A DNA stretch of 64,000 bases from Candidatus Hadarchaeota archaeon. GTDB lineage: Archaea; CAYQAE01; CAYVLA01. Position 1 is the first letter of the stretch. Every line of letters begins with the position of its first letter. Below are positions 1-64,000 of the stretch, one piece after another. Position numbers and translations under genes: made by a program. The notes below the pieces were generated by a model. The model was not told the origin of the DNA and did not search any database. It worked only from the letters and a program-made list of their open reading frames with translations. Location: NCBI GenBank assembly GCA_964621445.1, contig CAZUNO010000004.1, positions 64,001 through 128,000 of the forward strand, written 5' to 3'.

Positions 1-172
1 ACCGTCGTATAGGCTTCGGTGTACATGGTGGGCTTATTGGATGCAAATTCAGGGCGCTGTATCCGGTGCTTTTCTACCTGAGGTACGAATCTCACCCGGT
101 TCCATTAACTACTTCAGTATCACTATTACATTCTATGAATTGGGCATGGTATCTCTGGATCAGGTGAAGGGA

Positions 173-583
173 ATGCGACTAAAAGACCTGGCGAACTCTC
201 CTTACCGCGTAGCGGCCACGGCTATGCTGTGTTTCCTGATCCTTTTTTACATTCACCCCGAGATCCTGTCTTTTCTGGCCATGTCCCAAGCTTTTGTATA
301 CAGCCTCGTGTTCTTGCGGACGCTGGTTGCGATTGTGGCCATCATTGCCCTTCTTCATGCATATATAACCGTAGGAGGTGTGGAATGGATTATCTGGCTG
401 GCACCGGCTGTTATTGAGTTAGCTTTTTGGCCTAGATTGCTACTCACGGTGCTATTCCAATACTATATCTGGTATCCCTCATGGAGTTCAAGGGCCCTAA
501 TCTATCCCTTATTGCTGGTAGTGGGATTCTTGCTCTCTCGACGAAGGTACTTAGCCTTCCTGCGATCGGCATCTGGCGTTTGA
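173..583 (+). CDS. Hypothetical multi-pass membrane protein (~136 aa)
   Basis: About four hydrophobic segments and a basic C-terminus. Start moved from 41 to ATG 173 because GGTGAAGG lies just upstream. Confidence 0.55.
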   Translation: MRLKDLANSPYRVAATAMLCFLILFYIHPEILSFLAMSQAFVYSLVFLRTLVAIVAIIALLHAYITVGGVEWIIWLAPAVIELAFWPRLLLTVLFQYYIWYPSWSSRALIYPLLLVVGFLLSRRRYLAFLRSASGV

Positions 584-806
584 CGCCCTTCATTTGGGGT
601 AATAGGGCGCGTGGTCACCCGGTATTGGCTTTGGTGAGTTGGTTGAGCCAGGTTCTTCATTTTTCGACCAACGTCAGAAAGACCAATACTCCTGGCGATA
701 CTGTGCACGTGGCGATCTGCAGCCCATCTGTTTACCAAAATAAGTAGCTTTATGAGAGCCCTGACCTTCAAAATGAAGGGGCAATTTGGTGCTTTTTACC
801 TGAGGG

Positions 807-2309
807 TCAGTCTCTCTCCGATTGGGGCGGGCTCACGGGAGCTTCATCCCCCGATCGTGTCCGTTGATTACCGAACTTTTCGCCGTAATAATTTATATCA
901 AAAAATCTGTATACATCCGTGGGTTCGATATCCTTGACTTTGGCCGCCCCCTCCCTGATCTGTTGAAGCTTCGGGAGTTTGGGTTCAGATCGGCCCACAA
1001 CCAGCGCCAGACGGCGTGGGAACACGGCATCGGCCGCGAATGCCTCCTCGTACTCCACGCGGATATTGAGCGCGTTTTCCGGAAGGGCCACCGATATCTC
1101 GCCGGATGGTTCTATCGTCTTGGGGAATCCTGGGATAGGCTCCCCGTCCACATTGACCTGGGTTAGCAGAAGATAGTTCTCGGATATGTTGCTAAAGGCA
1201 GCCTTGTCGGGCTCATTAATCATCACCTCGATGTCCTGGTCCCTGGTGACCGGCTTCCCCTTGACAATGAAAGAAAACTTGGGATCGAGACCCTTGAACT
1301 GTCCCCTCTCGTACTCGGCTGCCCGGGGCAGACGGTAGAAAATGTTGTATATGCACAGGTGGGTATCGGAGTACTCCTTCAGAACCCCGCGATACTCCCT
1401 GAACTTTCCATCGGGAGATAATACCTTAATCTTCACCAGCATGCCTATGCTGTTCTCGAGGAGGGCCTCGTACTTGCTGGGGGTGTAGGTAAAGGCGGTT
1501 GTCCGAGCCTCGGTGGCGATCTTCTGCATCTCCTCCGATCGCCCCTTGGTGAAGTAACCGGTGACCATGGTCGCTATCTGCTTGACACGGTCCCAGGCAA
1601 ATGCGATGAAGTTTCCCAGGGACCTCGAGGTCCTTCTGAGGAATCCGGGGTGAAAGAACTTCTCCCAGGCAACAAGTCGCGCCTTCATCTCAATATCCGG
1701 CAGCTCCTTGAAGAATCGGACGATACACAAGAGCCTATCCAGATCCTTGGAGTACACCTTGTGTGAGGCCTCTGGAGGCCGCTCGAACGGATTTAGGACA
1801 TAGTCGGAGTCCACGTCCACCTGTCCCCTGGATTTGAGCAGGCTGCGTATCCTTTCCGCGGCCCTTGAGTATTTCTCGTTTCCAGTGAACATCTGCGCCG
1901 TCCTCAGATAGGATATTAACTGTGAGAGGTTGTCGATGGCCTCCAGGTCATAGTTAACCTCAAAGCCGTTCCCGGCTTGAATCGGGACCTCCAGGACCCC
2001 AGAGTAGGCGTAGATGGCGGTGTCGCCCTCCTTGCCGCTGGTGAGAATGGCCTCAACGTGGTAACCCCCGAAATCCTTGATGCAGCGGTCCCGGGACTTG
2101 CGCAACAGTATGTAGCTTATGATAACGAATACGATAAGGGCGATGAACGCCAACATGATCAGTCTGAAATCGGAGTTGTTCTGCCACAGTTCGATAAACG
2201 TGCTCCAGAACCACCGCCAGAGCTCCGATAGCCACTGGATGGCGTCAGATATGGCGTTCCACATCTTGTCGCCAATTCCTCCATTTAACAGGTTGGTCAT
2301 GCCTATCAA
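807..2309 (-). CDS. Hypothetical protein with N-terminal membrane anchor (500 aa)
   Basis: Long ORF preceded by AGGAG. One TM helix (LIMLAFIALIVFVIISYILL) followed by RKSR and a large soluble region with no recognised catalytic motif. Confidence 0.75.
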   Translation of the reverse strand: MIGMTNLLNGGIGDKMWNAISDAIQWLSELWRWFWSTFIELWQNNSDFRLIMLAFIALIVFVIISYILLRKSRDRCIKDFGGYHVEAILTSGKEGDTAIYAYSGVLEVPIQAGNGFEVNYDLEAIDNLSQLISYLRTAQMFTGNEKYSRAAERIRSLLKSRGQVDVDSDYVLNPFERPPEASHKVYSKDLDRLLCIVRFFKELPDIEMKARLVAWEKFFHPGFLRRTSRSLGNFIAFAWDRVKQIATMVTGYFTKGRSEEMQKIATEARTTAFTYTPSKYEALLENSIGMLVKIKVLSPDGKFREYRGVLKEYSDTHLCIYNIFYRLPRAAEYERGQFKGLDPKFSFIVKGKPVTRDQDIEVMINEPDKAAFSNISENYLLLTQVNVDGEPIPGFPKTIEPSGEISVALPENALNIRVEYEEAFAADAVFPRRLALVVGRSEPKLPKLQQIREGAAKVKDIEPTDVYRFFDINYYGEKFGNQRTRSGDEAPVSPPQSERD

Positions 2310-2518
2310 TCGCTCCTAAGGACATTAACGTAACTGGAATGCCGAGATTTTAGGGTTGAGATTACGGTCCTTGCTCAAGAACTAGCTTCAGGGAAGTTCT
2401 TAAACATTGCCCCCGAACCCCGAACATCTAGCTGGGTCAGACGTGGACTCGGGGTTTAAACGAATCATCGGCCCTATGCGATCCCACTTCCGGTTATATG
2501 GCTTATAGTGGTATATGC

Positions 2519-2929
2519 TTAAGGGACGGTTTCAAACCGGTGGATATTCCGCGCACCGTCAAAACCCTTGTCGAATGAAAAGATTCCCGAAGCTCCCTTA
2601 TTGCGAATGACTACTATACTCACGGCATCGGCAAAGCTCAGCTGCTCGTATCTCTTGAATATATGATATGCTGCATTTAGAATATCTCTGTCCACATACA
2701 CTATCTCAAGATGATCGGAATCGAGCATTACTCGGGCCACCTCAGGAGAGCGGTCGGGCCTTATCTTCATCCTAAGATATGTAGTAACCTCGCCGAGAAT
2801 ATGGTCGGTAATCAGGGCTCTGCCAAGCTCTCCGTTCACTAGGCTTTGAAGTATCACTTTAGCTTTCTGGTGATATCTGTCATTTGGGTTGAAAGCACCA
2901 ATCCATACCCCGGAATCTATAACATACAT
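2519..2929 (-). CDS. vapC: VapC/PIN-domain toxin
   Basis: PIN motifs YVIDSGVW, ILGEV, LSFADAVS and IFSFDKGFD. Lies 2 nt downstream of an AbrB-type antitoxin. Confidence 0.92.
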   Translation of the reverse strand: MYVIDSGVWIGAFNPNDRYHQKAKVILQSLVNGELGRALITDHILGEVTTYLRMKIRPDRSPEVARVMLDSDHLEIVYVDRDILNAAYHIFKRYEQLSFADAVSIVVIRNKGASGIFSFDKGFDGARNIHRFETVP

Positions 2930-2931
2930 GT

Positions 2932-3180
2932 CTACCCCTCCTCGTAAGCGACGTGATTCATCTCTTTTGTTGCGTCCGAATCTTCTTCGGTAGGAAGGGC
3001 TCCAAGGAGCTTATTGAGGGGATCCTCCTTTTCCCTCTTCCGCACTCTGACATAAACCTCATCTCCGATTACGCTCCAGATGACCTCATCTCCCTGATTC
3101 AGTTCGAATCTTTTTCTTATGGAGGCCGGTACAACCGTCTGAAAGCCCTTTGAGATCTTGGTAACGTCCACCAATTTCAT
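2932..3180 (-). CDS. AbrB/MazE/SpoVT-family antitoxin
   Basis: TKISKGFQTVVPASIRKRFELNQGDEVIW swapped-hairpin signature. Operonic with the PIN toxin. Confidence 0.9.
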   Translation of the reverse strand: MKLVDVTKISKGFQTVVPASIRKRFELNQGDEVIWSVIGDEVYVRVRKREKEDPLNKLLGALPTEEDSDATKEMNHVAYEEG

Positions 3181-3620
3181 ATCACCATGTAGAATTAGAA
3201 TATTAAAAGTATTTAATGTTTTTATTTGTGAAAAGCTTCTTTATTATGAGATAATTTTGATTCATGGGAGTGAAAGCTTTGATCGGTCTTCCGGAACCTT
3301 CATCGGAGACACATCGTTGGCAATGATTACATACATCCCATTAATCTATCATCCATTGATATTTCTTGGCTTCAAATGTGGTTGAGGGGCATGGGCAGCG
3401 AGGAAAAAGAACCACATGCTTCATCCGTACAACCGCCCGCAGTCAGGAAGATGCTTGGAATTTTGTTATCTAATCCCATATTAGGGTAAAGTGGTAAATC
3501 GGCCCCTTTGTTAAACCGGTGAAGGATAAAGTCCTACATCGTTCTTCGAATTCACTTCAGGTTTTCCATGTATGTCAAGCTTGTTAAGTAAGCGATTAGG
3601 GCTGTCTCTTGAGCTGGTAT

Positions 3621-4076
3621 TTAGGGGACCATGAACGGCACACGCCCCGCATATTTCTCATAGGCTTCACCGTACCTTGACTTTAGGTGTAGATCCTCGA
3701 TCTTGGCGAGGACCAGGTAGGCAGAAACCTCCAGAAGCCAGGCCACTGCAATCCATATGCCAGCGATTGACTCCCCGCCCTCACCCCAGACCCACACCGG
3801 ATTCATCCGCAGCACGCCAACCGTTAACCCACCGGTAAGCAATATGAGGCCAAGGTATTGGGGATGCAGGAATCCTCCCCCTAATATGGCCCCTCTGAAC
3901 AGAAGCATCAACAAAGAAATCAGGACAACTCCTGCAAGCGGCATGCTCATCGCCCCCCAGAACATCCACGTATTGGGCACGAACTGAAATAGGGGGACTA
4001 GAAGACCAAAAAACCAAAGGATGGCACCCTTTATCTTCTGGGTGCGAGAAGTGGGGTTATCGGATTCCATCGGCAA
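3621..4076 (-). CDS. Isoprenylcysteine carboxyl methyltransferase/PEMT-like membrane protein, possibly degenerate
   Basis: HPQYLG and C-terminal IEDLHLKSRYGEAYEKYAGRVPFMVP. The usual G-x-Y-x-x-VR before HPQY is missing. Confidence 0.6.
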   Translation of the reverse strand: MPMESDNPTSRTQKIKGAILWFFGLLVPLFQFVPNTWMFWGAMSMPLAGVVLISLLMLLFRGAILGGGFLHPQYLGLILLTGGLTVGVLRMNPVWVWGEGGESIAGIWIAVAWLLEVSAYLVLAKIEDLHLKSRYGEAYEKYAGRVPFMVP

Positions 4077-4416
4077 GACTTCTCGATCTTCATTCTTTAT
4101 TTGTGAACTGAAACGATATCAAAATTGGACCTGAAACGAACTATGCCCGATGGGATAGGATCGGTTTCCAGTCAACCATTCAAAGGCCGATGTCTCATTT
4201 GTAAGCGCCAAGAGACAGGTGGTCATCAAGTTTCATGGTCAGCGCAGAACTACACCTGCTTTCGCTAGGGATGTTTAGATAAATAAATATAGTGATCTTG
4301 AGAATGGTAATGATTGACCTTCACTAGAAGTGGAGGAAAGTATGGCTTTGATGATGGTAGCCAATCCCTCAATAATCAAATTTCTTCGCAAGGCGTCCGA
4401 TGCTCGACAACATCTC

Positions 4417-5208
4417 TCAGATCTTTATATCCCGTCTTCCGAAATACCACATGGCGGCAACCAGACATAGTACGGTAACCGCCAGGAGAACTAAGCCCCC
4501 TCTAAGGTCGGGGTTCCCCTCCAGAAGCGTGTCAACCGGATCGTAGTAATGAACCAGGGAGAACAGTCCCAGGTCCTCGTAATCGGGCGAAAGAATGCTT
4601 ATTGACTCCAGTATATAGGCCCCGATGACGATCGCCATGGCGACTATGCTTGCCTTCATCTTCCTGTCTATGATCACAGATACCAATAATCCGATGGCAA
4701 CCACCGATAGGAAGTAGGGGATTGACATGATGTGAGTCATGGCTAGGTTCGCGAGATCGATTTCTTCGCCTATCGCGGGAGTGACGGCATAGACCGAGAT
4801 CATTGCCCCGAATACCACCGCCAATATCATTGGCAACAGTCCAGTGAATTTCTCAAACACGATCCTGTATCTGGGAATCGGATTGGAGAGGAGCATGTCC
4901 ATGGTCTTTGCCTCGATCTCCTTCGATACGGATGAACCTGCTATGTACGCAAAAAGGAGGCCTCCGACTAGGATCCAGAAAATCTGGTAGAACTCCCCGT
5001 TGAGGAACCCAGGGTAGGAAGCAAAGCTCTGAAAGCCCCTTATAGGCATGGAGGGGATGTTATCCATCATCTCATCCATGTAGTCCTTGAAAGCGGGCCA
5101 CATGGCCGCGTAAACTGCCGCCAATAAAACGAAGATGAGCGTCAAAATCACCGTGGTCTTGAGATTATCCTTAACCGTTCGGACGGCGACGTTAGGCCTC
5201 AATCTCAT
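4417..5208 (-). CDS. ABC-2 type transporter permease
   Basis: About six TM helices and the motif SKEIEAKTMDMLLSNPIPR. Follows the ABC ATPase. Start taken at MRLRPNV. Confidence 0.88.
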   Translation of the reverse strand: MRLRPNVAVRTVKDNLKTTVILTLIFVLLAAVYAAMWPAFKDYMDEMMDNIPSMPIRGFQSFASYPGFLNGEFYQIFWILVGGLLFAYIAGSSVSKEIEAKTMDMLLSNPIPRYRIVFEKFTGLLPMILAVVFGAMISVYAVTPAIGEEIDLANLAMTHIMSIPYFLSVVAIGLLVSVIIDRKMKASIVAMAIVIGAYILESISILSPDYEDLGLFSLVHYYDPVDTLLEGNPDLRGGLVLLAVTVLCLVAAMWYFGRRDIKI

Positions 5209-5212
5209 TACG

Positions 5213-6082
5213 TTACCCTTCCTCCTCATAGTAATGCATGAAGATGTCCTCAAGGCTGAAGTTCTCCACCTCTAAATCCATCACCTTGAATCGTGCCAAT
5301 TCCCGTATCCAGGGATTGATGTCATCCTCGACCACGAACTCTATCCATCCGTCCTCTATCTTGGTATCCTTCGGGCCGTTGAACCTCTTTGGATCGCCCT
5401 CTATCTTGACTCTGACCCTCTTACCCCTCTTGTCCTTCAGGGACTGGATATCCTCCAAGGCCACCAGTTTCCCCTCCCGGATTATTCCCACCCGATCGCA
5501 TATCTTGTCGACCTCGCTCAGAATGTGGGAGGAGAAGAAAACCGTTCTTCCTCTCTCCTTCTGCTCTCTCAGGAACTCATAGACCGTCTCCTGCATGAGA
5601 GGGTCTAGACCGGCGGTTGGCTCATCCATCACCACCAGCTTGGGATCATTCATGAAGGCCTGGATGATCGCCACCTTCTGTTTCATTCCCCTAGAGTAGC
5701 CCTGGATCGCCCGGTCCAACGGAACCTGGAATCTCTCGAGTAGAACTTCCAGAAGATCATCCCGGGAGCCCTTAAGGGACGAGAAGAAGTCCAGGAACTC
5801 CTGTCCGGTAAGACCGCCGTAGAGACTCAAATCTCCTGGCACATAACCGACCTCTTTCTTGATGTTCACGATATCCTCCTGGATATCCATTCCCAGAATG
5901 TGGGCCTCTCCCCCGGTGGGGTTGAGGAAGCCCAGCAGGGTACGAATGGTCGTCGTCTTTCCTGCCCCATTTGGTCCCAGATACCCGAAGATCTCACCGG
6001 ACTCGACCTCCATGTTAAGGTCCTCTATACCCCTGGTCTTCCCGTAGTACTTCGTGAGCCCGCGAGTCTCAATGATAGTCAA
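5213..6082 (-). CDS. ABC transporter ATP-binding protein
   Basis: Walker A GPNGAGKTT, signature YSRGMKQK, Walker B VVMDEPT and H-loop SSH. TTG start at 6082 after AAGGTGT (ORF track start is 6136). Confidence 0.95.
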   Translation of the reverse strand: MTIIETRGLTKYYGKTRGIEDLNMEVESGEIFGYLGPNGAGKTTTIRTLLGFLNPTGGEAHILGMDIQEDIVNIKKEVGYVPGDLSLYGGLTGQEFLDFFSSLKGSRDDLLEVLLERFQVPLDRAIQGYSRGMKQKVAIIQAFMNDPKLVVMDEPTAGLDPLMQETVYEFLREQKERGRTVFFSSHILSEVDKICDRVGIIREGKLVALEDIQSLKDKRGKRVRVKIEGDPKRFNGPKDTKIEDGWIEFVVEDDINPWIRELARFKVMDLEVENFSLEDIFMHYYEEEG

Positions 6083-6137
6083 ATTGACACCTTGGATTAT
6101 GAGTTCCTCCAAAATCCTTGAATAAAAATCCTGCATT

Positions 6138-7448
6138 CTAAGATTTGGAAATTGCTCTCGATAAGGAATTACGGCCCAAAATCAATATATTGGCGGTCCA
6201 AGCAGCGTACATTGCCATCCAGGGCATCAGGGGAAAATGAAGTCTGCTGTGACCTATGGTAAGGAGAGAGATAAAGGTAAAGTAAGCCATGATCATCAGG
6301 GGAGAAATGGGAAAATTGGCACCCTTCCTCAACCGCCGGAAAAGAAGTGGCAGGCAGACAATGAACCCACCGAGTATGAGTATATAGTAAACCTGGTCAA
6401 CAAGGATGAGGATGTCGAAGAATTCAAGGTTCTCCTTGGAGATCGATTTCATCCCTTTCCTGTTCCACATGAAGCCCTCTCCGTCCTCATTGTAGAGATA
6501 GAACAGCTTCCGGGGCCATAACTTGACGGTTTCTACCGGATGGTTCATCATGTAGTTAATTGCCACCCTGCGAGCAACCCTGTTCCTCTCGTACTCTGCA
6601 CTGGTGTAGTTCACAAGGGGCTCGAGTCTATCCTGATACGCGGGATTATAAGTACCGGTAGCGTAAGGATTGTTACCATAGAGCAGGTTAAGTCCGTCAT
6701 TATTGGAGAGCATAAAACCTCCGAAAACCTTGTAGTTCCTTATAACCCATGGGGAAACGGTCAATCCCAGAGCGAGATAAAGAATAGCTGCGTTTTTAAG
6801 AGATGGTAGAGATCTCCTTCTTCCCAACATGATCCAGGAGGCCAGAATCACCAAAGGCACCAGCAGTGCATAGGTCTTTACCAGCACCGCTAACCCGAAA
6901 ACCACTCCACTTAGCAAACCCATAACCCCCTTCGCGCGGGATCTCATAAGCAGAAACACGCCCAGGAGCAACAGGAAGAGGAACAGGGTTTCCGTTGCCA
7001 CCAGCGAGCTATATGCGATGTGGTTAGGATAGAAGGCAAGCAATCCCAGGGCCAGACGACCGCACATTTCGGATGAGAACAGCCTCTTGGCCACCGCATA
7101 TGAGAGGTATAAGACCCCAATGTACAGCACAACATTGGCCACCTTCGCAACCCCAAGTGAGGGGCCAAAAAGGCTAAAATGTAGGGCCAGAAACCCCGGG
7201 TAACCGATTGGCCAGAAGGCGGTCGGCGTTCCATTGATGGTGTAGCCCCGATCCTCAGCTATGTCCATGCCCCTCTGGTAGTACCATCGGAAGTCACTTA
7301 GAGGCTGGGGGGTGACAAGACAAATCCAGGATAACCTGACGAGCAGGCTGGCGGTCAAACAGGCGGGAAGGAAGTATCTTGAAGATACTAATTCTCTCAA
7401 GAACCTCCTAAGAGATGAGAAAAGTGACACGGTGGCCGGTTCAGCCAA
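6138..7448 (-). CDS. GT-C/ArnT-like (GT39/PMT_2) membrane glycosyltransferase
   Basis: Many TM helices with SDFRWY, TAFWPIGYPGFLA, TETLF, PWVIRNY and RLHFPLMP motifs. Confidence 0.8.
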   Translation of the reverse strand: MAEPATVSLFSSLRRFLRELVSSRYFLPACLTASLLVRLSWICLVTPQPLSDFRWYYQRGMDIAEDRGYTINGTPTAFWPIGYPGFLALHFSLFGPSLGVAKVANVVLYIGVLYLSYAVAKRLFSSEMCGRLALGLLAFYPNHIAYSSLVATETLFLFLLLLGVFLLMRSRAKGVMGLLSGVVFGLAVLVKTYALLVPLVILASWIMLGRRRSLPSLKNAAILYLALGLTVSPWVIRNYKVFGGFMLSNNDGLNLLYGNNPYATGTYNPAYQDRLEPLVNYTSAEYERNRVARRVAINYMMNHPVETVKLWPRKLFYLYNEDGEGFMWNRKGMKSISKENLEFFDILILVDQVYYILILGGFIVCLPLLFRRLRKGANFPISPLMIMAYFTFISLLTIGHSRLHFPLMPWMAMYAAWTANILILGRNSLSRAISKS

Positions 7449-7517
7449 AAAAACATCTCACGAGTGAGTTTCAATAACCTGTGCTATCAATAATATCCTT
7501 TCCGATGGGCGAGGGTA

Positions 7518-8762
7518 TCAGGCCTCTCTCAATCTGGTAACCTCAACATCCTGGTAAAGACGCCTCTTGACCATCAGGCTCCAGACCACGAAACCGGCAA
7601 TGAACACCGTCGCCGCCACGCTAAACCATTCTATAACATAGATCCAGAAAAGGGCCCTGTCCTTGAGTTCTATGGCCTTGTGATCGAGTTCATCCATCTT
7701 CGATTCCATCTCAGTGAGAAGGTTCAGTGCTTGATCCCACTCCTGTTCCTTGTATAGCTCCTGACTACGCCTGAAATCAGCGTCGATGGCCTCAAGATCC
7801 TTTTCGACGGTTCCAATATTCGCTCCAAACTTTTCCACAAAGGCCAGGAGGGACAGGAGAATGGTCCTTCTCTCGAAGTAATTTCCCAGCCTGTAACGCA
7901 CCCTATGCACCAGTTCCAGATCCTGGGGCACGGACAACCCGGCTGAGTAGTAAACCAGGTTGCTGGCAAAATCAATATAGTATTCCCACTTCTGAAAGGG
8001 CTCCAATCTCCAGGGATACCAGTCGAAAATGAGGTTGGTTCCCCTCCCCTTCCCGATATCCCAGGTGGATAGCACGGGGTGCTTCTCCGGTATATCCATC
8101 TCCAGCAGGGTCTTCGCCCCCTGCTTGGTGCGTGTGATATGAATCTTGTAATTTATTGCCGGGCAGCTGTCCCAGGGGAGGGAGGATACAAAGGGATCAT
8201 CGGGGAGAGCAGGGGATATGTAAAACGCGGGTTTTGGTCCCCCGGGGCTGGAGTCATAGTTATCATTCGCCTTGAAGTCGACTGCAAATATCTGGGTTAT
8301 TAAGGTGCCCTCCCAGGATCTCTGGGACCATGACTCGTAACCGCCATACATCGCGGAGCCACCCGTGGTCAGGAAGCCCAGTCCTTCCTCAACCACCGAG
8401 TCCACCATCCAGGGAAAGTATTTGGCTGGAAAGTTGTCGACCGTGGCATCGCTGATCATGATAAGGTCGAAATTTGTCCTCATTCGTTCCTCGGTTCTGG
8501 GCATATATATTCGCATGAAGCGCTCCGTGGTTTCCGATTCGAAGATGCTTTCATAAAGGGGAACGGTCTGGGCGGAGATCAGAGGGTCCGTGTGGAGTAT
8601 GGTCAGTGGGGAGGCCGTTCCTGGGACCGCATCCGCCCCCATGTTTAGAACCCTCACCGCCCCCGTCTCGGGGTCTCTACGTTGCTCCATACAGTGGATT
8701 GAGGACAATGATAGGCTTAGGCAGAGCAGCAAGACCAACTTCAGGTTACGGACCATGATCAA
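7518..8762 (-). CDS. Secreted, C-terminally anchored protein with class I glutamine-amidotransferase-like domain; paralogue of 22015..23292
   Basis: Signal peptide; FDLIMISD, GLGFLTTGG and GKGRG resemble the GATase-like fold; helical region; C-terminal TM plus KRRLY. Confidence 0.75.
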   Translation of the reverse strand: MIMVRNLKLVLLLCLSLSLSSIHCMEQRRDPETGAVRVLNMGADAVPGTASPLTILHTDPLISAQTVPLYESIFESETTERFMRIYMPRTEERMRTNFDLIMISDATVDNFPAKYFPWMVDSVVEEGLGFLTTGGSAMYGGYESWSQRSWEGTLITQIFAVDFKANDNYDSSPGGPKPAFYISPALPDDPFVSSLPWDSCPAINYKIHITRTKQGAKTLLEMDIPEKHPVLSTWDIGKGRGTNLIFDWYPWRLEPFQKWEYYIDFASNLVYYSAGLSVPQDLELVHRVRYRLGNYFERRTILLSLLAFVEKFGANIGTVEKDLEAIDADFRRSQELYKEQEWDQALNLLTEMESKMDELDHKAIELKDRALFWIYVIEWFSVAATVFIAGFVVWSLMVKRRLYQDVEVTRLREA

Positions 8763-8901
8763 GACTCCGGGGTCTCCCTATTTTTATCTCACCGTAGAAT
8801 TGAAAAATGAGGGCCGGGTCCTATGGTAATTTGATCGATCTTAACCTTTCGAAACGTGGGAACTACCGAAATTATAAGAGAGGAGATTACATAATGCTGT
8901 T

Positions 8902-9183
8902 GTGCGACATCATTTGAGGAGAGCCAAAGCCAGCCAGCATGGGCCCTCGACGGTGAGAAAAAGGGATGTCGAGATTCTGGCCCAGAAGCTGCATCAGGGA
9001 TGGCTGAACGCCATGCAGAGGTCGGGTTACCATCTTCCCTGTGATTGTCCGTCCCTTGACGGGTCCTGTCCCAAATGTTGCCCGGATCTGGTTGATTACC
9101 ATAGCCTGCCGTCTGAGATTAGGAAGGAGAGGCTGAATCACGCCACCAGCCTGACTCTTGACCTGGTCTGCGGATGGTCGTAA
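8902..9183 (+). CDS. Small stand-alone RyR-domain-like protein with Cys-rich loop
   Basis: EILAQKLHQGW...GY...PDLVDYHSLPSEIRKE fits the RyR repeat pattern. Start uncertain (GTG 8902 or 8953). Confidence 0.55.
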   Translation: MRHHLRRAKASQHGPSTVRKRDVEILAQKLHQGWLNAMQRSGYHLPCDCPSLDGSCPKCCPDLVDYHSLPSEIRKERLNHATSLTLDLVCGWS

Positions 9184-9203
9184 TATCCTGATCTAGCACC
9201 GTA

Positions 9204-9992
9204 TTAGGGCATCACTTGGCAGTTCGGGCAGTAGTAGGTCGTGCGACCCGAGACGGTGATCTTTTCCACGTCTTCCCCACATCTGGGGCAGTCCGCCTCA
9301 GGATCCCGGTGTTGTATGAAACTGTGGCCAAAATGGTCCTGAATGGAGCCCTGGTCGGAGACCGCCTTCTCTAGTACGGCCCTCATATTTTTGTAAAGTT
9401 CCCTTATCCGGCAATCCTGGAGTTCGTTGGCCCTGGTCTTAGGGCTAATCCGGGACTGGAAAAGTATCTCATCGGCATAGATATTGCCTATGCCCGCCAC
9501 AAATGACTGATCAAGGAGCAGGGATTTGAGCATGGCCCGGCGGTTTTTGAAGCCGGCCTTGAAATTCTCAATATCCAGGTCCTCGTCAAGGGCGTGAAGG
9601 CCCAATTCCTTTGAATCGATATATGTCTGCAAATCGTCGGTAAACCCAACCAGTCCTAAGAGGCGAACGCAAACATAGGCCAGGTTGAAGCCATTTTCAA
9701 AACGAAAAATGACCTTGGAGTATTCTGGCCCGCTTTCCCTGAAGTACTTCGGGTTACCGGTCATCCCGAAGTGCATCACCACCCATTTTTCCTGTCCGGT
9801 GTTTAGAAAGAGGAACTTGCCGTGTTGGTATGTCTCCTCAAAAGACGAGTCCTTCACCCTTCTTTCAAGAATCTGGGGAGAAATATCCTCAAGTATACGG
9901 TCATCAAGAACCTTGGTTTCCACTATCCTATGGTGGAGAGAGGTTGAGTCAATGTATCTTTTGAATTCAGCTACATCGGGTAGCTCTGGCAT
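9204..9992 (-). CDS. mutM: Fpg/MutM-family DNA glycosylase/AP lyase
   Basis: N-terminal MPELPDV, HFGMTG, H2TH motif LLDQSFVAGIGNIYADEILF and zinc finger CPRC...CPNCQ. Confidence 0.93.
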   Translation of the reverse strand: MPELPDVAEFKRYIDSTSLHHRIVETKVLDDRILEDISPQILERRVKDSSFEETYQHGKFLFLNTGQEKWVVMHFGMTGNPKYFRESGPEYSKVIFRFENGFNLAYVCVRLLGLVGFTDDLQTYIDSKELGLHALDEDLDIENFKAGFKNRRAMLKSLLLDQSFVAGIGNIYADEILFQSRISPKTRANELQDCRIRELYKNMRAVLEKAVSDQGSIQDHFGHSFIQHRDPEADCPRCGEDVEKITVSGRTTYYCPNCQVMP

Positions 9993-10047
9993 TTCCGTGA
10001 TCACATCCTCGTTGGTATTTCACCTGATACATGGTTAATGTCACTTC

Positions 10048-10794
10048 TCATTTTGATATTTCCTCATCCATCATTTCAATCAACCTGCCCGCGTCCTGGG
10101 GAGCGTATCCGTTCTGATCATTGTCGAAATAGCAGAACACTTCCTTTCCCTGATCCAGCCATCGCATGAAATCTTGGGTCCATCCCCGCAGGCCTTCCTT
10201 GCTATACTGTCCCTGATAGGGCCCATCCGGACCATGGAGTCGTGCATAGACGAAGTCCGAGGTCACCTTTTTTGGGGACTGCCTTTCATTGAAATCGTAT
10301 ATGCAGAAGGCCATCCCGCTGTCCTCCAGGATGTCATAGATCCGGGAATCGAACCAGCTAGGATCGCGGAATTCGAAGGCATATCTCAGTTGACGGGGAA
10401 GGACTTCCACGAATTGCCCTAGCCTCCGCGGGTTGGCTCCCCAGTTAGGAGGAAGCTGGAACAGAACCGGACCTAACTTCTCCTCCAGTGCACGAACACG
10501 TTGAGTGAAATTGCCTACCGGATCCTGGGGGTCCTTTAGCTTCTTCATATGGGTTATGTATCTGCTACCCTTTACGGAAAACGTGAAACCCCGGGATGTG
10601 GTTTTCCTCCACTGATCCAATGTTTTCTCCTTTGGCAGCTGGTAGAAGGAGTTGTTGATCTCCACGGTCTTGAAATTTTCACAGTAGAATGATAGCCAGT
10701 TTTCGCTACCCATCTCCTGGGGGTAGAAGTTTCCTTTCCAGTGATCGTAGTGCCAGCCGGAGGTACCGATGTGTATCTTGTCGCGAATGGTCAT
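10048..10794 (-). CDS. DUF72 domain protein
   Basis: IHIGTSGWHY, VEINNSFY, LFQLPP, AFEFRDPSW, YARLHG and YFDND. Likely start MTIRDK at 10794; the ORF-track extension overlaps the next gene. Confidence 0.92.
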   Translation of the reverse strand: MTIRDKIHIGTSGWHYDHWKGNFYPQEMGSENWLSFYCENFKTVEINNSFYQLPKEKTLDQWRKTTSRGFTFSVKGSRYITHMKKLKDPQDPVGNFTQRVRALEEKLGPVLFQLPPNWGANPRRLGQFVEVLPRQLRYAFEFRDPSWFDSRIYDILEDSGMAFCIYDFNERQSPKKVTSDFVYARLHGPDGPYQGQYSKEGLRGWTQDFMRWLDQGKEVFCYFDNDQNGYAPQDAGRLIEMMDEEISK

Positions 10795-10877
10795 TATTTT
10801 AGCTGTTAACGGTGCATACTTATTGCTTGCCCTACCTACCCTGAGTTGTTGGATAAAGGTATTTGAGGTGAATTGAG

Positions 10878-11471
10878 TTGAATGATGATCGGAAGCTGGA
10901 GAAATATAGAAGGAAAAGGGATCTGAGCAAATCACCCGAGCCAGCAGGGGGCGAGCTGGCCAAGGGAGATAAACCAATCTTCGTGGTGCAGAAACACAAG
11001 GCGAGTTCCCTTCATTATGATTTCCGCATAGAGATCGATGGAGTCTTGAAGTCCTGGGCAGTGCCCAAGGGCCCCTCCATGAAACCCTCGGTGAAGAGAC
11101 TGGCCATCCCCACCGAGGATCACCCAATGGAATACGCCGATTTTGAGGGGACCATACCCGAGGGAGAATACGGTGCAGGCGTGGTTCAGTTATGGGATAG
11201 GGGTAGTTATGATAATATCAAGGAAAAGGACGGGGATGAGGTGCCGGTTACCGAGTCCTACGATAATGGTCAGGTGGAGGTAGACCTGGAAGGGGAGAAG
11301 CTGATGGGGGGATTTGCACTCATAAGGACAGGCGGTGGATCCGATGAAAGGTGGCTGCTGATCAAAATGAGGGATGAAAACGCTGACCCCGATGTCGAAC
11401 CCACCGAGGAGATGAATCGCTCGGTAATGACCGACAGGACCATGGAGGAAATCAAGCAGGAAGGGGAATGA
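10878..11471 (+). CDS. Stand-alone LigD 3'-phosphoesterase (PE) domain protein
   Basis: YRRKRD...[46 protein letters not shown] and WLLIK. No polymerase or ligase domain. Confidence 0.93.
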
Positions 11472-11561
11472 GTTCCCAATAGTTCTCTTTGATATCAAAC
11501 TCAGGCTGCGTACTCGTGAGATTAATATTCCCTTTAACTGTTGCGTTCATGGTGATTTCAC

Positions 11562-14232
11562 TTGCCTGCGGAGAAGCTCGAGCACATGTTTAATCCCGAT
11601 TCCATAGCCCTAATTGGAGCTAGCGAGGCGGAAGGGTCGGTGGGCCGGACGATCATGGAGAACCTGGATTCGGGATTCCAGGGAGAGATATTCCCCGTTA
11701 ACCCAAACCGGGAACAGGTTCTAGGAAGGGATTGTCTTGGTTCGGTCAAGGAACTCGATGACCCCGTGGATCTTGCCGTAATCGCCACCCCGGCAAAAAA
11801 GGTTCCCGGCATAGTTGATGAATGTGGTGAGACCGGGATACCTGCGGCCATAATCATCTCCGCGGGTTTCCGTGAAACGGGTGACGAAGGCAGGCAACTC
11901 GAGAAAAAAATCGAGGAAATCAGACGGAAATATGGAATGAGGATACTCGGTCCCAACTGTCTGGGGCTGATCGTGCCCAAGATCGGTCTCAATGCTAGCT
12001 TTGCCGATCAAATGCCCGAGAAAGGTACCATCGTTCTCATCTCCCAGAGCGGAGCCCTGGCGAGATCCATCCTTGATTGGTCGGTTGAGGCTCACGTGGG
12101 TTTCAGCGGCTTCATCTCCCTGGGCAATATGCTGGACGTCAGTTTTGGCGACCTAATAGACTACTTCGGTCAGGACCCGGGAACCAGAAGCATTCTCATG
12201 TACGTGGAGTCCGTGGCCGATGCACGAAACTTCATGAGTGCCGCCAGGGGATTTGCCAGGACCAAGCCCATAGTGGCCGTCAAGTCGGGAAAGTTTGCCA
12301 GGAGTGCTAAGGCACTGGAATCGCATACAGGATCCCTGGCCGGGCAGGACAACGTGTATAATGCTGCCTTTCAGAGGGTTGGAGTTACCAGGGTAAAGGA
12401 AATCGAGGACCTGTTCAACGTTTCCAAGATCCTGGAGGAGAGGTCGCCCCCCGAGGGGCCAAATATGGTAATAATAACCAACGCCGGGGGCCCTGGGATT
12501 ATGGCCACCGACGCTCTTTTGGAAAGGGGCGGGGAGCTGGCATCGCTTTCCCAGGAGACTATTGATGGGCTTAAGGAGTTTCTCCCTCCCCACGCTGGGC
12601 TGTTAAATCCAATCGATATAATCGGTGACGCCGGGGTGGAACGCTACAAAAAGGCCATAAGAACCTGCATCAATGACAACAATGTGGATGGCGCTCTGGT
12701 GATTTACACTCCCCAGGGTGAGGCCTCGCCCCAGGACCTGGCAGCGAATATCGTGGATGTATCACAGGACACCTCGAAACCGATTTTCTCTTCATTTATC
12801 GGTGGGAAAAAGGTGGAGCCCGGCATGAATAAACTACTGGAGGCCGACGTGCCAGTGTTCAGCTCGCCCGAACAGGCGGTTGAATCGTATATGTACATGT
12901 ACCAATACTCGAGAAATCTAAAGGAACTTTACCAAACGCCAGAGGAGCTCCCCGTTGATTCCACACCTCCTAAACACCACCTTAAGGCGATGATCACACG
13001 GGTCGCGCGTGAGGGTCGCGGGGTGTTGATGGAGGACGAATCCAAGAGAATCCTTGAGACCTACGGATACCAACGGCCGAGACCAGGGTTGCCGAAGACC
13101 CATCTTCGGCTGCCCAGATCGCCGATGAGATAGGCTTTCCGGTTGGTTCAAGGTCCATTCACCGGATGTGACCCACAAGAGCGATGTTGAGGGGGTAGTT
13201 GTAGGCCTAAAGACAAGGAAAGAGGTGAAGAAGGCCTATTCGGAGGTGATAAACAGAATTGAGGAACAGCAACCGGAGGCAGATATCCAGGGGGTAACGG
13301 TTCAGAAAATGGCAGAGGACGTGCAATATGAGTTGATACTGGGCTGTAACCGTGATGAGATGTTTGGGCCGACCATAATGTTCGGTCGCGGAGGGATTGA
13401 CGTGGAGATATACGAGGACATCGCGGTTGGATTTCCCCCGCTTAACCAGGTACTGGCCCGGATGCTTATGGAAGAGACAAAGGTATACGACCTGCTTTCC
13501 GGGTACCGGGGCAAGAAGCCCGCGGACCTGCGAGCTTTGGAGAAATATCTTGTTCGTTTCTCGCAGCTATTGATTGATTTTCCCGAGATAAAGGAGCTTG
13601 ATGTTAACCCCCTGGCGGTATTGGATGATGGTTTCCTCGCTCTGGACGCCAGGGTGATCATAGATACCAATATAGCCGTAGAAGGGGTGGAACCACATTC
13701 CCATCTGGTAATAGAACCCTACCCCCGACGCTACGTGCAGGAATGGGTAATGAAGGATGGAACATCGGTCACCCTGAGGCCCATCAAGCCGGAGGATGAG
13801 CCACTGGAGTTCGAGCTTTTCGAGACCTTCTCGCCGGAGACCTTTAGATTTAGGTTCTTTGGGCCACCGAGGGAGATGAGCCACGAGGACATGGTTCGCT
13901 TCACCAACATCGATTACAGGAGGGAGATGGCTATAATAGGGGAACTGGAGGAGGATGGTGAAAGAAAGATGCTGGGGGTTGGAAGGCTCATAATGGGTGC
14001 CGACGCCGAGTCGGGGGAGTTCGCCGTGGTGGTCGGTGATCCATGGCATGGTTTGGGACTGGGAACCAAGCTGGTTGACATGCTTATCGGGGTATCTCGT
14101 GACAAGGGCTTGAAGGAAATTGAGGGATTGATCCAGACCGATAACGAGGTCATGATTCATATATGCGAAAACATGGGATTTGAGATAGAGAACGTCGACT
14201 CCCAGACGGTTAGGGCAACCCTGGAGCTGTGA
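11562..14232 (+). pseudogene. Acetate-CoA-ligase-like/GNAT protein acetyltransferase (Pat/YfiQ type), split by two frameshifts
   Basis: CoA-binding (IGAS, GPNCLG, SQSGA, SHTGSLAG), ATP-grasp (HKSDVEGV, ELDVNPL) and GNAT domains. Adding one base at ~13066 and one at ~13147 restores YG-IPTAETRVAEDPSSAAQIADEIGFPV-xx-KVHSPDVTHKSDV. Confidence 0.85.
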
Positions 14233-14243
14233 GAAAAACCGGC

Positions 14244-14702
14244 CTAATCCTCATCCTCATCAGGAGCGGGGACGGTAAGCACGGGACACTTGGCGTTCTG
14301 AACCACCTTTTCTGCCACAGAGCCGAATAATAGCTTTTCCCATCCGGATTCCCCGTGGGTGGCAACCACTATCAGGTCCACTCCCCTATCCTCTGCTATC
14401 TCGGTTATCTGATCGGAAGCGTTCCCGTGGGCAACGATTGGATGCACATTGATCTCTTCATCCATCATCTCATCCGTTATCTTCTCCAACCTATCCATGG
14501 CGCTTTCCTCCAGCGTGCGTCGATACATGGGTACGTCAAAGCTAGTTGGTCCAGGTGCCGTTGCCACGGCCGGAATGGGGGCAACCACGTGAACTAGGTA
14601 CAGCTCACTTCCAAAGTGCATGGCGATTTGGTTCGCCTTTCTCAGAGCCCTGATAGAGGGGTCACTGAAGTCGGTTGGTGATAGTATACTTTCAATCTTC
14701 AT
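14244..14702 (-). CDS. Universal stress protein (UspA family)
   Basis: ILSPTDFS, DLIVVATHG and LLFGSVAEKVVQNAKCPVLTV. Confidence 0.95.
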   Translation of the reverse strand: MKIESILSPTDFSDPSIRALRKANQIAMHFGSELYLVHVVAPIPAVATAPGPTSFDVPMYRRTLEESAMDRLEKITDEMMDEEINVHPIVAHGNASDQITEIAEDRGVDLIVVATHGESGWEKLLFGSVAEKVVQNAKCPVLTVPAPDEDED

Positions 14703-14802
14703 TCAATCCATCTCCATTTTTATCCGTATGGGAAGTATTTCAAGGGAATAAATATGGTGGGGAATGGGTCGATTATTGCATCTGGGGCGAGGTCTTTTCA
14801 AA

Positions 14803-16032
14803 CTATGCCCGGAAGCCGGGAGTAACCGAGGTAGGGCCGCTCTGGTTTCCCGATTCATTTAGGTTCAGCTCCTGTGCCAGCTGGATATAGCGTATAATAT
14901 CCGAGCGGCCGATGATTCCAACCACCTTTCCCTCCTGGAGTACCAATAGCTGGTTTATATCGTTCTGAGCCAGCTTCTTGAAAGCCGCTTTAAGATCATC
15001 GGAAACATCAACCGTGTGAAGCGGCTCCTTGGTCATTATCTGCTCCACCGATTTGTCCTGCCAATGGTCCCGGGGAAGTTCCTTCACGTCAGAGGGGGTT
15101 ACAATGCCCACCGGTTTCTCGTCTACGCAGACCGGCGCTGCCCTAACCCCTCCGTGTAGAAATATCTCGTTAACAACCTTATCCACATCGGTGTCGGGAT
15201 GGATGATACAGGGAGTGTCTCTCATAACCTCTTTAACCTGAACGCCGGTTAGCTGCTCCCGCAGGGTCGCCTCACGCCCACTCTGGCTGGCTGCATTATT
15301 GAGGAACCAGCCGATAAACGCTATCCATAGGCCCCCTAGCAGATTTCCGCTTAGCAGTATGAAGAATCCAATTGCTATCAGGCTCCAGGCAAGGACCTTG
15401 CCAGCCCCGGCAGCTATTCTGGTGGCCTTTTGCAGGTTCCCGGTGAAATGATTCACGGCCGAGCGTAATAGTCTTCCCCCATCTAGGGGAAGCCCGGGCA
15501 GCAGATTAAATCCTCCCAGCAACGCGTTGATCAGGGCCATGTAGCCCAAAATTGCGCCAAACGGCGAGTCCTGTGCAGCTATGAGCAGCTGCATTCCGTA
15601 GAATATGCCAGCCAGAGCCAGACTGGTCACCGGGCCCACCAGGGCCATAAGGAATTCATCCCTGGGCTCCTCGGGCTCCTCCTCTATCTGGCTCGCTCCA
15701 CCAAATATGAAGAGGACTATGCTATTCACCGGCATCCCCCTCGACCGGGCCACTATGGAGTGGGCAAGTTCATGGACCAGAACTGAGAAGAAAAGCAGAA
15801 GAGCGGCGGAAGCCCCGATTATCCAGTAGATTGATTGTTGCCAGTCGGGATATTCCTGAGGGAAAAACCCTGCAGCAAGTGACCAGGTAATGAAGATGAA
15901 GGCAAGTATCCAGGTGAAATGTATTTGTATCTCTATCCCTGCGATGCTCCCCAAACCCAGTGCCCCCTTGGTCGAGGCCTTCTTGGGTACCTTAATATCC
16001 TTGGTTTCTCCTAATCCACCCATCAATACCAC
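14803..16032 (-). CDS. Site-2 protease (M50) with C-terminal CBS pair
   Basis: HELAH, GP and NLLPGLPLDGGR motifs plus two CBS repeats. Start may be ATG 16023. Confidence 0.93.
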   Translation of the reverse strand: MVLMGGLGETKDIKVPKKASTKGALGLGSIAGIEIQIHFTWILAFIFITWSLAAGFFPQEYPDWQQSIYWIIGASAALLLFFSVLVHELAHSIVARSRGMPVNSIVLFIFGGASQIEEEPEEPRDEFLMALVGPVTSLALAGIFYGMQLLIAAQDSPFGAILGYMALINALLGGFNLLPGLPLDGGRLLRSAVNHFTGNLQKATRIAAGAGKVLAWSLIAIGFFILLSGNLLGGLWIAFIGWFLNNAASQSGREATLREQLTGVQVKEVMRDTPCIIHPDTDVDKVVNEIFLHGGVRAAPVCVDEKPVGIVTPSDVKELPRDHWQDKSVEQIMTKEPLHTVDVSDDLKAAFKKLAQNDINQLLVLQEGKVVGIIGRSDIIRYIQLAQELNLNESGNQSGPTSVTPGFRA

Positions 16033-16227
16033 GCTGACCTTTAGATACGCCCTACCGTTATTCCTTGTTGACCATGTTAGTTTACCTTTTAATCATTGCG
16101 TCTGGGTAACCTGGGTGCCCATATAGCGATATAGGTTCTCCCGTTCCCTATTCGATTGAGATGGCGGGTCAGTGCTAAGAGCGCAAGGTATTTTTGTAAT
16201 GAGTTTCAAGGTTTTTCAGCGTTCAAT

Positions 16228-18297
16228 ATGGAAAATCATCAGGACATCTCAGTGGAGAAAAGGGATGGCAGAATAGTTCCCTTCGATGAATCGAGGATAA
16301 TTATGGCCATTGGAAAGGCCCTCCGGGCATGTGAATCCGGGGACCCGGATCTGGCAGGGAAGCTGGGGAGGACGGTTTCAAGGAGAATTAGGGATAGATA
16401 TTCCGATTCCACCCCGTCAGTAGAGGATATTCAGGATGAGGTGGAACGGGTTCTGGTTGAGGAGGGTCTGTCCGAGGTTGCTAAAAAGTACATTCTCTAT
16501 AGGGAGCAACGCTCACAGGAACGTGAAGCCAAGAGCTTTATCGGGGTAAAGGACGATCTGAAGCTCACGGTCAACGCGGTTAATATCCTGCAGAAGAGAT
16601 ACCTAAGAAGGGATGACCAGGGAAAGGTTGCGGAAACTCCCGCCGAGATGTTTGATAGGGTAGCCAGGTCCATAGCAAAGGTGGACTCCCAATACGATTC
16701 CAACTCGGATATTGATCGAACCGAGGACAGGTTCAATGAGATTATGAGGGACCTCCTATTTCTGCCAAACTCGCCTACCTTAATGAACGCTGGAACCCGG
16801 ATAGGACAGCTCTCGGCATGCTTCGTGGTTCCCATAGAGGATTCAATGGAGAGCATATTCGAGGCTCTCAAGAACATGGCCCTAATTCACCAGTCGGGGG
16901 GCGGAACCGGCTTCTCATTCTCCAAATTAAGACCCTCCGGAGATATCGTGGCCTCCACCAAGGGGGTCGCATCGGGACCCGTGTCCTTCATAAGTATATT
17001 CGACACTGCAACCGAGGTGGTCAAGCAGGGGGGAAGAAGGAGAGGTGCAAACATGGGGGTGCTTTCCGTCCATCACCCCGATATAACCGATTTTATTAAT
17101 GCAAAAAGCGAGGAAGACGACCTAAGCAACTTCAATCTATCGGTCGCAGTGACCAATGAGTTCATGGAAGCAAAGGAGGAGAACCGGGAGTACGACCTGG
17201 TAAACCCCAGAACCGGTTCGGCGACCGAAAGCGTGAATGCCAGAGATATCTATGATATGATCGTTGCCTCGGCCTGGAAAACCGGAGAACCGGGGATGAT
17301 ATTCATCGACGAGATAAACCGGCAAAATCCAACACCGGATCTGGGGAGCATAGAATCCACCAATCCCTGTGGCGAGGCTCCACTTCTTCCATTCGAATCA
17401 TGTAACCTAGGGTCCATCAACCTGTCAAAGGTGGTTGATGATGGTGAGATCGACTGGGATTTGCTCGGGTCCCTGGTGGAAACCGGGGTACATTTCCTGG
17501 ATAATGTCATATCGGCCAACAGGTACCCCATATCACAGGCCACCGAGATGGCTAGGGGAAACAGGAAGATAGGGCTGGGGGTAATGGGACTTGCCGAGAT
17601 GCTGATCAAGCTGAGGATACCCTACGATACGCAGGAGGCCCTATCGGTTGGGGAGAAGGTAATGGAGTTCATAGCCCGTCGCTCAGAGGAAGCGAGCAGG
17701 GAACTGGCAGAGGCCAGGGGTTCCTTCCCGAATATAGAGAGCAGCATTTGGAGCGATGACCGCCCCATGAGGAATGCCACTAGAACGGCAATAGCGCCAA
17801 CCGGCACCATAAGCATGATCGCCGGTACGTCCAGTGGAATTGAACCGCTGTTTGCGGTTGCTTATGTGAGGAAGGCCATGGGAAGTAGGCTGGTGGAGGT
17901 CAACTCGGTATTTGAGGATTATGTCAGGGAGGAGGGTCTCTACAACAGGGATCTAATGAACGAAGTTGCCAGGAAGGGAAGCCTGTCGTCGATTTCCTCC
18001 CTGCCCCAGAGGGCAAGAAAGCTCTTCGTCACCTCCCTCGAGGTGGCCCCTGAATGGCACGTGAAAATGCAGGCTGCGTTCCAAAAGCATGTCGATAACG
18101 GAGTATCGAAGACGGTTAACCTTCCTCAAGATGCTGGTCTTAGTGATATAGCATCGGTCTTTGACCTGGCCTATAGGCTTGAGTGCAAGGGAGTGACCGT
18201 CTACAGGTACGGGAGTCGGTCCGACCAGGTGCTGTATGCCGGGGGGGAGGGTGAAGCAAACGCCGGTGCCTGTCCATCAAGTGATTGTTCCTACTGA
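16228..18297 (+). CDS. nrdJ: Class II (adenosylcobalamin-dependent) ribonucleotide reductase with ATP cone
   Basis: ATP cone VEKRDG...EDIQDEVE; PNSPTLMNAG, LSACFV, TNPCGE, CNLGSINL and IAPTGT; C-terminal Cys pair. An adenosyltransferase is adjacent and no NrdB is seen. Confidence 0.93.
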   Translation: MENHQDISVEKRDGRIVPFDESRIIMAIGKALRACESGDPDLAGKLGRTVSRRIRDRYSDSTPSVEDIQDEVERVLVEEGLSEVAKKYILYREQRSQEREAKSFIGVKDDLKLTVNAVNILQKRYLRRDDQGKVAETPAEMFDRVARSIAKVDSQYDSNSDIDRTEDRFNEIMRDLLFLPNSPTLMNAGTRIGQLSACFVVPIEDSMESIFEALKNMALIHQSGGGTGFSFSKLRPSGDIVASTKGVASGPVSFISIFDTATEVVKQGGRRRGANMGVLSVHHPDITDFINAKSEEDDLSNFNLSVAVTNEFMEAKEENREYDLVNPRTGSATESVNARDIYDMIVASAWKTGEPGMIFIDEINRQNPTPDLGSIESTNPCGEAPLLPFESCNLGSINLSKVVDDGEIDWDLLGSLVETGVHFLDNVISANRYPISQATEMARGNRKIGLGVMGLAEMLIKLRIPYDTQEALSVGEKVMEFIARRSEEASRELAEARGSFPNIESSIWSDDRPMRNATRTAIAPTGTISMIAGTSSGIEPLFAVAYVRKAMGSRLVEVNSVFEDYVREEGLYNRDLMNEVARKGSLSSISSLPQRARKLFVTSLEVAPEWHVKMQAAFQKHVDNGVSKTVNLPQDAGLSDIASVFDLAYRLECKGVTVYRYGSRSDQVLYAGGEGEANAGACPSSDCSY

Positions 18298-18306
18298 GTT
18301 GATAGA

Positions 18307-18837
18307 TTGAAACAGGGAAATGGCCCGCGTCTCCATGTATATTATGGAGAGGGAGAGGGGAAAACCATGGCCGCCTTTGGTCTTGCTCTCCGTTCAATAG
18401 GGCACGGGAAGAAGGTGGTTATAATCCAGTTTATGAAAGGTAGAAAGGATATAGGGGAGTACAAGGCCGCGGAGCGCCTTGGTCCTGAATGTGAGATACG
18501 GCAGTTTGGCTCCCAGGAGTTCACGGATCTCAGAAACCCGAGCCGTGAGGATATCGATAGGGCTAGGAAGGGCTTGGAATACGCCTGGAAAGTACTGTCC
18601 GGGAATCCCGACCTGGTTATCCTCGATGAACTTGGTCTTGCGGCAAGCGTTGGCTTGATAAGACCTGATGGTGTGGAGAAGCTACTCCAACACGCTGATA
18701 GAGAGACTGTGATCGTCATAACTGGTAGAAAGGTTCCCCAGTCAATAATCGACAAAGCGGACCTGGTAACAGATATGAGGAATGTAAGGCATCCCAAGGA
18801 TTCCGGGGTTGATGCACGGAAGGGAGTGGAGTACTAG
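18307..18837 (+). CDS. btuR: Cob(I)alamin adenosyltransferase (CobA/BtuR/CobO type)
   Basis: VYYGEGEGKT, ALRSIGHG, IQFMKG, ILDE, ITGR, ADLVT and ARKGVEY. Confidence 0.92.
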   Translation: MKQGNGPRLHVYYGEGEGKTMAAFGLALRSIGHGKKVVIIQFMKGRKDIGEYKAAERLGPECEIRQFGSQEFTDLRNPSREDIDRARKGLEYAWKVLSGNPDLVILDELGLAASVGLIRPDGVEKLLQHADRETVIVITGRKVPQSIIDKADLVTDMRNVRHPKDSGVDARKGVEY

Positions 18838-19464
18838 TCGGAATACAGCTCTAGCGGTTCTATTTCAGAACCGGATCTAATCTCAAGCCCTATCCTCACC
18901 AAGGCAGCCTGCAGGTTTCTAAATGAATATCCCCAGAATGAGCTTTTCCTCCACAGTTCTTCCGTTTTTTCCTTTGCCTTTTCCTTTTTCGTTGTGATAC
19001 CTAACTCCATGGCGGCATTTTTTCTATATCGGTAAAATTAGGATCAGCATTTTTCTATATACCTCTCATCTCGCGCAGAAATATGTTGGCCGTAACGGCC
19101 CCACGCCCTTAAATTGAAGGATCCTCTCCCGTAGATCGGATGGACTTTGGCTCAGCTCATCCAGTTTTTCCAGCTTGCCATCGAGGTCCTTCATATAGGT
19201 GGCAGTGATACCGTCGTAGCGCACGTATCCACCCTCCCCGTGAACCTCGATCAATTTTCTCCGCGAGGCCTGATTTATGCTCTGGGGCGTGGTCAATCCG
19301 GCATCTCTGTAGGCGAGAAAGGTATTCTTTGCTATCTTGGTTGCTATCCTGTTACCGAAAAGAATGGAGGCGATCAACCACTGAAAAGGATTTGACCGGA
19401 GGTCGATTTCCAGTTCCTGTGAGTATAGCTTACCGTAATTATCAAGTACCTCTTCGAGTTTCAT
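18834..19464 (-). pseudogene. HhH-GPD-like DNA repair protein, disrupted
   Basis: FQWLIASILFG, GGYVRYD and HhH KGVG. Frameshift at ~19097, in-frame TAG at 19055-19057 and frameshift in A6 at 19018-19023. The reconstructed tail reads VTANIFLREMRGI*KNADP...AAMELG...FRNLQAALVRIG. Confidence 0.82.
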
Positions 19465-19553
19465 GTTTCCTAATGAGGGGATTTCCAACATATTCGTTTG
19501 GGATATCCATTCCTATTGTCATCCACCGCAATTCCGGGGCTGATACTGCTGAT

Positions 19554-21962
19554 TCAAGGACGTGTTGCAGATATTATCCTGCTCGCCAGCCCTCCCTTAC
19601 GGACCGGTTCACCGAAGTCAGCTCCCTTTATCGCAGCGGGCAGGGACCAAAGCATCATGTCCTGGTAGTAGTCATTCCCGAATTTCCTTTCCCCCGTATC
19701 CTCGTCCCCACGCATAATGTTTGGCATGTCCCAGGTGTAGCCATGTTTGCAAACTATGTTATGCCAGACCCCTCTTGCAAGCTCCATACCTACTTTTTCC
19801 TGACCGTGATAGATATAGGTCATCGCCAGCATCAATGCCTCAGGCGGGAAGTAGCTGTAGGTTCCGTATCCTCCCACATCAACTGGGTGCCCGGTATCCG
19901 AGGCATAGTTCACCGCCCCGTCCCTGGAAAGGGCCAGATTTGCCTCCCGGATCGTATCAAGGGTCTTTCTAATTCTCTTGACGGGAACGATATCTCCCAA
20001 ACCGTGGTGACGTATTATGCATTCTCCATCCAGCTGATAACCAAAGATGAGATCCGATTTCTCCCCGGTTTCAGGTTCCAGGTAATTCAGGTAATAGGAA
20101 CCGGTCCACAGCCTGTCCTCCATTGCCTCCGACGCCTCCTTAATCCATCGTCTACATCTTTTAGAAAAATCCCTGTCCCCGACCTCCAGGGCCATGCTCT
20201 CAACTATGGCCAATTCGGCCAGTCGCAGCATCGCCAGGTGGGCGGTCATTCCTCTCCACCCCGGTTTCGGCGCTTCGAACCATTCCGTGGGGGGAGTTTG
20301 GAGTTCTTCCGAATCGAGGTCCGGCATGGATATGGCCCTCTCGCCCATAGAATAGCTCTCCGCGGTCCTTAGATTCAAACTGTGTAGTAGACTGGCCTTG
20401 ATAGCCGGGTAGAATTCCCGGTTAAACTCGGGATCGTCGTGGCATAGACGATACCTGTCAATCATGGTGGCCAGAGATATGCCGTTGGTCGCGAACTGAT
20501 AGCCGCGCGATGGGTTTGCGAAATCGATCGGCGGTGTACCAGCGGTACAACCCCCAAATATCCAGGGAGGGGCTCCATCGGGGTACTGGTAGCCCCTGTA
20601 ACCCCTTAGGGTGGATAGGGCTAGACGGGGAAAGAAATAGACGATGGGCTGGTTTCCATAGAATGAGCAGGGTATGCACTCTATCTGGGGACACCCACGG
20701 GGGCATTCATTCATCCCGAAAAGGCCGTCCTCGCTCTTTACCCAATTCGGCAAGGGAGCAGCTGCTTGGGCCCACATTCCATCCTCGGTGATGAGGTGAA
20801 GTACGTTGATTAGCCCATCTCTGAGCCATGGAGGTAAATCACTCTCTGTGTATATCACCTTCTGCCAGGAGATTATTCTATTCAGCAATGAGGAATACGA
20901 TTCCTGTATTCGACGGGCAACTTCAGCCGAGCTGGAAGAGTATCGAGCATACATGTGTTTAAACTCGTGTCCAGCCCTGGCCCAGTTGTAGCCACCGGCG
21001 TTCCATTTTGGGGCGTACCAGGTGAGGATGAATTTGAGTATCTTCTCCTGCCCCGGTTTGATGAGGCAGTCTTGTACGATGGTAGAACCGGGATTTCCTG
21101 GCTTGGCGGTCGGCAATCTAGCGGGAAACCTGGACCATCTTTCGGGATCGCAACCAAGTTCAGCCCCGGTACGTGTGGATGCACCGGAGGCGGCGCGCAA
21201 GGTATATGATGCCAACTGGCCCTCGATATCAAGCCCCCGGCCGTCCTCGTGCTCCCTTCTGGATATATTCCCACCGGCCTCTTCCTCAGTAGGCCCGGGG
21301 AAGGACAGGGCCAGGGATGTTTGCTTCTCCGCCTCTGATTGGTTTTTGAGATGGAACTCGAAGGCTATTCCCGGTATGATGGAGTCCTGGAGGTGCCCAG
21401 GTAGGAATGGAGACCAGGCCCTCAAGCCTACGGAAAAAGGCGATTCGATTTCGAACTGGAGGTCGACTATGGGATAGTGTCCCCAGTAATGTATCTCATT
21501 TGGCGTTGAAAGGTCCTCCAGGTCCAGCTGCATGTTGATGGGGGTTATGGGCCGCGTTTCCTTACGAAGGGAGTCGCCTCTCCATAGGTTGTAAGGTCTC
21601 CCTGATACGGATTGCTGGGAACCTCCCTCCCCGTCCTTTGGTTCTGGATGGCAAAGGACATGAGGTGTGTGGTCCACGGATAGCCCGAAGAGAGGAAGAT
21701 TAATCGGGCCCCTGCGTGGAACATGGGTATTAAAGATAGTGCAGTATCCCAGGAGGCCGGTGTTCTCAAGATCAATGCACCCGGTGTCTATTCCTCCCAG
21801 GGGCATGCCATTGGTAAGCCTGGAATCCTTTCTGTATATGACTCCAAATACGGTACAATCGTATCCCAGAGCCTGGAACTCCTGCCAACTGTCGGAGGGG
21901 ATATCTAAGGGAAAAATCGATGCATTCATGAAATTACTCCCGAGACAGGTATCCCCACCCAT
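19554..21962 (-). CDS. GH116-family glycoside hydrolase (GBA2-like)
   Basis: GMPLGGIDTGCI, WGHYPI, AWSPFLP, LWTGSYY, YQLDGE and YYQDMMLWS. Alternative start at 21929. Confidence 0.85.
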   Translation of the reverse strand: MGGDTCLGSNFMNASIFPLDIPSDSWQEFQALGYDCTVFGVIYRKDSRLTNGMPLGGIDTGCIDLENTGLLGYCTIFNTHVPRRGPINLPLFGLSVDHTPHVLCHPEPKDGEGGSQQSVSGRPYNLWRGDSLRKETRPITPINMQLDLEDLSTPNEIHYWGHYPIVDLQFEIESPFSVGLRAWSPFLPGHLQDSIIPGIAFEFHLKNQSEAEKQTSLALSFPGPTEEEAGGNISRREHEDGRGLDIEGQLASYTLRAASGASTRTGAELGCDPERWSRFPARLPTAKPGNPGSTIVQDCLIKPGQEKILKFILTWYAPKWNAGGYNWARAGHEFKHMYARYSSSSAEVARRIQESYSSLLNRIISWQKVIYTESDLPPWLRDGLINVLHLITEDGMWAQAAAPLPNWVKSEDGLFGMNECPRGCPQIECIPCSFYGNQPIVYFFPRLALSTLRGYRGYQYPDGAPPWIFGGCTAGTPPIDFANPSRGYQFATNGISLATMIDRYRLCHDDPEFNREFYPAIKASLLHSLNLRTAESYSMGERAISMPDLDSEELQTPPTEWFEAPKPGWRGMTAHLAMLRLAELAIVESMALEVGDRDFSKRCRRWIKEASEAMEDRLWTGSYYLNYLEPETGEKSDLIFGYQLDGECIIRHHGLGDIVPVKRIRKTLDTIREANLALSRDGAVNYASDTGHPVDVGGYGTYSYFPPEALMLAMTYIYHGQEKVGMELARGVWHNIVCKHGYTWDMPNIMRGDEDTGERKFGNDYYQDMMLWSLPAAIKGADFGEPVRKGGLASRIISATRP

Positions 21963-22014
21963 TTTGCTTAAGAATGCATGGGTCCATTTCAGATGGACCG
22001 GGCAATGTTCAGGC

Positions 22015-23292
22015 CTACAGAGATGATAATCGAGTTACCTCGGTCTCTTTATAGAGCCTCCGGCGAACCATCAGGGTCCAAATTACAAATCCAGCGATCA
22101 GAGAAGTGCCGCTTATGGATAGCCACTCAACCGTGTAGACCCATACCAGCGCACTGTCCTTTAGCTTCAGGGCCTCCTTTCGTAGAAGGTCCATTTCACT
22201 AAGCGCCTGTTCCATGGTGGTGGATGCCTGTGTGTATTCCTGAGAAAGATAGAGCTGCCTACCCTCATCCGCTTTTTCCTGTATCTCGGCCATCTCCTCA
22301 AGTACGCTCTCGGTATTTGCCCCGAACCTGTCCACGAAATCCAGTAGCGAGAATATGAAGCTTCTGGTGGAGCTAATGTCGGTGAACTTGGTCCTGAGAC
22401 GGTGGACCAAGCTGACGTCTGAGGGCAGATCCCGGCCGGTGCTGAATATTATCTCCGCCAGCAGCATGTCCGTCCCGTAGGGATTGTATCTGGTATTCCA
22501 GTACTGACCGATCATGTCCTGGTGGGTCCAGGTGGTTCCATTACCGTACCTCCAGAACATGGAGTGCGGGATCCACCCTGGACTCACGAAATTTGGGTCG
22601 GGATAGGTGCCCGGATAGCCATAAGGATAGGGACCCACCGAATAGGAGGTGACAACGGCCCCCTCCTTGGGTATGGCCAGATTAGTACCATACCTCTCAG
22701 AGAAGCGGTATTCAACCCCGGAAAGTCCTTTATACGGCTTAAGGACCGGTGGAACTTTCGGATGGGTGTTTATTACAACCTTCATGGGATCGTCATGTAG
22801 GGTATAGTCAAGGCTGACGACCTGGTCTGCATCATTGGGAAACGCATCCGATAGAATGGAGTCTGCCCACGGAATTCCGATATAATCATGCATGCTCATG
22901 ACGCTTCTGGTGTTAAGTCCACCCAGGCCGTGGTCCTTTATTGAGTCGTGCATCATGCGTTGCTGTTTGGGGCTGAAGACCCACACCTCTATGGTTAGCA
23001 GCATCATATAGTCGAAATCCAGAAGCGCTTCGTAGGTTCTGGGGAAGTATATCCTCACGAATCTCCTGACATCGGCCCCCGACCAGGAGCTATCCTGGGC
23101 GCGAGCAGGTATGGCATAGGGATCGGTGAGGGGATCAATCTCTAGAAACGCAGTTGCCCTGGATAGCTTTCCCTCCGTTCCCGCAACCAGCACCTTAATT
23201 GGCTCGGTGTCTGCGGAATGAACGGGAATTGAGGCAAGTAGAACCATGATCAGTGATGAGAGTAATAGGCGATTCACGGAGTTCAAAACCAT
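22015..23292 (-). CDS. Secreted, C-terminally anchored protein; paralogue of 7518..8762
   Basis: Signal peptide. Shares RFxRIYxPRT, SLLxFVxxFGAN, LKDxALxWxYxxEW and IAGFVxWxLMVxRRLY with 7518..8762. Confidence 0.78.
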   Translation of the reverse strand: MVLNSVNRLLLSSLIMVLLASIPVHSADTEPIKVLVAGTEGKLSRATAFLEIDPLTDPYAIPARAQDSSWSGADVRRFVRIYFPRTYEALLDFDYMMLLTIEVWVFSPKQQRMMHDSIKDHGLGGLNTRSVMSMHDYIGIPWADSILSDAFPNDADQVVSLDYTLHDDPMKVVINTHPKVPPVLKPYKGLSGVEYRFSERYGTNLAIPKEGAVVTSYSVGPYPYGYPGTYPDPNFVSPGWIPHSMFWRYGNGTTWTHQDMIGQYWNTRYNPYGTDMLLAEIIFSTGRDLPSDVSLVHRLRTKFTDISSTRSFIFSLLDFVDRFGANTESVLEEMAEIQEKADEGRQLYLSQEYTQASTTMEQALSEMDLLRKEALKLKDSALVWVYTVEWLSISGTSLIAGFVIWTLMVRRRLYKETEVTRLSSL

Positions 23293-23339
23293 CTTTTCAA
23301 TTTATTCTATTAAATCTAGTTGGCCAGGCCATTGCCATT

Positions 23340-24185
23340 TCAACTTCTTCTTCCAATGGAGGATAGGACCCAGAGAACGATGACCGTTAGGATGAAGGGA
23401 CTAAAGCCGGCGATATTCCATCCTCCAGCATTTGGCATATCGGTTGGGTTCCCGGGGGGTTCATCCGGCAGATCCAGGTTTTGGTTGGGATTATCGACCA
23501 CCTCGTAAGCCATCAACTTTTCGGAAAGATACCGGTCCGGGGTCCACCCCAAGGGATTAGTGGATCCCGTTGCCTCGGCCCAAATCCATCCCTTTTCCCC
23601 GTCAAGCTCCCAGACCATGTTAGCAGAATGGTAATCCGGAAGGTAAACCATGGCGGCGGCGTGTTGTGGTGCCAGAACTATTGCCGATCGCAGTCCGGCT
23701 CCTTTCCACATAACCGCCAGAAGAATTGCATAATCCTCACAGTCTCCTCTTGCCTGTCTTCCTTGTTCGTAATTTCTTATCAACTCATCCGCATTCTGTG
23801 CGAAATCCCGGTAGCCAAACTGGTCCTGGTCAGCGGTGTATGTCATACCATTCCGGACGTACCTGAAGATGGCCTCTGCCAATTGGTTTTGGTTATCAAT
23901 ATTCTCCACAAACTGCGATCCAAGGCGGTAGGCCTCCTCCCTTTGTTGACCTAGGCTTTCATAAACTATGCCAGGCCAGAACCCTTCCTGAGCCGCCCGG
24001 AAAAATCCATCATCTCCGTAGGCCCTGGTCCTGCATATGGCCCACATGTCGAATATCTCCTCGCTTCTCGTATACAGCTCCTCCGAGGGAAGGCCAAAGG
24101 AAGGCTGTAAGAGAAGGAGAACAGTGCCTAGCAAAATAGCAAATATCCTAATGGTTGGATTACAGCGGGGTGGATAGAGCTGCAT
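23340..24185 (-). CDS. Transglutaminase-like cell-surface protein
   Basis: Signal peptide, GDCEDYAILLA (Cys), QHAAAMV (His), WAEATG, Pro-rich linker and C-terminal TM plus RR. Confidence 0.82.
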   Translation of the reverse strand: MQLYPPRCNPTIRIFAILLGTVLLLLQPSFGLPSEELYTRSEEIFDMWAICRTRAYGDDGFFRAAQEGFWPGIVYESLGQQREEAYRLGSQFVENIDNQNQLAEAIFRYVRNGMTYTADQDQFGYRDFAQNADELIRNYEQGRQARGDCEDYAILLAVMWKGAGLRSAIVLAPQHAAAMVYLPDYHSANMVWELDGEKGWIWAEATGSTNPLGWTPDRYLSEKLMAYEVVDNPNQNLDLPDEPPGNPTDMPNAGGWNIAGFSPFILTVIVLWVLSSIGRRS

Positions 24186-24594
24186 TGATAATCAGCCCCA
24201 GGAATACTAGGTAGCCTGAAACGTAGGAACTTATGCCCTTGGGGCTATTCCGGATGTGAAAGAAGGGAATATTGGGGGTTAGCCAGTCCATCACCCTGAA
24301 AAAAACTGCGGAGAGTCCCACGCTAACCAGGAAACCAAGGGCGAGAAGGCTCAATCTATTTGGGTCCAGGACGTTGTCCAGTAGGGGATCCGATACCGCT
24401 AAGGGGGCGGTCAGTGCTCCGTGGAGAACCAACCCGAGGAAAACGAAGAAGCCCCCGATAAACATTCCAGAGGCATAGGGGTCCTCCCCGATCTTTTCCC
24501 TTTTGTGAACGGAGGGAGTGATGAAATCGAGTACCCTGATACCCAGCACCGCCAGGCCAGAACAAATGGATGAAAGCAGGATGGTTCTGCCCAC
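24160..24594 (-). CDS. Small 4-TM protein with internal duplication (DUF350-like)
   Basis: Two repeats: RVLDFITP...GFFVFLGLVLHGAL and RVMDWLTP...GYLVFLGLIINAAL. Confidence 0.65.
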   Translation of the reverse strand: MGRTILLSSICSGLAVLGIRVLDFITPSVHKREKIGEDPYASGMFIGGFFVFLGLVLHGALTAPLAVSDPLLDNVLDPNRLSLLALGFLVSVGLSAVFFRVMDWLTPNIPFFHIRNSPKGISSYVSGYLVFLGLIINAALSTPL

Positions 24595-24750
24595 CCAGAG
24601 AATTACAACCGATGTAAATGACGCCGACGGACCTATTTGCGTTTAAACCAACTCCGGATTCCTTGAGTCTCCTCAGTGATTGTTTAATCTTCTGGTTTGG
24701 AGGGACAAATACTAATCAGTCCGCGAATTATACAGGCTTCAGGCGAGTCT

Positions 24751-25953
24751 ATGCTAAGGGATGGAATCTTCCTAACCGGGCGCCCCATGGACCGGATAAG
24801 TCCGGGACGGCTGGGTTTGAGGGTCTTCGACAGGGATCTTGCACAGCCCGGTTACACGCTTTTCTCCCCTGCCTTTGGCAGCAGGGAGTATCTAATCGAT
24901 ATCTCCGGGCTTGTAATTCACACCTGGAGGGTGGAGCATTCACAGCTAGGAGAGCTATTACCTAATGGTAATCTTCTTGTTGACAACTACGGCGCTGGGG
25001 TGAAGGAGCTGACGCCCCAGGGCAAAGCCGTATGGAACTGGAGCGGGAATTACCACCACGATTTTGAAAGACTGGAAAATGGTAACACCCTGCTACTGAC
25101 CGCCGAGGACACCCCAGTGGTACCCGGCTATTACCGCAAGGGTTACCAACCCGATCATATGCGAAGCGACGTGGTTCTGGAGGTTGATAGATCGGGGAGG
25201 ACGGTTTGGAGGTTCTCCTTCCTTGATCATCTGGAGGAGATATCGGAGTTGGCCGGTTGGCCCCAGCCGGTTAGATACGCGAAAAGAGATCCTGATGGGA
25301 AGGAGGTTGAAAGCAGACCAGCCGACTGGGCCCACACTAACACCATAGAATCACTGCCCGATACCCCACTGGGAAGAGAGGATGAAAGGTTTCGGGAGGG
25401 TAACCTTCTATTCAGCTTCCGGGCCCTGGACACCATCGGTGTCATTGACAGGGACCGGGAGAGGATTGCTTGGGCGTGGGGACCGGGAATCCTCGATGGC
25501 CAACATCAGCCTACCATGGTGGACAACGGTAACATTCTGTTATTTGACAATGGAACCTACAGGAACTACTCCCAGATTCTGGAGATCGAGCCCTCAAGCG
25601 GCAGGATAATATGGAAATACGAAAATGGCAGTGAGTTCTACTCCCCGTTTAGATCAGGCGTTCAGAGGCTGGATAACGGCAACACCCTAATCTGTGAATC
25701 CGACTCCGGGCGAATATTTGAGATAACCAAGGATAAGAAGGTCGTATGGGACTATTGGTCTCCATTCCTTGGCCAAGGGCCAGATAACCAGGGGAGGCAT
25801 ATATACCGGGCCACAAGATACTCGAATGACCAGGTCTTACCTCTGTTTGAATCAAGAACTGACAGGATAACTGCGGTGTCCGATGAGAACAGACAACCAT
25901 TAACCGGATTCAGGGAAGCTTTGAGATTCTACCAGGATTCCTTAGAGTACTAG
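24751..25953 (+). CDS. Arylsulfotransferase (ASST)-family beta-propeller protein
   Basis: HHDFERLENGN, DWAHTNTI, GQHQP, LFDNG, SGVQRLDNGNTLICE and IYRA. Confidence 0.85.
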   Translation: MLRDGIFLTGRPMDRISPGRLGLRVFDRDLAQPGYTLFSPAFGSREYLIDISGLVIHTWRVEHSQLGELLPNGNLLVDNYGAGVKELTPQGKAVWNWSGNYHHDFERLENGNTLLLTAEDTPVVPGYYRKGYQPDHMRSDVVLEVDRSGRTVWRFSFLDHLEEISELAGWPQPVRYAKRDPDGKEVESRPADWAHTNTIESLPDTPLGREDERFREGNLLFSFRALDTIGVIDRDRERIAWAWGPGILDGQHQPTMVDNGNILLFDNGTYRNYSQILEIEPSSGRIIWKYENGSEFYSPFRSGVQRLDNGNTLICESDSGRIFEITKDKKVVWDYWSPFLGQGPDNQGRHIYRATRYSNDQVLPLFESRTDRITAVSDENRQPLTGFREALRFYQDSLEY

Positions 25954-26930
25954 TTTTCAAATTCCAAGATAACCCGAAGAACCTCCTGGGCCTTGGAATC
26001 AGCTAGGGAAAACCCCAGGGGCGCTTCCCGGAAGGGAAGCCGATGGGTTATCATCCTCTCAACATCGACTATGCCTTGATCTATGATCTCTTGTGCCAGG
26101 ATAAAGTCGCTCTTGGTGGGGCCCTCGGTAGTGGTGAGTCGAAGCTGTTTGGAGAAGAATTCCAGTGGCTTCATTGATGCTTTTTCACCTGGTAGGCCAT
26201 AAAGCATAACCGTTCCCCCATCCCCTGCCAGCCGGGGTGCAAGTGCAATGGTGTCCGGTTTTCCAACCGCCTCGATGACCAGTTCATAACCAAGACCATC
26301 GTTTGCCTCCAAGGCCTCTCTCACTAGATTCTTGCCGGGGCTTAAGCACCTGTCGCATATCCTTTCGGACTCTCGACGCCTGTATTCTAGGGGCTCCGAG
26401 GCGAAAAGGGGTGAAGCCCCCATTTGCCTGAGCAGGGAGGCCAAGGTGAGTCCGGCAGGGCCTTGTCCGATAATGAAGGTGCTCTTGCCCATGACGTTTT
26501 CCAGCCTTCTGCAACAGTGAATTGGCGGGGTTACCAGCTGGGCCATAACTGCCATATCAGTATTCATGTCCTGGTTTATGAGGGGGATTATTGAATGGGG
26601 AGGAACGCTCATCGTCTCTCTCAGACCATCCGCGTGAGGAGGCCGAACAAGCACCAGATCCCCCTTGGTGATATCTGAAGAGGGGCCGGGATCACGGACC
26701 CTACCCAGGCATTCATGTGCGGGTTTCCCGGGCCTCAGGGGGAATTCATCACACGGTTGCCTGCCTCTGTATTTGTGTAGATCGCTGCCGCATATGGTGA
26801 CTCTCTCCATATCCAGGAGTATTTCCCGGGGATTTGGCTCAGGTCCCTCGATCTCCTCTATCTCCATTTTGCGGGGCCCAGTGAGCTTTGCTGCCTTCAA
26901 GTGAATCAATAGATCAGGCGTGAGGACCAA
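25950..26930 (-). CDS. Zinc-binding (MDR family) dehydrogenase
   Basis: ICGSD...HE catalytic-Zn motif, GQGPAG Rossmann motif and ITHRLP. Lacks the 4-Cys structural Zn lobe. Confidence 0.88.
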   Translation of the reverse strand: MVLTPDLLIHLKAAKLTGPRKMEIEEIEGPEPNPREILLDMERVTICGSDLHKYRGRQPCDEFPLRPGKPAHECLGRVRDPGPSSDITKGDLVLVRPPHADGLRETMSVPPHSIIPLINQDMNTDMAVMAQLVTPPIHCCRRLENVMGKSTFIIGQGPAGLTLASLLRQMGASPLFASEPLEYRRRESERICDRCLSPGKNLVREALEANDGLGYELVIEAVGKPDTIALAPRLAGDGGTVMLYGLPGEKASMKPLEFFSKQLRLTTTEGPTKSDFILAQEIIDQGIVDVERMITHRLPFREAPLGFSLADSKAQEVLRVILEFEN

Positions 26931-27097
26931 GAAAAATGTGCTTATTTAAGGGTGGATACATAGAGTATGTATCGGTACGAAATGTTAGAAGAATCATTTG
27001 ATATACATTGCTTCACATTACTCTCCTAACCCCGTTGGCCTACTGTGTGTGCCATTAGCATGTCAAGTCTTGGCCGGCGGGTATGAGGAGCATTCCC

Positions 27098-28687
27098 ATG
27101 AATCTTAGACAGCCGAACGCGGATGAATCCACAAGCACCCGGAACCGCTCGAGGAGCGTTGTGCCCATGTCGGGCATTTGCAGTCGATGCGTCGACGGAT
27201 GCACCGGTGTGTGCGAGATATGGCTATCCTCCTTCCGAGGGCGGGAGGTCCTGTATCCAGGCCCATTCGGGGAGATTACCGCCGGGGCGGATAAGAATTA
27301 TCCCCTGGACTACTCCCACCTGAACATTCAGGGTTATTCCGTGGGAGCCGAGGGCCTTCCCTCGGACATCCAAGTGGGCCCCGATACGGCAATATTCCCC
27401 AATGTGGACACCGAGGTGGAGTACGGTTGGGACAAGAAGGTGAAAATGAAGATTCCCATCTTCACCGGAGCACTGGGCTCGACCGAGATTGCCAGGAAGA
27501 ACTGGGAGCATTTCGCAATCGGAGCCGCCATATCGGGGATCACCCTGGTGTGTGGTGAAAACGTCTGCGGGGTTGATCCTGACCTGGTTCTGGACGCGGA
27601 TAAGAAGGTCAAGAAGAGCCCCGAGATGGATAGAAGGATAGAGATTTACAGGGATTTTCACGAGGGATATGGGGAACTGCTAGTTCAGATGAACGTGGAG
27701 GACACCAGGTTTGGGGTCGGCGAATATGTTTCATCCAAGCACGACATGGAGACCATAGAGCTCAAATGGGGACAGGGCGCCAAGTGTATCGGTGGGGAAA
27801 TTAAGCTGGATAGCATCGAAAGAGCTCAGCAGCTGAAGAATAGGGGATACATAGTACTTCCGGATCCAACCAAACACGACGTAGGGGAGTCCTACAAGGA
27901 TGGTGCGCTAAAGGAGTTCGAAAGGCATTCAAGGGTGGGTCTTCTGACAAAGGAGGATTTCCTGGAGGAGGTGGACCGCCTCCGTGACCTGGGCTTCAAG
28001 AGGATCACCCTGAAGACCGGGGCCTACTCGCCTGTAGAGCTGGCGATGGCGCTGCGATTTGGATCGGAGGCCAAGCTCGACCTGATCACTATAGACGGTG
28101 CGCCGGGAGGAACCGGCATGAGTCCCTGGCCCATGATGAATGAGTGGGGAATACCCACCTTCTACCTGCAATCCATGGCTCACAGGTTCTGCGAGAGACT
28201 GCATGAAAAAGGGATGAAGGTACCCGATCTGGCCATGGCTGGAGGTTTCTCATCCGAGGATGGGGTTTTCAAGGCACTGGCCATGGGAAGCCCCTATTTC
28301 AAGGCAGTTTGCATGGGCAGGGGGCTAATGATCCCCGGAATGGTGGGAAAGAACATAGACAAATGGCTGAAAGAGGGAGATCTTCCTCGAAACGTTGCCA
28401 AGTACGGGGAGAGAATGGAGGAGATCTTCGTTACCTACGAGGAGCTGAAAGACCTCTACGGTAGCCGTTTCAAGGACATACCCGCGGGTGCAATGGGCAT
28501 ATTTACCTTCTGTTCAAGGTTCCAGACCGGACTACAACAGCTCATGGCCGGAACCAGGAATTTCAACTTCTCCACCATATCCCGTAAAGACCTCATGTCC
28601 CTAACCCGGGAAGCGGAGAAGGTCTCCGGTATCCCCTATGTAATGGATGCCTATGCCGAGGAAGCGATGAGCATACTGGAAGGTTAG
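27098..28687 (+). CDS. FMN-binding glutamate synthase family protein (stand-alone FMN domain)
   Basis: N-terminal CSRCVDGCTGVC, ELKWGQGAKCIGGE, DGAPGGTGMSP and AMAGG. GAGGAG precedes ATG 27098. Confidence 0.9.
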   Translation: MNLRQPNADESTSTRNRSRSVVPMSGICSRCVDGCTGVCEIWLSSFRGREVLYPGPFGEITAGADKNYPLDYSHLNIQGYSVGAEGLPSDIQVGPDTAIFPNVDTEVEYGWDKKVKMKIPIFTGALGSTEIARKNWEHFAIGAAISGITLVCGENVCGVDPDLVLDADKKVKKSPEMDRRIEIYRDFHEGYGELLVQMNVEDTRFGVGEYVSSKHDMETIELKWGQGAKCIGGEIKLDSIERAQQLKNRGYIVLPDPTKHDVGESYKDGALKEFERHSRVGLLTKEDFLEEVDRLRDLGFKRITLKTGAYSPVELAMALRFGSEAKLDLITIDGAPGGTGMSPWPMMNEWGIPTFYLQSMAHRFCERLHEKGMKVPDLAMAGGFSSEDGVFKALAMGSPYFKAVCMGRGLMIPGMVGKNIDKWLKEGDLPRNVAKYGERMEEIFVTYEELKDLYGSRFKDIPAGAMGIFTFCSRFQTGLQQLMAGTRNFNFSTISRKDLMSLTREAEKVSGIPYVMDAYAEEAMSILEG

Positions 28688-28695
28688 AATTTTAA

Positions 28696-30684
28696 TCAGG
28701 TTCCGTGACGGTGGGTCTCCGCCTCGCCGCTTGAGAAGGCTCTCATAACCCTTTTGTAGTTTTCTCTGGCCTGCTTGAGTTCATCAAGCTTCATATTCGG
28801 GTTCTCTAGTGCCTGGTAGATGATGGATCCCTCGGTTTTGGCTGGTATGGGTAGCTCAGCCAGGTGACATATTGTTGGTGCGATGTCAGTTAGCCAAACA
28901 TTTCTTTCCAGAATTTTATCCGAGGCTATGCCTGGACCGGACATGATCATCAAGCCCTTCATCGAGCCTATCCCGTATTCGGTGGGGGGAAGGAAGTTGC
29001 CGTGCTCCCCGCCAAACTCGGGATTCAGGGCGTATACAACATCCCCTACGCGCTCTCCGTAGAGCCCCATGAATCTTGCATCCTCACGTTTAAGTGCCAG
29101 AGCAACCGGCTTCATCCCGGTTTGGGGATCGGTGTAATCATAGAGCTCGCTGATTATACGGTTTCTAACCTCCTCGTATTCCTGTCCTGGCTCTACAATA
29201 CCCATTGGATCCCTTCCCTTCAAGTTGACATATACGTAACAGGCTCTTTGAGCGTATGCCCTGGTATTCTCCCAGTCGACCTCGAAGCGGGTGGAGGTGT
29301 GGGAAAAGGAAGCTGACTGCTCCCGCCTCTCTCCTTCCTTTAACTTGGTGAGGCCCTTATCTACCAGGAGGTCCGATACCTTGAATTTCCGGGTCGATGC
29401 CTTGGCTCCATGGTCAGAGACCACACAAACCAGGGAATCCTCCCCGACGCAGGATAGTATGGACCCGATCGTGCGGTCGATGCTCTGATAAAGTTCTAGC
29501 TCCGTTTCCTGATATCGATTCCTTTTCTCGGAGTCGGGATTGGTAATCGGATCAAGCTCCATCGAAAAGGTGTGATACATCCAATCCGGACAGTGCATAT
29601 GCATGAAGAAGAGATCCCATTCCTTGTTTCCTAGTAGATGGGTAACGGCGTTGCTGGTCCATGTGTGCTGTAATTCCACGATCTCGGTGAAGGTTTGCAG
29701 GTCTATCCATCCCAGGAGAAGAGGAAGGTAGCCACCTCTAGGAGATGGCAGTCCCTGGTCAAAGGGTATCTCTTCAGCCACCGAATCGGGGAATGACCAA
29801 CCTTTCAGGGAGTTAATTATGGTGACGTATAGGGAGAAGGAATCTCCCTTTGGGGACATTTCCAGCAGCTTACACCTGAATGCTCCTTTCATGGACCCCC
29901 TGGAGGTCTGGAATTCCTGAATGATAGTTGGGCTCCATTCCCCGGGAGCTAGGGTTGCGAACCGGTCATCGATGTCCTTGGTTTCGGAAAGGACCGCCCT
30001 GTTGTAGCCCTTTCCATCCGGACCAAGTGCCAGCATGTGCCAGGTCCTTGGCTCAATGTGATTGGCGGAGGGCTGGGGCGGGGCATCGTAAAAGAGTTTT
30101 AGGTCGGCCTCAAGATATCCTTCGCCACCCAGGGAATCGATATTCTTCCAGGCTTCGGGTTTCTTGAGTTGAATTTTGGTGGCGAATGGTATCTCCTTGG
30201 TGGTGAATAGCTGATAATCGGCGAGGGTTACCCCGGGTCTTTCATTGTCATGTCTGAAACGCCAGCTGTTTATACCTACTCCTCCGCCCCCGATGACTAT
30301 TCCTTTGGAGATTTTTGGTGGCCAGGAAGCGGGCCAGTCGAATATTATGCTCTTCCTGCCCTCCCTCTCCGCAACCTCCCATATGGTCTCCGCCTGGTTG
30401 TCCTGGGAGTCAAATCCGTCATGTATTTCATCCAGGGGGTCACCTGGTATGTGGACCGAGTATCCGGTTATTCCATGGGTACCGGGCCAGGCACCGGTGG
30501 CAATTGTAGTCCAGTTGGACGATGTTATGGTGGGATATGGAACCAGGCAATTCTCGGCGAAAACTCCGTCCTCCATGAGCCGCTTTAGATTTGGAAGATC
30601 TCCCTCCTCCGCCAGTTGACGCATTCTTGGGACTATTGGGGCATCAAGGCCGATTACTAACACCTTTCCGGGTTTATCCTTCAT
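28696..30684 (-). CDS. Alkaline phosphatase superfamily (nucleotide pyrophosphatase/phosphodiesterase-like) protein
   Basis: VIGLDA, PTIT...WTTIATG...HGI, DWMYH, VSDHG and DIAPTI. Confidence 0.9.
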   Translation of the reverse strand: MKDKPGKVLVIGLDAPIVPRMRQLAEEGDLPNLKRLMEDGVFAENCLVPYPTITSSNWTTIATGAWPGTHGITGYSVHIPGDPLDEIHDGFDSQDNQAETIWEVAEREGRKSIIFDWPASWPPKISKGIVIGGGGVGINSWRFRHDNERPGVTLADYQLFTTKEIPFATKIQLKKPEAWKNIDSLGGEGYLEADLKLFYDAPPQPSANHIEPRTWHMLALGPDGKGYNRAVLSETKDIDDRFATLAPGEWSPTIIQEFQTSRGSMKGAFRCKLLEMSPKGDSFSLYVTIINSLKGWSFPDSVAEEIPFDQGLPSPRGGYLPLLLGWIDLQTFTEIVELQHTWTSNAVTHLLGNKEWDLFFMHMHCPDWMYHTFSMELDPITNPDSEKRNRYQETELELYQSIDRTIGSILSCVGEDSLVCVVSDHGAKASTRKFKVSDLLVDKGLTKLKEGERREQSASFSHTSTRFEVDWENTRAYAQRACYVYVNLKGRDPMGIVEPGQEYEEVRNRIISELYDYTDPQTGMKPVALALKREDARFMGLYGERVGDVVYALNPEFGGEHGNFLPPTEYGIGSMKGLMIMSGPGIASDKILERNVWLTDIAPTICHLAELPIPAKTEGSIIYQALENPNMKLDELKQARENYKRVMRAFSSGEAETHRHGT

Positions 30685-30800
30685 GGATAGGCCTCCATCC
30701 GGACAAATAAAAGGATTACTTCTAGATTGGAAAGGCCTGTATAAGCCATGTTTTCATTATCTATAATATTCATATTTCAACAGGTGGATGATTTGGGAAC

Positions 30801-31856
30801 TTGATGTCCTCATTTGCCCAGCCGAATAAGGATATGAGGGATAATTACCTTAGAGCCCTGGAGTCCCGGAACCCAGAATGGATTCCTTGCTCGGTCTCCT
30901 TCTCCCGGGCGACTTGGAAGGTTTACCGAGACCGATTACAGGCCTTGGTAGAACGACACCCCTCTATATTTGGTACACAGGAGGAGGAGAGAGATTTTGA
31001 CTCCATGCCCAAGGCATACGAGGCCGGTTATTACACTGATAACTGGGGTTGCGTATGGTATAATGTTCAGCCCGGTCTGGAGGGACAGGTCGTGGGTCAT
31101 CCCCTGGAGAATTGGTCTGACTTCAAGGATTATCATCCTCCTGATCCCCTGGTTTACTCGGGAAGGGGAAAGTGGGACTGGAACCAGGTGGAGAATGAAA
31201 TTGAAAGGCGTCGTGATCTTGGGCTGGTAACCTGGGGGAACGGTGAGAGCCTCTTTGACCGCCTATATTTCCTCAGAGGTTTCAAGAATCTCATGAGGGA
31301 TATCGTTACCGGGGAACCACTACTGGATGAGCTAATTGAGATGCTCCAGGAGCATGAGTTGAAACTTATCCAAAAGTGGCTGGAAATTGGCGTGGATATA
31401 ATCTCTTTTCACACCGATATCGGCATGCAAACCGGGTTGATGATTAGCCCGGGACAATTCAGGCGTTATATCAAGCCCATGTTTAAGAAGCTATTTACCA
31501 CCTGCCGCCGCTCGGGTACTCACGTCTACCTCTCCTCGGATGGAAGGCTCCTAGATATAGTTGAGGACCTGGTTGAGTGTGGTGTCTCGGTACATGATCC
31601 CCAGTTTCGGGCTAATACGCTAGAGGGAATAGCCGGATGTTACAGGGGCAATATGTGTGTGGACCTGGATCTTGACCGGCAGATGTTCGCTTTTTGCAGC
31701 CCGGAAGAGATAGATGAGCAGATAAGGAAGTCTGTTGAAGTACTTGGAGATCCCCGTGGGGGCCTAATGATGAAGGCAGCTGTGTCGGGGACCAATGTTC
31801 CTCTGGAGAACATGGAGGCTATCTGTCAATCGATGGAGAATCACTGCCTACCCTGA
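30801..31856 (+). CDS. Uroporphyrinogen decarboxylase (URO-D/MtaA)-like protein
   Basis: DNWGCVW, HPLENW, LRGFKNLMRD, DIGMQTGLMISP and NVPLEN. Confidence 0.85.
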   Translation: MMSSFAQPNKDMRDNYLRALESRNPEWIPCSVSFSRATWKVYRDRLQALVERHPSIFGTQEEERDFDSMPKAYEAGYYTDNWGCVWYNVQPGLEGQVVGHPLENWSDFKDYHPPDPLVYSGRGKWDWNQVENEIERRRDLGLVTWGNGESLFDRLYFLRGFKNLMRDIVTGEPLLDELIEMLQEHELKLIQKWLEIGVDIISFHTDIGMQTGLMISPGQFRRYIKPMFKKLFTTCRRSGTHVYLSSDGRLLDIVEDLVECGVSVHDPQFRANTLEGIAGCYRGNMCVDLDLDRQMFAFCSPEEIDEQIRKSVEVLGDPRGGLMMKAAVSGTNVPLENMEAICQSMENHCLP

Positions 31857-33624
31857 AGGGGGCTCTGAGTAGTATCGCCAGCAAGGCCAAAATAGATGTA
31901 GCAAGTCCATATCCACCGAACTCCGGAATCTCGGACCAGTCCTTTAGGGCCTTTAGTAGGTGGAACCTTCCCTGTATCTCATTTCCCTCTTTGAAACTTC
32001 TGTCAGCAGAATATATCTTGTTCAGTATGATCATGGGAACGCTAGAATTCCTGGGATTTTCAAACCCCTGTTCCACGTAGGGCCATACCTGATCGAGGAC
32101 AACCTGATAGCCATTTTTCGTTGCGTTCCCTGCCAGCTGCCCGGCATTCTTGTATCTTCCCTCACCGAACTCCTCGATCGCCCGTTCGTAGGCTATCCTC
32201 GCTGAGTTAAGCTGACCAAGACCGAGTTGCCCATAGTACTCCAAAAGGTCCGAAAGTTCATGTATGGGTCCCCAGGACTCCATGGCTCTTAATTCCTCCT
32301 CGGAGAGATCCCATACGAAGCAGGGAAGGTCCTCGAGGTTCAACACGTCGCCCTCTATGGTAGTTGTGGACATATTACGGCCCATGTACTTGAAAGGACC
32401 CATGGCCGGGGAGAGCTGAAGAGGCGAGAAGGCCAATCCCAATTTCGGTGGGAGAGCCTCGCCCGAGCTGGTATTCACATTGGGGTTGAATACTGCCGAT
32501 GCTACCCCCGGACCAATATTTGCCCGTACCTCGATCCCGGGATAGACGAAGAAAGGCTGGATGGGATTGGGCGGTGCGGTGTCGTTGAAGTGGACCTGGC
32601 TCTGGAGAAGACGGAAGGCCTTTGCGTAATGTGCCTCCGGCGCCAGTGTCCAGGGGTTAGTTGCCCTTTGATAGATCCAGAAGGCGCCATTGTGCCTTGT
32701 GCCGTACTCCATATAGTCCAGTATATCGAAGGGAGCTATCCAAAGCGTCCACATACCCGGCAGGACCTTGCCATTTATCCCCATTTCATGGAAGAGCTGG
32801 TGGTTATCATCCACCTTTCCCTTTTTATAGCCGGAATAGGTATCCTCATGCCAGGCGGTTACTGTTTTTCCCTCCGTCGATAGACCCTTTAGAATGCTCA
32901 GGTGGAACCAGGACCCATCCTCAAAGGCCAGTATACCTAGGTGAAGATCGGGATTGATAGTATGAATCTTCCGTTGCGTCTCCCTGGCGTATCCGATCAC
33001 GGTCCGCTCCTGCCAATCCTGGAACTCCTCTAGAAGACCATTTTGGCTGAGCCAGCCCCTTCTCTCCGATGGGGGAAGAGAGGGTATGGTCCTATCCGTC
33101 TCGTTGCCGAATCTTTGCAGGGCATACTGATCGAAGGTGTAGTCCCAGTAGGTAAATTCCTCCCTTCTGTAGTCCTCAATGTCCCATACAACTCCCCATA
33201 TATCATGGCTCAAGGAGAGGTTGGCTATAGCAACCCCTGGCTCCTCGATAAGCCTCTTCCAATAGATGGGGTCCACACGTGATGGGGTTACGCTCTCCAC
33301 ATGTCCGTTGGCGTTTACCGCCCGGGAGTAGTTGAATTCGGGCTCCGTCACCTCGTAATATGGGCCGCAAATCAGGCTAAGGCCATGCTCAGATGCCTTA
33401 TCGCTCTCGTTTGCAAAGAGCTCAAGGGCCTTCTCCTCCCCCTCAGTCCACCACACCTCCTGGTACACGGCATCAAATCCTAGTTCACCGAGGATGGAAT
33501 AGTTCCAAACGCCATACACGGCTCTGAAGTCATCGACGCCTTGAGCTTGAACGAAGGTTAAGGCGATAAAGAAAGCCATAACTAATACAGGGAATCGAAA
33601 ATGAGTAATCTCCAATTTGATCAT
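31819..33624 (-). CDS. Secreted glycoside-hydrolase-like protein with PEF-CTERM-like anchor
   Basis: Signal peptide, GVVWDIEDY acidic strand motif and C-terminal IPEF-TM-R. Confidence 0.65.
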   Translation of the reverse strand: MIKLEITHFRFPVLVMAFFIALTFVQAQGVDDFRAVYGVWNYSILGELGFDAVYQEVWWTEGEEKALELFANESDKASEHGLSLICGPYYEVTEPEFNYSRAVNANGHVESVTPSRVDPIYWKRLIEEPGVAIANLSLSHDIWGVVWDIEDYRREEFTYWDYTFDQYALQRFGNETDRTIPSLPPSERRGWLSQNGLLEEFQDWQERTVIGYARETQRKIHTINPDLHLGILAFEDGSWFHLSILKGLSTEGKTVTAWHEDTYSGYKKGKVDDNHQLFHEMGINGKVLPGMWTLWIAPFDILDYMEYGTRHNGAFWIYQRATNPWTLAPEAHYAKAFRLLQSQVHFNDTAPPNPIQPFFVYPGIEVRANIGPGVASAVFNPNVNTSSGEALPPKLGLAFSPLQLSPAMGPFKYMGRNMSTTTIEGDVLNLEDLPCFVWDLSEEELRAMESWGPIHELSDLLEYYGQLGLGQLNSARIAYERAIEEFGEGRYKNAGQLAGNATKNGYQVVLDQVWPYVEQGFENPRNSSVPMIILNKIYSADRSFKEGNEIQGRFHLLKALKDWSEIPEFGGYGLATSILALLAILLRAPFRVGSDSPSIDR

Positions 33625-33726
33625 GCCTGAGAAAATTGTTGCAAAGCCAGAAAAAAATAGTTTGATAAAAATGAATACTCGGGAATAGTAAAGGGAGGGT
33701 CTATTCCACTCCAGGAAATCTCGCGT

Positions 33727-33843
33727 TTAGTCCTCTTTTTGGCCTTTTCCCTTCTTTCGTGTTTCGCTGCATCCACCGCGGCCACGGTTTGCCCGTTTTC
33801 CCTTGCCAGATCCGTCACGTTTCGGTTTTCCTTTCTTTGCCAT
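33727..33843 (-). CDS. 38-aa Lys/Arg/Gly-rich small protein (not in ORF track)
   Basis: Hand translation MAKKGKPKRDGSGKGKRANRGRGGCSETRKKGKGQKED*. AGGAGGTGA at 33848-33856 lies 4 nt before the ATG. Confidence 0.75.
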   Translation of the reverse strand: MAKKGKPKRDGSGKGKRANRGRGGCSETRKKGKGQKED

Positions 33844-33949
33844 TGACTCACCTCCTGATCATGTTCTGTATGGTTAGAAAATTCCGAGGGACGCAAAAAT
33901 GTTCTGGTAATAATTGCCCAGATACAATTTTCTGTAAGGATTCCTGATC

Positions 33950-35770
33950 ATGATCATGGCCGACTTGCTGTCACTTAGCAGGGATCTGGCGGTATTCAGG
34001 GGAGAAGTAAACGTCGGTGTTGTTTTCAATGGGCCCTCAGTTCTATTGATCGATGTCGGACAGGGAGAGGTTTTAGAATCACTTGATCAGGATCATGAAG
34101 TTGACCTGGTGGCCTTCACCCACCATCATAGAGATCAGGCATGTGGTGCCTGGAAGGCCAAGCGTATTGGTTCGAGGATCCTTGTCCCCGAGGGAGAACG
34201 GTGGCTTTTCGAAGAGGTTTCTAGGTATTGGGGCGACTCCAGATACAGGTGGCACCTTTATGATCTCCATCCACACCACCTGACGCTGACCGAGCCGGTT
34301 AAGGTCGACAATTCTTTAAGGGATTGGGATGCTCTCGAATGGGGAAGAGCGAGGATCAAGGTATTATCAACCCCTGGACACACGGATGGAAGCTTGAGCT
34401 TCCTGGTTGAGGTAGATGGACAACGTACCGCATTCTGCGGGGATCTTATTTACGACGGCGGCAGGCTTTGGGATATCTACAGCATGCAGAAGGGATTACA
34501 TACCAGGGACTATCATGGATTTATGGGATCCAGGGAGGAGCTAACAAATAGCCTGTCAAGAATCGCTGAACGATCACCGGACAGAATCGTTCCCTCCCAT
34601 GGAGATATAATTAGAAATACCGATCGGGCCATAGATGTCCTAGTAAAACGTGTGGACCGGTGCTACCGGGATTTTGCCGCTATATCCTCTTTGCGCTACT
34701 ATTTTCCGGAGCTATTCGCGGATTACATGCGCGGGCCGAAGATAATGCCCATTTCCAAGGGAAAACGGGCTCCAGATTATTTGCTCCATCAGGGGACGAC
34801 ATGGGTATTGAAGTCCTCGGAAGGACCCTGCCTGGTCATGGATTGTGGTTCGCGGGATGTAGTGGACTGGCTTCTTCGTCTTCGTGGGGATGGGGACCTT
34901 GGTGAGGTCGAAGGGTTATGGATAACCCATTATCATGATGATCATGTGGATGGAATTCCCTATTTCAGGGAAAGCTTTGATTGCCCCATCATCGCAGATT
35001 CTCACGTTTCCAGGGTCATTGAGAGCCCCCTTAGTTGGCGGTTACCATGCATCTCGCCGGTGGAGGTGAATGTGGATCGTGTCACTGGAGAGGGTGAGAG
35101 CTGGGAATGGCACGAATTTAGCCTGTCAAGTTACCATCTTCCAGGCCAGACCCTCTATTCCGGTGGGCTTCTGGTTGAGGGGAAAGATATGAGGCTTCTT
35201 TTTTCCGGCGATTCATTCACACCTGGGGGCATAGATGATCATTGCTGCGGAAACCGAAACTTCCTTGGATACGATGTAGGATACCAGAGATGCATTGATC
35301 TCCTGGAATTCCTAAAACCCGATTTGATATTCAACAGTCACGTCGATGAGGGTTTTTCATTCAAGGCCGAAAACCTGGAATTCATGAGGACCAACCTGCA
35401 CAGGAGACTCAAGGATTTCGGTGCTCTTCTGCCATGGAGTAATCCGAATTTCGGGATGGACGAGAATTGGGTCCGTATGTACCCCTACGAACAGGTGATT
35501 AAGCCCGGCCAAAGGGCTGTTGTGTGTGCGGTGATTACCAACCATACGCGGGAGGATCTTGCAATTAAAGCTCGTATAATACCACCGAGATCATGGAAGG
35601 ATACACCGCCCGGTTGGAAGAGAGCAACCACCTCGCCGGGAGAAAATCGGATACCTCTATCCATAAAAATTCCGGAAAATATGGAGGGAAGAACCGCCTT
35701 TCCCGTGGACTTGAAGATGAACGATCTTGATCTTCCCCGTATTGCGGAATTTATCTTAGATACCCGCTAG
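33950..35770 (+). CDS. Tandem metallo-beta-lactamase-fold hydrolase
   Basis: First domain has THHHRDQ, TPGHTDG, GDL and PSHG. Second domain has THYHDDH, LPGQT and GDS. Confidence 0.88.
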   Translation: MIMADLLSLSRDLAVFRGEVNVGVVFNGPSVLLIDVGQGEVLESLDQDHEVDLVAFTHHHRDQACGAWKAKRIGSRILVPEGERWLFEEVSRYWGDSRYRWHLYDLHPHHLTLTEPVKVDNSLRDWDALEWGRARIKVLSTPGHTDGSLSFLVEVDGQRTAFCGDLIYDGGRLWDIYSMQKGLHTRDYHGFMGSREELTNSLSRIAERSPDRIVPSHGDIIRNTDRAIDVLVKRVDRCYRDFAAISSLRYYFPELFADYMRGPKIMPISKGKRAPDYLLHQGTTWVLKSSEGPCLVMDCGSRDVVDWLLRLRGDGDLGEVEGLWITHYHDDHVDGIPYFRESFDCPIIADSHVSRVIESPLSWRLPCISPVEVNVDRVTGEGESWEWHEFSLSSYHLPGQTLYSGGLLVEGKDMRLLFSGDSFTPGGIDDHCCGNRNFLGYDVGYQRCIDLLEFLKPDLIFNSHVDEGFSFKAENLEFMRTNLHRRLKDFGALLPWSNPNFGMDENWVRMYPYEQVIKPGQRAVVCAVITNHTREDLAIKARIIPPRSWKDTPPGWKRATTSPGENRIPLSIKIPENMEGRTAFPVDLKMNDLDLPRIAEFILDTR

Positions 35771-37521
35771 GACTCGGGCAAACGTCCCCTCGTGTAGCCC
35801 ACGATAAGAAGAGCGCACGAAAACACGACGGCGGAGATGAACATTATGGCCAGTAGAATATCCATCTTTATTGAGGCTTTGTGCTCGTTAAGCATCCTCT
35901 CCATATCACTTCTCAGTGCATCGTTTTCTCGTTCCGTCGTATACTCAATGAGACTAATCTCTTCCTGGGATTGTTCTTCAAGATTCCTTATCTCTTCATT
36001 CAAGGATTGAAGTTCCTCGATTCCTCTTTCAAGCTGGTTTATCATGCTAATGATTTGTCTGTCGTACTCCTGAAGTTCGGTGATATCTCGTTCCATCCTC
36101 TTTATGCGGGCAACACACTCCATAAGCTTGGATCGGATATCTGGCAGAGTTTCTGCCAAGTCCTTTATTTTCCATATGCTGGAATTGATTGCAGAAATTT
36201 CCCTTGAGATTTCGGAGAGATTGGAGCTTATGAATCCGGAGATATTCGCATATAGTTGGGCAAGTTGATGGCTCATGTTTGAGGTGATATTGCCCTCGAG
36301 CTGCCGAATCCTAGATGTAAGACCCATTTGAATTTGGACGAGCGAATTCGATAAATTCTCTATCCTCCCCTTTTCTTCCATGAGAGAACTGTTTAGATCC
36401 CCAATCCTCAGGTTTAATGACTGGTTCAGGCCCGACAAATATACCGTCAGGTTATTCAGGGTCCCGTTTAGAGTGTCAACTTTTTGGTTGGTTTGGGTCA
36501 GGTTGGAGATGATATTTCGAACCGAATTGTTCAATTCTCCTGCCGATTCCTCGGACTCCAGGCACAGTTCCCAGAGGGTCGTTGTTGTTGGTCGCCTGGC
36601 CAGATCAAGCATGACATTCAGGAAGCTATTTCTTATCCAGGCATCGGGAAGCGGAGAGAGGCTCAGCGGGTATGCCTCACCCTCCTCGTCGATGTCTATG
36701 GCGAACCATCCTATACAATCGCAATCACGTATTCTAGAGAATAATAGGTCGAATGTCATTTGATTGATGGTCGTTGTCTTGTCGATGATCTCCCCCTGCT
36801 CGCGGTGAGCCCTGAGGATAAACCAGGAATCGGAATCCAGCTTCCCCGTTAGGTTGATGGATAGCGCTACAGCCTCTGCAAGCCTTTCAATCTCCCCGGG
36901 ATCCAACTCCCTACCTGGTTCCACATAGGAGTAGTAATAGCTGACGATGAAATCGTATGGGGAGAGGAGGTTTGTGAGATTATCCAATTTCCTTGTGGAT
37001 CTATTTCCCACTACAATGCGCATATCAAGTATAACTCCCAGGCTCACATTCGGAAATTCCTCTTTCATGTCCCGCGCAATCTGGTTCTTGGCCTCCTTTC
37101 CACCCCGAGAGAGGTAGTCATCCCAAAGGATATACTCGGCTACCGGACCTTGATCGGTGCCTTCAAAGTATGAGATATTCCCCTTTATGCCGGAACTTAT
37201 CCTGTCAGAATTGAATTCATCGCTGATATTTGCAGTCAGAATCAGAGATATGTTCTTTCCGGACTTTGAGATATTAAGAAAGTAGTCCCGGGTAGAGGGC
37301 TGACAGGTTTCGTTTGTGGCATAGAAAACGATCCTGTCCAACTCTAGTTTCATGAGCTCTTGTGTGAGATTTTCGTTATTTGGCTCGAATGGGGCCACGA
37401 TGAAGCTCGCTGGTGCAATACGGGTATCTGAAGCCTGACAGGGGAATAAAATAAGAGCAAGTGCAATCATACCTCCCAATAGAAATTTGGGCCTAGAGAT
37501 CAAACCCTTTGGGATATTCAA
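35767..37521 (-). CDS. Cell-surface protein: globular head, long coiled-coil stalk, C-terminal TM
   Basis: Signal peptide, heptad pattern over about aa 330-550, TM ILLAIMFISAVVFSCALLIV and about 20 N-x-S/T sequons. Confidence 0.75.
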   Translation of the reverse strand: MNIPKGLISRPKFLLGGMIALALILFPCQASDTRIAPASFIVAPFEPNNENLTQELMKLELDRIVFYATNETCQPSTRDYFLNISKSGKNISLILTANISDEFNSDRISSGIKGNISYFEGTDQGPVAEYILWDDYLSRGGKEAKNQIARDMKEEFPNVSLGVILDMRIVVGNRSTRKLDNLTNLLSPYDFIVSYYYSYVEPGRELDPGEIERLAEAVALSINLTGKLDSDSWFILRAHREQGEIIDKTTTINQMTFDLLFSRIRDCDCIGWFAIDIDEEGEAYPLSLSPLPDAWIRNSFLNVMLDLARRPTTTTLWELCLESEESAGELNNSVRNIISNLTQTNQKVDTLNGTLNNLTVYLSGLNQSLNLRIGDLNSSLMEEKGRIENLSNSLVQIQMGLTSRIRQLEGNITSNMSHQLAQLYANISGFISSNLSEISREISAINSSIWKIKDLAETLPDIRSKLMECVARIKRMERDITELQEYDRQIISMINQLERGIEELQSLNEEIRNLEEQSQEEISLIEYTTERENDALRSDMERMLNEHKASIKMDILLAIMFISAVVFSCALLIVGYTRGRLPES

Positions 37522-37559
37522 AACATTTCCCTTCCTGGTAGTTTGATTGTTCGGGCCTT

Positions 37560-37640
37560 ATTTATAAGTCAAGCGTAGACCAATGAAGGCCAATTGTGGA
37601 GTTCCTTGTTCAGGGCTCCGCGAGGGTGTGAAATTTATAT
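37560..37640. promoter_or_regulatory. Putative divergent TATA boxes for 35767..37521 and 37691..39322
   Basis: TTATAAAT on the minus strand at ~37560-37567 and TTTATAT on the plus strand at 37634-37640, about 40-50 nt from the respective starts. Confidence 0.45.
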
Positions 37641-37690
37641 TATTATTCCCCTCTACGAAAACAGCCACTGAAATGCGGTAGGCAATAATC

Positions 37691-39322
37691 ATGAACAAAT
37701 TTCTAGAATCCATCACTGGAAAAAGGTCCTTTCATCTCCTGCTCATCCTTTCCATATTTTATGTAATATCTAGCGGAAGTGTGCTTAGTACAAACGGGCC
37801 CTACCAGCCAATCCAACCAATCCAACCAATCCCCAATCTAACTTTTGATCCAATTCCTCCCGTTACCAATATCAGCCTTAGCGGTACTCAAGGTGAAAAT
37901 GGGTGGTTTACATCCGATGTGACCGTCACCCTGGAGGCAGCCGACAACCAGGGTACATGGAATAGCGGGCTCAAGGGAACCTTCTACTCAGTTATCCACG
38001 AGGACCAGCAATTTTCGCTTTCCTTGGAGTACACTGAACCCTTCACGGTTTCCCGGGAGGGGAAAAATACGGTCCGGTACCATTCGATAGATAACTATGA
38101 TAATTCGGAGGAAACCAATATCGAAGAGATTAGGATCGATAAGACCGAGCCACAGGGCTCCATGTCCATAAAGGGCCAGCCAGAGTATGTTTCGGAGCGG
38201 GATATACAGTTAAGCCTTTCGGGAACGGACGGGGTTTCTGGTTTGGCGACGGTGAGGTTAAAGACCGAGGGTGGTAGCTGGAGTGACTGGAGATCATATT
38301 CAAGCTCAATGAACTGGCAGCTAAGCTCAGGTGACGGAGAAAAGACGATAATGGCCCAGTTAAAGGACAGGGCCGGACAAACCTCGGAAACCTACCAGGA
38401 CCAGGTTATCCTGGACACATCTGCCCCGTCAATTTCCCTGGGTAACGAGAATGGATCGGTGGTTAAGAGCAATTCGGTTACCATCAACTGGAGCGCCACC
38501 GACGAGGGTTCAGGGATAGATAGTTACCAGGTCAGGGTCGATGGTGGGTCCTGGAAAAATGCGGGTACGGATTCCTCCTACACCTTTGAGAATCTCGAGG
38601 GTGGGGAACACGTCTTTGAGATCAAGGTAGCTGATGAGCTGGGGCAAACCGAAGTTAAGGCCCTTGAAATGGTGGTAAATACCACCCCAATTGGTGGACC
38701 ATCAATGCTCGAGGAGCTTCTTATCGTGGTGTTAATAATTGCCGTTGCCATAGGAGGGGTACTATACTGGTTGAGCAAGAGGCCCGAGAAACCGCCCGAG
38801 CCAGCCCAGCTGAGGGTTACCGCGGACCCAGATGAGATAATTGCCGATGGAAAATCCACATCCACCATAACCGTGCAACTGCTTGACGAGAAGGGTGAAC
38901 CGGTGGAGGCCAATGCGGATACCGAGGCAAAACTAAAGGCTAGCTCCGGGAGCATCGTCAATCCCGTGGTGAAGATTGCCCAGGGAAGCGATTCCGGAAC
39001 CGCGGTTCTTGGTTCATCCACCAAGTTCGGGAGCGTGAACGTGACCGTCGAGAGTTCCGGGCTGGCTTCCAGTTCCGTTTCGGTTACCTTCAAGGAGAAG
39101 CCTAGATTCTGCATGGGATGTGGCAGCCGAATGTCCGTGGGCGAGAAGAGGTGCGAAAACTGCGGTGCATCTCCATCAAAATTCGCAGGGCCCGAAACCA
39201 AGACCTGTCACTGCGGGGCCGTACTGCCCTACACGGCGAACTACTGCAGTGAGTGCGGCGCCAAACAGTCCCGAGCCGGGGAGTTTTCGGGCGAGGGGCC
39301 CGAGCCCGAATCACAGGAGTGA
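37691..39322 (+). CDS. Single-pass membrane protein: extracellular Ig/FN3-like repeats, TM, invasin (Big_1)-like domain, double zinc ribbon
   Basis: Signal peptide; DxTxP-bounded Ig repeats (IDKTEP, LDTSAP); TM LLIVVLIIAVAIGGVLYWL; ADGKSTSTITVQLLDEKGEPV; C-terminal CMGC/CENC/CHC/CSEC. Confidence 0.85.
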   Translation: MNKFLESITGKRSFHLLLILSIFYVISSGSVLSTNGPYQPIQPIQPIPNLTFDPIPPVTNISLSGTQGENGWFTSDVTVTLEAADNQGTWNSGLKGTFYSVIHEDQQFSLSLEYTEPFTVSREGKNTVRYHSIDNYDNSEETNIEEIRIDKTEPQGSMSIKGQPEYVSERDIQLSLSGTDGVSGLATVRLKTEGGSWSDWRSYSSSMNWQLSSGDGEKTIMAQLKDRAGQTSETYQDQVILDTSAPSISLGNENGSVVKSNSVTINWSATDEGSGIDSYQVRVDGGSWKNAGTDSSYTFENLEGGEHVFEIKVADELGQTEVKALEMVVNTTPIGGPSMLEELLIVVLIIAVAIGGVLYWLSKRPEKPPEPAQLRVTADPDEIIADGKSTSTITVQLLDEKGEPVEANADTEAKLKASSGSIVNPVVKIAQGSDSGTAVLGSSTKFGSVNVTVESSGLASSSVSVTFKEKPRFCMGCGSRMSVGEKRCENCGASPSKFAGPETKTCHCGAVLPYTANYCSECGAKQSRAGEFSGEGPEPESQE

Positions 39323-39327
39323 TATGG

Positions 39328-39723
39328 GTGGGACTTCCGGCTGCAAAGCTTAACGACAAGATAACGGCCATGGACATCCATGTGATAATGGTGCCCTCCC
39401 CCGGGGGTCCGGTGCCCACGCCCACCCCTAGCCCCTTCACCGGAAATATAGTATCCGATGTATCATCCGACGTACTAATTGAGGGCCTTCCGGCAGCCAC
39501 CCTTGGCAGCCGGGCCATCAACATGCCTCCCCATATCCCGGTCGGGGGCCCTTTCATGAAACCTCCCATGAACGAGGGAAAGGTGATGATGGGCAGCACA
39601 AGCGTCCTCATAAATTCAAAGCCGGCAGCACGGCTGGGGGACACCGCCATGACCTGCAATGACCCGGTTGACCTGCCCATAGGACAGGTCATCTCCACAA
39701 CCACCACGGTTTTGATCGGATAG
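39328..39723 (+). CDS. PAAR-repeat spike-tip protein
   Basis: PAAK, PAAT and PAAR repeats with His/His/Cys candidate Zn ligands (DIH, PPH, TCND). GTG start after AGGAGTGA, which overlaps the upstream stop. Confidence 0.93.
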   Translation: MGLPAAKLNDKITAMDIHVIMVPSPGGPVPTPTPSPFTGNIVSDVSSDVLIEGLPAATLGSRAINMPPHIPVGGPFMKPPMNEGKVMMGSTSVLINSKPAARLGDTAMTCNDPVDLPIGQVISTTTTVLIG

Positions 39724-39769
39724 TCCTTAGTTTGATCGTAAAGACCGCGATTGAGTTTGAGAGAGCCGT

Positions 39770-40312
39770 ATGAAGACACACAAAACGGCCGTGGTAATAA
39801 TTCCTCCAGGTGAGGTACTGGAGCCAATACAGGAAATAAGGAAGGTGCACGACAGGCAGTTCAGGCGCTGGATGCCCCATATCACGCTGATCTATCCCTT
39901 TAGGCCCCGGAAATACTTCCCGATAATAGCCCGTGAGATGAGGCCCGCAGCCTCCAATGCAAGCCCTTTCGAGGTGGGCCTTAAGGAGCTGTCATTCTTC
40001 GAGCACTCGTCCGGCAGGTGCACCCTGTGGCTCGTCCCTGAACCAGGGGCTAAACTGGGTGAACTCAGGGAGTCCCTGGTCCAGGTGGTTCCAGATTGCG
40101 ATGATGTTGCTAGATTCAGAAATGGATTTACCCCGCATCTAAGTGTTGGGCAGGCGGAGGGGAAAAGAGAAGCCGTTGAGCTTATTGAGGAGCTTGAAAA
40201 AGGCTGGGAGCCCCGCTCCTTCAAGGTAACCGAAGCCAGCTTCATATCGAGAGGAGACCCTCCCAATGACATATTCCAAAAAAACCTGTCGATAGAGCTT
40301 GGTCAAGAATAG
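39770..40312 (+). CDS. 2H phosphoesterase (2'-5' RNA ligase family)
   Basis: Two HxT/S motifs: PHITLIYPF and FTPHLSVGQ. Confidence 0.9.
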   Translation: MKTHKTAVVIIPPGEVLEPIQEIRKVHDRQFRRWMPHITLIYPFRPRKYFPIIAREMRPAASNASPFEVGLKELSFFEHSSGRCTLWLVPEPGAKLGELRESLVQVVPDCDDVARFRNGFTPHLSVGQAEGKREAVELIEELEKGWEPRSFKVTEASFISRGDPPNDIFQKNLSIELGQE

Positions 40313-41008
40313 CTAGACAAGGGGTCCCTGGCTTCGGACCTCTACCTTTTCTATTAGGCCTACCTCTTTCTGTATCTGTATTTCTCTCTCCAGATCACAC
40401 TCAATCTCTAGCACTGTGGCCTGCATAGGTTCATCTAGTCTCAATTTCCCTTTTCCAGGCTTGATCTCCATGCCCTTTTTGGAGAATTCCTCTTCCGCCA
40501 TCAAAAGGGCCTCCATTACCTTATGGCCCAGGGCATCCGCCTTATCCCTCTCCTTTTGCCATACCTGAATCGAGTACCTGGCCTGCAGTTTGGCTTTTTT
40601 TAGGGTAACGATTCCCCTTTTTGGCTGGTAGCTGACCTTGATATTCTCCTTTCCTTTCTTGGGGGCTCTCTCAAATTGGACCTGTACCTGGTCATAATCC
40701 ATGTGGTAGTCCTCGCCCTCGCGGAGAATCTTTCCCTGCGGATGCTCAACGCGAAGGCTACCTCTCATCATGGATTCCTGAAGCTCAAAGTTCTTTTTGC
40801 TACCCGTCCCGTTCAGCAATTCCACTGCACGTGGAGTCTGGGATTCCAGATCCTCGGATATTGTAGGTTTGCCCATCTCAAAACCGAGATTCCTGATGGA
40901 GATGGCAGGGAGGCTTTCTGGGTCCTCCCCGAAAATTATCCTTTTATCCTCCACTCCCACCTCGGTTTGAAGGAGCTCCCCTATGCTCTCCTCGATCTCT
41001 CTAAGCAT
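40313..41008 (-). CDS. CIS accessory protein, candidate tail terminator/cap with inserted beta-domain
   Basis: Last gene of the tail operon. LPAISI and YSIQVW...DKADAL resemble tail-terminator folds. The central insert resembles the baseplate J repeats. Confidence 0.55.
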   Translation of the reverse strand: MLREIEESIGELLQTEVGVEDKRIIFGEDPESLPAISIRNLGFEMGKPTISEDLESQTPRAVELLNGTGSKKNFELQESMMRGSLRVEHPQGKILREGEDYHMDYDQVQVQFERAPKKGKENIKVSYQPKRGIVTLKKAKLQARYSIQVWQKERDKADALGHKVMEALLMAEEEFSKKGMEIKPGKGKLRLDEPMQATVLEIECDLEREIQIQKEVGLIEKVEVRSQGPLV

Positions 41009-41014
41009 ATGCCT

Positions 41015-41677
41015 TCACTCTGTTAGCTTTTTGGAGGGAATGATCCTGGCCCTTCCGTGAAGCAGGTTGCCTATCCTAGGCGTGCATTCCTCGTCAAGGT
41101 TGGTGAAGGTAATGGTTAGTATTTCCTTTTTGGGATTTGGATTATGGAGTCGATATCTGTACCATACATATTCGTTTGAGGAAAGGAGATATTCGACGTA
41201 GGGGTTGTCCTCTCCCTTTGGCCTTAACCTGGATCTATCGTGGACGAACATCTCGCTAAACACGTACTGGGTACCGTCGGTATAGTCCAGGGCTATGTCC
41301 AGTGTTTTTCTATCCCCGTTCTCCGCTCCTGCCCAGTAGTCAATGGAATCAAGCTTGGAGACTATCCCGAATCTGCAGATATCTCCCACCTGACCGGGAT
41401 CCAGTAGCCACTGCTTGGTAATCAAGCCCACTATCTGGGTCTCATAGCTTGAGGACTCGCCGGGAATGACCTCGTTAAGCTCGTGGGGATTTCCTATCTG
41501 GCTGGTTACATTGAGAAGGGTGGTTGTCTCCTGCATATTATCTATGTAGTCTCGGAGAATCTCGATCTTCTTTTCAAGAGAATCGAGATCGGACTTTATC
41601 TTGTTCTGCATTTCGTTCCAGTCTTCAGACTTGATTACCTCTCCAGGGTTTCTGGCTATTGGTTCAAATTCTACCAT
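41015..41677 (-). CDS. CIS accessory protein, candidate short fibre/baseplate appendage
   Basis: N-terminal PGEVIKSEDWN, short coiled coil and beta-rich C-terminal domain. Follows the wedge genes. GGAGG precedes ATG 41677. Confidence 0.5.
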   Translation of the reverse strand: MVEFEPIARNPGEVIKSEDWNEMQNKIKSDLDSLEKKIEILRDYIDNMQETTTLLNVTSQIGNPHELNEVIPGESSSYETQIVGLITKQWLLDPGQVGDICRFGIVSKLDSIDYWAGAENGDRKTLDIALDYTDGTQYVFSEMFVHDRSRLRPKGEDNPYVEYLLSSNEYVWYRYRLHNPNPKKEILTITFTNLDEECTPRIGNLLHGRARIIPSKKLTE

Positions 41678-41678
41678 T

Positions 41679-42596
41679 TCAATCATCCTCCGATACGGCA
41701 ACGATCCCGGTCGTCCCCGCGGCCTTCATTGAGTTAACTACCTTCTGAAGGTACTCTTGGGAGACATCGCTAGATTCCAGCGTATCATGATCTATAATGA
41801 CCTTAAAGGTTGAGGGTTGGAGCCTTTTCCATTCGAATTCTATCTCAACCGGGGGTATACCAACGGCGAAAGTCTGTTCATCGAACTTTGCCTCATCAAA
41901 TACTCCCACCATTTTTCCCAGGGATTCGCTGTACTTCCATTTTGATATCCATCTGGTGAGCGTAGGTATTTCTCCCGGGGATTTTTCATCGGGCAGCTTC
42001 TCCCCGTCTAGAGTGGCAGCTCCTTTTTCCAGTATTAGTGTTTGATTACTCCCTAACTTACCATCATAGGTGACCGACTCGCCGGTATCGATGTTGGTTA
42101 TCTCTGGCTGGCTGACCTCGCCACCCTCCTTGACGGTTATGGTTATTCGAGGCTTAGCATCCTCTATGCTCTGGCTGCTGATCTGCCAGGTATCGCTGGC
42201 CCTTACCGTCAGCTTCTGGCGTCCCGGCGCCGGAGGATTCTCCACAACCTTGACCGAGCCCTGCCCCTCGTCCCTTATGAGCTTGGTAACCGAGTCCAAG
42301 ATTGCCGATACCGTTCCACCCCCCTTGTACTCGTCAACGGCTCTATGGATACGAGTTCGGAAATTGGCATCATCTTCATCGTCAAATCTTTCCATGCCCA
42401 GGAGGCTTGCCAGATTGTCCAGGTTTTCCCCATCAGCAACGTCGACCCATTTTGTCTTCATGACGTCCATGAGCTTATCTTCCGCCAGATCGAGTTCGGT
42501 GCTGATCCCATGTATGAGGACACTAATCAGGGAATCTTCGTCCCAACTTCTATAAAAACGAGGAAGCCTCCGCCTAATTCTTTCGACCCGGTCCAT
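41679..42596 (-). CDS. Baseplate wedge protein (P2 gpI / T4 gp7-like)
   Basis: ADGENLDNLASLLGMER...EDDANFRTRI...GGGTVSAI and C-terminal KAAGT. Directly after baseplate J. Confidence 0.78.
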   Translation of the reverse strand: MDRVERIRRRLPRFYRSWDEDSLISVLIHGISTELDLAEDKLMDVMKTKWVDVADGENLDNLASLLGMERFDDEDDANFRTRIHRAVDEYKGGGTVSAILDSVTKLIRDEGQGSVKVVENPPAPGRQKLTVRASDTWQISSQSIEDAKPRITITVKEGGEVSQPEITNIDTGESVTYDGKLGSNQTLILEKGAATLDGEKLPDEKSPGEIPTLTRWISKWKYSESLGKMVGVFDEAKFDEQTFAVGIPPVEIEFEWKRLQPSTFKVIIDHDTLESSDVSQEYLQKVVNSMKAAGTTGIVAVSEDD

Positions 42597-42600
42597 CCAA

Positions 42601-44169
42601 TCACTTCAATTCGAAATCTATATCCATATTTCTTGGTTCCGCACGTTCCCGGCTAGATATGGTTATGTTCTCCTTTTCACTCTGCACTATCTCTCCTTCC
42701 TTGTGCGCCGTGAGTTTGACCTCCCTGACATCGATAACCTGGTTTACTTTAAGCGCGGAGTCGATAACCCGGGAATATAGCACATCCTCCCCTATTCCCA
42801 GGAAGGATATGTAGCTTCTCACCGCCATCTCGGCCTCGGTAAGCACACCGGGAGCATCGGCGGATTTTTTCAAAGTGAGAATGAAGCTAACATCGATGTA
42901 GGCCCTCTTCGGCCTGGAAAACTCGACCTTGATGCCCGCGGCCCGCGTTTCGTCTATTACCGCCTGAATCTCTTCTCCATCGCCCCCATCAGCGATAACG
43001 GCGACTATTCCCGGAACATCCTCGGGCATGTCCTCCACAAGAAGGGATCTAACTCCCTCGACCGCCCCCACTGCCGATTCAAGAGAGGACACGGTTGCTC
43101 TACCCGCGAATTCGAGGGCATGCCTTGCCCTTTCACGGAGCTCCTCATCGGTCTCCGTGCCCACGCCATTGGTGATGTCGCCCTTGTTTATCACATACTC
43201 AATTCCGGGGACCGGCTGAGGCATAACGGTGATGGTGCCGGCGAGCACGTTACCACGGGTTCCCGGTTGGTCACAGACCACGGGAACATCGGCTTCCCAT
43301 CTTCCCTCCTCCGTGGGCGAGAGCTCACCCTCTTCGGTGGTGGTGAATGTACGGGCTTCCTCGGGGGTGGAGGAGAATGTGGATACGCTTGCACCTTTGG
43401 GCACGATTATCTGATTATAGCTTGTATAGTCAACGCGAAAAACGGTTCGGGGGTCGGGCTTGGTCCCTTCGGCCACCCACCTGATCCTATTTTCCACCAC
43501 AATGTAGTCGACCTCGGGTTGGAAGGTATGCTCCTCACCCTCTACGGTCCCCTCCACACTGGATACCTCCTCGACCAGAGGCTTCTTGAGCTCGTATTCA
43601 TCAGAACCATCGAAGAGGTGAACCTCTTCTGAATTTGCTACCGTTTCTGGCTCGGAAGCTCTGCCGAAAGTTACCTGTCCCGAGGAAGGCTTTGGGGGTT
43701 TCCTGGTTATTCCGAGAAGGGAGACAACCATATCCAGGGCCTCTCCCTCCGCGGTCTCCAAAAAACCGGACTCATGAACCTCCTCCATCTGAGAGTAAAG
43801 GAAATCGATCTCCCGGCTTATGGCCTCCACTATGGTCCTAACCACGCTACCTGGGCTCACGTCCGAGATCCCGGCCGGCCTTGAGAACCAGTAGCTAACC
43901 TCGAATTCGGTGCCCTGGTCGGGGTGCCTTCCATCTGGTAACCACTCCACCTGGTTGGCTATTAATCTGAAATCCTCTTCTATATTGAACTGGACACCGG
44001 TCCCGTTGTGGATACCAGTGATCTTTGAGATCTTCTCCACAGGTTTGCTGGACAATTGATAGGAATTTAACCCCTGCCTGTATTCGATTTCCTCCACATT
44101 TTCCCCGCCAGTTATCTGGGTCAAGATGTCCTTTGAAACCTTTCTGTAGTCCTTCCGTATCGCCTTCAC
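42601..44169 (-). CDS. Baseplate J / gp47 / T4 gp6-like wedge protein
   Basis: PGSVVRTIVEA, TAEGEALD...LGITR, PGTRGNV, GTETDEELRER and RAAGI. Confidence 0.92.
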   Translation of the reverse strand: MKAIRKDYRKVSKDILTQITGGENVEEIEYRQGLNSYQLSSKPVEKISKITGIHNGTGVQFNIEEDFRLIANQVEWLPDGRHPDQGTEFEVSYWFSRPAGISDVSPGSVVRTIVEAISREIDFLYSQMEEVHESGFLETAEGEALDMVVSLLGITRKPPKPSSGQVTFGRASEPETVANSEEVHLFDGSDEYELKKPLVEEVSSVEGTVEGEEHTFQPEVDYIVVENRIRWVAEGTKPDPRTVFRVDYTSYNQIIVPKGASVSTFSSTPEEARTFTTTEEGELSPTEEGRWEADVPVVCDQPGTRGNVLAGTITVMPQPVPGIEYVINKGDITNGVGTETDEELRERARHALEFAGRATVSSLESAVGAVEGVRSLLVEDMPEDVPGIVAVIADGGDGEEIQAVIDETRAAGIKVEFSRPKRAYIDVSFILTLKKSADAPGVLTEAEMAVRSYISFLGIGEDVLYSRVIDSALKVNQVIDVREVKLTAHKEGEIVQSEKENITISSRERAEPRNMDIDFELK

Positions 44170-44576
44170 TCCTCTCCCTCCAAATCGAATGGGTAGGTAA
44201 TGCTAAGCGTTCTTCCTTCCCCCTCGGGGACCACGGATATGGCTATATACAATAGGTTGGGGTCATGATTATCGGATCTAACCCTAATCTCGGTTACTTC
44301 CCTTATCCTTGGCTCCTGGGAGAGTGCAAACCTTATCGTGTTACGTATTCTATTCCTGGTCATCTCGTTATTCGGCTCCCCTATTATGTCATACAGGCGG
44401 GACCCGTAATCCGCATGACCCACATCCTCCAATTCACCCTCCTCGGTGGTTAGGCGATGAATAATTGCCTGGGCAAGATTGTCTTCCCCGGAGATAACAT
44501 CCAGGTCCCCTTTGCCGGGAACTAGATCAGCACCCACCCGGTCGAATTCGAGTCTGAGATCTGTTTTCATGGACAT
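44166..44576 (-). CDS. gp25/GPW baseplate (sheath initiator) protein
   Basis: SGEDNLAQAIIHRLTTEEGEL, HADYGSRL and EPRI. Confidence 0.92.
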   Translation of the reverse strand: MSMKTDLRLEFDRVGADLVPGKGDLDVISGEDNLAQAIIHRLTTEEGELEDVGHADYGSRLYDIIGEPNNEMTRNRIRNTIRFALSQEPRIREVTEIRVRSDNHDPNLLYIAISVVPEGEGRTLSITYPFDLEGEE

Positions 44577-44586
44577 ATCAAAACCT

Positions 44587-45399
44587 CTAGTTTATGGTCA
44601 CCAGTGACCCCTTGATCTTGGTAACTGCACTCGAGGAAAGCTCCGAGAATGCATCGGATTTTAGTAGAAGCTGTAGCGCCTGGACCTTTGCCTTCCCCTG
44701 GGTGGTGGCATTTAGCGCCGTCTGGGCCTCCATGCCAATCTCGGCCGACTTGATATCGGCACTCTTCTTTGATTCAAGTTTTAGATCGGTGCCACAATCG
44801 AGCCCCATCGCCTTCTGGCTTTCAATCTTTACGTCAGATCCCGATATGCTCATATTGCCACTGGATTTAAGTGAGGCATCTCCATCCGCCGCTATCGAAA
44901 CGTTTCCCTTTGACTTTATCTCGACGTCCCCATCCTTCTTCACCCTGATTTTAGTTTCCCCGGAGGTAAGATTCGCCTCCTCGTCGCTTATGGCGAGCGT
45001 GGTTCCGCTTGGAAACTCCAAATATATCCTTCTAACATCCGAGTTCTCCTCCTGGGGGGAAACGTAAACCACTTCCTCTGCCTCGCTTGCCGGCGGCCTA
45101 TCCTCATCATTATACAGCCTACCGACCACTATTGGATAGTTTATATCTCCGTTAGCAAATACCACCAGCACCAGATCACCCACGTTGGGAGGTCCCACAA
45201 AACCTATTACCTGGGTAGCTATCTGGGCCCTTCTGATTTCCAGATCTGGATTCTTGAGCCTAACGTCGCATTCGTAGTTGTCCTTGTCGCTTTCATCCTG
45301 GTGAGGGTAGATGGAGGTTACGACGCCCAGCTGGGGCATCCAGAAATTGCTGAGTTCCTCCTGTGTTATCCCTCTTACCGCTTCGACTATATCCATCAT
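44587..45399 (-). CDS. Central spike (P2 gpV / gp5 OB-fold plus beta-helix)
   Basis: LGVVTS and PNVGDLVLVVFANGDINYPIVVGRLY OB-fold motif, then beta-repeats ending bluntly in IKGSLVTIN. Confidence 0.9.
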   Translation of the reverse strand: MMDIVEAVRGITQEELSNFWMPQLGVVTSIYPHQDESDKDNYECDVRLKNPDLEIRRAQIATQVIGFVGPPNVGDLVLVVFANGDINYPIVVGRLYNDEDRPPASEAEEVVYVSPQEENSDVRRIYLEFPSGTTLAISDEEANLTSGETKIRVKKDGDVEIKSKGNVSIAADGDASLKSSGNMSISGSDVKIESQKAMGLDCGTDLKLESKKSADIKSAEIGMEAQTALNATTQGKAKVQALQLLLKSDAFSELSSSAVTKIKGSLVTIN

Positions 45400-46379
45400 G
45401 GTAGTTCGGCTCCTTTCTTCCTTCCAGTTACGGTGGTGGTGAAGCCCTTTGTCTTGCTTAGGTAGTGCTCCACTCCGGTGACCTGTATCTCTCCATTTAG
45501 TGACGAATTTGGCGTGCCATTGACATCAACCACGTCTCCGAGTTTGATCTCCGCGCGTCCCACCAGGTCCAGGGTAACCTTCATTTTGTATTTCATTTTC
45601 TCCGCTCTCGCCTTAGCGACGCTTTGGGCGGTTTTAGTATCCTTTATGGTGGGGTCATTTATGATGAGGGGATTTCCGCCGCCGCCTCCGGATATCTTTG
45701 CTAAAACGTTCTGTTTCGTCAACCAGGTTATGGTGTGCGAACCCTTAGAGCTTGAAGGGCTTTCCCCCCGAATCTCGGTGGACCCATACCTTGGGGATGT
45801 ATCGAGACAAGAGGCGCTCATGATATCCTTTCCGTATTCCACCGTATGTCGATCCTCGGTAACCCAGGATCGAAATATTAGCTGGCCCTGCTCGTTTGAA
45901 TAGATATCGAAATTACATTTCTTGGCCAGCTTCAGGATGTGCTTAAAGGCATTTATCTTATCATCGAGGGAATATATCGGTAGATTAATTCCATCGGAGG
46001 CCTCCTTGACCTCTATCTCGGCCTCCTTGGCCAGATCCTTCACTATCTTACCCGCAGTTTGATTCGAGTATACCTTCTTGGTCTTGAGTTTCAGAAGTGC
46101 CGAGAAGGGACCCAGTCCGGTCAGGGTTAGGTTTCTGATATCGTACTCGACCTTGTCCAACGCACCGGCAAACACCTTCTCCAGTTTATCCTCATAACCA
46201 AGGCTGGCCTCCACCATCTCCTTTCCCTCGACCTCTAGGGCATCTGGAGATGACATCTTTATCTCGCAGCTATCAATGGGCAATCCCATGCTTCTCTTAA
46301 CCCGAAGGCTCACCAGCTTCCTTTCCTTGGCCGAAATCGAGTCCGATCCTACGGTGATGGAGAAAGCCGGTTTCATCAT
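45396..46379 (-). CDS. Baseplate hub (P2 gpD / Mu gp44 / T4 gp27-like)
   Basis: LGYEDKLEKVFAG, QTAGKIVKDLA, GRAEIKLGDVV and VTGVEHYLSKTKGFTT. Position directly before the spike. Confidence 0.88.
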   Translation of the reverse strand: MMKPAFSITVGSDSISAKERKLVSLRVKRSMGLPIDSCEIKMSSPDALEVEGKEMVEASLGYEDKLEKVFAGALDKVEYDIRNLTLTGLGPFSALLKLKTKKVYSNQTAGKIVKDLAKEAEIEVKEASDGINLPIYSLDDKINAFKHILKLAKKCNFDIYSNEQGQLIFRSWVTEDRHTVEYGKDIMSASCLDTSPRYGSTEIRGESPSSSKGSHTITWLTKQNVLAKISGGGGGNPLIINDPTIKDTKTAQSVAKARAEKMKYKMKVTLDLVGRAEIKLGDVVDVNGTPNSSLNGEIQVTGVEHYLSKTKGFTTTVTGRKKGAELP

Positions 46380-46880
46380 CTACACCATCGACCCCCTAGA
46401 TGAATTGATCTCCTTTACCTTACTCCTTACCTCCTCCTTCGCCGATTGCTTCTGTTCCGGGGGCGGCGTTTCACCTGGGCCCTTCTCAGGTTCATGCTCC
46501 CTCAGTACCATGGAGTATTCGCTGCCCGAGGGTTCGGTGTTTTTTAGGGTAGCCGAGAATTTTTCCATAACTACCTCAGTTACCTCCGTCAGAGGGCTTA
46601 TATCGCAGGAAAATGATAACACCTTGCCCTTGGAGAAAAGATCCCTGAGCTGATCAAGGGTCTCGGGAGTGTCCGGGCCAACCAACCGACCGTCGAAGGA
46701 GATCTTTACCGGGTCCCGCCCCAGGTCCTGAAATACATTTGAATCGGAACCCGGGATCTTGAGCTCAACCACCGATCGCTCTCCGCTTATTGATAGATTA
46801 GCTATATTTCTAAGCTCCCGGATCACCCCATCCTCATCATTTCGCATAATGAGATCTATGTCCTCTACCCTCATCTGCAT
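46380..46880 (-). CDS. Tube initiator/baseplate protein (P2 gpU / Mu gpN N-terminal-like)
   Basis: VELKIPGSDSNVFQDLGRDPVKISFDG and YSMVLRE. Lies between the tape-measure-like gene and the hub. Confidence 0.75.
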   Translation of the reverse strand: MQMRVEDIDLIMRNDEDGVIRELRNIANLSISGERSVVELKIPGSDSNVFQDLGRDPVKISFDGRLVGPDTPETLDQLRDLFSKGKVLSFSCDISPLTEVTEVVMEKFSATLKNTEPSGSEYSMVLREHEPEKGPGETPPPEQKQSAKEEVRSKVKEINSSRGSMV

Positions 46881-46882
46881 AG

Positions 46883-48439
46883 CTATATCTCCTCAAAGCT
46901 GATGTGACCGTAGTGACGGCGCACCTGTTCGGTCATTATCCTGGATATCTTTCTCTCCAGGTCCCTCAGATCCTCTTCCTGAACTTCGCCTGAAACGACC
47001 AGGTTCACATCCCTCTCACGGGTCGGTCTGACCGGTCGCAATACGGGACGAGAAGGTTGTTCTTCCTCTCTCTGAACGGTGGCCTGAGCGGCCGTTGATG
47101 GAGAGGTGGAGACCGGGGGCATTGTGGCCGTCACCGGGGGCCCGGAAACTGCAATATTTGCTAGGGGCCTAAGGTATTCCCTCTGGGTGACCTCGATGTT
47201 CTGGGCCATTTTGGTAAAATGATGTTCTATCTCACTGGCCAGGGCCGTTTCCAGGGAGAGTAATCCAGGTCCTGCCTCCCGCGGCCGAGATACGGGTGAG
47301 GGCCGGGTTTCGGCAGGGGCCCGGAAATCCACGGGAATAACTGGCAGTTGTGTTTCTTGCCCCTCCGATCCAATCTCCTTCAGACTGGATAATTCTCGGC
47401 CTATTTGCCCTTGAAGTCTGGCCATGGCCATGCTTGGCGCCAAAATCTCGGGAACAATGGCCCTGGTTTTATCCTCCTCAGTCTCAGTTCCGGATATATA
47501 CCTTCTTTCTTCCGAGGATGGTTGCTTTGCCGATACATTTCTAGTATCCTCAGGGGGGATTTCGCCCCCCGTTATGCTTATGGGCGAGCCCAGGTCTCCC
47601 TGTAGGCCTGAACCCAGCCTGGTCAGGGGCATCACAAGTTGAGAGGCGGCCACGGTCAGTGGTGAAACCGGGGTCTTCTCGGTGCCTAGCTGTGGCTTTT
47701 TCATTTCTACTTCTTTACCATCGGATTGTTTCCTTTCCGCGGTTTCCCCGTCTGACGCAGGTGTGCCAGGAAAGGCCGGGATTCCGGCCATAACTGTGCT
47801 TGAAATTGCGCCTGCAAGAAGAGCGGCATTGCCTATCTGACGGCCCGCTCGCTCTGCAACGGACAGGGGCTCATTTATGCCCTCCTCCAATTCCATTATG
47901 CTGGATGATACCCGTCTTGTGGCCTGGGATGGTCGTGACTGAGAAACTAGACCTGCCAGTCCCTGCGATCCGGTGATATCTCCGACCTGGAAATCTTTGG
48001 AAGGGGTCTCCTGGACAGCCCCTGGAACGAGGTGTACCATTTGCTGGGCCATGGCTGAGGCTATCTTTCTGGCTACCGAGACCCGGAATAGTAGGGAAAC
48101 GTTTACCCCTCCCATCCTTCCCGTTTGGGTCTTGACATCTTGCTCCATTTGGTCCTGTCGAGACCAGATATCAAGGGGTGGAAGAGGTGCGAAACCAGTC
48201 ATAGACAGCTCCGTCATCCTGTTACCTACGGTTGCCAGACGGGTTATGGCGCCAGTCAAGGTCCTGAAAACCGATGTCAGAAGTCTTTCCATGGATGCCG
48301 CGTACCTGGATGTATCAACACCCATCTCCCATAACCGGTTAACGTAGCGCTGGGTATAGGCAGCTATTCTAATGGGTTTAGAGATGGCTCGATAGGTTTT
48401 TCGTTCATCCAAGGTTTTCCTCCACCTCTTCCTCTTCAT
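46883..48439 (-). CDS. Tape-measure-like protein
   Basis: Syntenic position after the chaperones. Ala-rich helical N-half, Pro/Ser/Thr-rich C-half and terminal helix DLRDLERKISRIMTEQVRRHYG. Confidence 0.6.
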   Translation of the reverse strand: MKRKRWRKTLDERKTYRAISKPIRIAAYTQRYVNRLWEMGVDTSRYAASMERLLTSVFRTLTGAITRLATVGNRMTELSMTGFAPLPPLDIWSRQDQMEQDVKTQTGRMGGVNVSLLFRVSVARKIASAMAQQMVHLVPGAVQETPSKDFQVGDITGSQGLAGLVSQSRPSQATRRVSSSIMELEEGINEPLSVAERAGRQIGNAALLAGAISSTVMAGIPAFPGTPASDGETAERKQSDGKEVEMKKPQLGTEKTPVSPLTVAASQLVMPLTRLGSGLQGDLGSPISITGGEIPPEDTRNVSAKQPSSEERRYISGTETEEDKTRAIVPEILAPSMAMARLQGQIGRELSSLKEIGSEGQETQLPVIPVDFRAPAETRPSPVSRPREAGPGLLSLETALASEIEHHFTKMAQNIEVTQREYLRPLANIAVSGPPVTATMPPVSTSPSTAAQATVQREEEQPSRPVLRPVRPTRERDVNLVVSGEVQEEDLRDLERKISRIMTEQVRRHYGHISFEEI

Positions 48440-48641
48440 CCTCGGAAACCACTATTCTGGTCACTCCTTCAGCCGCCTTTTGGGCCGTTCTCTTCATCTC
48501 ATTTCTGTATGACATAGCGCCGGTGAGGAAGAGAACCTGGTCTCTGGTAAGGTTGGCGGGATTATCGGCCAGTTTGTATCCGCAGTCCAGACATAGGGCT
48601 GCAAGCTCTACGCCCTCGGGACTTTTAACGAACCGTTTCAT
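48405..48641 (-). CDS. Tail assembly chaperone, T-like segment (own ATG or reached by -1 frameshift)
   Basis: 78-aa ORF in the -1 frame of the upstream gene with an ATGA overlap. PANLTRDQVLFL resembles chaperone-T motifs. Confidence 0.7.
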   Translation of the reverse strand: MKRFVKSPEGVELAALCLDCGYKLADNPANLTRDQVLFLTGAMSYRNEMKRTAQKAAEGVTRIVVSEDEEEEVEENLG

Positions 48642-49003
48642 TCGGATTTTTTTTTACGAGCTGCCGATTCGGTCACGCCGCTTAGTTCAAGGACCTTCAT
48701 TCCAATAAACTCCGGTACCCCGAATTTCATTGCGGCAACCTCTCCCTCAGAGAGCTCCGGGTCAACCAGGCCCTTTGAAGCCGCCATTCTGAGTGCTTCA
48801 AGGTTTTTGTGGACGTCAACATTGCCTAAATCCGGGGTTCCATCGTCCTTCAATGGAACGTTTCCAATCAAACCAAATATCTCAGAAAGCTCTCCATCGG
48901 TTAATGGACGTATAGAGACCTCTGCGTTATCGTACTCCTTGATGGTGAGAGTTTTCTTCATTTTTGCGCCCTGTAGAATGGCCTGCTTCGTGAGCCTTGT
49001 CAC
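48638..49003 (-). CDS. Tail assembly chaperone (G-like)
   Basis: About 121 aa directly after the tube gene, with VSIRPLTDGE. GTG start after GGAGG; ends in an A9 run (RKKKSE*). Confidence 0.78.
   Translation of the reverse strand: MTRLTKQAILQGAKMKKTLTIKEYDNAEVSIRPLTDGELSEIFGLIGNVPLKDDGTPDLGNVDVHKNLEALRMAASKGLVDPELSEGEVAAMKFGVPEFIGMKVLELSGVTESAARKKKSE
48647..48655 (-). other. Candidate -1 frameshift slippery site (A9)
   Basis: Minus strand reads CGT AAA AAA AAA TCC GAA TGA; the -1 frame reads TAA AAA AAA ATC CGA ATG AAA CGG. Confidence 0.65.
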
Positions 49004-49008
49004 TTCTA

Positions 49009-49410
49009 CTACTCCTCCCTCATCCTGGTGGCGGTGAATGTGTAGTCGGTGGTGCCCACGCCGTTGGCATCCATTGAGAACACCTTTCCCTCCAGATAGC
49101 ACCTATCGAAGGCCAAGGTCCTCACGGATTGACCTCCCTTCTTGAGTTCTATTACCAGCTGGAATGGCTGGATGTCAGCCACGCCGGTAACCATCATGCT
49201 ATCAAACTTTGGAAAGCTGGAACGCACCTTAAGCGTGCCCTCCACGTACATGGGTCCGTAGTCTATTCCCACCCTTTCGTCAAGGCCTATGTTGTGGACA
49301 TTCTGGCGGTTTCGGACCACCTTGTACTCTATTGCCTGAAGCCCTGGTATGACCTCGCCGTCGACCTTTATGTTACTAACATTTGCGGAAACAACAACTG
49401 GTTCTGGCAT
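49009..49410 (-). CDS. Tail tube protein
   Basis: 133 aa, beta-rich, directly after the sheath, ending DYTFTATRMREE. GGAGGTGA RBS. Confidence 0.85.
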   Translation of the reverse strand: MPEPVVVSANVSNIKVDGEVIPGLQAIEYKVVRNRQNVHNIGLDERVGIDYGPMYVEGTLKVRSSFPKFDSMMVTGVADIQPFQLVIELKKGGQSVRTLAFDRCYLEGKVFSMDANGVGTTDYTFTATRMREE

Positions 49411-49426
49411 CTATAATCACCTCCTC

Positions 49427-50782
49427 CTAGGCTTGAACGGTTATGGTGGCGTAGATATAATCTATGGCCCTAACCGGCCTTACCGCGATGTCCGCCCTAA
49501 CTATGCCCTGGGCGAAATCCTGTTCTGAACAGTACACGTCGACCAGGAAAGGTGGCTCCTCCCCGTCCACGCTGGGCACGATGGCGTCCTCACGTTCCAT
49601 GGTCATGAAGAACTCGGTTAGCTTCTCCCTTAGAGCAGTGCGACCGCCGGGGGTGTTAAGAGTACCGATGAAGTTCTCAGCCACATTCCGGGCTCCCCTA
49701 ACCGCGTGGTCAGCAACTCTGGTGACGCTGATCTGTTCCTTGTCGGTTGAAATGCCCTTCTCCACGATAATTCCTCTTCCCTTTCGGGCCTCCAGGGCCA
49801 GAATACCGGCCTTGAGAAGCTCCTTTAGCTGTGCAGGTGTGTACCTGGTTTCAAGCTCGGATACCCCGGTAATGGACTTGAAGGTCGGGGATTCGTAGTA
49901 GTTCAGCTTGCTTATCAAACCGCCAACGGCACCAGAAACTCCGTAGGGCGCTACAAGAACGAATCGATCGCTGGCCAGGGTCTCGGTTCTCTTTGCGATG
50001 TCCTCCACATCTTCCCCGGGTGCCACGGTCCCAATTCCGATCCTGTTCTTTGCCTCCTGGGCCATGTTCTTGCAGTGGGCATCGATCAGAGCATGTACCT
50101 TGGGGTCCCATGTGTCACAGACGGAAACCATGTCCACATCCTCTTCCATCTCCAACATCTCGAGGGCTGACTCGATATCCTCCATCTTTGGTTGAGCTGT
50201 CTCGCCGCCGGAAAGCTCGTACTCGCCTGGTGCAGGGATTGGACTCTTGGTCTCCTTTCCCTTGCTAAGGTCCTCCGCCGACACCAGTTCGGAGTTTTGG
50301 TTGAGCATTGTGACGATGTAGTTGTCACTGTCCGGATCCATGACCAGATCGTCCCATACCTCGAAGGTAACGCCATTGGTGATCTGTAGCATCACGCTGT
50401 CTTCCGAATTCCCTTCCGATACTCCCACCTTTATGGAGTTACCGGCCTCGCCCGGAACCTTTGATTCAAGGTCCACGAGCTTTGCGTTGTTCTCGTTGGT
50501 GAGGGTCGCTTTCGCGGATTTTGACCCTCCCGCCTCAACTCGCACCGCATATACCTGCGATACACCATTTAGAAAACAGGTGCGAGCATCCTTGGTTAGG
50601 GAATAGGCGGTATCCGCTCCGAACTTACCAGTCAGTTCCCGGTACCCAGTGACTGGTATCGGTTTGAGAAGGGGGCCCTTCTCAGCCGTGCCCACAAGCC
50701 CAACCACCCCGGCTGGATGAAGCTGTTGAGGCACGATCTCCTTTATTACCTGGATTTCAACTCCGGGTAGGATTCTTGCCAA
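49427..50782 (-). CDS. Contractile tail sheath protein
   Basis: ILPGVEIQ, GLVGTAEKGP, FLNGVSQVYAVRV, LSGG, ISVTRVAD and C-terminal VRPVRAIDYIYATITV. Confidence 0.95.
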   Translation of the reverse strand: MARILPGVEIQVIKEIVPQQLHPAGVVGLVGTAEKGPLLKPIPVTGYRELTGKFGADTAYSLTKDARTCFLNGVSQVYAVRVEAGGSKSAKATLTNENNAKLVDLESKVPGEAGNSIKVGVSEGNSEDSVMLQITNGVTFEVWDDLVMDPDSDNYIVTMLNQNSELVSAEDLSKGKETKSPIPAPGEYELSGGETAQPKMEDIESALEMLEMEEDVDMVSVCDTWDPKVHALIDAHCKNMAQEAKNRIGIGTVAPGEDVEDIAKRTETLASDRFVLVAPYGVSGAVGGLISKLNYYESPTFKSITGVSELETRYTPAQLKELLKAGILALEARKGRGIIVEKGISTDKEQISVTRVADHAVRGARNVAENFIGTLNTPGGRTALREKLTEFFMTMEREDAIVPSVDGEEPPFLVDVYCSEQDFAQGIVRADIAVRPVRAIDYIYATITVQA

Positions 50783-50814
50783 TCTAAGTCCTCATTGGCG
50801 ATGTTGTTCGATAT

Positions 50815-50822
50815 TATTTAAA
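50815..50822 (-). promoter_or_regulatory. Putative archaeal TATA box of the tail operon
   Basis: TTTAAATA about 33 nt upstream of the sheath TTG, with a purine-rich stretch 5' of it and GAGG before the start. Confidence 0.6.
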
Positions 50823-50967
50823 GATTGTCTTCGAATTCTGACAAGATTCTCGGTCATTTCGAAGAGTTTGGATACTTTACCAGACATTTAGGAAACCCGG
50901 TGATCTCCATTAGGAAATCCGGAAGATATTAATCCCCCTTAAACATTTTCGATAGCCCAGTGTTAAT

Positions 50968-52488
50968 TTGAAAACCCCTTTTCACGGCATATGCCCGCCA
51001 TTAGAACTTCGCTCAAATATCATGTTTTTCCACGATTGGAGATACGTCCACCATGGATCGACCGTCTGGTTGAGTGAATCGGGGGAGAATCCCGGTTTAT
51101 GGGTACCGGCAAAAACGGAGGACTATCATTGGGCAGGAACCAATATCCCGAGGGGAATAGAGTTGAAGGTGAAGAAAGCCGTCAAATCGGGTCCCATTAT
51201 CGAGCCCGACAAGCCCTGGGAGGGGATGTTACATGCCCCCAGTCTAATTTTTGACCAGGGAAAATATAGACTCTGGTACGAGTCGGTTCCACCGGTCGAT
51301 ATGGAGGCCTTTGATGCCGGAATGACAAACCTGCTGTGCTACGCGGAGTCCGCGGATGCAGAGGAATGGGTCAAGCCAAATCTGGGGGCTATGGGCTACC
51401 AGGGGGCCGAGAATACAAACATAGTCTATGGGGGAGAATTAACCTCCAAGACGGGCTACCACGGGGGAAGCGTGTTCCTGGACCCAGGGTGCGATATAAG
51501 CGAGAGGTTCAAGTTGATACACCTGGGATATCTTTCAAGAGACGACTACGAGTCCTACATGCAAAAAGAGGGGATGGAATCAGACCCCCATAACGAGAAA
51601 AGAGACGAACCTCGGGCCGTTTTTGGCGGCGTTTCCCCTGATGGCATAAACTGGACGCCTCTAGATGAGCCACTAGTTTTACAGATGAGCGACACCCAGA
51701 ATGTAGCCTACTATGATACCCATCTGAGGAGATATGTGGCCTATCTAAGAACCTGGGTGATGGGAAAGCGGTCGATAGGTAGAACCGAGTCCAGGAAGTT
51801 CGGGCGCTTTCCACTTCCCGAAACCTTTCTCTGGCCGGATTTATCGGTAGGTCCCTCCGATCTGTGGTACGCAAATGGAAAAACAACCTATCCTGACGCG
51901 GATGACTACCATCTACTCTTCCCCAAGAAATGGAGGCTGTCCGAGGACCGTTTCTACGTCTACATGTCAACCAGCCCCGATGGAATCATGTGGGGTCCAC
52001 CTAGACCTGTTTTGGAACCGGGTGAGGAGTGGGATTACGGCGGGGTCGATGTAGGCCCAGGAATGGTTAATCTGCCAGGTGAAAGGCTAGGGGTACCATT
52101 CGTGGGATACGAGGTCCCCCACAAGTATCCAAGAAGTGCTCCCCTGGGAAAGATAGCATTAGCCCACTGGGAACGTGGGAGGTTGGTCGGCCTGGAGGCA
52201 AAGGAGAGAGGGAGCTTCAGCACGGTATTGTTGAGATTAAAGGGGCAGGAGGTTCACGTAAATCTAAAAACCAGCAAAACCGGTGAATTCAGGATAGGGA
52301 TCTCGGATAAAAACGGAATCGGAATAGCAGGTAGGACAATAGCAGATTGTGATCCCATTACCGGGAATCATCTCGACAAATTGGTTACATGGCACGGTAG
52401 CTCAAATATCGAGGAGGGGGATGAACACCTTTTGCGCTTCCGGGTAGTTATGGACCAGGCCGAACTTTTTGCCCTACGGTTCATCTAG
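50968..52488 (+). CDS. Five-bladed beta-propeller glycoside-hydrolase-like protein (GH32/43/130-like)
   Basis: Repeated Asp-box-like SxDGxxW motifs (SADAEEW, SPDGINW, SPDGIMW), SDTQN and a C-terminal beta-sandwich. Confidence 0.7.
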   Translation: MKTPFHGICPPLELRSNIMFFHDWRYVHHGSTVWLSESGENPGLWVPAKTEDYHWAGTNIPRGIELKVKKAVKSGPIIEPDKPWEGMLHAPSLIFDQGKYRLWYESVPPVDMEAFDAGMTNLLCYAESADAEEWVKPNLGAMGYQGAENTNIVYGGELTSKTGYHGGSVFLDPGCDISERFKLIHLGYLSRDDYESYMQKEGMESDPHNEKRDEPRAVFGGVSPDGINWTPLDEPLVLQMSDTQNVAYYDTHLRRYVAYLRTWVMGKRSIGRTESRKFGRFPLPETFLWPDLSVGPSDLWYANGKTTYPDADDYHLLFPKKWRLSEDRFYVYMSTSPDGIMWGPPRPVLEPGEEWDYGGVDVGPGMVNLPGERLGVPFVGYEVPHKYPRSAPLGKIALAHWERGRLVGLEAKERGSFSTVLLRLKGQEVHVNLKTSKTGEFRIGISDKNGIGIAGRTIADCDPITGNHLDKLVTWHGSSNIEEGDEHLLRFRVVMDQAELFALRFI

Positions 52489-53320
52489 AATCACCCGATG
52501 GGTCACCTTTCGCTTGATATTTAAGTTCCCAAAGGAATTTCCATGCTGCCAGAGGGGAGGGAACCTGCTGAGCTCATCAAACGGAATAATTCGGGTAAGC
52601 GATCTGGTAAAGAAATATGGTGAGGTCGCTGCACTGAAGGGATTAGATCTAGAGGTGTTTTCGGGGGAGCTCTATGGGTTTCTTGGTCCCAATGGAGCCG
52701 GTAAGACGACCACCATAAACGTCCTGACTGGTCTGACGGTACCCACAAGCGGTGAGGTAATTCTCGATGGGTTCCATATGCCCGAGGAGTCAGGCGATGT
52801 AAAGAGGGATATAGGCCTCTGCCCCCAGATAACCGCCGTATATGACTACCTAACGGGAAGAGAAAATGTTGAATTTTTTGGTGGACTCCAGGGTATGGAG
52901 GAGAGCCAGATTTCCTCCCGGACCAAACTCCTGTTAAGAAGCCTGGGCCTGGAGGGCGATGCGGACAGGCGAGTCGGGGAATACAGCGGGGGCATGAAGC
53001 GCCGAATAAACCTGGCCATGGGATTGGTTCATGGCCCCAAGATGGTATTTCTGGATGAACCCACGGTCGGCATGGACCCACAGTCCAGACATGCAGTCTG
53101 GGACTTCCTAATGGAACTGAAGGAGAGCCGTAAGACCCTCATACTTACCACTCATTACATGGAGGAGGCAGAAATCCTCTGTGACAGGGTGGGCATAATC
53201 GATCACGGTAGATTGATTGGTCTGGGGTCGCCGGAGGAGCTCATGAAAGACCATGACGCCCAGAATCTGGAAGAGGTCTTTCTCGATCTGACCGGCAGGA
53301 CCATAAGGGAGGAGATGTAG
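52469..53320 (+). CDS. ABC transporter ATP-binding protein
   Basis: GPNGAGKTT, YSGGMKRR, FLDEPT and TTH. The true start is probably near 52565 (CTG after GAGGGGAGG). Confidence 0.93.
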   Translation: MPYGSSRITRWVTFRLIFKFPKEFPCCQRGGNLLSSSNGIIRVSDLVKKYGEVAALKGLDLEVFSGELYGFLGPNGAGKTTTINVLTGLTVPTSGEVILDGFHMPEESGDVKRDIGLCPQITAVYDYLTGRENVEFFGGLQGMEESQISSRTKLLLRSLGLEGDADRRVGEYSGGMKRRINLAMGLVHGPKMVFLDEPTVGMDPQSRHAVWDFLMELKESRKTLILTTHYMEEAEILCDRVGIIDHGRLIGLGSPEELMKDHDAQNLEEVFLDLTGRTIREEM

Positions 53321-54481
53321 TTGAGGTTTCAAAGAATCCTGGCCCTTTTCATGAAGGAGATAAGGAGAATGACCAGGGACCCGGGGGCTCTCTTTCTGCT
53401 GGTGCTTTTCCCCATGATCTTGACCCTGGTGTTCGGCCTATCATTCGGCAAGATAGGGGGTGGAGAGGAGAACAAGTACACATTGGCGCTGGTGAACGAG
53501 GGGGACATGGGAGATAAATGGGTTGGATTCTTCCAGAGCAACCTGAGTGAGACCGGGCTTTTCGAAATCGAGAACTACGAGCAGGAGAATTCGGCCAGAA
53601 GCGAGCTAGAACAGGGGAGGATAGACTCCATAGTAGTTCTACCCCAAGGTTTTGGGGAGGCCTGCGAGTCCTTCAGGAGGGCTCCTGAAGACCCGTCCAG
53701 CTGGTCGAACGTGACCCTGGGTCTTTATGTGGATAGTGGGTCCCTCGTTGCCAGCCAGGCCATACCTCCGCTTATAGAAAGTATGATTGAATTAATCCTA
53801 ATAGGTGATGTTATTGATGAGCCCAGGATACCCGTAAACCTGGGAGCTCCTTCGATGATCGAAGGCAGGGAAACCAGCACCTTCGATTACTTTGTTCCGG
53901 GGCTATTCTCTTATGCCGCCATTTTTCTAATAATGAGCGTCGGGCAGTCGTTCACGATTGACCGGGAGAATGGATTGCTTAGAAGGATCAGGACAACCCC
54001 AACCAGTTCGATTGAATTCATGTCGGGACATGCTCTTTCGAATATGGTCGTGGCAATCATCCAGGTAACCGTAATATTTGCCATGGCCTTTGTCATAGGT
54101 TACAGACCCCTTGGCGGCGTGCCGGCGCTGCTCATGGCCTTTCTAACTGTGATAATCTTCTCCCTTTGCTGCGTAGGTTTCGGACTTATCACTGCAACCC
54201 TGGCCAAATCGCCGGGTTCGGCAACCGGTATAGCATTCGTGTTCATACTACCCCAAATGTTCCTAGGGACGTTCGTGGGGCTAGTTCTAAGCCCGGCCAT
54301 GAAAAGGATCGCCAGACTGGTTCCCAGCTGATACGTCACCGATAGTCTCACCACGTTATTTATCAGAGGGGCCTCGGTGTTTAGCCCCAGCGTTATTCTT
54401 GACCTATTGATAATAGCGGCATGGAGCATCGTAGTGCTATCAATAGGAATAGTGGCCTTCGAAAGGTACGGAAAAGACTGA
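53321..54481 (+). pseudogene. ABC-2 permease with in-frame TGA
   Basis: TGA at 54329-54331. The frame continues YVTDSLTTLFIRGA...WSIVVLSIGIVAFERYGKD* to 54481, supplying the last TM helix. Confidence 0.8.
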
Positions 54482-54515
54482 AAAGCCATTCAATTGTGGA
54501 TAAAGTGATCATAAT

Positions 54516-57197
54516 ATGGGCTTACTTGGCCGATTCGGAAAAGCCGTGGTTAGCCACCCCAAAGCCATCATCATAATAATTCTGACCTTCACCGCAGTAA
54601 TGGGTTACTTCGCCACCCAGGTGGAATTCTCATCCAGCGAGGAGGATTTTCAGCCCGAGGACGAGATTGGGATGGCAAATAGAAGGGTCCAGGAGAAATT
54701 CGGGGCCCAGCAGATTTCAGTTAACGTCCTTTTTTTCTCAAATGATAACGCCATAGATCGAGCATCGCTTCTTGCCCAGCTGGCATTTCGACAGAGAATT
54801 TTAAATGACACCGAAATCAAGAGCTCCCTAGCCACTACATCCGACAACCCCTCGGGCATGAATTCCGTCGTGGACCTGGTATGTCGAGCGGCTTTCATGA
54901 CGGAACTGTTCGGCGAGTTTGAAGAACTATTCTCGAATGGAGAAGGATCCTCGGGCCCCCCGCCAGGAGTATTCGGGCAGGTCACTGAGCGTGCGTCGAA
55001 TCTCTCCGACCAGGAGCGGAGATCAATCCTCGAAGGAGGCTCATTTGAGGTAAACTTCCAGGGCATGCCCCTGCCCATCACCGTCGATTTTAAGCCCTAC
55101 CGTCCTTCCCTTCTTCCGACATATCTTGAGAACACTCCTTACGAGGATATCATCACCTTTCTTCTATCTAAGGATTATGAGAAAGGGGGAACCACGGCCA
55201 AAGATGCCCTGTTCAGCGTCTTGCTTAAGGGTTCCCTGGATTCCGAGAGGGCCCTTTCAGTTGAGGAAAGAATTCAAACCATTGCCAATGATATTGGCTC
55301 CTCCAAGGATTTCCTGGATATCAGGGTGCTGGGCGATGAGTTGACAAGCCAGGTCATAAGCGAGGCTTCAGGGCGGACAACGGGCATACTGATGTCCTTA
55401 GCTTTGCTTTCTGTGGTGGTTACCTTAATGATCGTGTATAGGAGCTTCACTGACACGGCATTGAATATAATCACCCTGATTTTTGCGGTGATATGGGTAT
55501 TTGGCCTCAGCGTTTTGCTTGGGTATAGATTCAACCCTGCCATCACCGCGGTTCCCGTATTGATCATCGGGTTGGGGATTGATTACGGAATACATCTCAC
55601 CAATCGGTATAAAGAAGAGCTTAGAGGGGGAAAGAAGGTGAAACAGGCCTGGATGGTTAGTGAATCCTCGGTTGGATTTGCTATCCTCCTCACCACCATT
55701 ACCACCCTTCTCGGTTTTATGAGCAACATCACATCTTCGGTCGCCTCGGTGAGACACTTCGGCATACTTTCTGCCTCGGGGGTGGTAAGCGCTTTCATCT
55801 TGATGGTCACATTCCTACCTGCAACAAAGGCCATATTGGACGGTCGAAAGGAGAGATCGGGTGAGCAGGTAGTCAAGGAGAAGAAGGATGCGGATGGTGG
55901 GTGGGGTTTTGCCAGGAAAAAAGTTGAGGCCGAAAGACCCGAGATGTTGGACGAGATGGTCTGTGCGTCGGGACCTGCCTGTATAAACAAGGGATTGGGT
56001 GCCGGGGCAATCATAGCACGTCATCCAATTATCATTTTGTCGATAGTGGCATTGATCACCGGGATTGCGGTTCTGGGAGCTGTTCAACTGGAGCCAAGAT
56101 TTGATTTCCGTGACTTTCTTCCCCGTGGGCTTGAGGTATCTGAAACCTTCGATCGTTTCTTCAGCGACTTCAACTTCAGTGGCGAATTGGTATATGTTCT
56201 GGTAGAGGGCGGGGTAACCAACCCCCAGGTTCTGGAATCGCTGTCGGCGGTGGAGGGGAGAGCAAGCGAAAGTCCATTCACCAGCCCAACCAGCCCGATT
56301 GAATCACCCCTAGAACTGGCAAGGGGGCTTGCGGACCCGAGTTCTTACCAGTATGATCCGGATGTTGCCCGGTTCTGGAGCGAACGAATTGATGAGGACG
56401 GAGATGGAACTCCGGACGATGATTTGAAGGAAAGGGAAGTGGAGGAGCTTTATGAGCTGCTTTATGAAAAGGATGAGTCCCAGTCACGAAGGGTTCTTCA
56501 CCGCTCGGGCTCCGGATTTGACTCTGTCTTGGTGAGGATACCCGTGAAGAGCACTTCCGGAGATGAAGTCCTGACCCTGGCGGAAGATATGAAGTCGGCC
56601 GCCGATCCCCTGGAAGAGCTCCAGGGAGAGGTTAACAGGGTAACCGTTACTGGGTCCCCAATTATCTCGGCGGTCACTCTGGAATCAATTGACACCGATT
56701 TCGTTCGTTCGGTGCTAATCACCTTTGCCGTTTCCCTGCTAATCCTAACCATCATCTATCTTCGCATTAGGAGGGCGATGCTTCTGGGTGCTGTAGCATT
56801 GATTCCTCTAACTTTTGTCATTGCCTGGGGAGCTGGAACCATGTACTATGCCTCCATACCACTAAACGTGGTAACGGTAACTATACTGGCCATTACCGTA
56901 GGGCTGGGAATCGACTACGGCATACATGTAACAGAACGCTTTTTGGAGGAATTGGATAGACTTGGTGATCCTGATTGCGCTCTCTGTGTTGCCGTAAACC
57001 ACACGGGTAGTTCCCTTTTTGGCTCTGCAACCACCACGGTTATCGGTTTCGGAATTCTATCGCTGTCCATAATCCCTCCGCTTGCCCAGTTTGGAGTGAT
57101 TACCGCAATTACCGTATCCTTTGCATTTCTATCCTCGGTGTTCGTTCTACCCACTTTCCTCAGGCTCTGGTACATACTGGGACCGGGCAGGGAGTAG
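54516..57197 (+). CDS. RND/MMPL-family exporter (HAE3-like)
   Basis: Two repeats, each with GLGIDYGIH and a large extracellular loop; about 12 TM helices. Confidence 0.92.
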   Translation: MGLLGRFGKAVVSHPKAIIIIILTFTAVMGYFATQVEFSSSEEDFQPEDEIGMANRRVQEKFGAQQISVNVLFFSNDNAIDRASLLAQLAFRQRILNDTEIKSSLATTSDNPSGMNSVVDLVCRAAFMTELFGEFEELFSNGEGSSGPPPGVFGQVTERASNLSDQERRSILEGGSFEVNFQGMPLPITVDFKPYRPSLLPTYLENTPYEDIITFLLSKDYEKGGTTAKDALFSVLLKGSLDSERALSVEERIQTIANDIGSSKDFLDIRVLGDELTSQVISEASGRTTGILMSLALLSVVVTLMIVYRSFTDTALNIITLIFAVIWVFGLSVLLGYRFNPAITAVPVLIIGLGIDYGIHLTNRYKEELRGGKKVKQAWMVSESSVGFAILLTTITTLLGFMSNITSSVASVRHFGILSASGVVSAFILMVTFLPATKAILDGRKERSGEQVVKEKKDADGGWGFARKKVEAERPEMLDEMVCASGPACINKGLGAGAIIARHPIIILSIVALITGIAVLGAVQLEPRFDFRDFLPRGLEVSETFDRFFSDFNFSGELVYVLVEGGVTNPQVLESLSAVEGRASESPFTSPTSPIESPLELARGLADPSSYQYDPDVARFWSERIDEDGDGTPDDDLKEREVEELYELLYEKDESQSRRVLHRSGSGFDSVLVRIPVKSTSGDEVLTLAEDMKSAADPLEELQGEVNRVTVTGSPIISAVTLESIDTDFVRSVLITFAVSLLILTIIYLRIRRAMLLGAVALIPLTFVIAWGAGTMYYASIPLNVVTVTILAITVGLGIDYGIHVTERFLEELDRLGDPDCALCVAVNHTGSSLFGSATTTVIGFGILSLSIIPPLAQFGVITAITVSFAFLSSVFVLPTFLRLWYILGPGRE

Positions 57198-57221
57198 TGA
57201 AAACCCTCTAATTGCGGATAA

Positions 57222-58427
57222 TTATTTTTTCCAGAAGTCTGCCGGCATGGTTTCCGGCTCGCCCTCCAGTTCAAGCTCCACCACGGTGTCCTTGGGGTCC
57301 GGGGCCTCCTGGGGAAGACCCTTAACGAAGGCTCTGTCCGCGGATTGTTCCACATCCAGCTCCCGTCCAGAGGCAAGCATCCGGGCTCCTGTTATCCGGT
57401 TTTTTATACCCGCCAGAGTCATCTCGGTTCCTGGCCAGCACGTGATGTGGATATAGACTTTATTTCCCTTGGCCGTAACATGTCCCACATGCCGCTGGGA
57501 AAAGGGAGCCGATCCTGCGCCGTAAATCGACTCCTGGTTTACCTTGATCCAGTCACCGATTTCCCTCAGCCTCCTTGCCTGGAGCTGTGGAATCGTCCCG
57601 TCGGCCTTCGGCCCCACGTTTAGGAGAAAGTTCCCGTTTCCCGAGACACATTTGACCAGATTTCTGACCAGCTGCATGGATGATTTTAAATTAGGATCTC
57701 CTGGGTGATAGCCCCACCAGAGATCATCCATGGTCATGCAGCTTTCCCAGGGCCTGTTTTTCCCCTCGATTTTCTGTTCCGGGGTCTCCAAATCCCCGGG
57801 AATGCCCGAACGATTATTGATTATGATATCCGGCTGAAGAGATCTGACCCGGTTATTTAGTTCCTCAGCCCTCCAGTCCTCTGCCGTGTGGGGCCAGGAG
57901 CCATCATACCACAGTATATCTATCCTATCATACTTGGTCATCAGCTCTTCTACCTGGGCATGGACATAATCAACAAACTCCCTCCATCCCTGGGGATCCT
58001 TTTCTGGCCCTTTCCAGTATGCCGGCCATCTCCAGTCAAGAAGAGAATAATAGAAGCCGATACGCATATCAGCTTCCCTACACGCATCGACGTACTCCGA
58101 TATGAAGTCACGGCCGGAAGCCATCTTGGGAGCAGTGAAGTCCGAAACGTCGCTGTCCCAAAGCGAAAAACCGTCATGATGCCTTGTTGTCAGCACAATG
58201 TATTTCATACCTGCATTCTTGGCCTTTGATACCCATTCTGTTGCATCAAAATTCTGGGGATCAAACCTATGGGCGAGCTTAGCATATTCGGATTTAGGTA
58301 TTCTCTCGCATTGCATAATCCACTCGCCGCGAGCTGGAATAGCATATAGCCCCCAGTGTATAAACATACCAAACCTGGCCTTGGTCCACCATTTCATCCT
58401 TTCCGGAACCTCGTATTCATCTGCCAT
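57222..58427 (-). CDS. Alpha-L-fucosidase (GH29)
   Basis: ARFGMFIHWGLY, TTRHHDGFSLW, ILWYDG, IINNR, WESCMT and LLNVGP. Confidence 0.93.
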   Translation of the reverse strand: MADEYEVPERMKWWTKARFGMFIHWGLYAIPARGEWIMQCERIPKSEYAKLAHRFDPQNFDATEWVSKAKNAGMKYIVLTTRHHDGFSLWDSDVSDFTAPKMASGRDFISEYVDACREADMRIGFYYSLLDWRWPAYWKGPEKDPQGWREFVDYVHAQVEELMTKYDRIDILWYDGSWPHTAEDWRAEELNNRVRSLQPDIIINNRSGIPGDLETPEQKIEGKNRPWESCMTMDDLWWGYHPGDPNLKSSMQLVRNLVKCVSGNGNFLLNVGPKADGTIPQLQARRLREIGDWIKVNQESIYGAGSAPFSQRHVGHVTAKGNKVYIHITCWPGTEMTLAGIKNRITGARMLASGRELDVEQSADRAFVKGLPQEAPDPKDTVVELELEGEPETMPADFWKK

Positions 58428-58674
58428 ATCATCAACCTATCTCCCATTCTTCCTTGAGTCGGTCTGAAGAAAATGGGTTTTCGAATTGGGTGAAAAAACG
58501 AGTTGACTTAAAAATCATGCGGAACCAAAAGCAAACAAGCACCCCAAAGTTGCTTTATTCATTATGTTAGCTTATGTTAACCGCACTCATCAAATGCCCT
58601 AATTGAGGATTCGGTGCGCCCCGTATCTCCTTTACCCTTCAAACCTGCACCAATTCGGGAAAATGTCAACTAGC

Positions 58675-61356
58675 TCAATCAGCTAGCTCCTTGTACAACT
58701 GGCCGATAATCAGTACAACCGAACTCAGTGCGAATATCAATAGCCAGCCGAGGTTACCTGGGTCCGTTGTCCTGAGAACCATGGCCAAGGGTGGGAGATA
58801 AACGGCGGCGAATAGAAGCCCCGTACACAGGGCGAGCGAGCCCCAGATATAGATATTCTGGGTCAACTCATTTCGCAAAATTCCAGTTCCCTTTCCCCTC
58901 ATGTTGAATACATGCCAGAGCTGGGCAAAAGCCAAGGTCAGGAATGATGCCGTAACGGCCTGGGATTCACTCATTCCTAACCAGGACAAGCCCATAAACA
59001 GGATCATCAAAACGGAGACGGTTATGATGGACCCATAACCGGATATTCCCATCCATGCAGAACGGGGGAGTATGGGCTCCTCGGGGTCTCGAGGTTTTCT
59101 CTCCATGATATTGGGGTGACCGGATCCCGTTGCCATGGCCAGGGCCGGGAATATATCGGTCACCAGGTTAAGGAAAAGTATCTGGAGGGGTAGTATCGGT
59201 AGCGGTGCGTTGGCGATTGAGGCCAGGCCAACTACCATGATCTCGCTAAGGTTGCAGGAGAGAAGAAAATAAACCACCTTCCTTATGTTGTCGAATATGA
59301 CCCTCCCCTGCTCCACCGCGGTGGCAATTGTGGAGAAGGAATCGTCCTCCAGAATCATGTCAGCCGCCTCCCTGGCGACCTGGGTTCCCCTTTGCCCCAT
59401 GGCCACCCCTATATCGGCTTCCTTTAGTGCGGGTGCATCGTTGACACCGTCTCCGGTCATTGCCACTATGGAACCATTTTTCTGGTGTATATCGATGAGA
59501 TCAAGCTTTTGTTTGGGATCCACTCTGGCGAACACCGAGGTATTAAGAATCTCACTCCGTCCTTCAGATGGCGTGTCAGCCAGCTCCTTTAACCTCTGAC
59601 CACTCATTACTGGGTCAGAAGGCCCCGAGAGCCCGACCTGGACTGCGATATTGCGCGCGGTTACTGCCTGGTCCCCGGTGACCATTATCACTCGAATCCC
59701 GGCCTTCTTGCAGGATTGGATGGAGGCCTTAACCTCCTTTCTCGGAGGATCCTCCAGGCCCACCAAGGCTATGAAATTCAGGTCCTCGTACGGTTCAACT
59801 CCCGGATCCCGGACCTCCTTTTGAGCCAGGGCCAGAACCCGCAATCCGGACTCCGCCATCCTTCTATTTTCCTCCAGAAGTTCCTCGGAATCCTTAGGGT
59901 CCAGAGTATGAGCCCCCTCTTCCGAGATATAACCCGAACAGACCTTTATTACCTCCTCCGGAGCGCCCTTGACAGCCACTCGATAGTTGGAGTTCATCCT
60001 ATGATAGGTGGCCATCATCTTAGTGCTTGAGTCAAATGCCTCCTCCCTCTCCTCCGGTAGCCTTTCTATCAGGTCATCTCGCTCTATCCCTGCTTTGGAG
60101 GCCGCTGACAGTAAGGCGATTTCCATTGGGTCCCCCACTGACTTTCCCTCGGGGCCTAGGGTGGCATTGTTACAGAGAGCTGCCACCTCAAATCCAGCTC
60201 TGAGAACGGATTTCTCATCTATCTCCATTATCCCCTCATCCTCACTAGGAATGGAGAAGTCCTCGCTTTTCGATGAAAGATTGGTCACCGTCATCCGATT
60301 TTCGGTTAGCGTGCCCGTCTTATCGGTGCATATTACGGTGGTCGCTCCCAGGGTTTCGACTGCAGACAGCCTGTTGATAAGGGCATTTTTCCGGGCCATT
60401 CTTAACATGCCCCGGGCCAGGGCTATGGTGGCCACTATGGGAAGTCCCTCGGGAACCGTGGCCACGGCGAGAGCAATGCCCGTTTCAATCATCAGGAACA
60501 GCTCTCTACCCGCTAAGAGCCCTGATACGGTAACTAGGGCGGCAACGACTACGGTCACCCATACTAGCTTTCTTCCCAGTCCCTGCAGGCGTTTTTCTAG
60601 CGGGGTTATTTCCTTCTCCGCGGTGGCAACCAGCGATGAGATCTTCCCCAGTTCGGTATCCATACCGGTATTCACCACCACCCCCGTACCACTCCCCCTG
60701 GTTACCGCCGTTCCCTTGAACAGCATGCTAGCTCTTTCGGCTAGTGGAACTTCTCTATCAACCGGTTGACTTTGCTTGCCAACGGGAAGAGATTCGCCGG
60801 TAAGTGTTGATTCATCCGCCTCCATCCTGGATGTTTCCAACAGCCTAAGGTCGGCGGATATAACGTCGCCTCCTTCCAGTATAACGATGTCGCCTGGAAC
60901 CAGATCTTCAGCAGAGATTTCCTGAACCGAGCCATCCCGACGTACCTTTGTGGAAACCGTGCCCAGGCGCCTTAAGGCCTCCATGGATCGAATTGCCCTA
61001 AGCTCGGTCACAAACCCGATTATTCCGTTAATCAGAATGACGGCAAGGATGGCGATGCCCTCCAGGTTCTCCCCAAACAGAAACGACAGACCAGCAGCCA
61101 CTGCCAAAAGAACTACTATCAGACTTTTAAACTGATGAAGAAGTACGCTCCACCAGGGTTCCTTTTCCGCCTCCTCCAGATGGTTGGGTCCGAATATCCT
61201 ACTGCGACGAGATGCCTCTGCGCTTGAGAGGCCTTCCTTTGGATCAACCACCAAGTCGTCGAGTAGAGATTCACTATCCTCGGACCACGGAAATTGTGGT
61301 ACTGAAGGCCGTTGGTTTTCGCCTGAATTGGCCACGAAGCTTCCAGGCGGGTTCAA
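58675..61356 (-). CDS. Cation-transporting P-type ATPase (type IIA, Ca2+-like)
   Basis: TGES, VPEGL, DKTGTLT, KGAPE, DPPR, TGDGVNDAP and NLVTD. Confidence 0.95.
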   Translation of the reverse strand: MNPPGSFVANSGENQRPSVPQFPWSEDSESLLDDLVVDPKEGLSSAEASRRSRIFGPNHLEEAEKEPWWSVLLHQFKSLIVVLLAVAAGLSFLFGENLEGIAILAVILINGIIGFVTELRAIRSMEALRRLGTVSTKVRRDGSVQEISAEDLVPGDIVILEGGDVISADLRLLETSRMEADESTLTGESLPVGKQSQPVDREVPLAERASMLFKGTAVTRGSGTGVVVNTGMDTELGKISSLVATAEKEITPLEKRLQGLGRKLVWVTVVVAALVTVSGLLAGRELFLMIETGIALAVATVPEGLPIVATIALARGMLRMARKNALINRLSAVETLGATTVICTDKTGTLTENRMTVTNLSSKSEDFSIPSEDEGIMEIDEKSVLRAGFEVAALCNNATLGPEGKSVGDPMEIALLSAASKAGIERDDLIERLPEEREEAFDSSTKMMATYHRMNSNYRVAVKGAPEEVIKVCSGYISEEGAHTLDPKDSEELLEENRRMAESGLRVLALAQKEVRDPGVEPYEDLNFIALVGLEDPPRKEVKASIQSCKKAGIRVIMVTGDQAVTARNIAVQVGLSGPSDPVMSGQRLKELADTPSEGRSEILNTSVFARVDPKQKLDLIDIHQKNGSIVAMTGDGVNDAPALKEADIGVAMGQRGTQVAREAADMILEDDSFSTIATAVEQGRVIFDNIRKVVYFLLSCNLSEIMVVGLASIANAPLPILPLQILFLNLVTDIFPALAMATGSGHPNIMERKPRDPEEPILPRSAWMGISGYGSIITVSVLMILFMGLSWLGMSESQAVTASFLTLAFAQLWHVFNMRGKGTGILRNELTQNIYIWGSLALCTGLLFAAVYLPPLAMVLRTTDPGNLGWLLIFALSSVVLIIGQLYKELAD

Positions 61357-61476
61357 GTCTTAAATCTTCCATGGATCATTGAACTCATCGTTTTGAGCGT
61401 GGGGCCGATTATGACAAAGATCTGAAAATCCAATAGTATGTTTTAAACCCCGCTAATATCCAACCAAGGTACGATC

Positions 61477-63468
61477 ATGAAGCGGGATCATGACCACCAA
61501 AAGGAGAAGCATCAGGATCATCACCGGATGATGAAGGACTTCAGGAGAAGATTCTGGATCTCCTTGATCCTCACGGTTCCCATACTCGCATTGTCCCCCA
61601 TGATACAATCCTTCCTGGGGATTGAAGGGGCAATCTCGTTTCCAGGGGACAGCTTTGTACTGCTGGGGCTTTCGGTGTTGGTTTTTTTCTACGGCGGATG
61701 GCCGTTTCTTTCCGGCATAGTTAGAGAACTCAGGCAGAAGCAGCCCGGAATGATGACCCTTATCGCCGTGGCAATAATTGTTGCCTTCATCTACAGCGCT
61801 GCGGTGGTTCTGGGCATTCCTGGTAGGTTCTTCTTCTGGGAGTTAGCCACTCTAATCGACGTTATGTTACTTGGGCATTGGGTGGAAATGAAATCGGTAA
61901 TGAGCGCCTCCAATGCTCTTGAGGAACTGGTCAAACTAATGCCCTCCAAGGCCCACAGGTTGAAGGAGGATGGATCCACGGAAGATGTGGATATCGAGGA
62001 GCTTACGAGAGAGGACAAAGTCAGGGTTAAACCGGGAGAAAAGTTCCCTACCGACGGTAAGATATCCGAGGGGGAGACCACGGTAAATGAATCCATGTTA
62101 ACCGGGGAGTCGAAACCTGTGGCAAAGGAGCCCGGCGACGAGGTGATAGGCGGATCGGTAAACAATGAGGGGGTGGTTACCGTTGTGGTCGAGAAGACCG
62201 GTGAGGAGACATTTCTTTCCCAGATCATTGAAATGGTTGAAGATGCTCAAGAGAGCAAATCGAGAGCACAGGACCTTGCCAACAGAGCGGCCTTCTTGTT
62301 GGTAGTCGTCGCTCTTTCAGTGGGATTCGTAACCCTAGCAGCCTGGCTCTGGGCGGGTAAGGATTTCGTCTACGCGCTTGAGAGATCGGTAACGGTAATG
62401 GTAATAACCTGCCCGCATGCGCTTGGCCTCGCGGTACCCCTAGTCATCGCCACCATAACCGCACTGGGGGCAAGGGAGGGCCTTCTAATACGTAACAGAA
62501 CCCCCTTCGAGAAGGCACGTGAACTAGCAGCCATCGTATTCGACAAAACCGGAACCCTGACCGAAGGTCGCTTCGGAGTTGAGGACATCCTATCCTGGGG
62601 AAGGGAGAAATCCGAGATAATTCAACTCGCCGCATCCGTGGAAAATCTATCCGAGCATCCGATAGCACAGGGAATATTGAACGAGGCCCAAAGGCGAGAG
62701 CTTGAGGTTCTGGAGGCAAACGATTTCAAGGCCATGAAAGGAAAAGGCGTTGTAGCCAGCATAAAAGGAAAGGAGATTTCGGTTGTTTCGGAAAAATATC
62801 TCCAGGAGAAGGACATCGAGATACCTGACAGCGAGAATGGAATTGAAAGTGGGGGCAGAAGTATCGTGTATGTCCTGGAAAATGGTACTCCAATTGGCTG
62901 CTTGGCTTTGGGCGATGTGGTCAGGGGAGAATCAAAGGAGGCCATTCGGAGACTGAAGGAGATGGGACTAAGATGCATGATGATGACCGGGGACACCGAG
63001 GAGGTTGCCAGATCGGTGGCCGGAGAACTGGGTCTGGATGAATATTTTGCAGAGGTTCTACCTGACGAGAAATCACGAAGAATCCAGGATATCCAGCAGC
63101 GAGGGCTTTCAGTTGCCATGACCGGAGACGGGGTTAACGATGCACCTGCCCTGGCCAGGGCGGATCTTGGTATCGCTATCGGGGCTGGAACCGATGTGGC
63201 CATTGAAACTGCTGATGTAGTTCTGGTCAAGAACGATCCCAGGGATGTGGTTAGCGTCATTAACCTCTCCAAGACATCATATAGCAAGACCCTACAGAAC
63301 CTATTGTGGGCAACCGGTTACAATGTAATAGCCATCCCCCTGGCCGCAGGTGTTCTTGCCTCGGCAAATATAATACTCAGTCCCGCTGCCGGTGCCATGC
63401 TAATGTCAGTTAGCACGGTCATCGTGGCCATTAACGCGAAATTGATTAAGGGTCCGGATGGTTCCTAA
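61477..63468 (+). CDS. copB: Copper-translocating P1B ATPase (CopB type)
   Basis: His-rich N-terminus, CPHALGLA, DKTGTLT, SEHP, GDGVNDAP, YN and MSVS. Confidence 0.92.
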   Translation: MKRDHDHQKEKHQDHHRMMKDFRRRFWISLILTVPILALSPMIQSFLGIEGAISFPGDSFVLLGLSVLVFFYGGWPFLSGIVRELRQKQPGMMTLIAVAIIVAFIYSAAVVLGIPGRFFFWELATLIDVMLLGHWVEMKSVMSASNALEELVKLMPSKAHRLKEDGSTEDVDIEELTREDKVRVKPGEKFPTDGKISEGETTVNESMLTGESKPVAKEPGDEVIGGSVNNEGVVTVVVEKTGEETFLSQIIEMVEDAQESKSRAQDLANRAAFLLVVVALSVGFVTLAAWLWAGKDFVYALERSVTVMVITCPHALGLAVPLVIATITALGAREGLLIRNRTPFEKARELAAIVFDKTGTLTEGRFGVEDILSWGREKSEIIQLAASVENLSEHPIAQGILNEAQRRELEVLEANDFKAMKGKGVVASIKGKEISVVSEKYLQEKDIEIPDSENGIESGGRSIVYVLENGTPIGCLALGDVVRGESKEAIRRLKEMGLRCMMMTGDTEEVARSVAGELGLDEYFAEVLPDEKSRRIQDIQQRGLSVAMTGDGVNDAPALARADLGIAIGAGTDVAIETADVVLVKNDPRDVVSVINLSKTSYSKTLQNLLWATGYNVIAIPLAAGVLASANIILSPAAGAMLMSVSTVIVAINAKLIKGPDGS

Positions 63469-63507
63469 ATCGCTTGCTAACATAAATGACCATCAGGAAG
63501 GAAACCG

Positions 63508-64000
63508 ATGAAAATTTTTGAAGACGTAACACAGGTTATCGGTGATACGCCATTAATCAAACTGCAGAAGGTTGCCGCCGAATCAAAGGGAACCATACTG
63601 GCAAAGCTGGAAAGCATGAATCCATTGGGTTCTATTAAGGAAAGGATAGCCCTTTCCATGATTCACGAGGCAGAGGCCAACGGGAAATTGAGCCCTGGGG
63701 ACACGGTGATAGAGCCCACAAGTGGGAACACTGGGATTGGTCTTGCCCTTGTCTGTGCCGTGCGGGGATATGATTGCATTCTTGTCATGCCAGAAACGGT
63801 AAGCGAGGAAAGAAAAAAGGTATTGAGTGCACTGGGCGCTGAGATCATATTGACACCACCTGGGAAGGGGATGAAGGACTGTATCTCCATGGTCGAGGGT
63901 CTGGTTCGTGAGAATGAGATGTACGTCTTCCTGAACCAGTTCACCAATCCCGCGAATCCGAGGGCCCACAAGGAAAAAACGGGGATGGAGATATGGAGGG
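63508..64000 (+). CDS. cysK: Cysteine synthase A, runs off the window end (not in ORF track)
   Basis: Hand translation MKIFEDVTQVIGDTPLIKL...AKLESMNPLGSIKERIA...EPTSGNTGIGLA...NQFTNPANP. Confidence 0.92.
   Translation, partial: MKIFEDVTQVIGDTPLIKLQKVAAESKGTILAKLESMNPLGSIKERIALSMIHEAEANGKLSPGDTVIEPTSGNTGIGLALVCAVRGYDCILVMPETVSEERKKVLSALGAEIILTPPGKGMKDCISMVEGLVRENEMYVFLNQFTNPANPRAHKEKTGMEIWR

Follow-up and report, generated by a model that had tools for sequence, protein, structure and literature searches.

In bacterial T6SS, the TssJLM complex fixes the baseplate and the spike tip at the cytoplasmic membrane. Extracellular contractile injection systems (CIS) such as Afp and PVC are characterized by an Afp15-like AAA+ ATPase and by a PAAR gene located inside the operon, between the spike and the baseplate genes. 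To our knowledge, the only candidates proposed so far to explain how CIS devoid of TssJLM find and cross their own membrane are CisA and a haloarchaeal protein with six transmembrane (TM) helices, and we know of no demonstration that either of them contacts the particle. Excerpts of the report on CisA (SCO4242), from the cytoplasmic CIS of Streptomyces coelicolor (PMC12237407), describe a bitopic protein whose gene lies at the baseplate end of its cluster, which is devoid of tail fibres and of TssJLM; CisA is absent from the purified particle and is proposed to carry the cytoplasmic particle to the membrane and to be required for firing. The haloarchaeal protein, Hbor_38620, is presented in the excerpted source (PMC11566945) as the putative membrane anchor of a T6SS-like CIS, encoded by a conserved gene beside the cluster; it correlates with the membrane-bound mode, and its role was deduced from genomic association and membrane localisation.

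Analysis of a 64,000-nucleotide stretch of DNA from a Candidatus Hadarchaeota archaeon (here termed the window) reveals a different type of membrane protein next to a P2-like contractile tail cluster (Table 1). We tentatively favour the view that this protein, IgTMZnR, belongs to an archaeal P2-like CIS as an accessory component in the membrane, where it acts as an adaptor or trigger, and regard this view as somewhat short of an even chance. Judging from the excerpted descriptions of CisA and Hbor_38620, IgTMZnR would be analogous but unrelated to both. It resembles CisA in being a CIS-linked bitopic membrane protein, and its role is proposed by analogy; however, the N-terminus of CisA is cytoplasmic and its C-terminus lies outside, whereas the predicted orientation of IgTMZnR is the reverse. 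Moreover, CisA is actinobacterial and is described, in the same excerpts (PMC12237407), with a largely unstructured cytoplasmic part and an outer domain similar to substrate-binding proteins, without an Ig domain or a zinc ribbon. Hbor_38620 has six predicted TM helices, a cytoplasmic domain of ~150 residues and, as far as the excerpted description goes (PMC11566945), no large ectodomain, whereas IgTMZnR possesses one internal TM helix, ~300 residues outside, and a tail composed of an Ig domain and a zinc ribbon. The two CIS families differ as well: in a sheath search of 401 archaeal genomes (E <= 1e-8), matches were confined to the three genomes of the family described here, with none in the 398 others, so the sheath provided no outgroup loci. 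The likeness to TssJLM is limited to the proposed role; the architecture is unrelated, the host has no outer membrane, and TssL and TssM were not detected (see below).

Table 1. Features of the locus, with positions counted from the first letter of the window.
Feature	Position	Strand	Basis
IgTMZnR (P0001), gene of a predicted type-I membrane protein, 543 aa	37691..39322	+	ORF list, Pfam, NCBIfam, AlphaFold2
IgTMZnR, predicted signal-peptide-like N-terminus, aa 1-33	37691..37789	+	hydropathy; model helix 15-28
IgTMZnR, three predicted extracellular beta-sandwiches, aa 58-149, 155-241, 247-329; OmpL47-type / Big_7-like	37862..38677	+	pLDDT, NF047446, Big_7, sequons
IgTMZnR, predicted TM helix, aa 339-362, followed by a K/R-rich stretch	38705..38776	+	Kyte-Doolittle, AlphaFold2 helix
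IgTMZnR, predicted cytoplasmic Big_1 / invasin-D3-like Ig domain, aa 373-469	38807..39097	+	PF09134, pLDDT ~80
IgTMZnR, predicted cytoplasmic double zinc ribbon, aa 470-526, eight Cys in four knuckles	39098..39268	+	DZR match, conservation
Coupling junction: AGGAG 39315-39319, TGA 39320-39322, 5 nt, GTG 39328	39315..39330	+	read from sequence
PAAR tip protein, 131 aa	39328..39723	+	PF05488; orthologues
LigT-like 2H phosphoesterase, third gene of the + strand unit	39770..40312	+	PF13563 1.6e-34; synteny
P2-like contractile tail cluster, 12 genes	40313..50782	-	Pfam, PHROGs

The architecture proposed for IgTMZnR in the first-pass annotation, i.e. a signal peptide, about three Ig-like domains, one TM helix, an invasin-like Ig domain and a double zinc ribbon, was borne out by Pfam, NCBIfam, AlphaFold2 and hydropathy analysis. 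At the N-terminus, a K/R stretch precedes a hydrophobic segment (residues 14-32, hydropathy script). In the predicted ectodomain, the OmpL47-type barrel domain (NF047446, NCBIfam) scores 76 bits (cut-off 40), and Big_7 (Pfam) matches residues 253-300. In the C-terminal part, Invasin_D3 (PF09134) scores 49.8 bits at residues 371-468 (cut-off 33), and Big_1 (PF02369) taken alone reaches 28.8 bits vs a cut-off of 34.9. The DZR domain (PF12773) matches residues 474-523 slightly below its cut-off (24.5 vs 27.3 bits), which is exceeded by the orthologue from the diverged locus L039 (35.3 bits). The cysteines of the ribbon (474/477, 488/491, 506/508 and 519/522) are invariant in eight of eight orthologues, and the ribbon is the most conserved part of the protein, with a mean pairwise identity of 85% vs 52-54% for the ectodomains. 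In the AlphaFold2 model (mean pLDDT 77), the confidence is >90 for the three beta-sandwiches, ~80 for the Ig domain (373-469) and ~65 for the ribbon (472-525).

The topology was predicted from the signal-like N-terminal segment, the placement of K/R residues (four within the 16 residues behind the TM helix, where the Kyte-Doolittle profile has its maximum of 2.86 at 343-361), the confinement of all eight Cys to the C-terminal ribbon, and the distribution of N-glycosylation sequons (five before the TM helix and one after it; 4-7 and 0-2, respectively, in the orthologues). Together they indicate an N-out, C-in arrangement, in which IgTMZnR is predicted to be a type-I single-pass protein with its ectodomain outside and with the invasin-like Ig domain and the Cys8 zinc ribbon in the cytoplasm, where the earlier annotation had also placed them. 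The outer stalk of three Ig domains is probably glycosylated.

The tail cluster reads, from position 50782 downwards: sheath, tube, c154 (chaperone-like), c518 (at the tape-measure position), c166, hub (gpD-like), spike (gpV-like), gp25, gpJ, gpI, c228 and c231, with the tube gene assigned by position and size alone and c231 giving a terminator-like lead in the protein atlas. Sheath, tube, hub, spike, gp25, gpJ and gpI thus occur together, without head or packaging genes, and the scanned flanking ORFs are metabolic or transport genes. The absence of lysis genes and of a canonical membrane complex, noted in the first-pass annotation, holds in our searches: no holin or endolysin family was found among the 40 window ORFs scanned (Pfam), and TssL (PF09850) and TssM (PF06761) gave no match in the genome (96% complete), with a positive E. 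coli control. The locus also departs from the extracellular CIS of the Afp/PVC type, as no AAA+ ATPase was matched among the operon proteins (Pfam) and the PAAR gene of the window is located outside the operon (in L039 it is inside). The predicted fold of c228, a helix and a CBM-like jelly-roll (weak matches, E ~1e-3), leaves room for the model-based suggestion that this protein may serve as a short fibre for receptor binding, which would fit an extracellular mode.

The PAAR gene (PF05488, 47.5 bits, cut-off 27, E 2.1e-12) is the only PAAR match in the whole genome; its orthologues are 58-73% identical. It is encoded on the plus strand, separated from the minus-strand tail operon by the LigT-like gene, and shares the locus with a spike that contains a Phage_base_V OB domain (44587-45399), its putative capping partner. 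In agreement with what had been noted before, it lies outside the tail operon, 5 nt behind the 543-aa gene, whose stop falls within the PAAR ribosome-binding region, directly abutted by the AGGAG motif. A further possible start, the in-frame GTG at 39319, runs into the IgTMZnR stop, so that the coupling would be tight from either start. The gap of 4-5 nt between stop and start is found in all four distinct loci with this gene order (the window, L014, L026/L027 and L033), a degree of conservation that, on sequence comparison, exceeds chance; IgTMZnR is predicted to be co-transcribed and translationally coupled with PAAR. The position of the LigT-like gene is kept in the family of the window, and the gene is absent from L039 and L042; a T-rich hairpin is present downstream of it. 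Scans of the window for sigma-70 promoters and terminators performed no better than on shuffled sequences (the sigma-70 model is inapplicable to archaeal promoters), and scans for tRNA genes and Rfam families in the window were without a match.

The foremost alternative, which we consider rather unlikely, is that IgTMZnR is an ordinary surface protein (an adhesin or scaffold) with a tail that serves as a general anchor or sorting cassette, and that it neighbours the CIS through a shared variable island or shared regulation, with no coupling to firing. It agrees with a Foldseek search, in which the whole 543-aa model matched only generic tandem-Ig adhesins, complement and S-layer proteins; all these matches being generic, they provide no functional clue. 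The distribution of the gene, on the other hand, argues for a closer tie to the CIS. Relatives were found at 12 distinct loci (13 records, among which L026 and L027 are identical at 3581/3590 positions), and in all nine distinct informative ones a strict orthologue is located at the PAAR/effector end. Four of these belong to type A and five to type B, which possesses an opposite-strand PAAR-effector cassette instead of the small coupled PAAR; the membrane proteins of both types form one family (47-67% identical). CIS genes are seen wherever the contig is long enough (the window, L014, L026 and L030). In a sample of five genomes from the phylum, IgTMZnR, PAAR and the sheath are present together in three and all missing in the other two, so that within the phylum (five genomes) IgTMZnR, as judged from sequence, co-occurs strictly with the CIS; the tail profile has a single match in each CIS-positive genome, and the 398 other archaeal genomes searched have no match.

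The adjacency persists in the diverged locus L039, where a shorter orthologue adjoins the operon end, convergent with the operon, and where the outer flank is different from that of the window. This is the sole tail-bearing gene in the 2.9 million IMG/VR contigs and belongs to one of five contigs there with this CIS family, of which L041, L043/L045 and L044 end before the region past the operon. (Of the 80 loci kept from an IMG/VR scan with gpJ, 75 are P2-like prophage regions, 24-35% identical, that fall outside this analysis; a tblastn search of a phage collection with the tail gave no match.) In L042, a 200-aa zinc-ribbon protein was rejected as a soluble orthologue, as the alignment is confined to the ribbon (hhalign 95%, 57 columns); it is a weak lead to a possible soluble zinc-ribbon-only protein at the CIS end.

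Other loci speak for the surface-protein alternative. In L031, the 6.4 kb downstream of a paralogue with a different third knuckle contain urocanase, prefoldin, DHH and ECF-transporter genes but neither PAAR nor CIS genes, and the upstream housekeeping genes MBL606 and GluSyn are also syntenic in the family of the window, which means that part of the synteny reflects relatedness. As far as could be checked, however, we did not find that homologues mostly occur without CIS genes (9/9 loci, the three positive and two negative genomes, and L039), and these comparisons support IgTMZnR as a stable companion of this contractile-tail locus. The PAAR junction, tight and conserved as it is, also counts against a chance neighbourhood. 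Our findings nevertheless weaken the earlier emphasis on the coupling to PAAR: as five type-B loci are uncoupled and PAAR is inside the operon in L039, this link is dispensable, and we infer that the placement of PAAR behind IgTMZnR is a lineage-specific mode of tip expression, not the basis of the partnership. The possibility that IgTMZnR is a PAAR-borne cargo was rejected because of its signal peptide and TM helix and because of the same five uncoupled loci.

A cytoplasmic invasin-type domain, described as unusual in the first-pass annotation, turned out to be common. The tail comprising the TM helix, the cytoplasmic Ig domain and the zinc ribbon forms a C-terminal cassette in 75 of the 150 best clusters, mostly from Bathyarchaeia (the tail profile gave 262 matches at E <= 1e-30, including giant Big_1-repeat adhesins, and 2866 at 1e-3). 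Among the clusters with the full module, the cassette ends within 25 residues of the C-terminus in 74/75 and is immediately preceded by the TM helix in 69/75, as in a generic anchor; the ectodomains, according to precomputed Pfam annotations, include solute-binding (PF01094/PF13458), cyclophilin, cupredoxin-like, PKD and beta-propeller domains. Both this position and the high diversity of the ectodomains would be expected of an ordinary surface protein. Against it stand eleven equal "longest contig" lengths that pair tail-bearing proteins (eight distinct 90% clusters) with homologues of c228, compared with ~0.02 expected by chance (a rough estimate, not a computed value); in addition, four pairs of NCBI accessions, each of a tail protein and a c228 homologue, differ by exactly 13. 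Equal lengths are taken here to mean the same contig, and accession offsets to mean gene distances, both being read from the records and not from DNA. At least eight tail-bearing clusters appear on this basis to share a contig with the CIS-family marker c228, and in Bathyarchaeia MAGs the tail protein would be 13 genes away from c228, i.e. non-adjacent. With 417 clusters of c228 homologues, the CIS family of this locus appears to be widespread in Bathyarchaeia.

The presence of relatives with the same inner tail near the same machine in other archaea makes IgTMZnR a good candidate, though not a proven one, to link machine and membrane. As an accessory component of the CIS, it would face the machine with its constrained cytoplasmic tail, which may dock the baseplate or the spike tip at the cytoplasmic membrane or relay a signal from the exchangeable ectodomain; the tail-like machine, devoid of a complex of the TssJLM type, would then be held at a fixed place in the membrane and discharge outward, anchored to the cell in T6SS-like fashion. 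The corresponding proposal of the first-pass annotation, a dock or trigger implying cell anchoring, stands as far as it relies on the companionship with the CIS and the lack of TssL/TssM, and is weakened by the dispensable PAAR link, the commonness of the cassette and the lack of PAAR and tail genes in the 6.4 kb behind the L031 paralogue.

The protein might, instead, act on the outside only, as a target-contact factor with an ectodomain that holds a neighbouring cell or surface for the CIS, in the way an adhesin aids T6SS, and with a tail that just anchors or clusters it. The swapping of adhesin-like ectodomains (OmpL47-type, PKD, propellers) over a constant tail, and their faster divergence compared with the tail, are in keeping with this idea, which we nevertheless regard as improbable: it accounts neither for the constraint on the zinc ribbon, by far the strongest in the protein (85% identity), nor for the location of a possible soluble zinc-ribbon-only protein at the CIS end in L042, weak as that lead is. 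A role in self-protection or kin recognition, in which a surface protein prevents or marks the attack by CIS particles of sister cells, is very improbable; the gene does occupy the variable effector end, beside the PAAR-effector cassette in type-B loci, and has a variable ectodomain, but the orthologue remains unchanged across effector cassettes (types A and B being one family), immunity proteins are usually small and paired one-to-one with toxins, and the conserved cytoplasmic zinc ribbon would have no obvious role. Least probable is a role in particle release, with IgTMZnR opening the envelope or the S-layer to let an extracellular tailocin out. This would suit the lack of holin and endolysin families among the scanned ORFs and a perhaps fibre-like, receptor-binding c228, but holins and spanins differ from a protein with one TM helix and large folded domains on either side of the membrane, and no lytic domain was detected by Pfam or NCBIfam.

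The adaptor reading can be extended to the whole set of cassette-bearing proteins. In this bolder version, which we consider unlikely, the cassette would be a conserved CIS-docking handle shared by a large family of modular trans-membrane receptors from Bathyarchaeia and a handful of other archaea, with swappable ectodomains (Ig, PKD, propellers and others) that sense or bind the target outside and an invariant zinc-ribbon tail that recruits or triggers, at the same place, a cytoplasmic contractile tail that is fibre-less and membrane-docked. The diversity of the cassette proteins would also fit a general-purpose anchor. There is some likeness to the tail fibres of extracellular CIS (PMC12923769), which combine a conserved CIS-proximal part with exchangeable distal binders (PKD, Ig, propellers); however, tail fibres are soluble, baseplate-attached parts of the particle, whereas the variable part of IgTMZnR would be across the membrane from the machine. 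If the extended reading is true, the tail fibres have in effect been shifted across the membrane, and archaea would have a new way to aim a T6SS-like weapon. An archaeal zinc ribbon that serves as a protein-binding module and links a cytoplasmic assembly to the membrane has a parallel, by analogy only, in CdpC, which tethers FtsZ1 to the membrane in Haloferax (excerpts of bioRxiv 10.64898/2026.07.16.738847).

Our searches of main texts in the literature retrieved no paper that joins contractile injection with a zinc ribbon and a transmembrane segment, and none that names Bathyarchaeia together with contractile injection systems. Next to CisA and the haloarchaeal six-TM protein, IgTMZnR would be a third, unrelated and easily recognised candidate for the membrane partner of a CIS without TssJLM, namely a predicted type-I protein with a cytoplasmic tail composed of an Ig domain and a double zinc ribbon. 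As this tail is small, folded and highly conserved, the docking hypothesis is directly testable and, if the swapping of ectodomains reflects the choice of target, the family may offer a handle to understand or re-aim archaeal injection systems.

The gene for the 543-aa membrane protein, the PAAR gene and a gene for a LigT-like 2H phosphoesterase form a plus-strand unit convergent with the end of the operon encoding the contractile injection system (CIS). As the first-pass annotation had read from the sequence, the PAAR gene lies outside the tail operon, 5 nt after the membrane gene: the motif AGGAG (39315-39319) is followed by the stop codon TGA (39320-39322) and, five bases on, by a GTG in the PAAR frame. 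An alternative in-frame GTG at 39319 overlaps the stop. Each of the four distinct loci arranged in this way (the window, L014, L026/L027 and L033) has a stop-start junction of 4-5 nt, and three of them also possess the stop-overlapping GTG.

The proposed domain order (signal peptide, three ectodomains, one TM, invasin-like Ig domain, double zinc ribbon) was supported by Pfam, NCBIfam (OmpL47-type barrel) and an AlphaFold2 model with a mean pLDDT of 77 (above 90 for the three ectodomains, about 80 for the cytoplasmic Ig domain and about 65 for the ribbon). The signal-like N-terminus, the K/R residues after the TM, the location of all eight Cys beyond it and that of 5/6 N-glycosylation sequons before it lead us to predict an N-out, C-in topology. 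Constraint is strongest in the zinc ribbon, where pairwise identity averages 85%; the cytoplasmic Ig domain reaches 58% and the ectodomains 52-54%.

Features of the window and of related loci
Feature	Position	Strand	Basis or remark
584-aa coiled-coil protein	35767-37521	-	divergent from membrane gene
Membrane gene, 543 aa	37691-39322	+	
PAAR gene	39328-39723	+	
LigT-like 2H phosphoesterase	39770-40312	+	PF13563, 1.6e-34
P2-type contractile tail cluster, 12 genes	40313-50782	-	Pfam, PHROGs
Sheath	within 40313-50782	-	Pfam, PHROGs
133-aa protein at tube position	49009-49410	-	position and size
154-aa chaperone-like protein	48638-49102	-	Pfam, PHROGs
518-aa protein at tape-measure position	within 40313-50782	-	Pfam, PHROGs
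c166	within 40313-50782	-	DNA_circ_N / DUF6046 matches
gpD-like hub	within 40313-50782	-	Pfam, PHROGs
gpV-like spike	within 40313-50782	-	Pfam, PHROGs
gp25, gpJ, gpI	within 40313-50782	-	Pfam, PHROGs
c228	41015-41701	-	no family match
c231	CIS operon	-	no family match
h506, 506-aa protein	50968-52488	+	no family; divergent from sheath gene
Type-B cassette, G001	L016:1715-7869		
Type-B cassette	L030:11527-17843		
Type-B cassette	L034:317-6472		
Rearranged CIS locus	L042:6350-10344		AT-rich IMG/VR contig
Paralogous subgroup	L031:1-1167		
Paralogous subgroup	L032:1590-2123		

The source archaeal MAG is 3.2 Mb in size and 96% complete. The earlier statement that lysis genes and a canonical membrane complex are lacking held up: head, packaging, lysis and AAA+ families gave no matches among the 40 ORFs scanned (22015-63468), and TssL and TssM were not found in the source genome. 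The tube-position and chaperone-like ORFs overlap by 94 nt as listed and a 198-nt gap precedes the tape-measure-position gene, a layout reminiscent of the chaperone pair of P2-like tails, which involves a frameshift. The protein c228, which serves as the marker for this CIS family and has no Pfam or PHROG family, is modeled (pLDDT 89) as a jelly-roll preceded by a long helix. The jelly-roll weakly resembles carbohydrate-binding modules, and c228 could be a short fibre or peripheral baseplate protein. Its homologues form 417 clusters, the named ones from Bathyarchaeia/Bathyarchaeota; its conservation (67-80% identity within the family, far above the 39-48% of the neighboring c231) would be unusual in a receptor binder. 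For c231, a protein language model provided a lead to tail terminators (0.93).

Further genes flank this region. The protein h506 has a counterpart at the equivalent position in G003 (56% identity), with ABC-2 transporter genes next in both genomes, and may belong to the CIS locus. The coiled-coil protein, with a hydrophobic segment near either terminus (13-31 and 549-567), shows 31-36% identity in L026/L027, is missing in G003, and is possibly another membrane-associated partner. The LigT-like gene, which could encode a lineage-specific effector or accessory protein, separates the PAAR slot from the CIS end in all window-family loci reaching that far, and is absent from two IMG/VR loci, L039 and L042.

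A large protein search retrieved six full-length relatives of the 543-aa protein (48-67% identity), and genome, genome-contig and metagenome searches yielded 13 records, or 12 distinct loci (L026 and L027 are identical at 3581/3590), which we sorted by tblastn with all window proteins. In type A (the window, G003/L014, L026/L027, L033) the membrane gene is followed by the small PAAR gene, LigT and the CIS operon end. In type B (G001/L016, L028, L029, L030, L034) a cassette of about 6 kb on the opposite strand takes the place of the small PAAR gene, and LigT and the CIS come next wherever the contig continues. The cassette encodes a 360-413-aa PAAR protein extended at its C-terminus by ~260 aa, a 465-aa protein, a 292-343-aa protein in which the domain of this extension recurs (38% identity), a 601-aa calcineurin-like phosphoesterase and a DcrB (PF08786) protein, of a family that we take to be DUF1795/Eag chaperones; it looks like a swappable T6SS-style PAAR-effector module. 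In L028 and L029 the DcrB gene alone is seen. The L031 locus shows no CIS genes within 6.4 kb downstream of its membrane gene, where urocanase, prefoldin, DHH and ECF-transporter genes lie instead; L032 and L035 are on contigs too short to be typed. L031 and L032 differ from the other loci in a longer third zinc knuckle and make up a paralogous subgroup, to which a protein with PKD-type ectodomains (P0010) is related. All nine strict orthologues thus occupy the PAAR/effector slot of a CIS locus, but only four are PAAR-coupled, and PAAR coupling is a local arrangement. Upstream housekeeping genes (for an MBL-fold and a glutamate-synthase-like protein) are partly syntenic across loci, so relatedness contributes to the conserved neighborhood.

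The co-occurrence proposed by the first-pass annotation as a check was found in the five genomes sampled from the phylum: in G000, G001 and G003 a sheath is accompanied by a single copy of the membrane gene and by one PAAR-type match close to it, while all three are missing from G002 (91% complete) and G004 (98% complete). Searches of 398 other sampled archaeal genomes detected neither the sheath nor the tail profile.

When a profile built from the last 180 residues was searched against 1.84 billion representative proteins, it gave 2866 matches at E <= 1e-3 and 262 at 1e-30. This whole tail module was matched as one stretch in 75 of the best 150; the others are mostly giant Big_1-repeat proteins matched in their Ig part only. 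The full-module proteins range from 184 to 1395 aa, and have the module at most 25 residues from the C-terminus in 74/75 cases and a hydrophobic helix just ahead of it in 69/75. A cytoplasmic invasin-type domain, initially deemed unusual, is instead a hallmark of this tail-bearing family. Starting from one typical member, a word-based search listed 75 proteins; besides a block of solute-binding (PF01094/PF13458) proteins, their precomputed Pfam assignments show, among others, PKD repeats, PQQ/YVTN/NHL propellers, a cyclophilin and a cupredoxin-like domain. Where a source is named it is a Candidatus Bathyarchaeia MAG, apart from one bacterial label. Taken alone, so widespread a tail argues for a general-purpose anchor. 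A generic surface protein encoded on an island common with the CIS is an explanation we regard as unlikely yet worth keeping in view.

The tail cassette nevertheless appears to track this CIS family. A scan of IMG/VR with a broad tail alignment returned a single locus, L039, whose 318-aa orthologue (38% identity over 256 residues spanning ectodomain 3, TM, Ig and ribbon) is encoded by a gene converging on the end of a CIS operon that is diverged but belongs to this family (identities: c228 52%, gpJ 47%, PAAR 57%). There PAAR lies within the operon, with spike and gp25 on either side, and the locus has another outer flank. In the opposite direction, scans with c228 and gpJ detected this CIS family on only five IMG/VR contigs, two of which, L039 and L042, show genes beyond the operon. 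L042 is rearranged: c231 is followed by a convergent gene for a 200-aa zinc-ribbon protein and by an inverted c166, beyond which the plus strand carries the sheath, tube and chaperone genes. The alignment of this soluble zinc-ribbon protein to the tail is confined to its C-terminal double ribbon (hhalign 95%); the protein is a weak lead to a putative counterpart. Furthermore, at least 11 'longest contig' values are equal between tail proteins and c228 homologues (15293, 16930, 17987, 18978, 19458, 23861, 24663, 62918, 75728, 91901 and 386804; 120 of the 417 c228 clusters listed), which we infer to denote the same contigs; the tail proteins involved differ in their ectodomains and fall into eight distinct 90%-identity clusters. 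Finally, four NCBI accession pairs of a PQQ-propeller-tail protein and c228, from closely related MAGs counted as one lineage, are each exactly 13 apart. If, in line with practice, accessions follow gene order, the propeller protein is 13 genes from c228, at the CIS locus edge and not adjacent to c228.

The idea that the protein docks or triggers the CIS was partly supported. The analysis shows the architecture and predicted topology of the protein, its coupling to PAAR, its CIS co-occurrence and the cross-lineage association of the tail; contact with the CIS and a cell-anchored mode are inferred. We tentatively favor a membrane adaptor, a reading that still falls short of an even chance. Through its cytoplasmic Ig and zinc-ribbon tail, the protein would touch the tip or the baseplate periphery of the CIS and fix or trigger it at the membrane, in a cell-anchored mode, and the exchangeable ectodomain, in the pseudo-periplasm or S-layer space, may sense contact. 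A contact factor acting only outside the cell seems improbable to us, a role in immunity or kin recognition more so, and a release factor most improbable of all.

For the membrane adaptor, the closest known proteins by proposed function are CisA, which is bitopic, proposed to be needed for firing and absent from purified particles (PMC12237407), and Hbor_38620, which has six TM helices and correlates with a T6SS-like mode (PMC11566945). The likeness is one of role only; the 543-aa protein lacks the defining architecture of both and hence belongs to neither family. A recent archaeal precedent for a zinc ribbon as membrane-tethering adaptor is CdpC (bioRxiv 10.64898/2026.07.16.738847). Our literature search, with supplementary gene lists outside its scope, found neither this membrane-protein family nor any CIS of Bathyarchaeia described. 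What emerges more generally is a modular type-I membrane family, whose conserved cytoplasmic Ig and double-zinc-ribbon tail accompanies one archaeal contractile-tail family.
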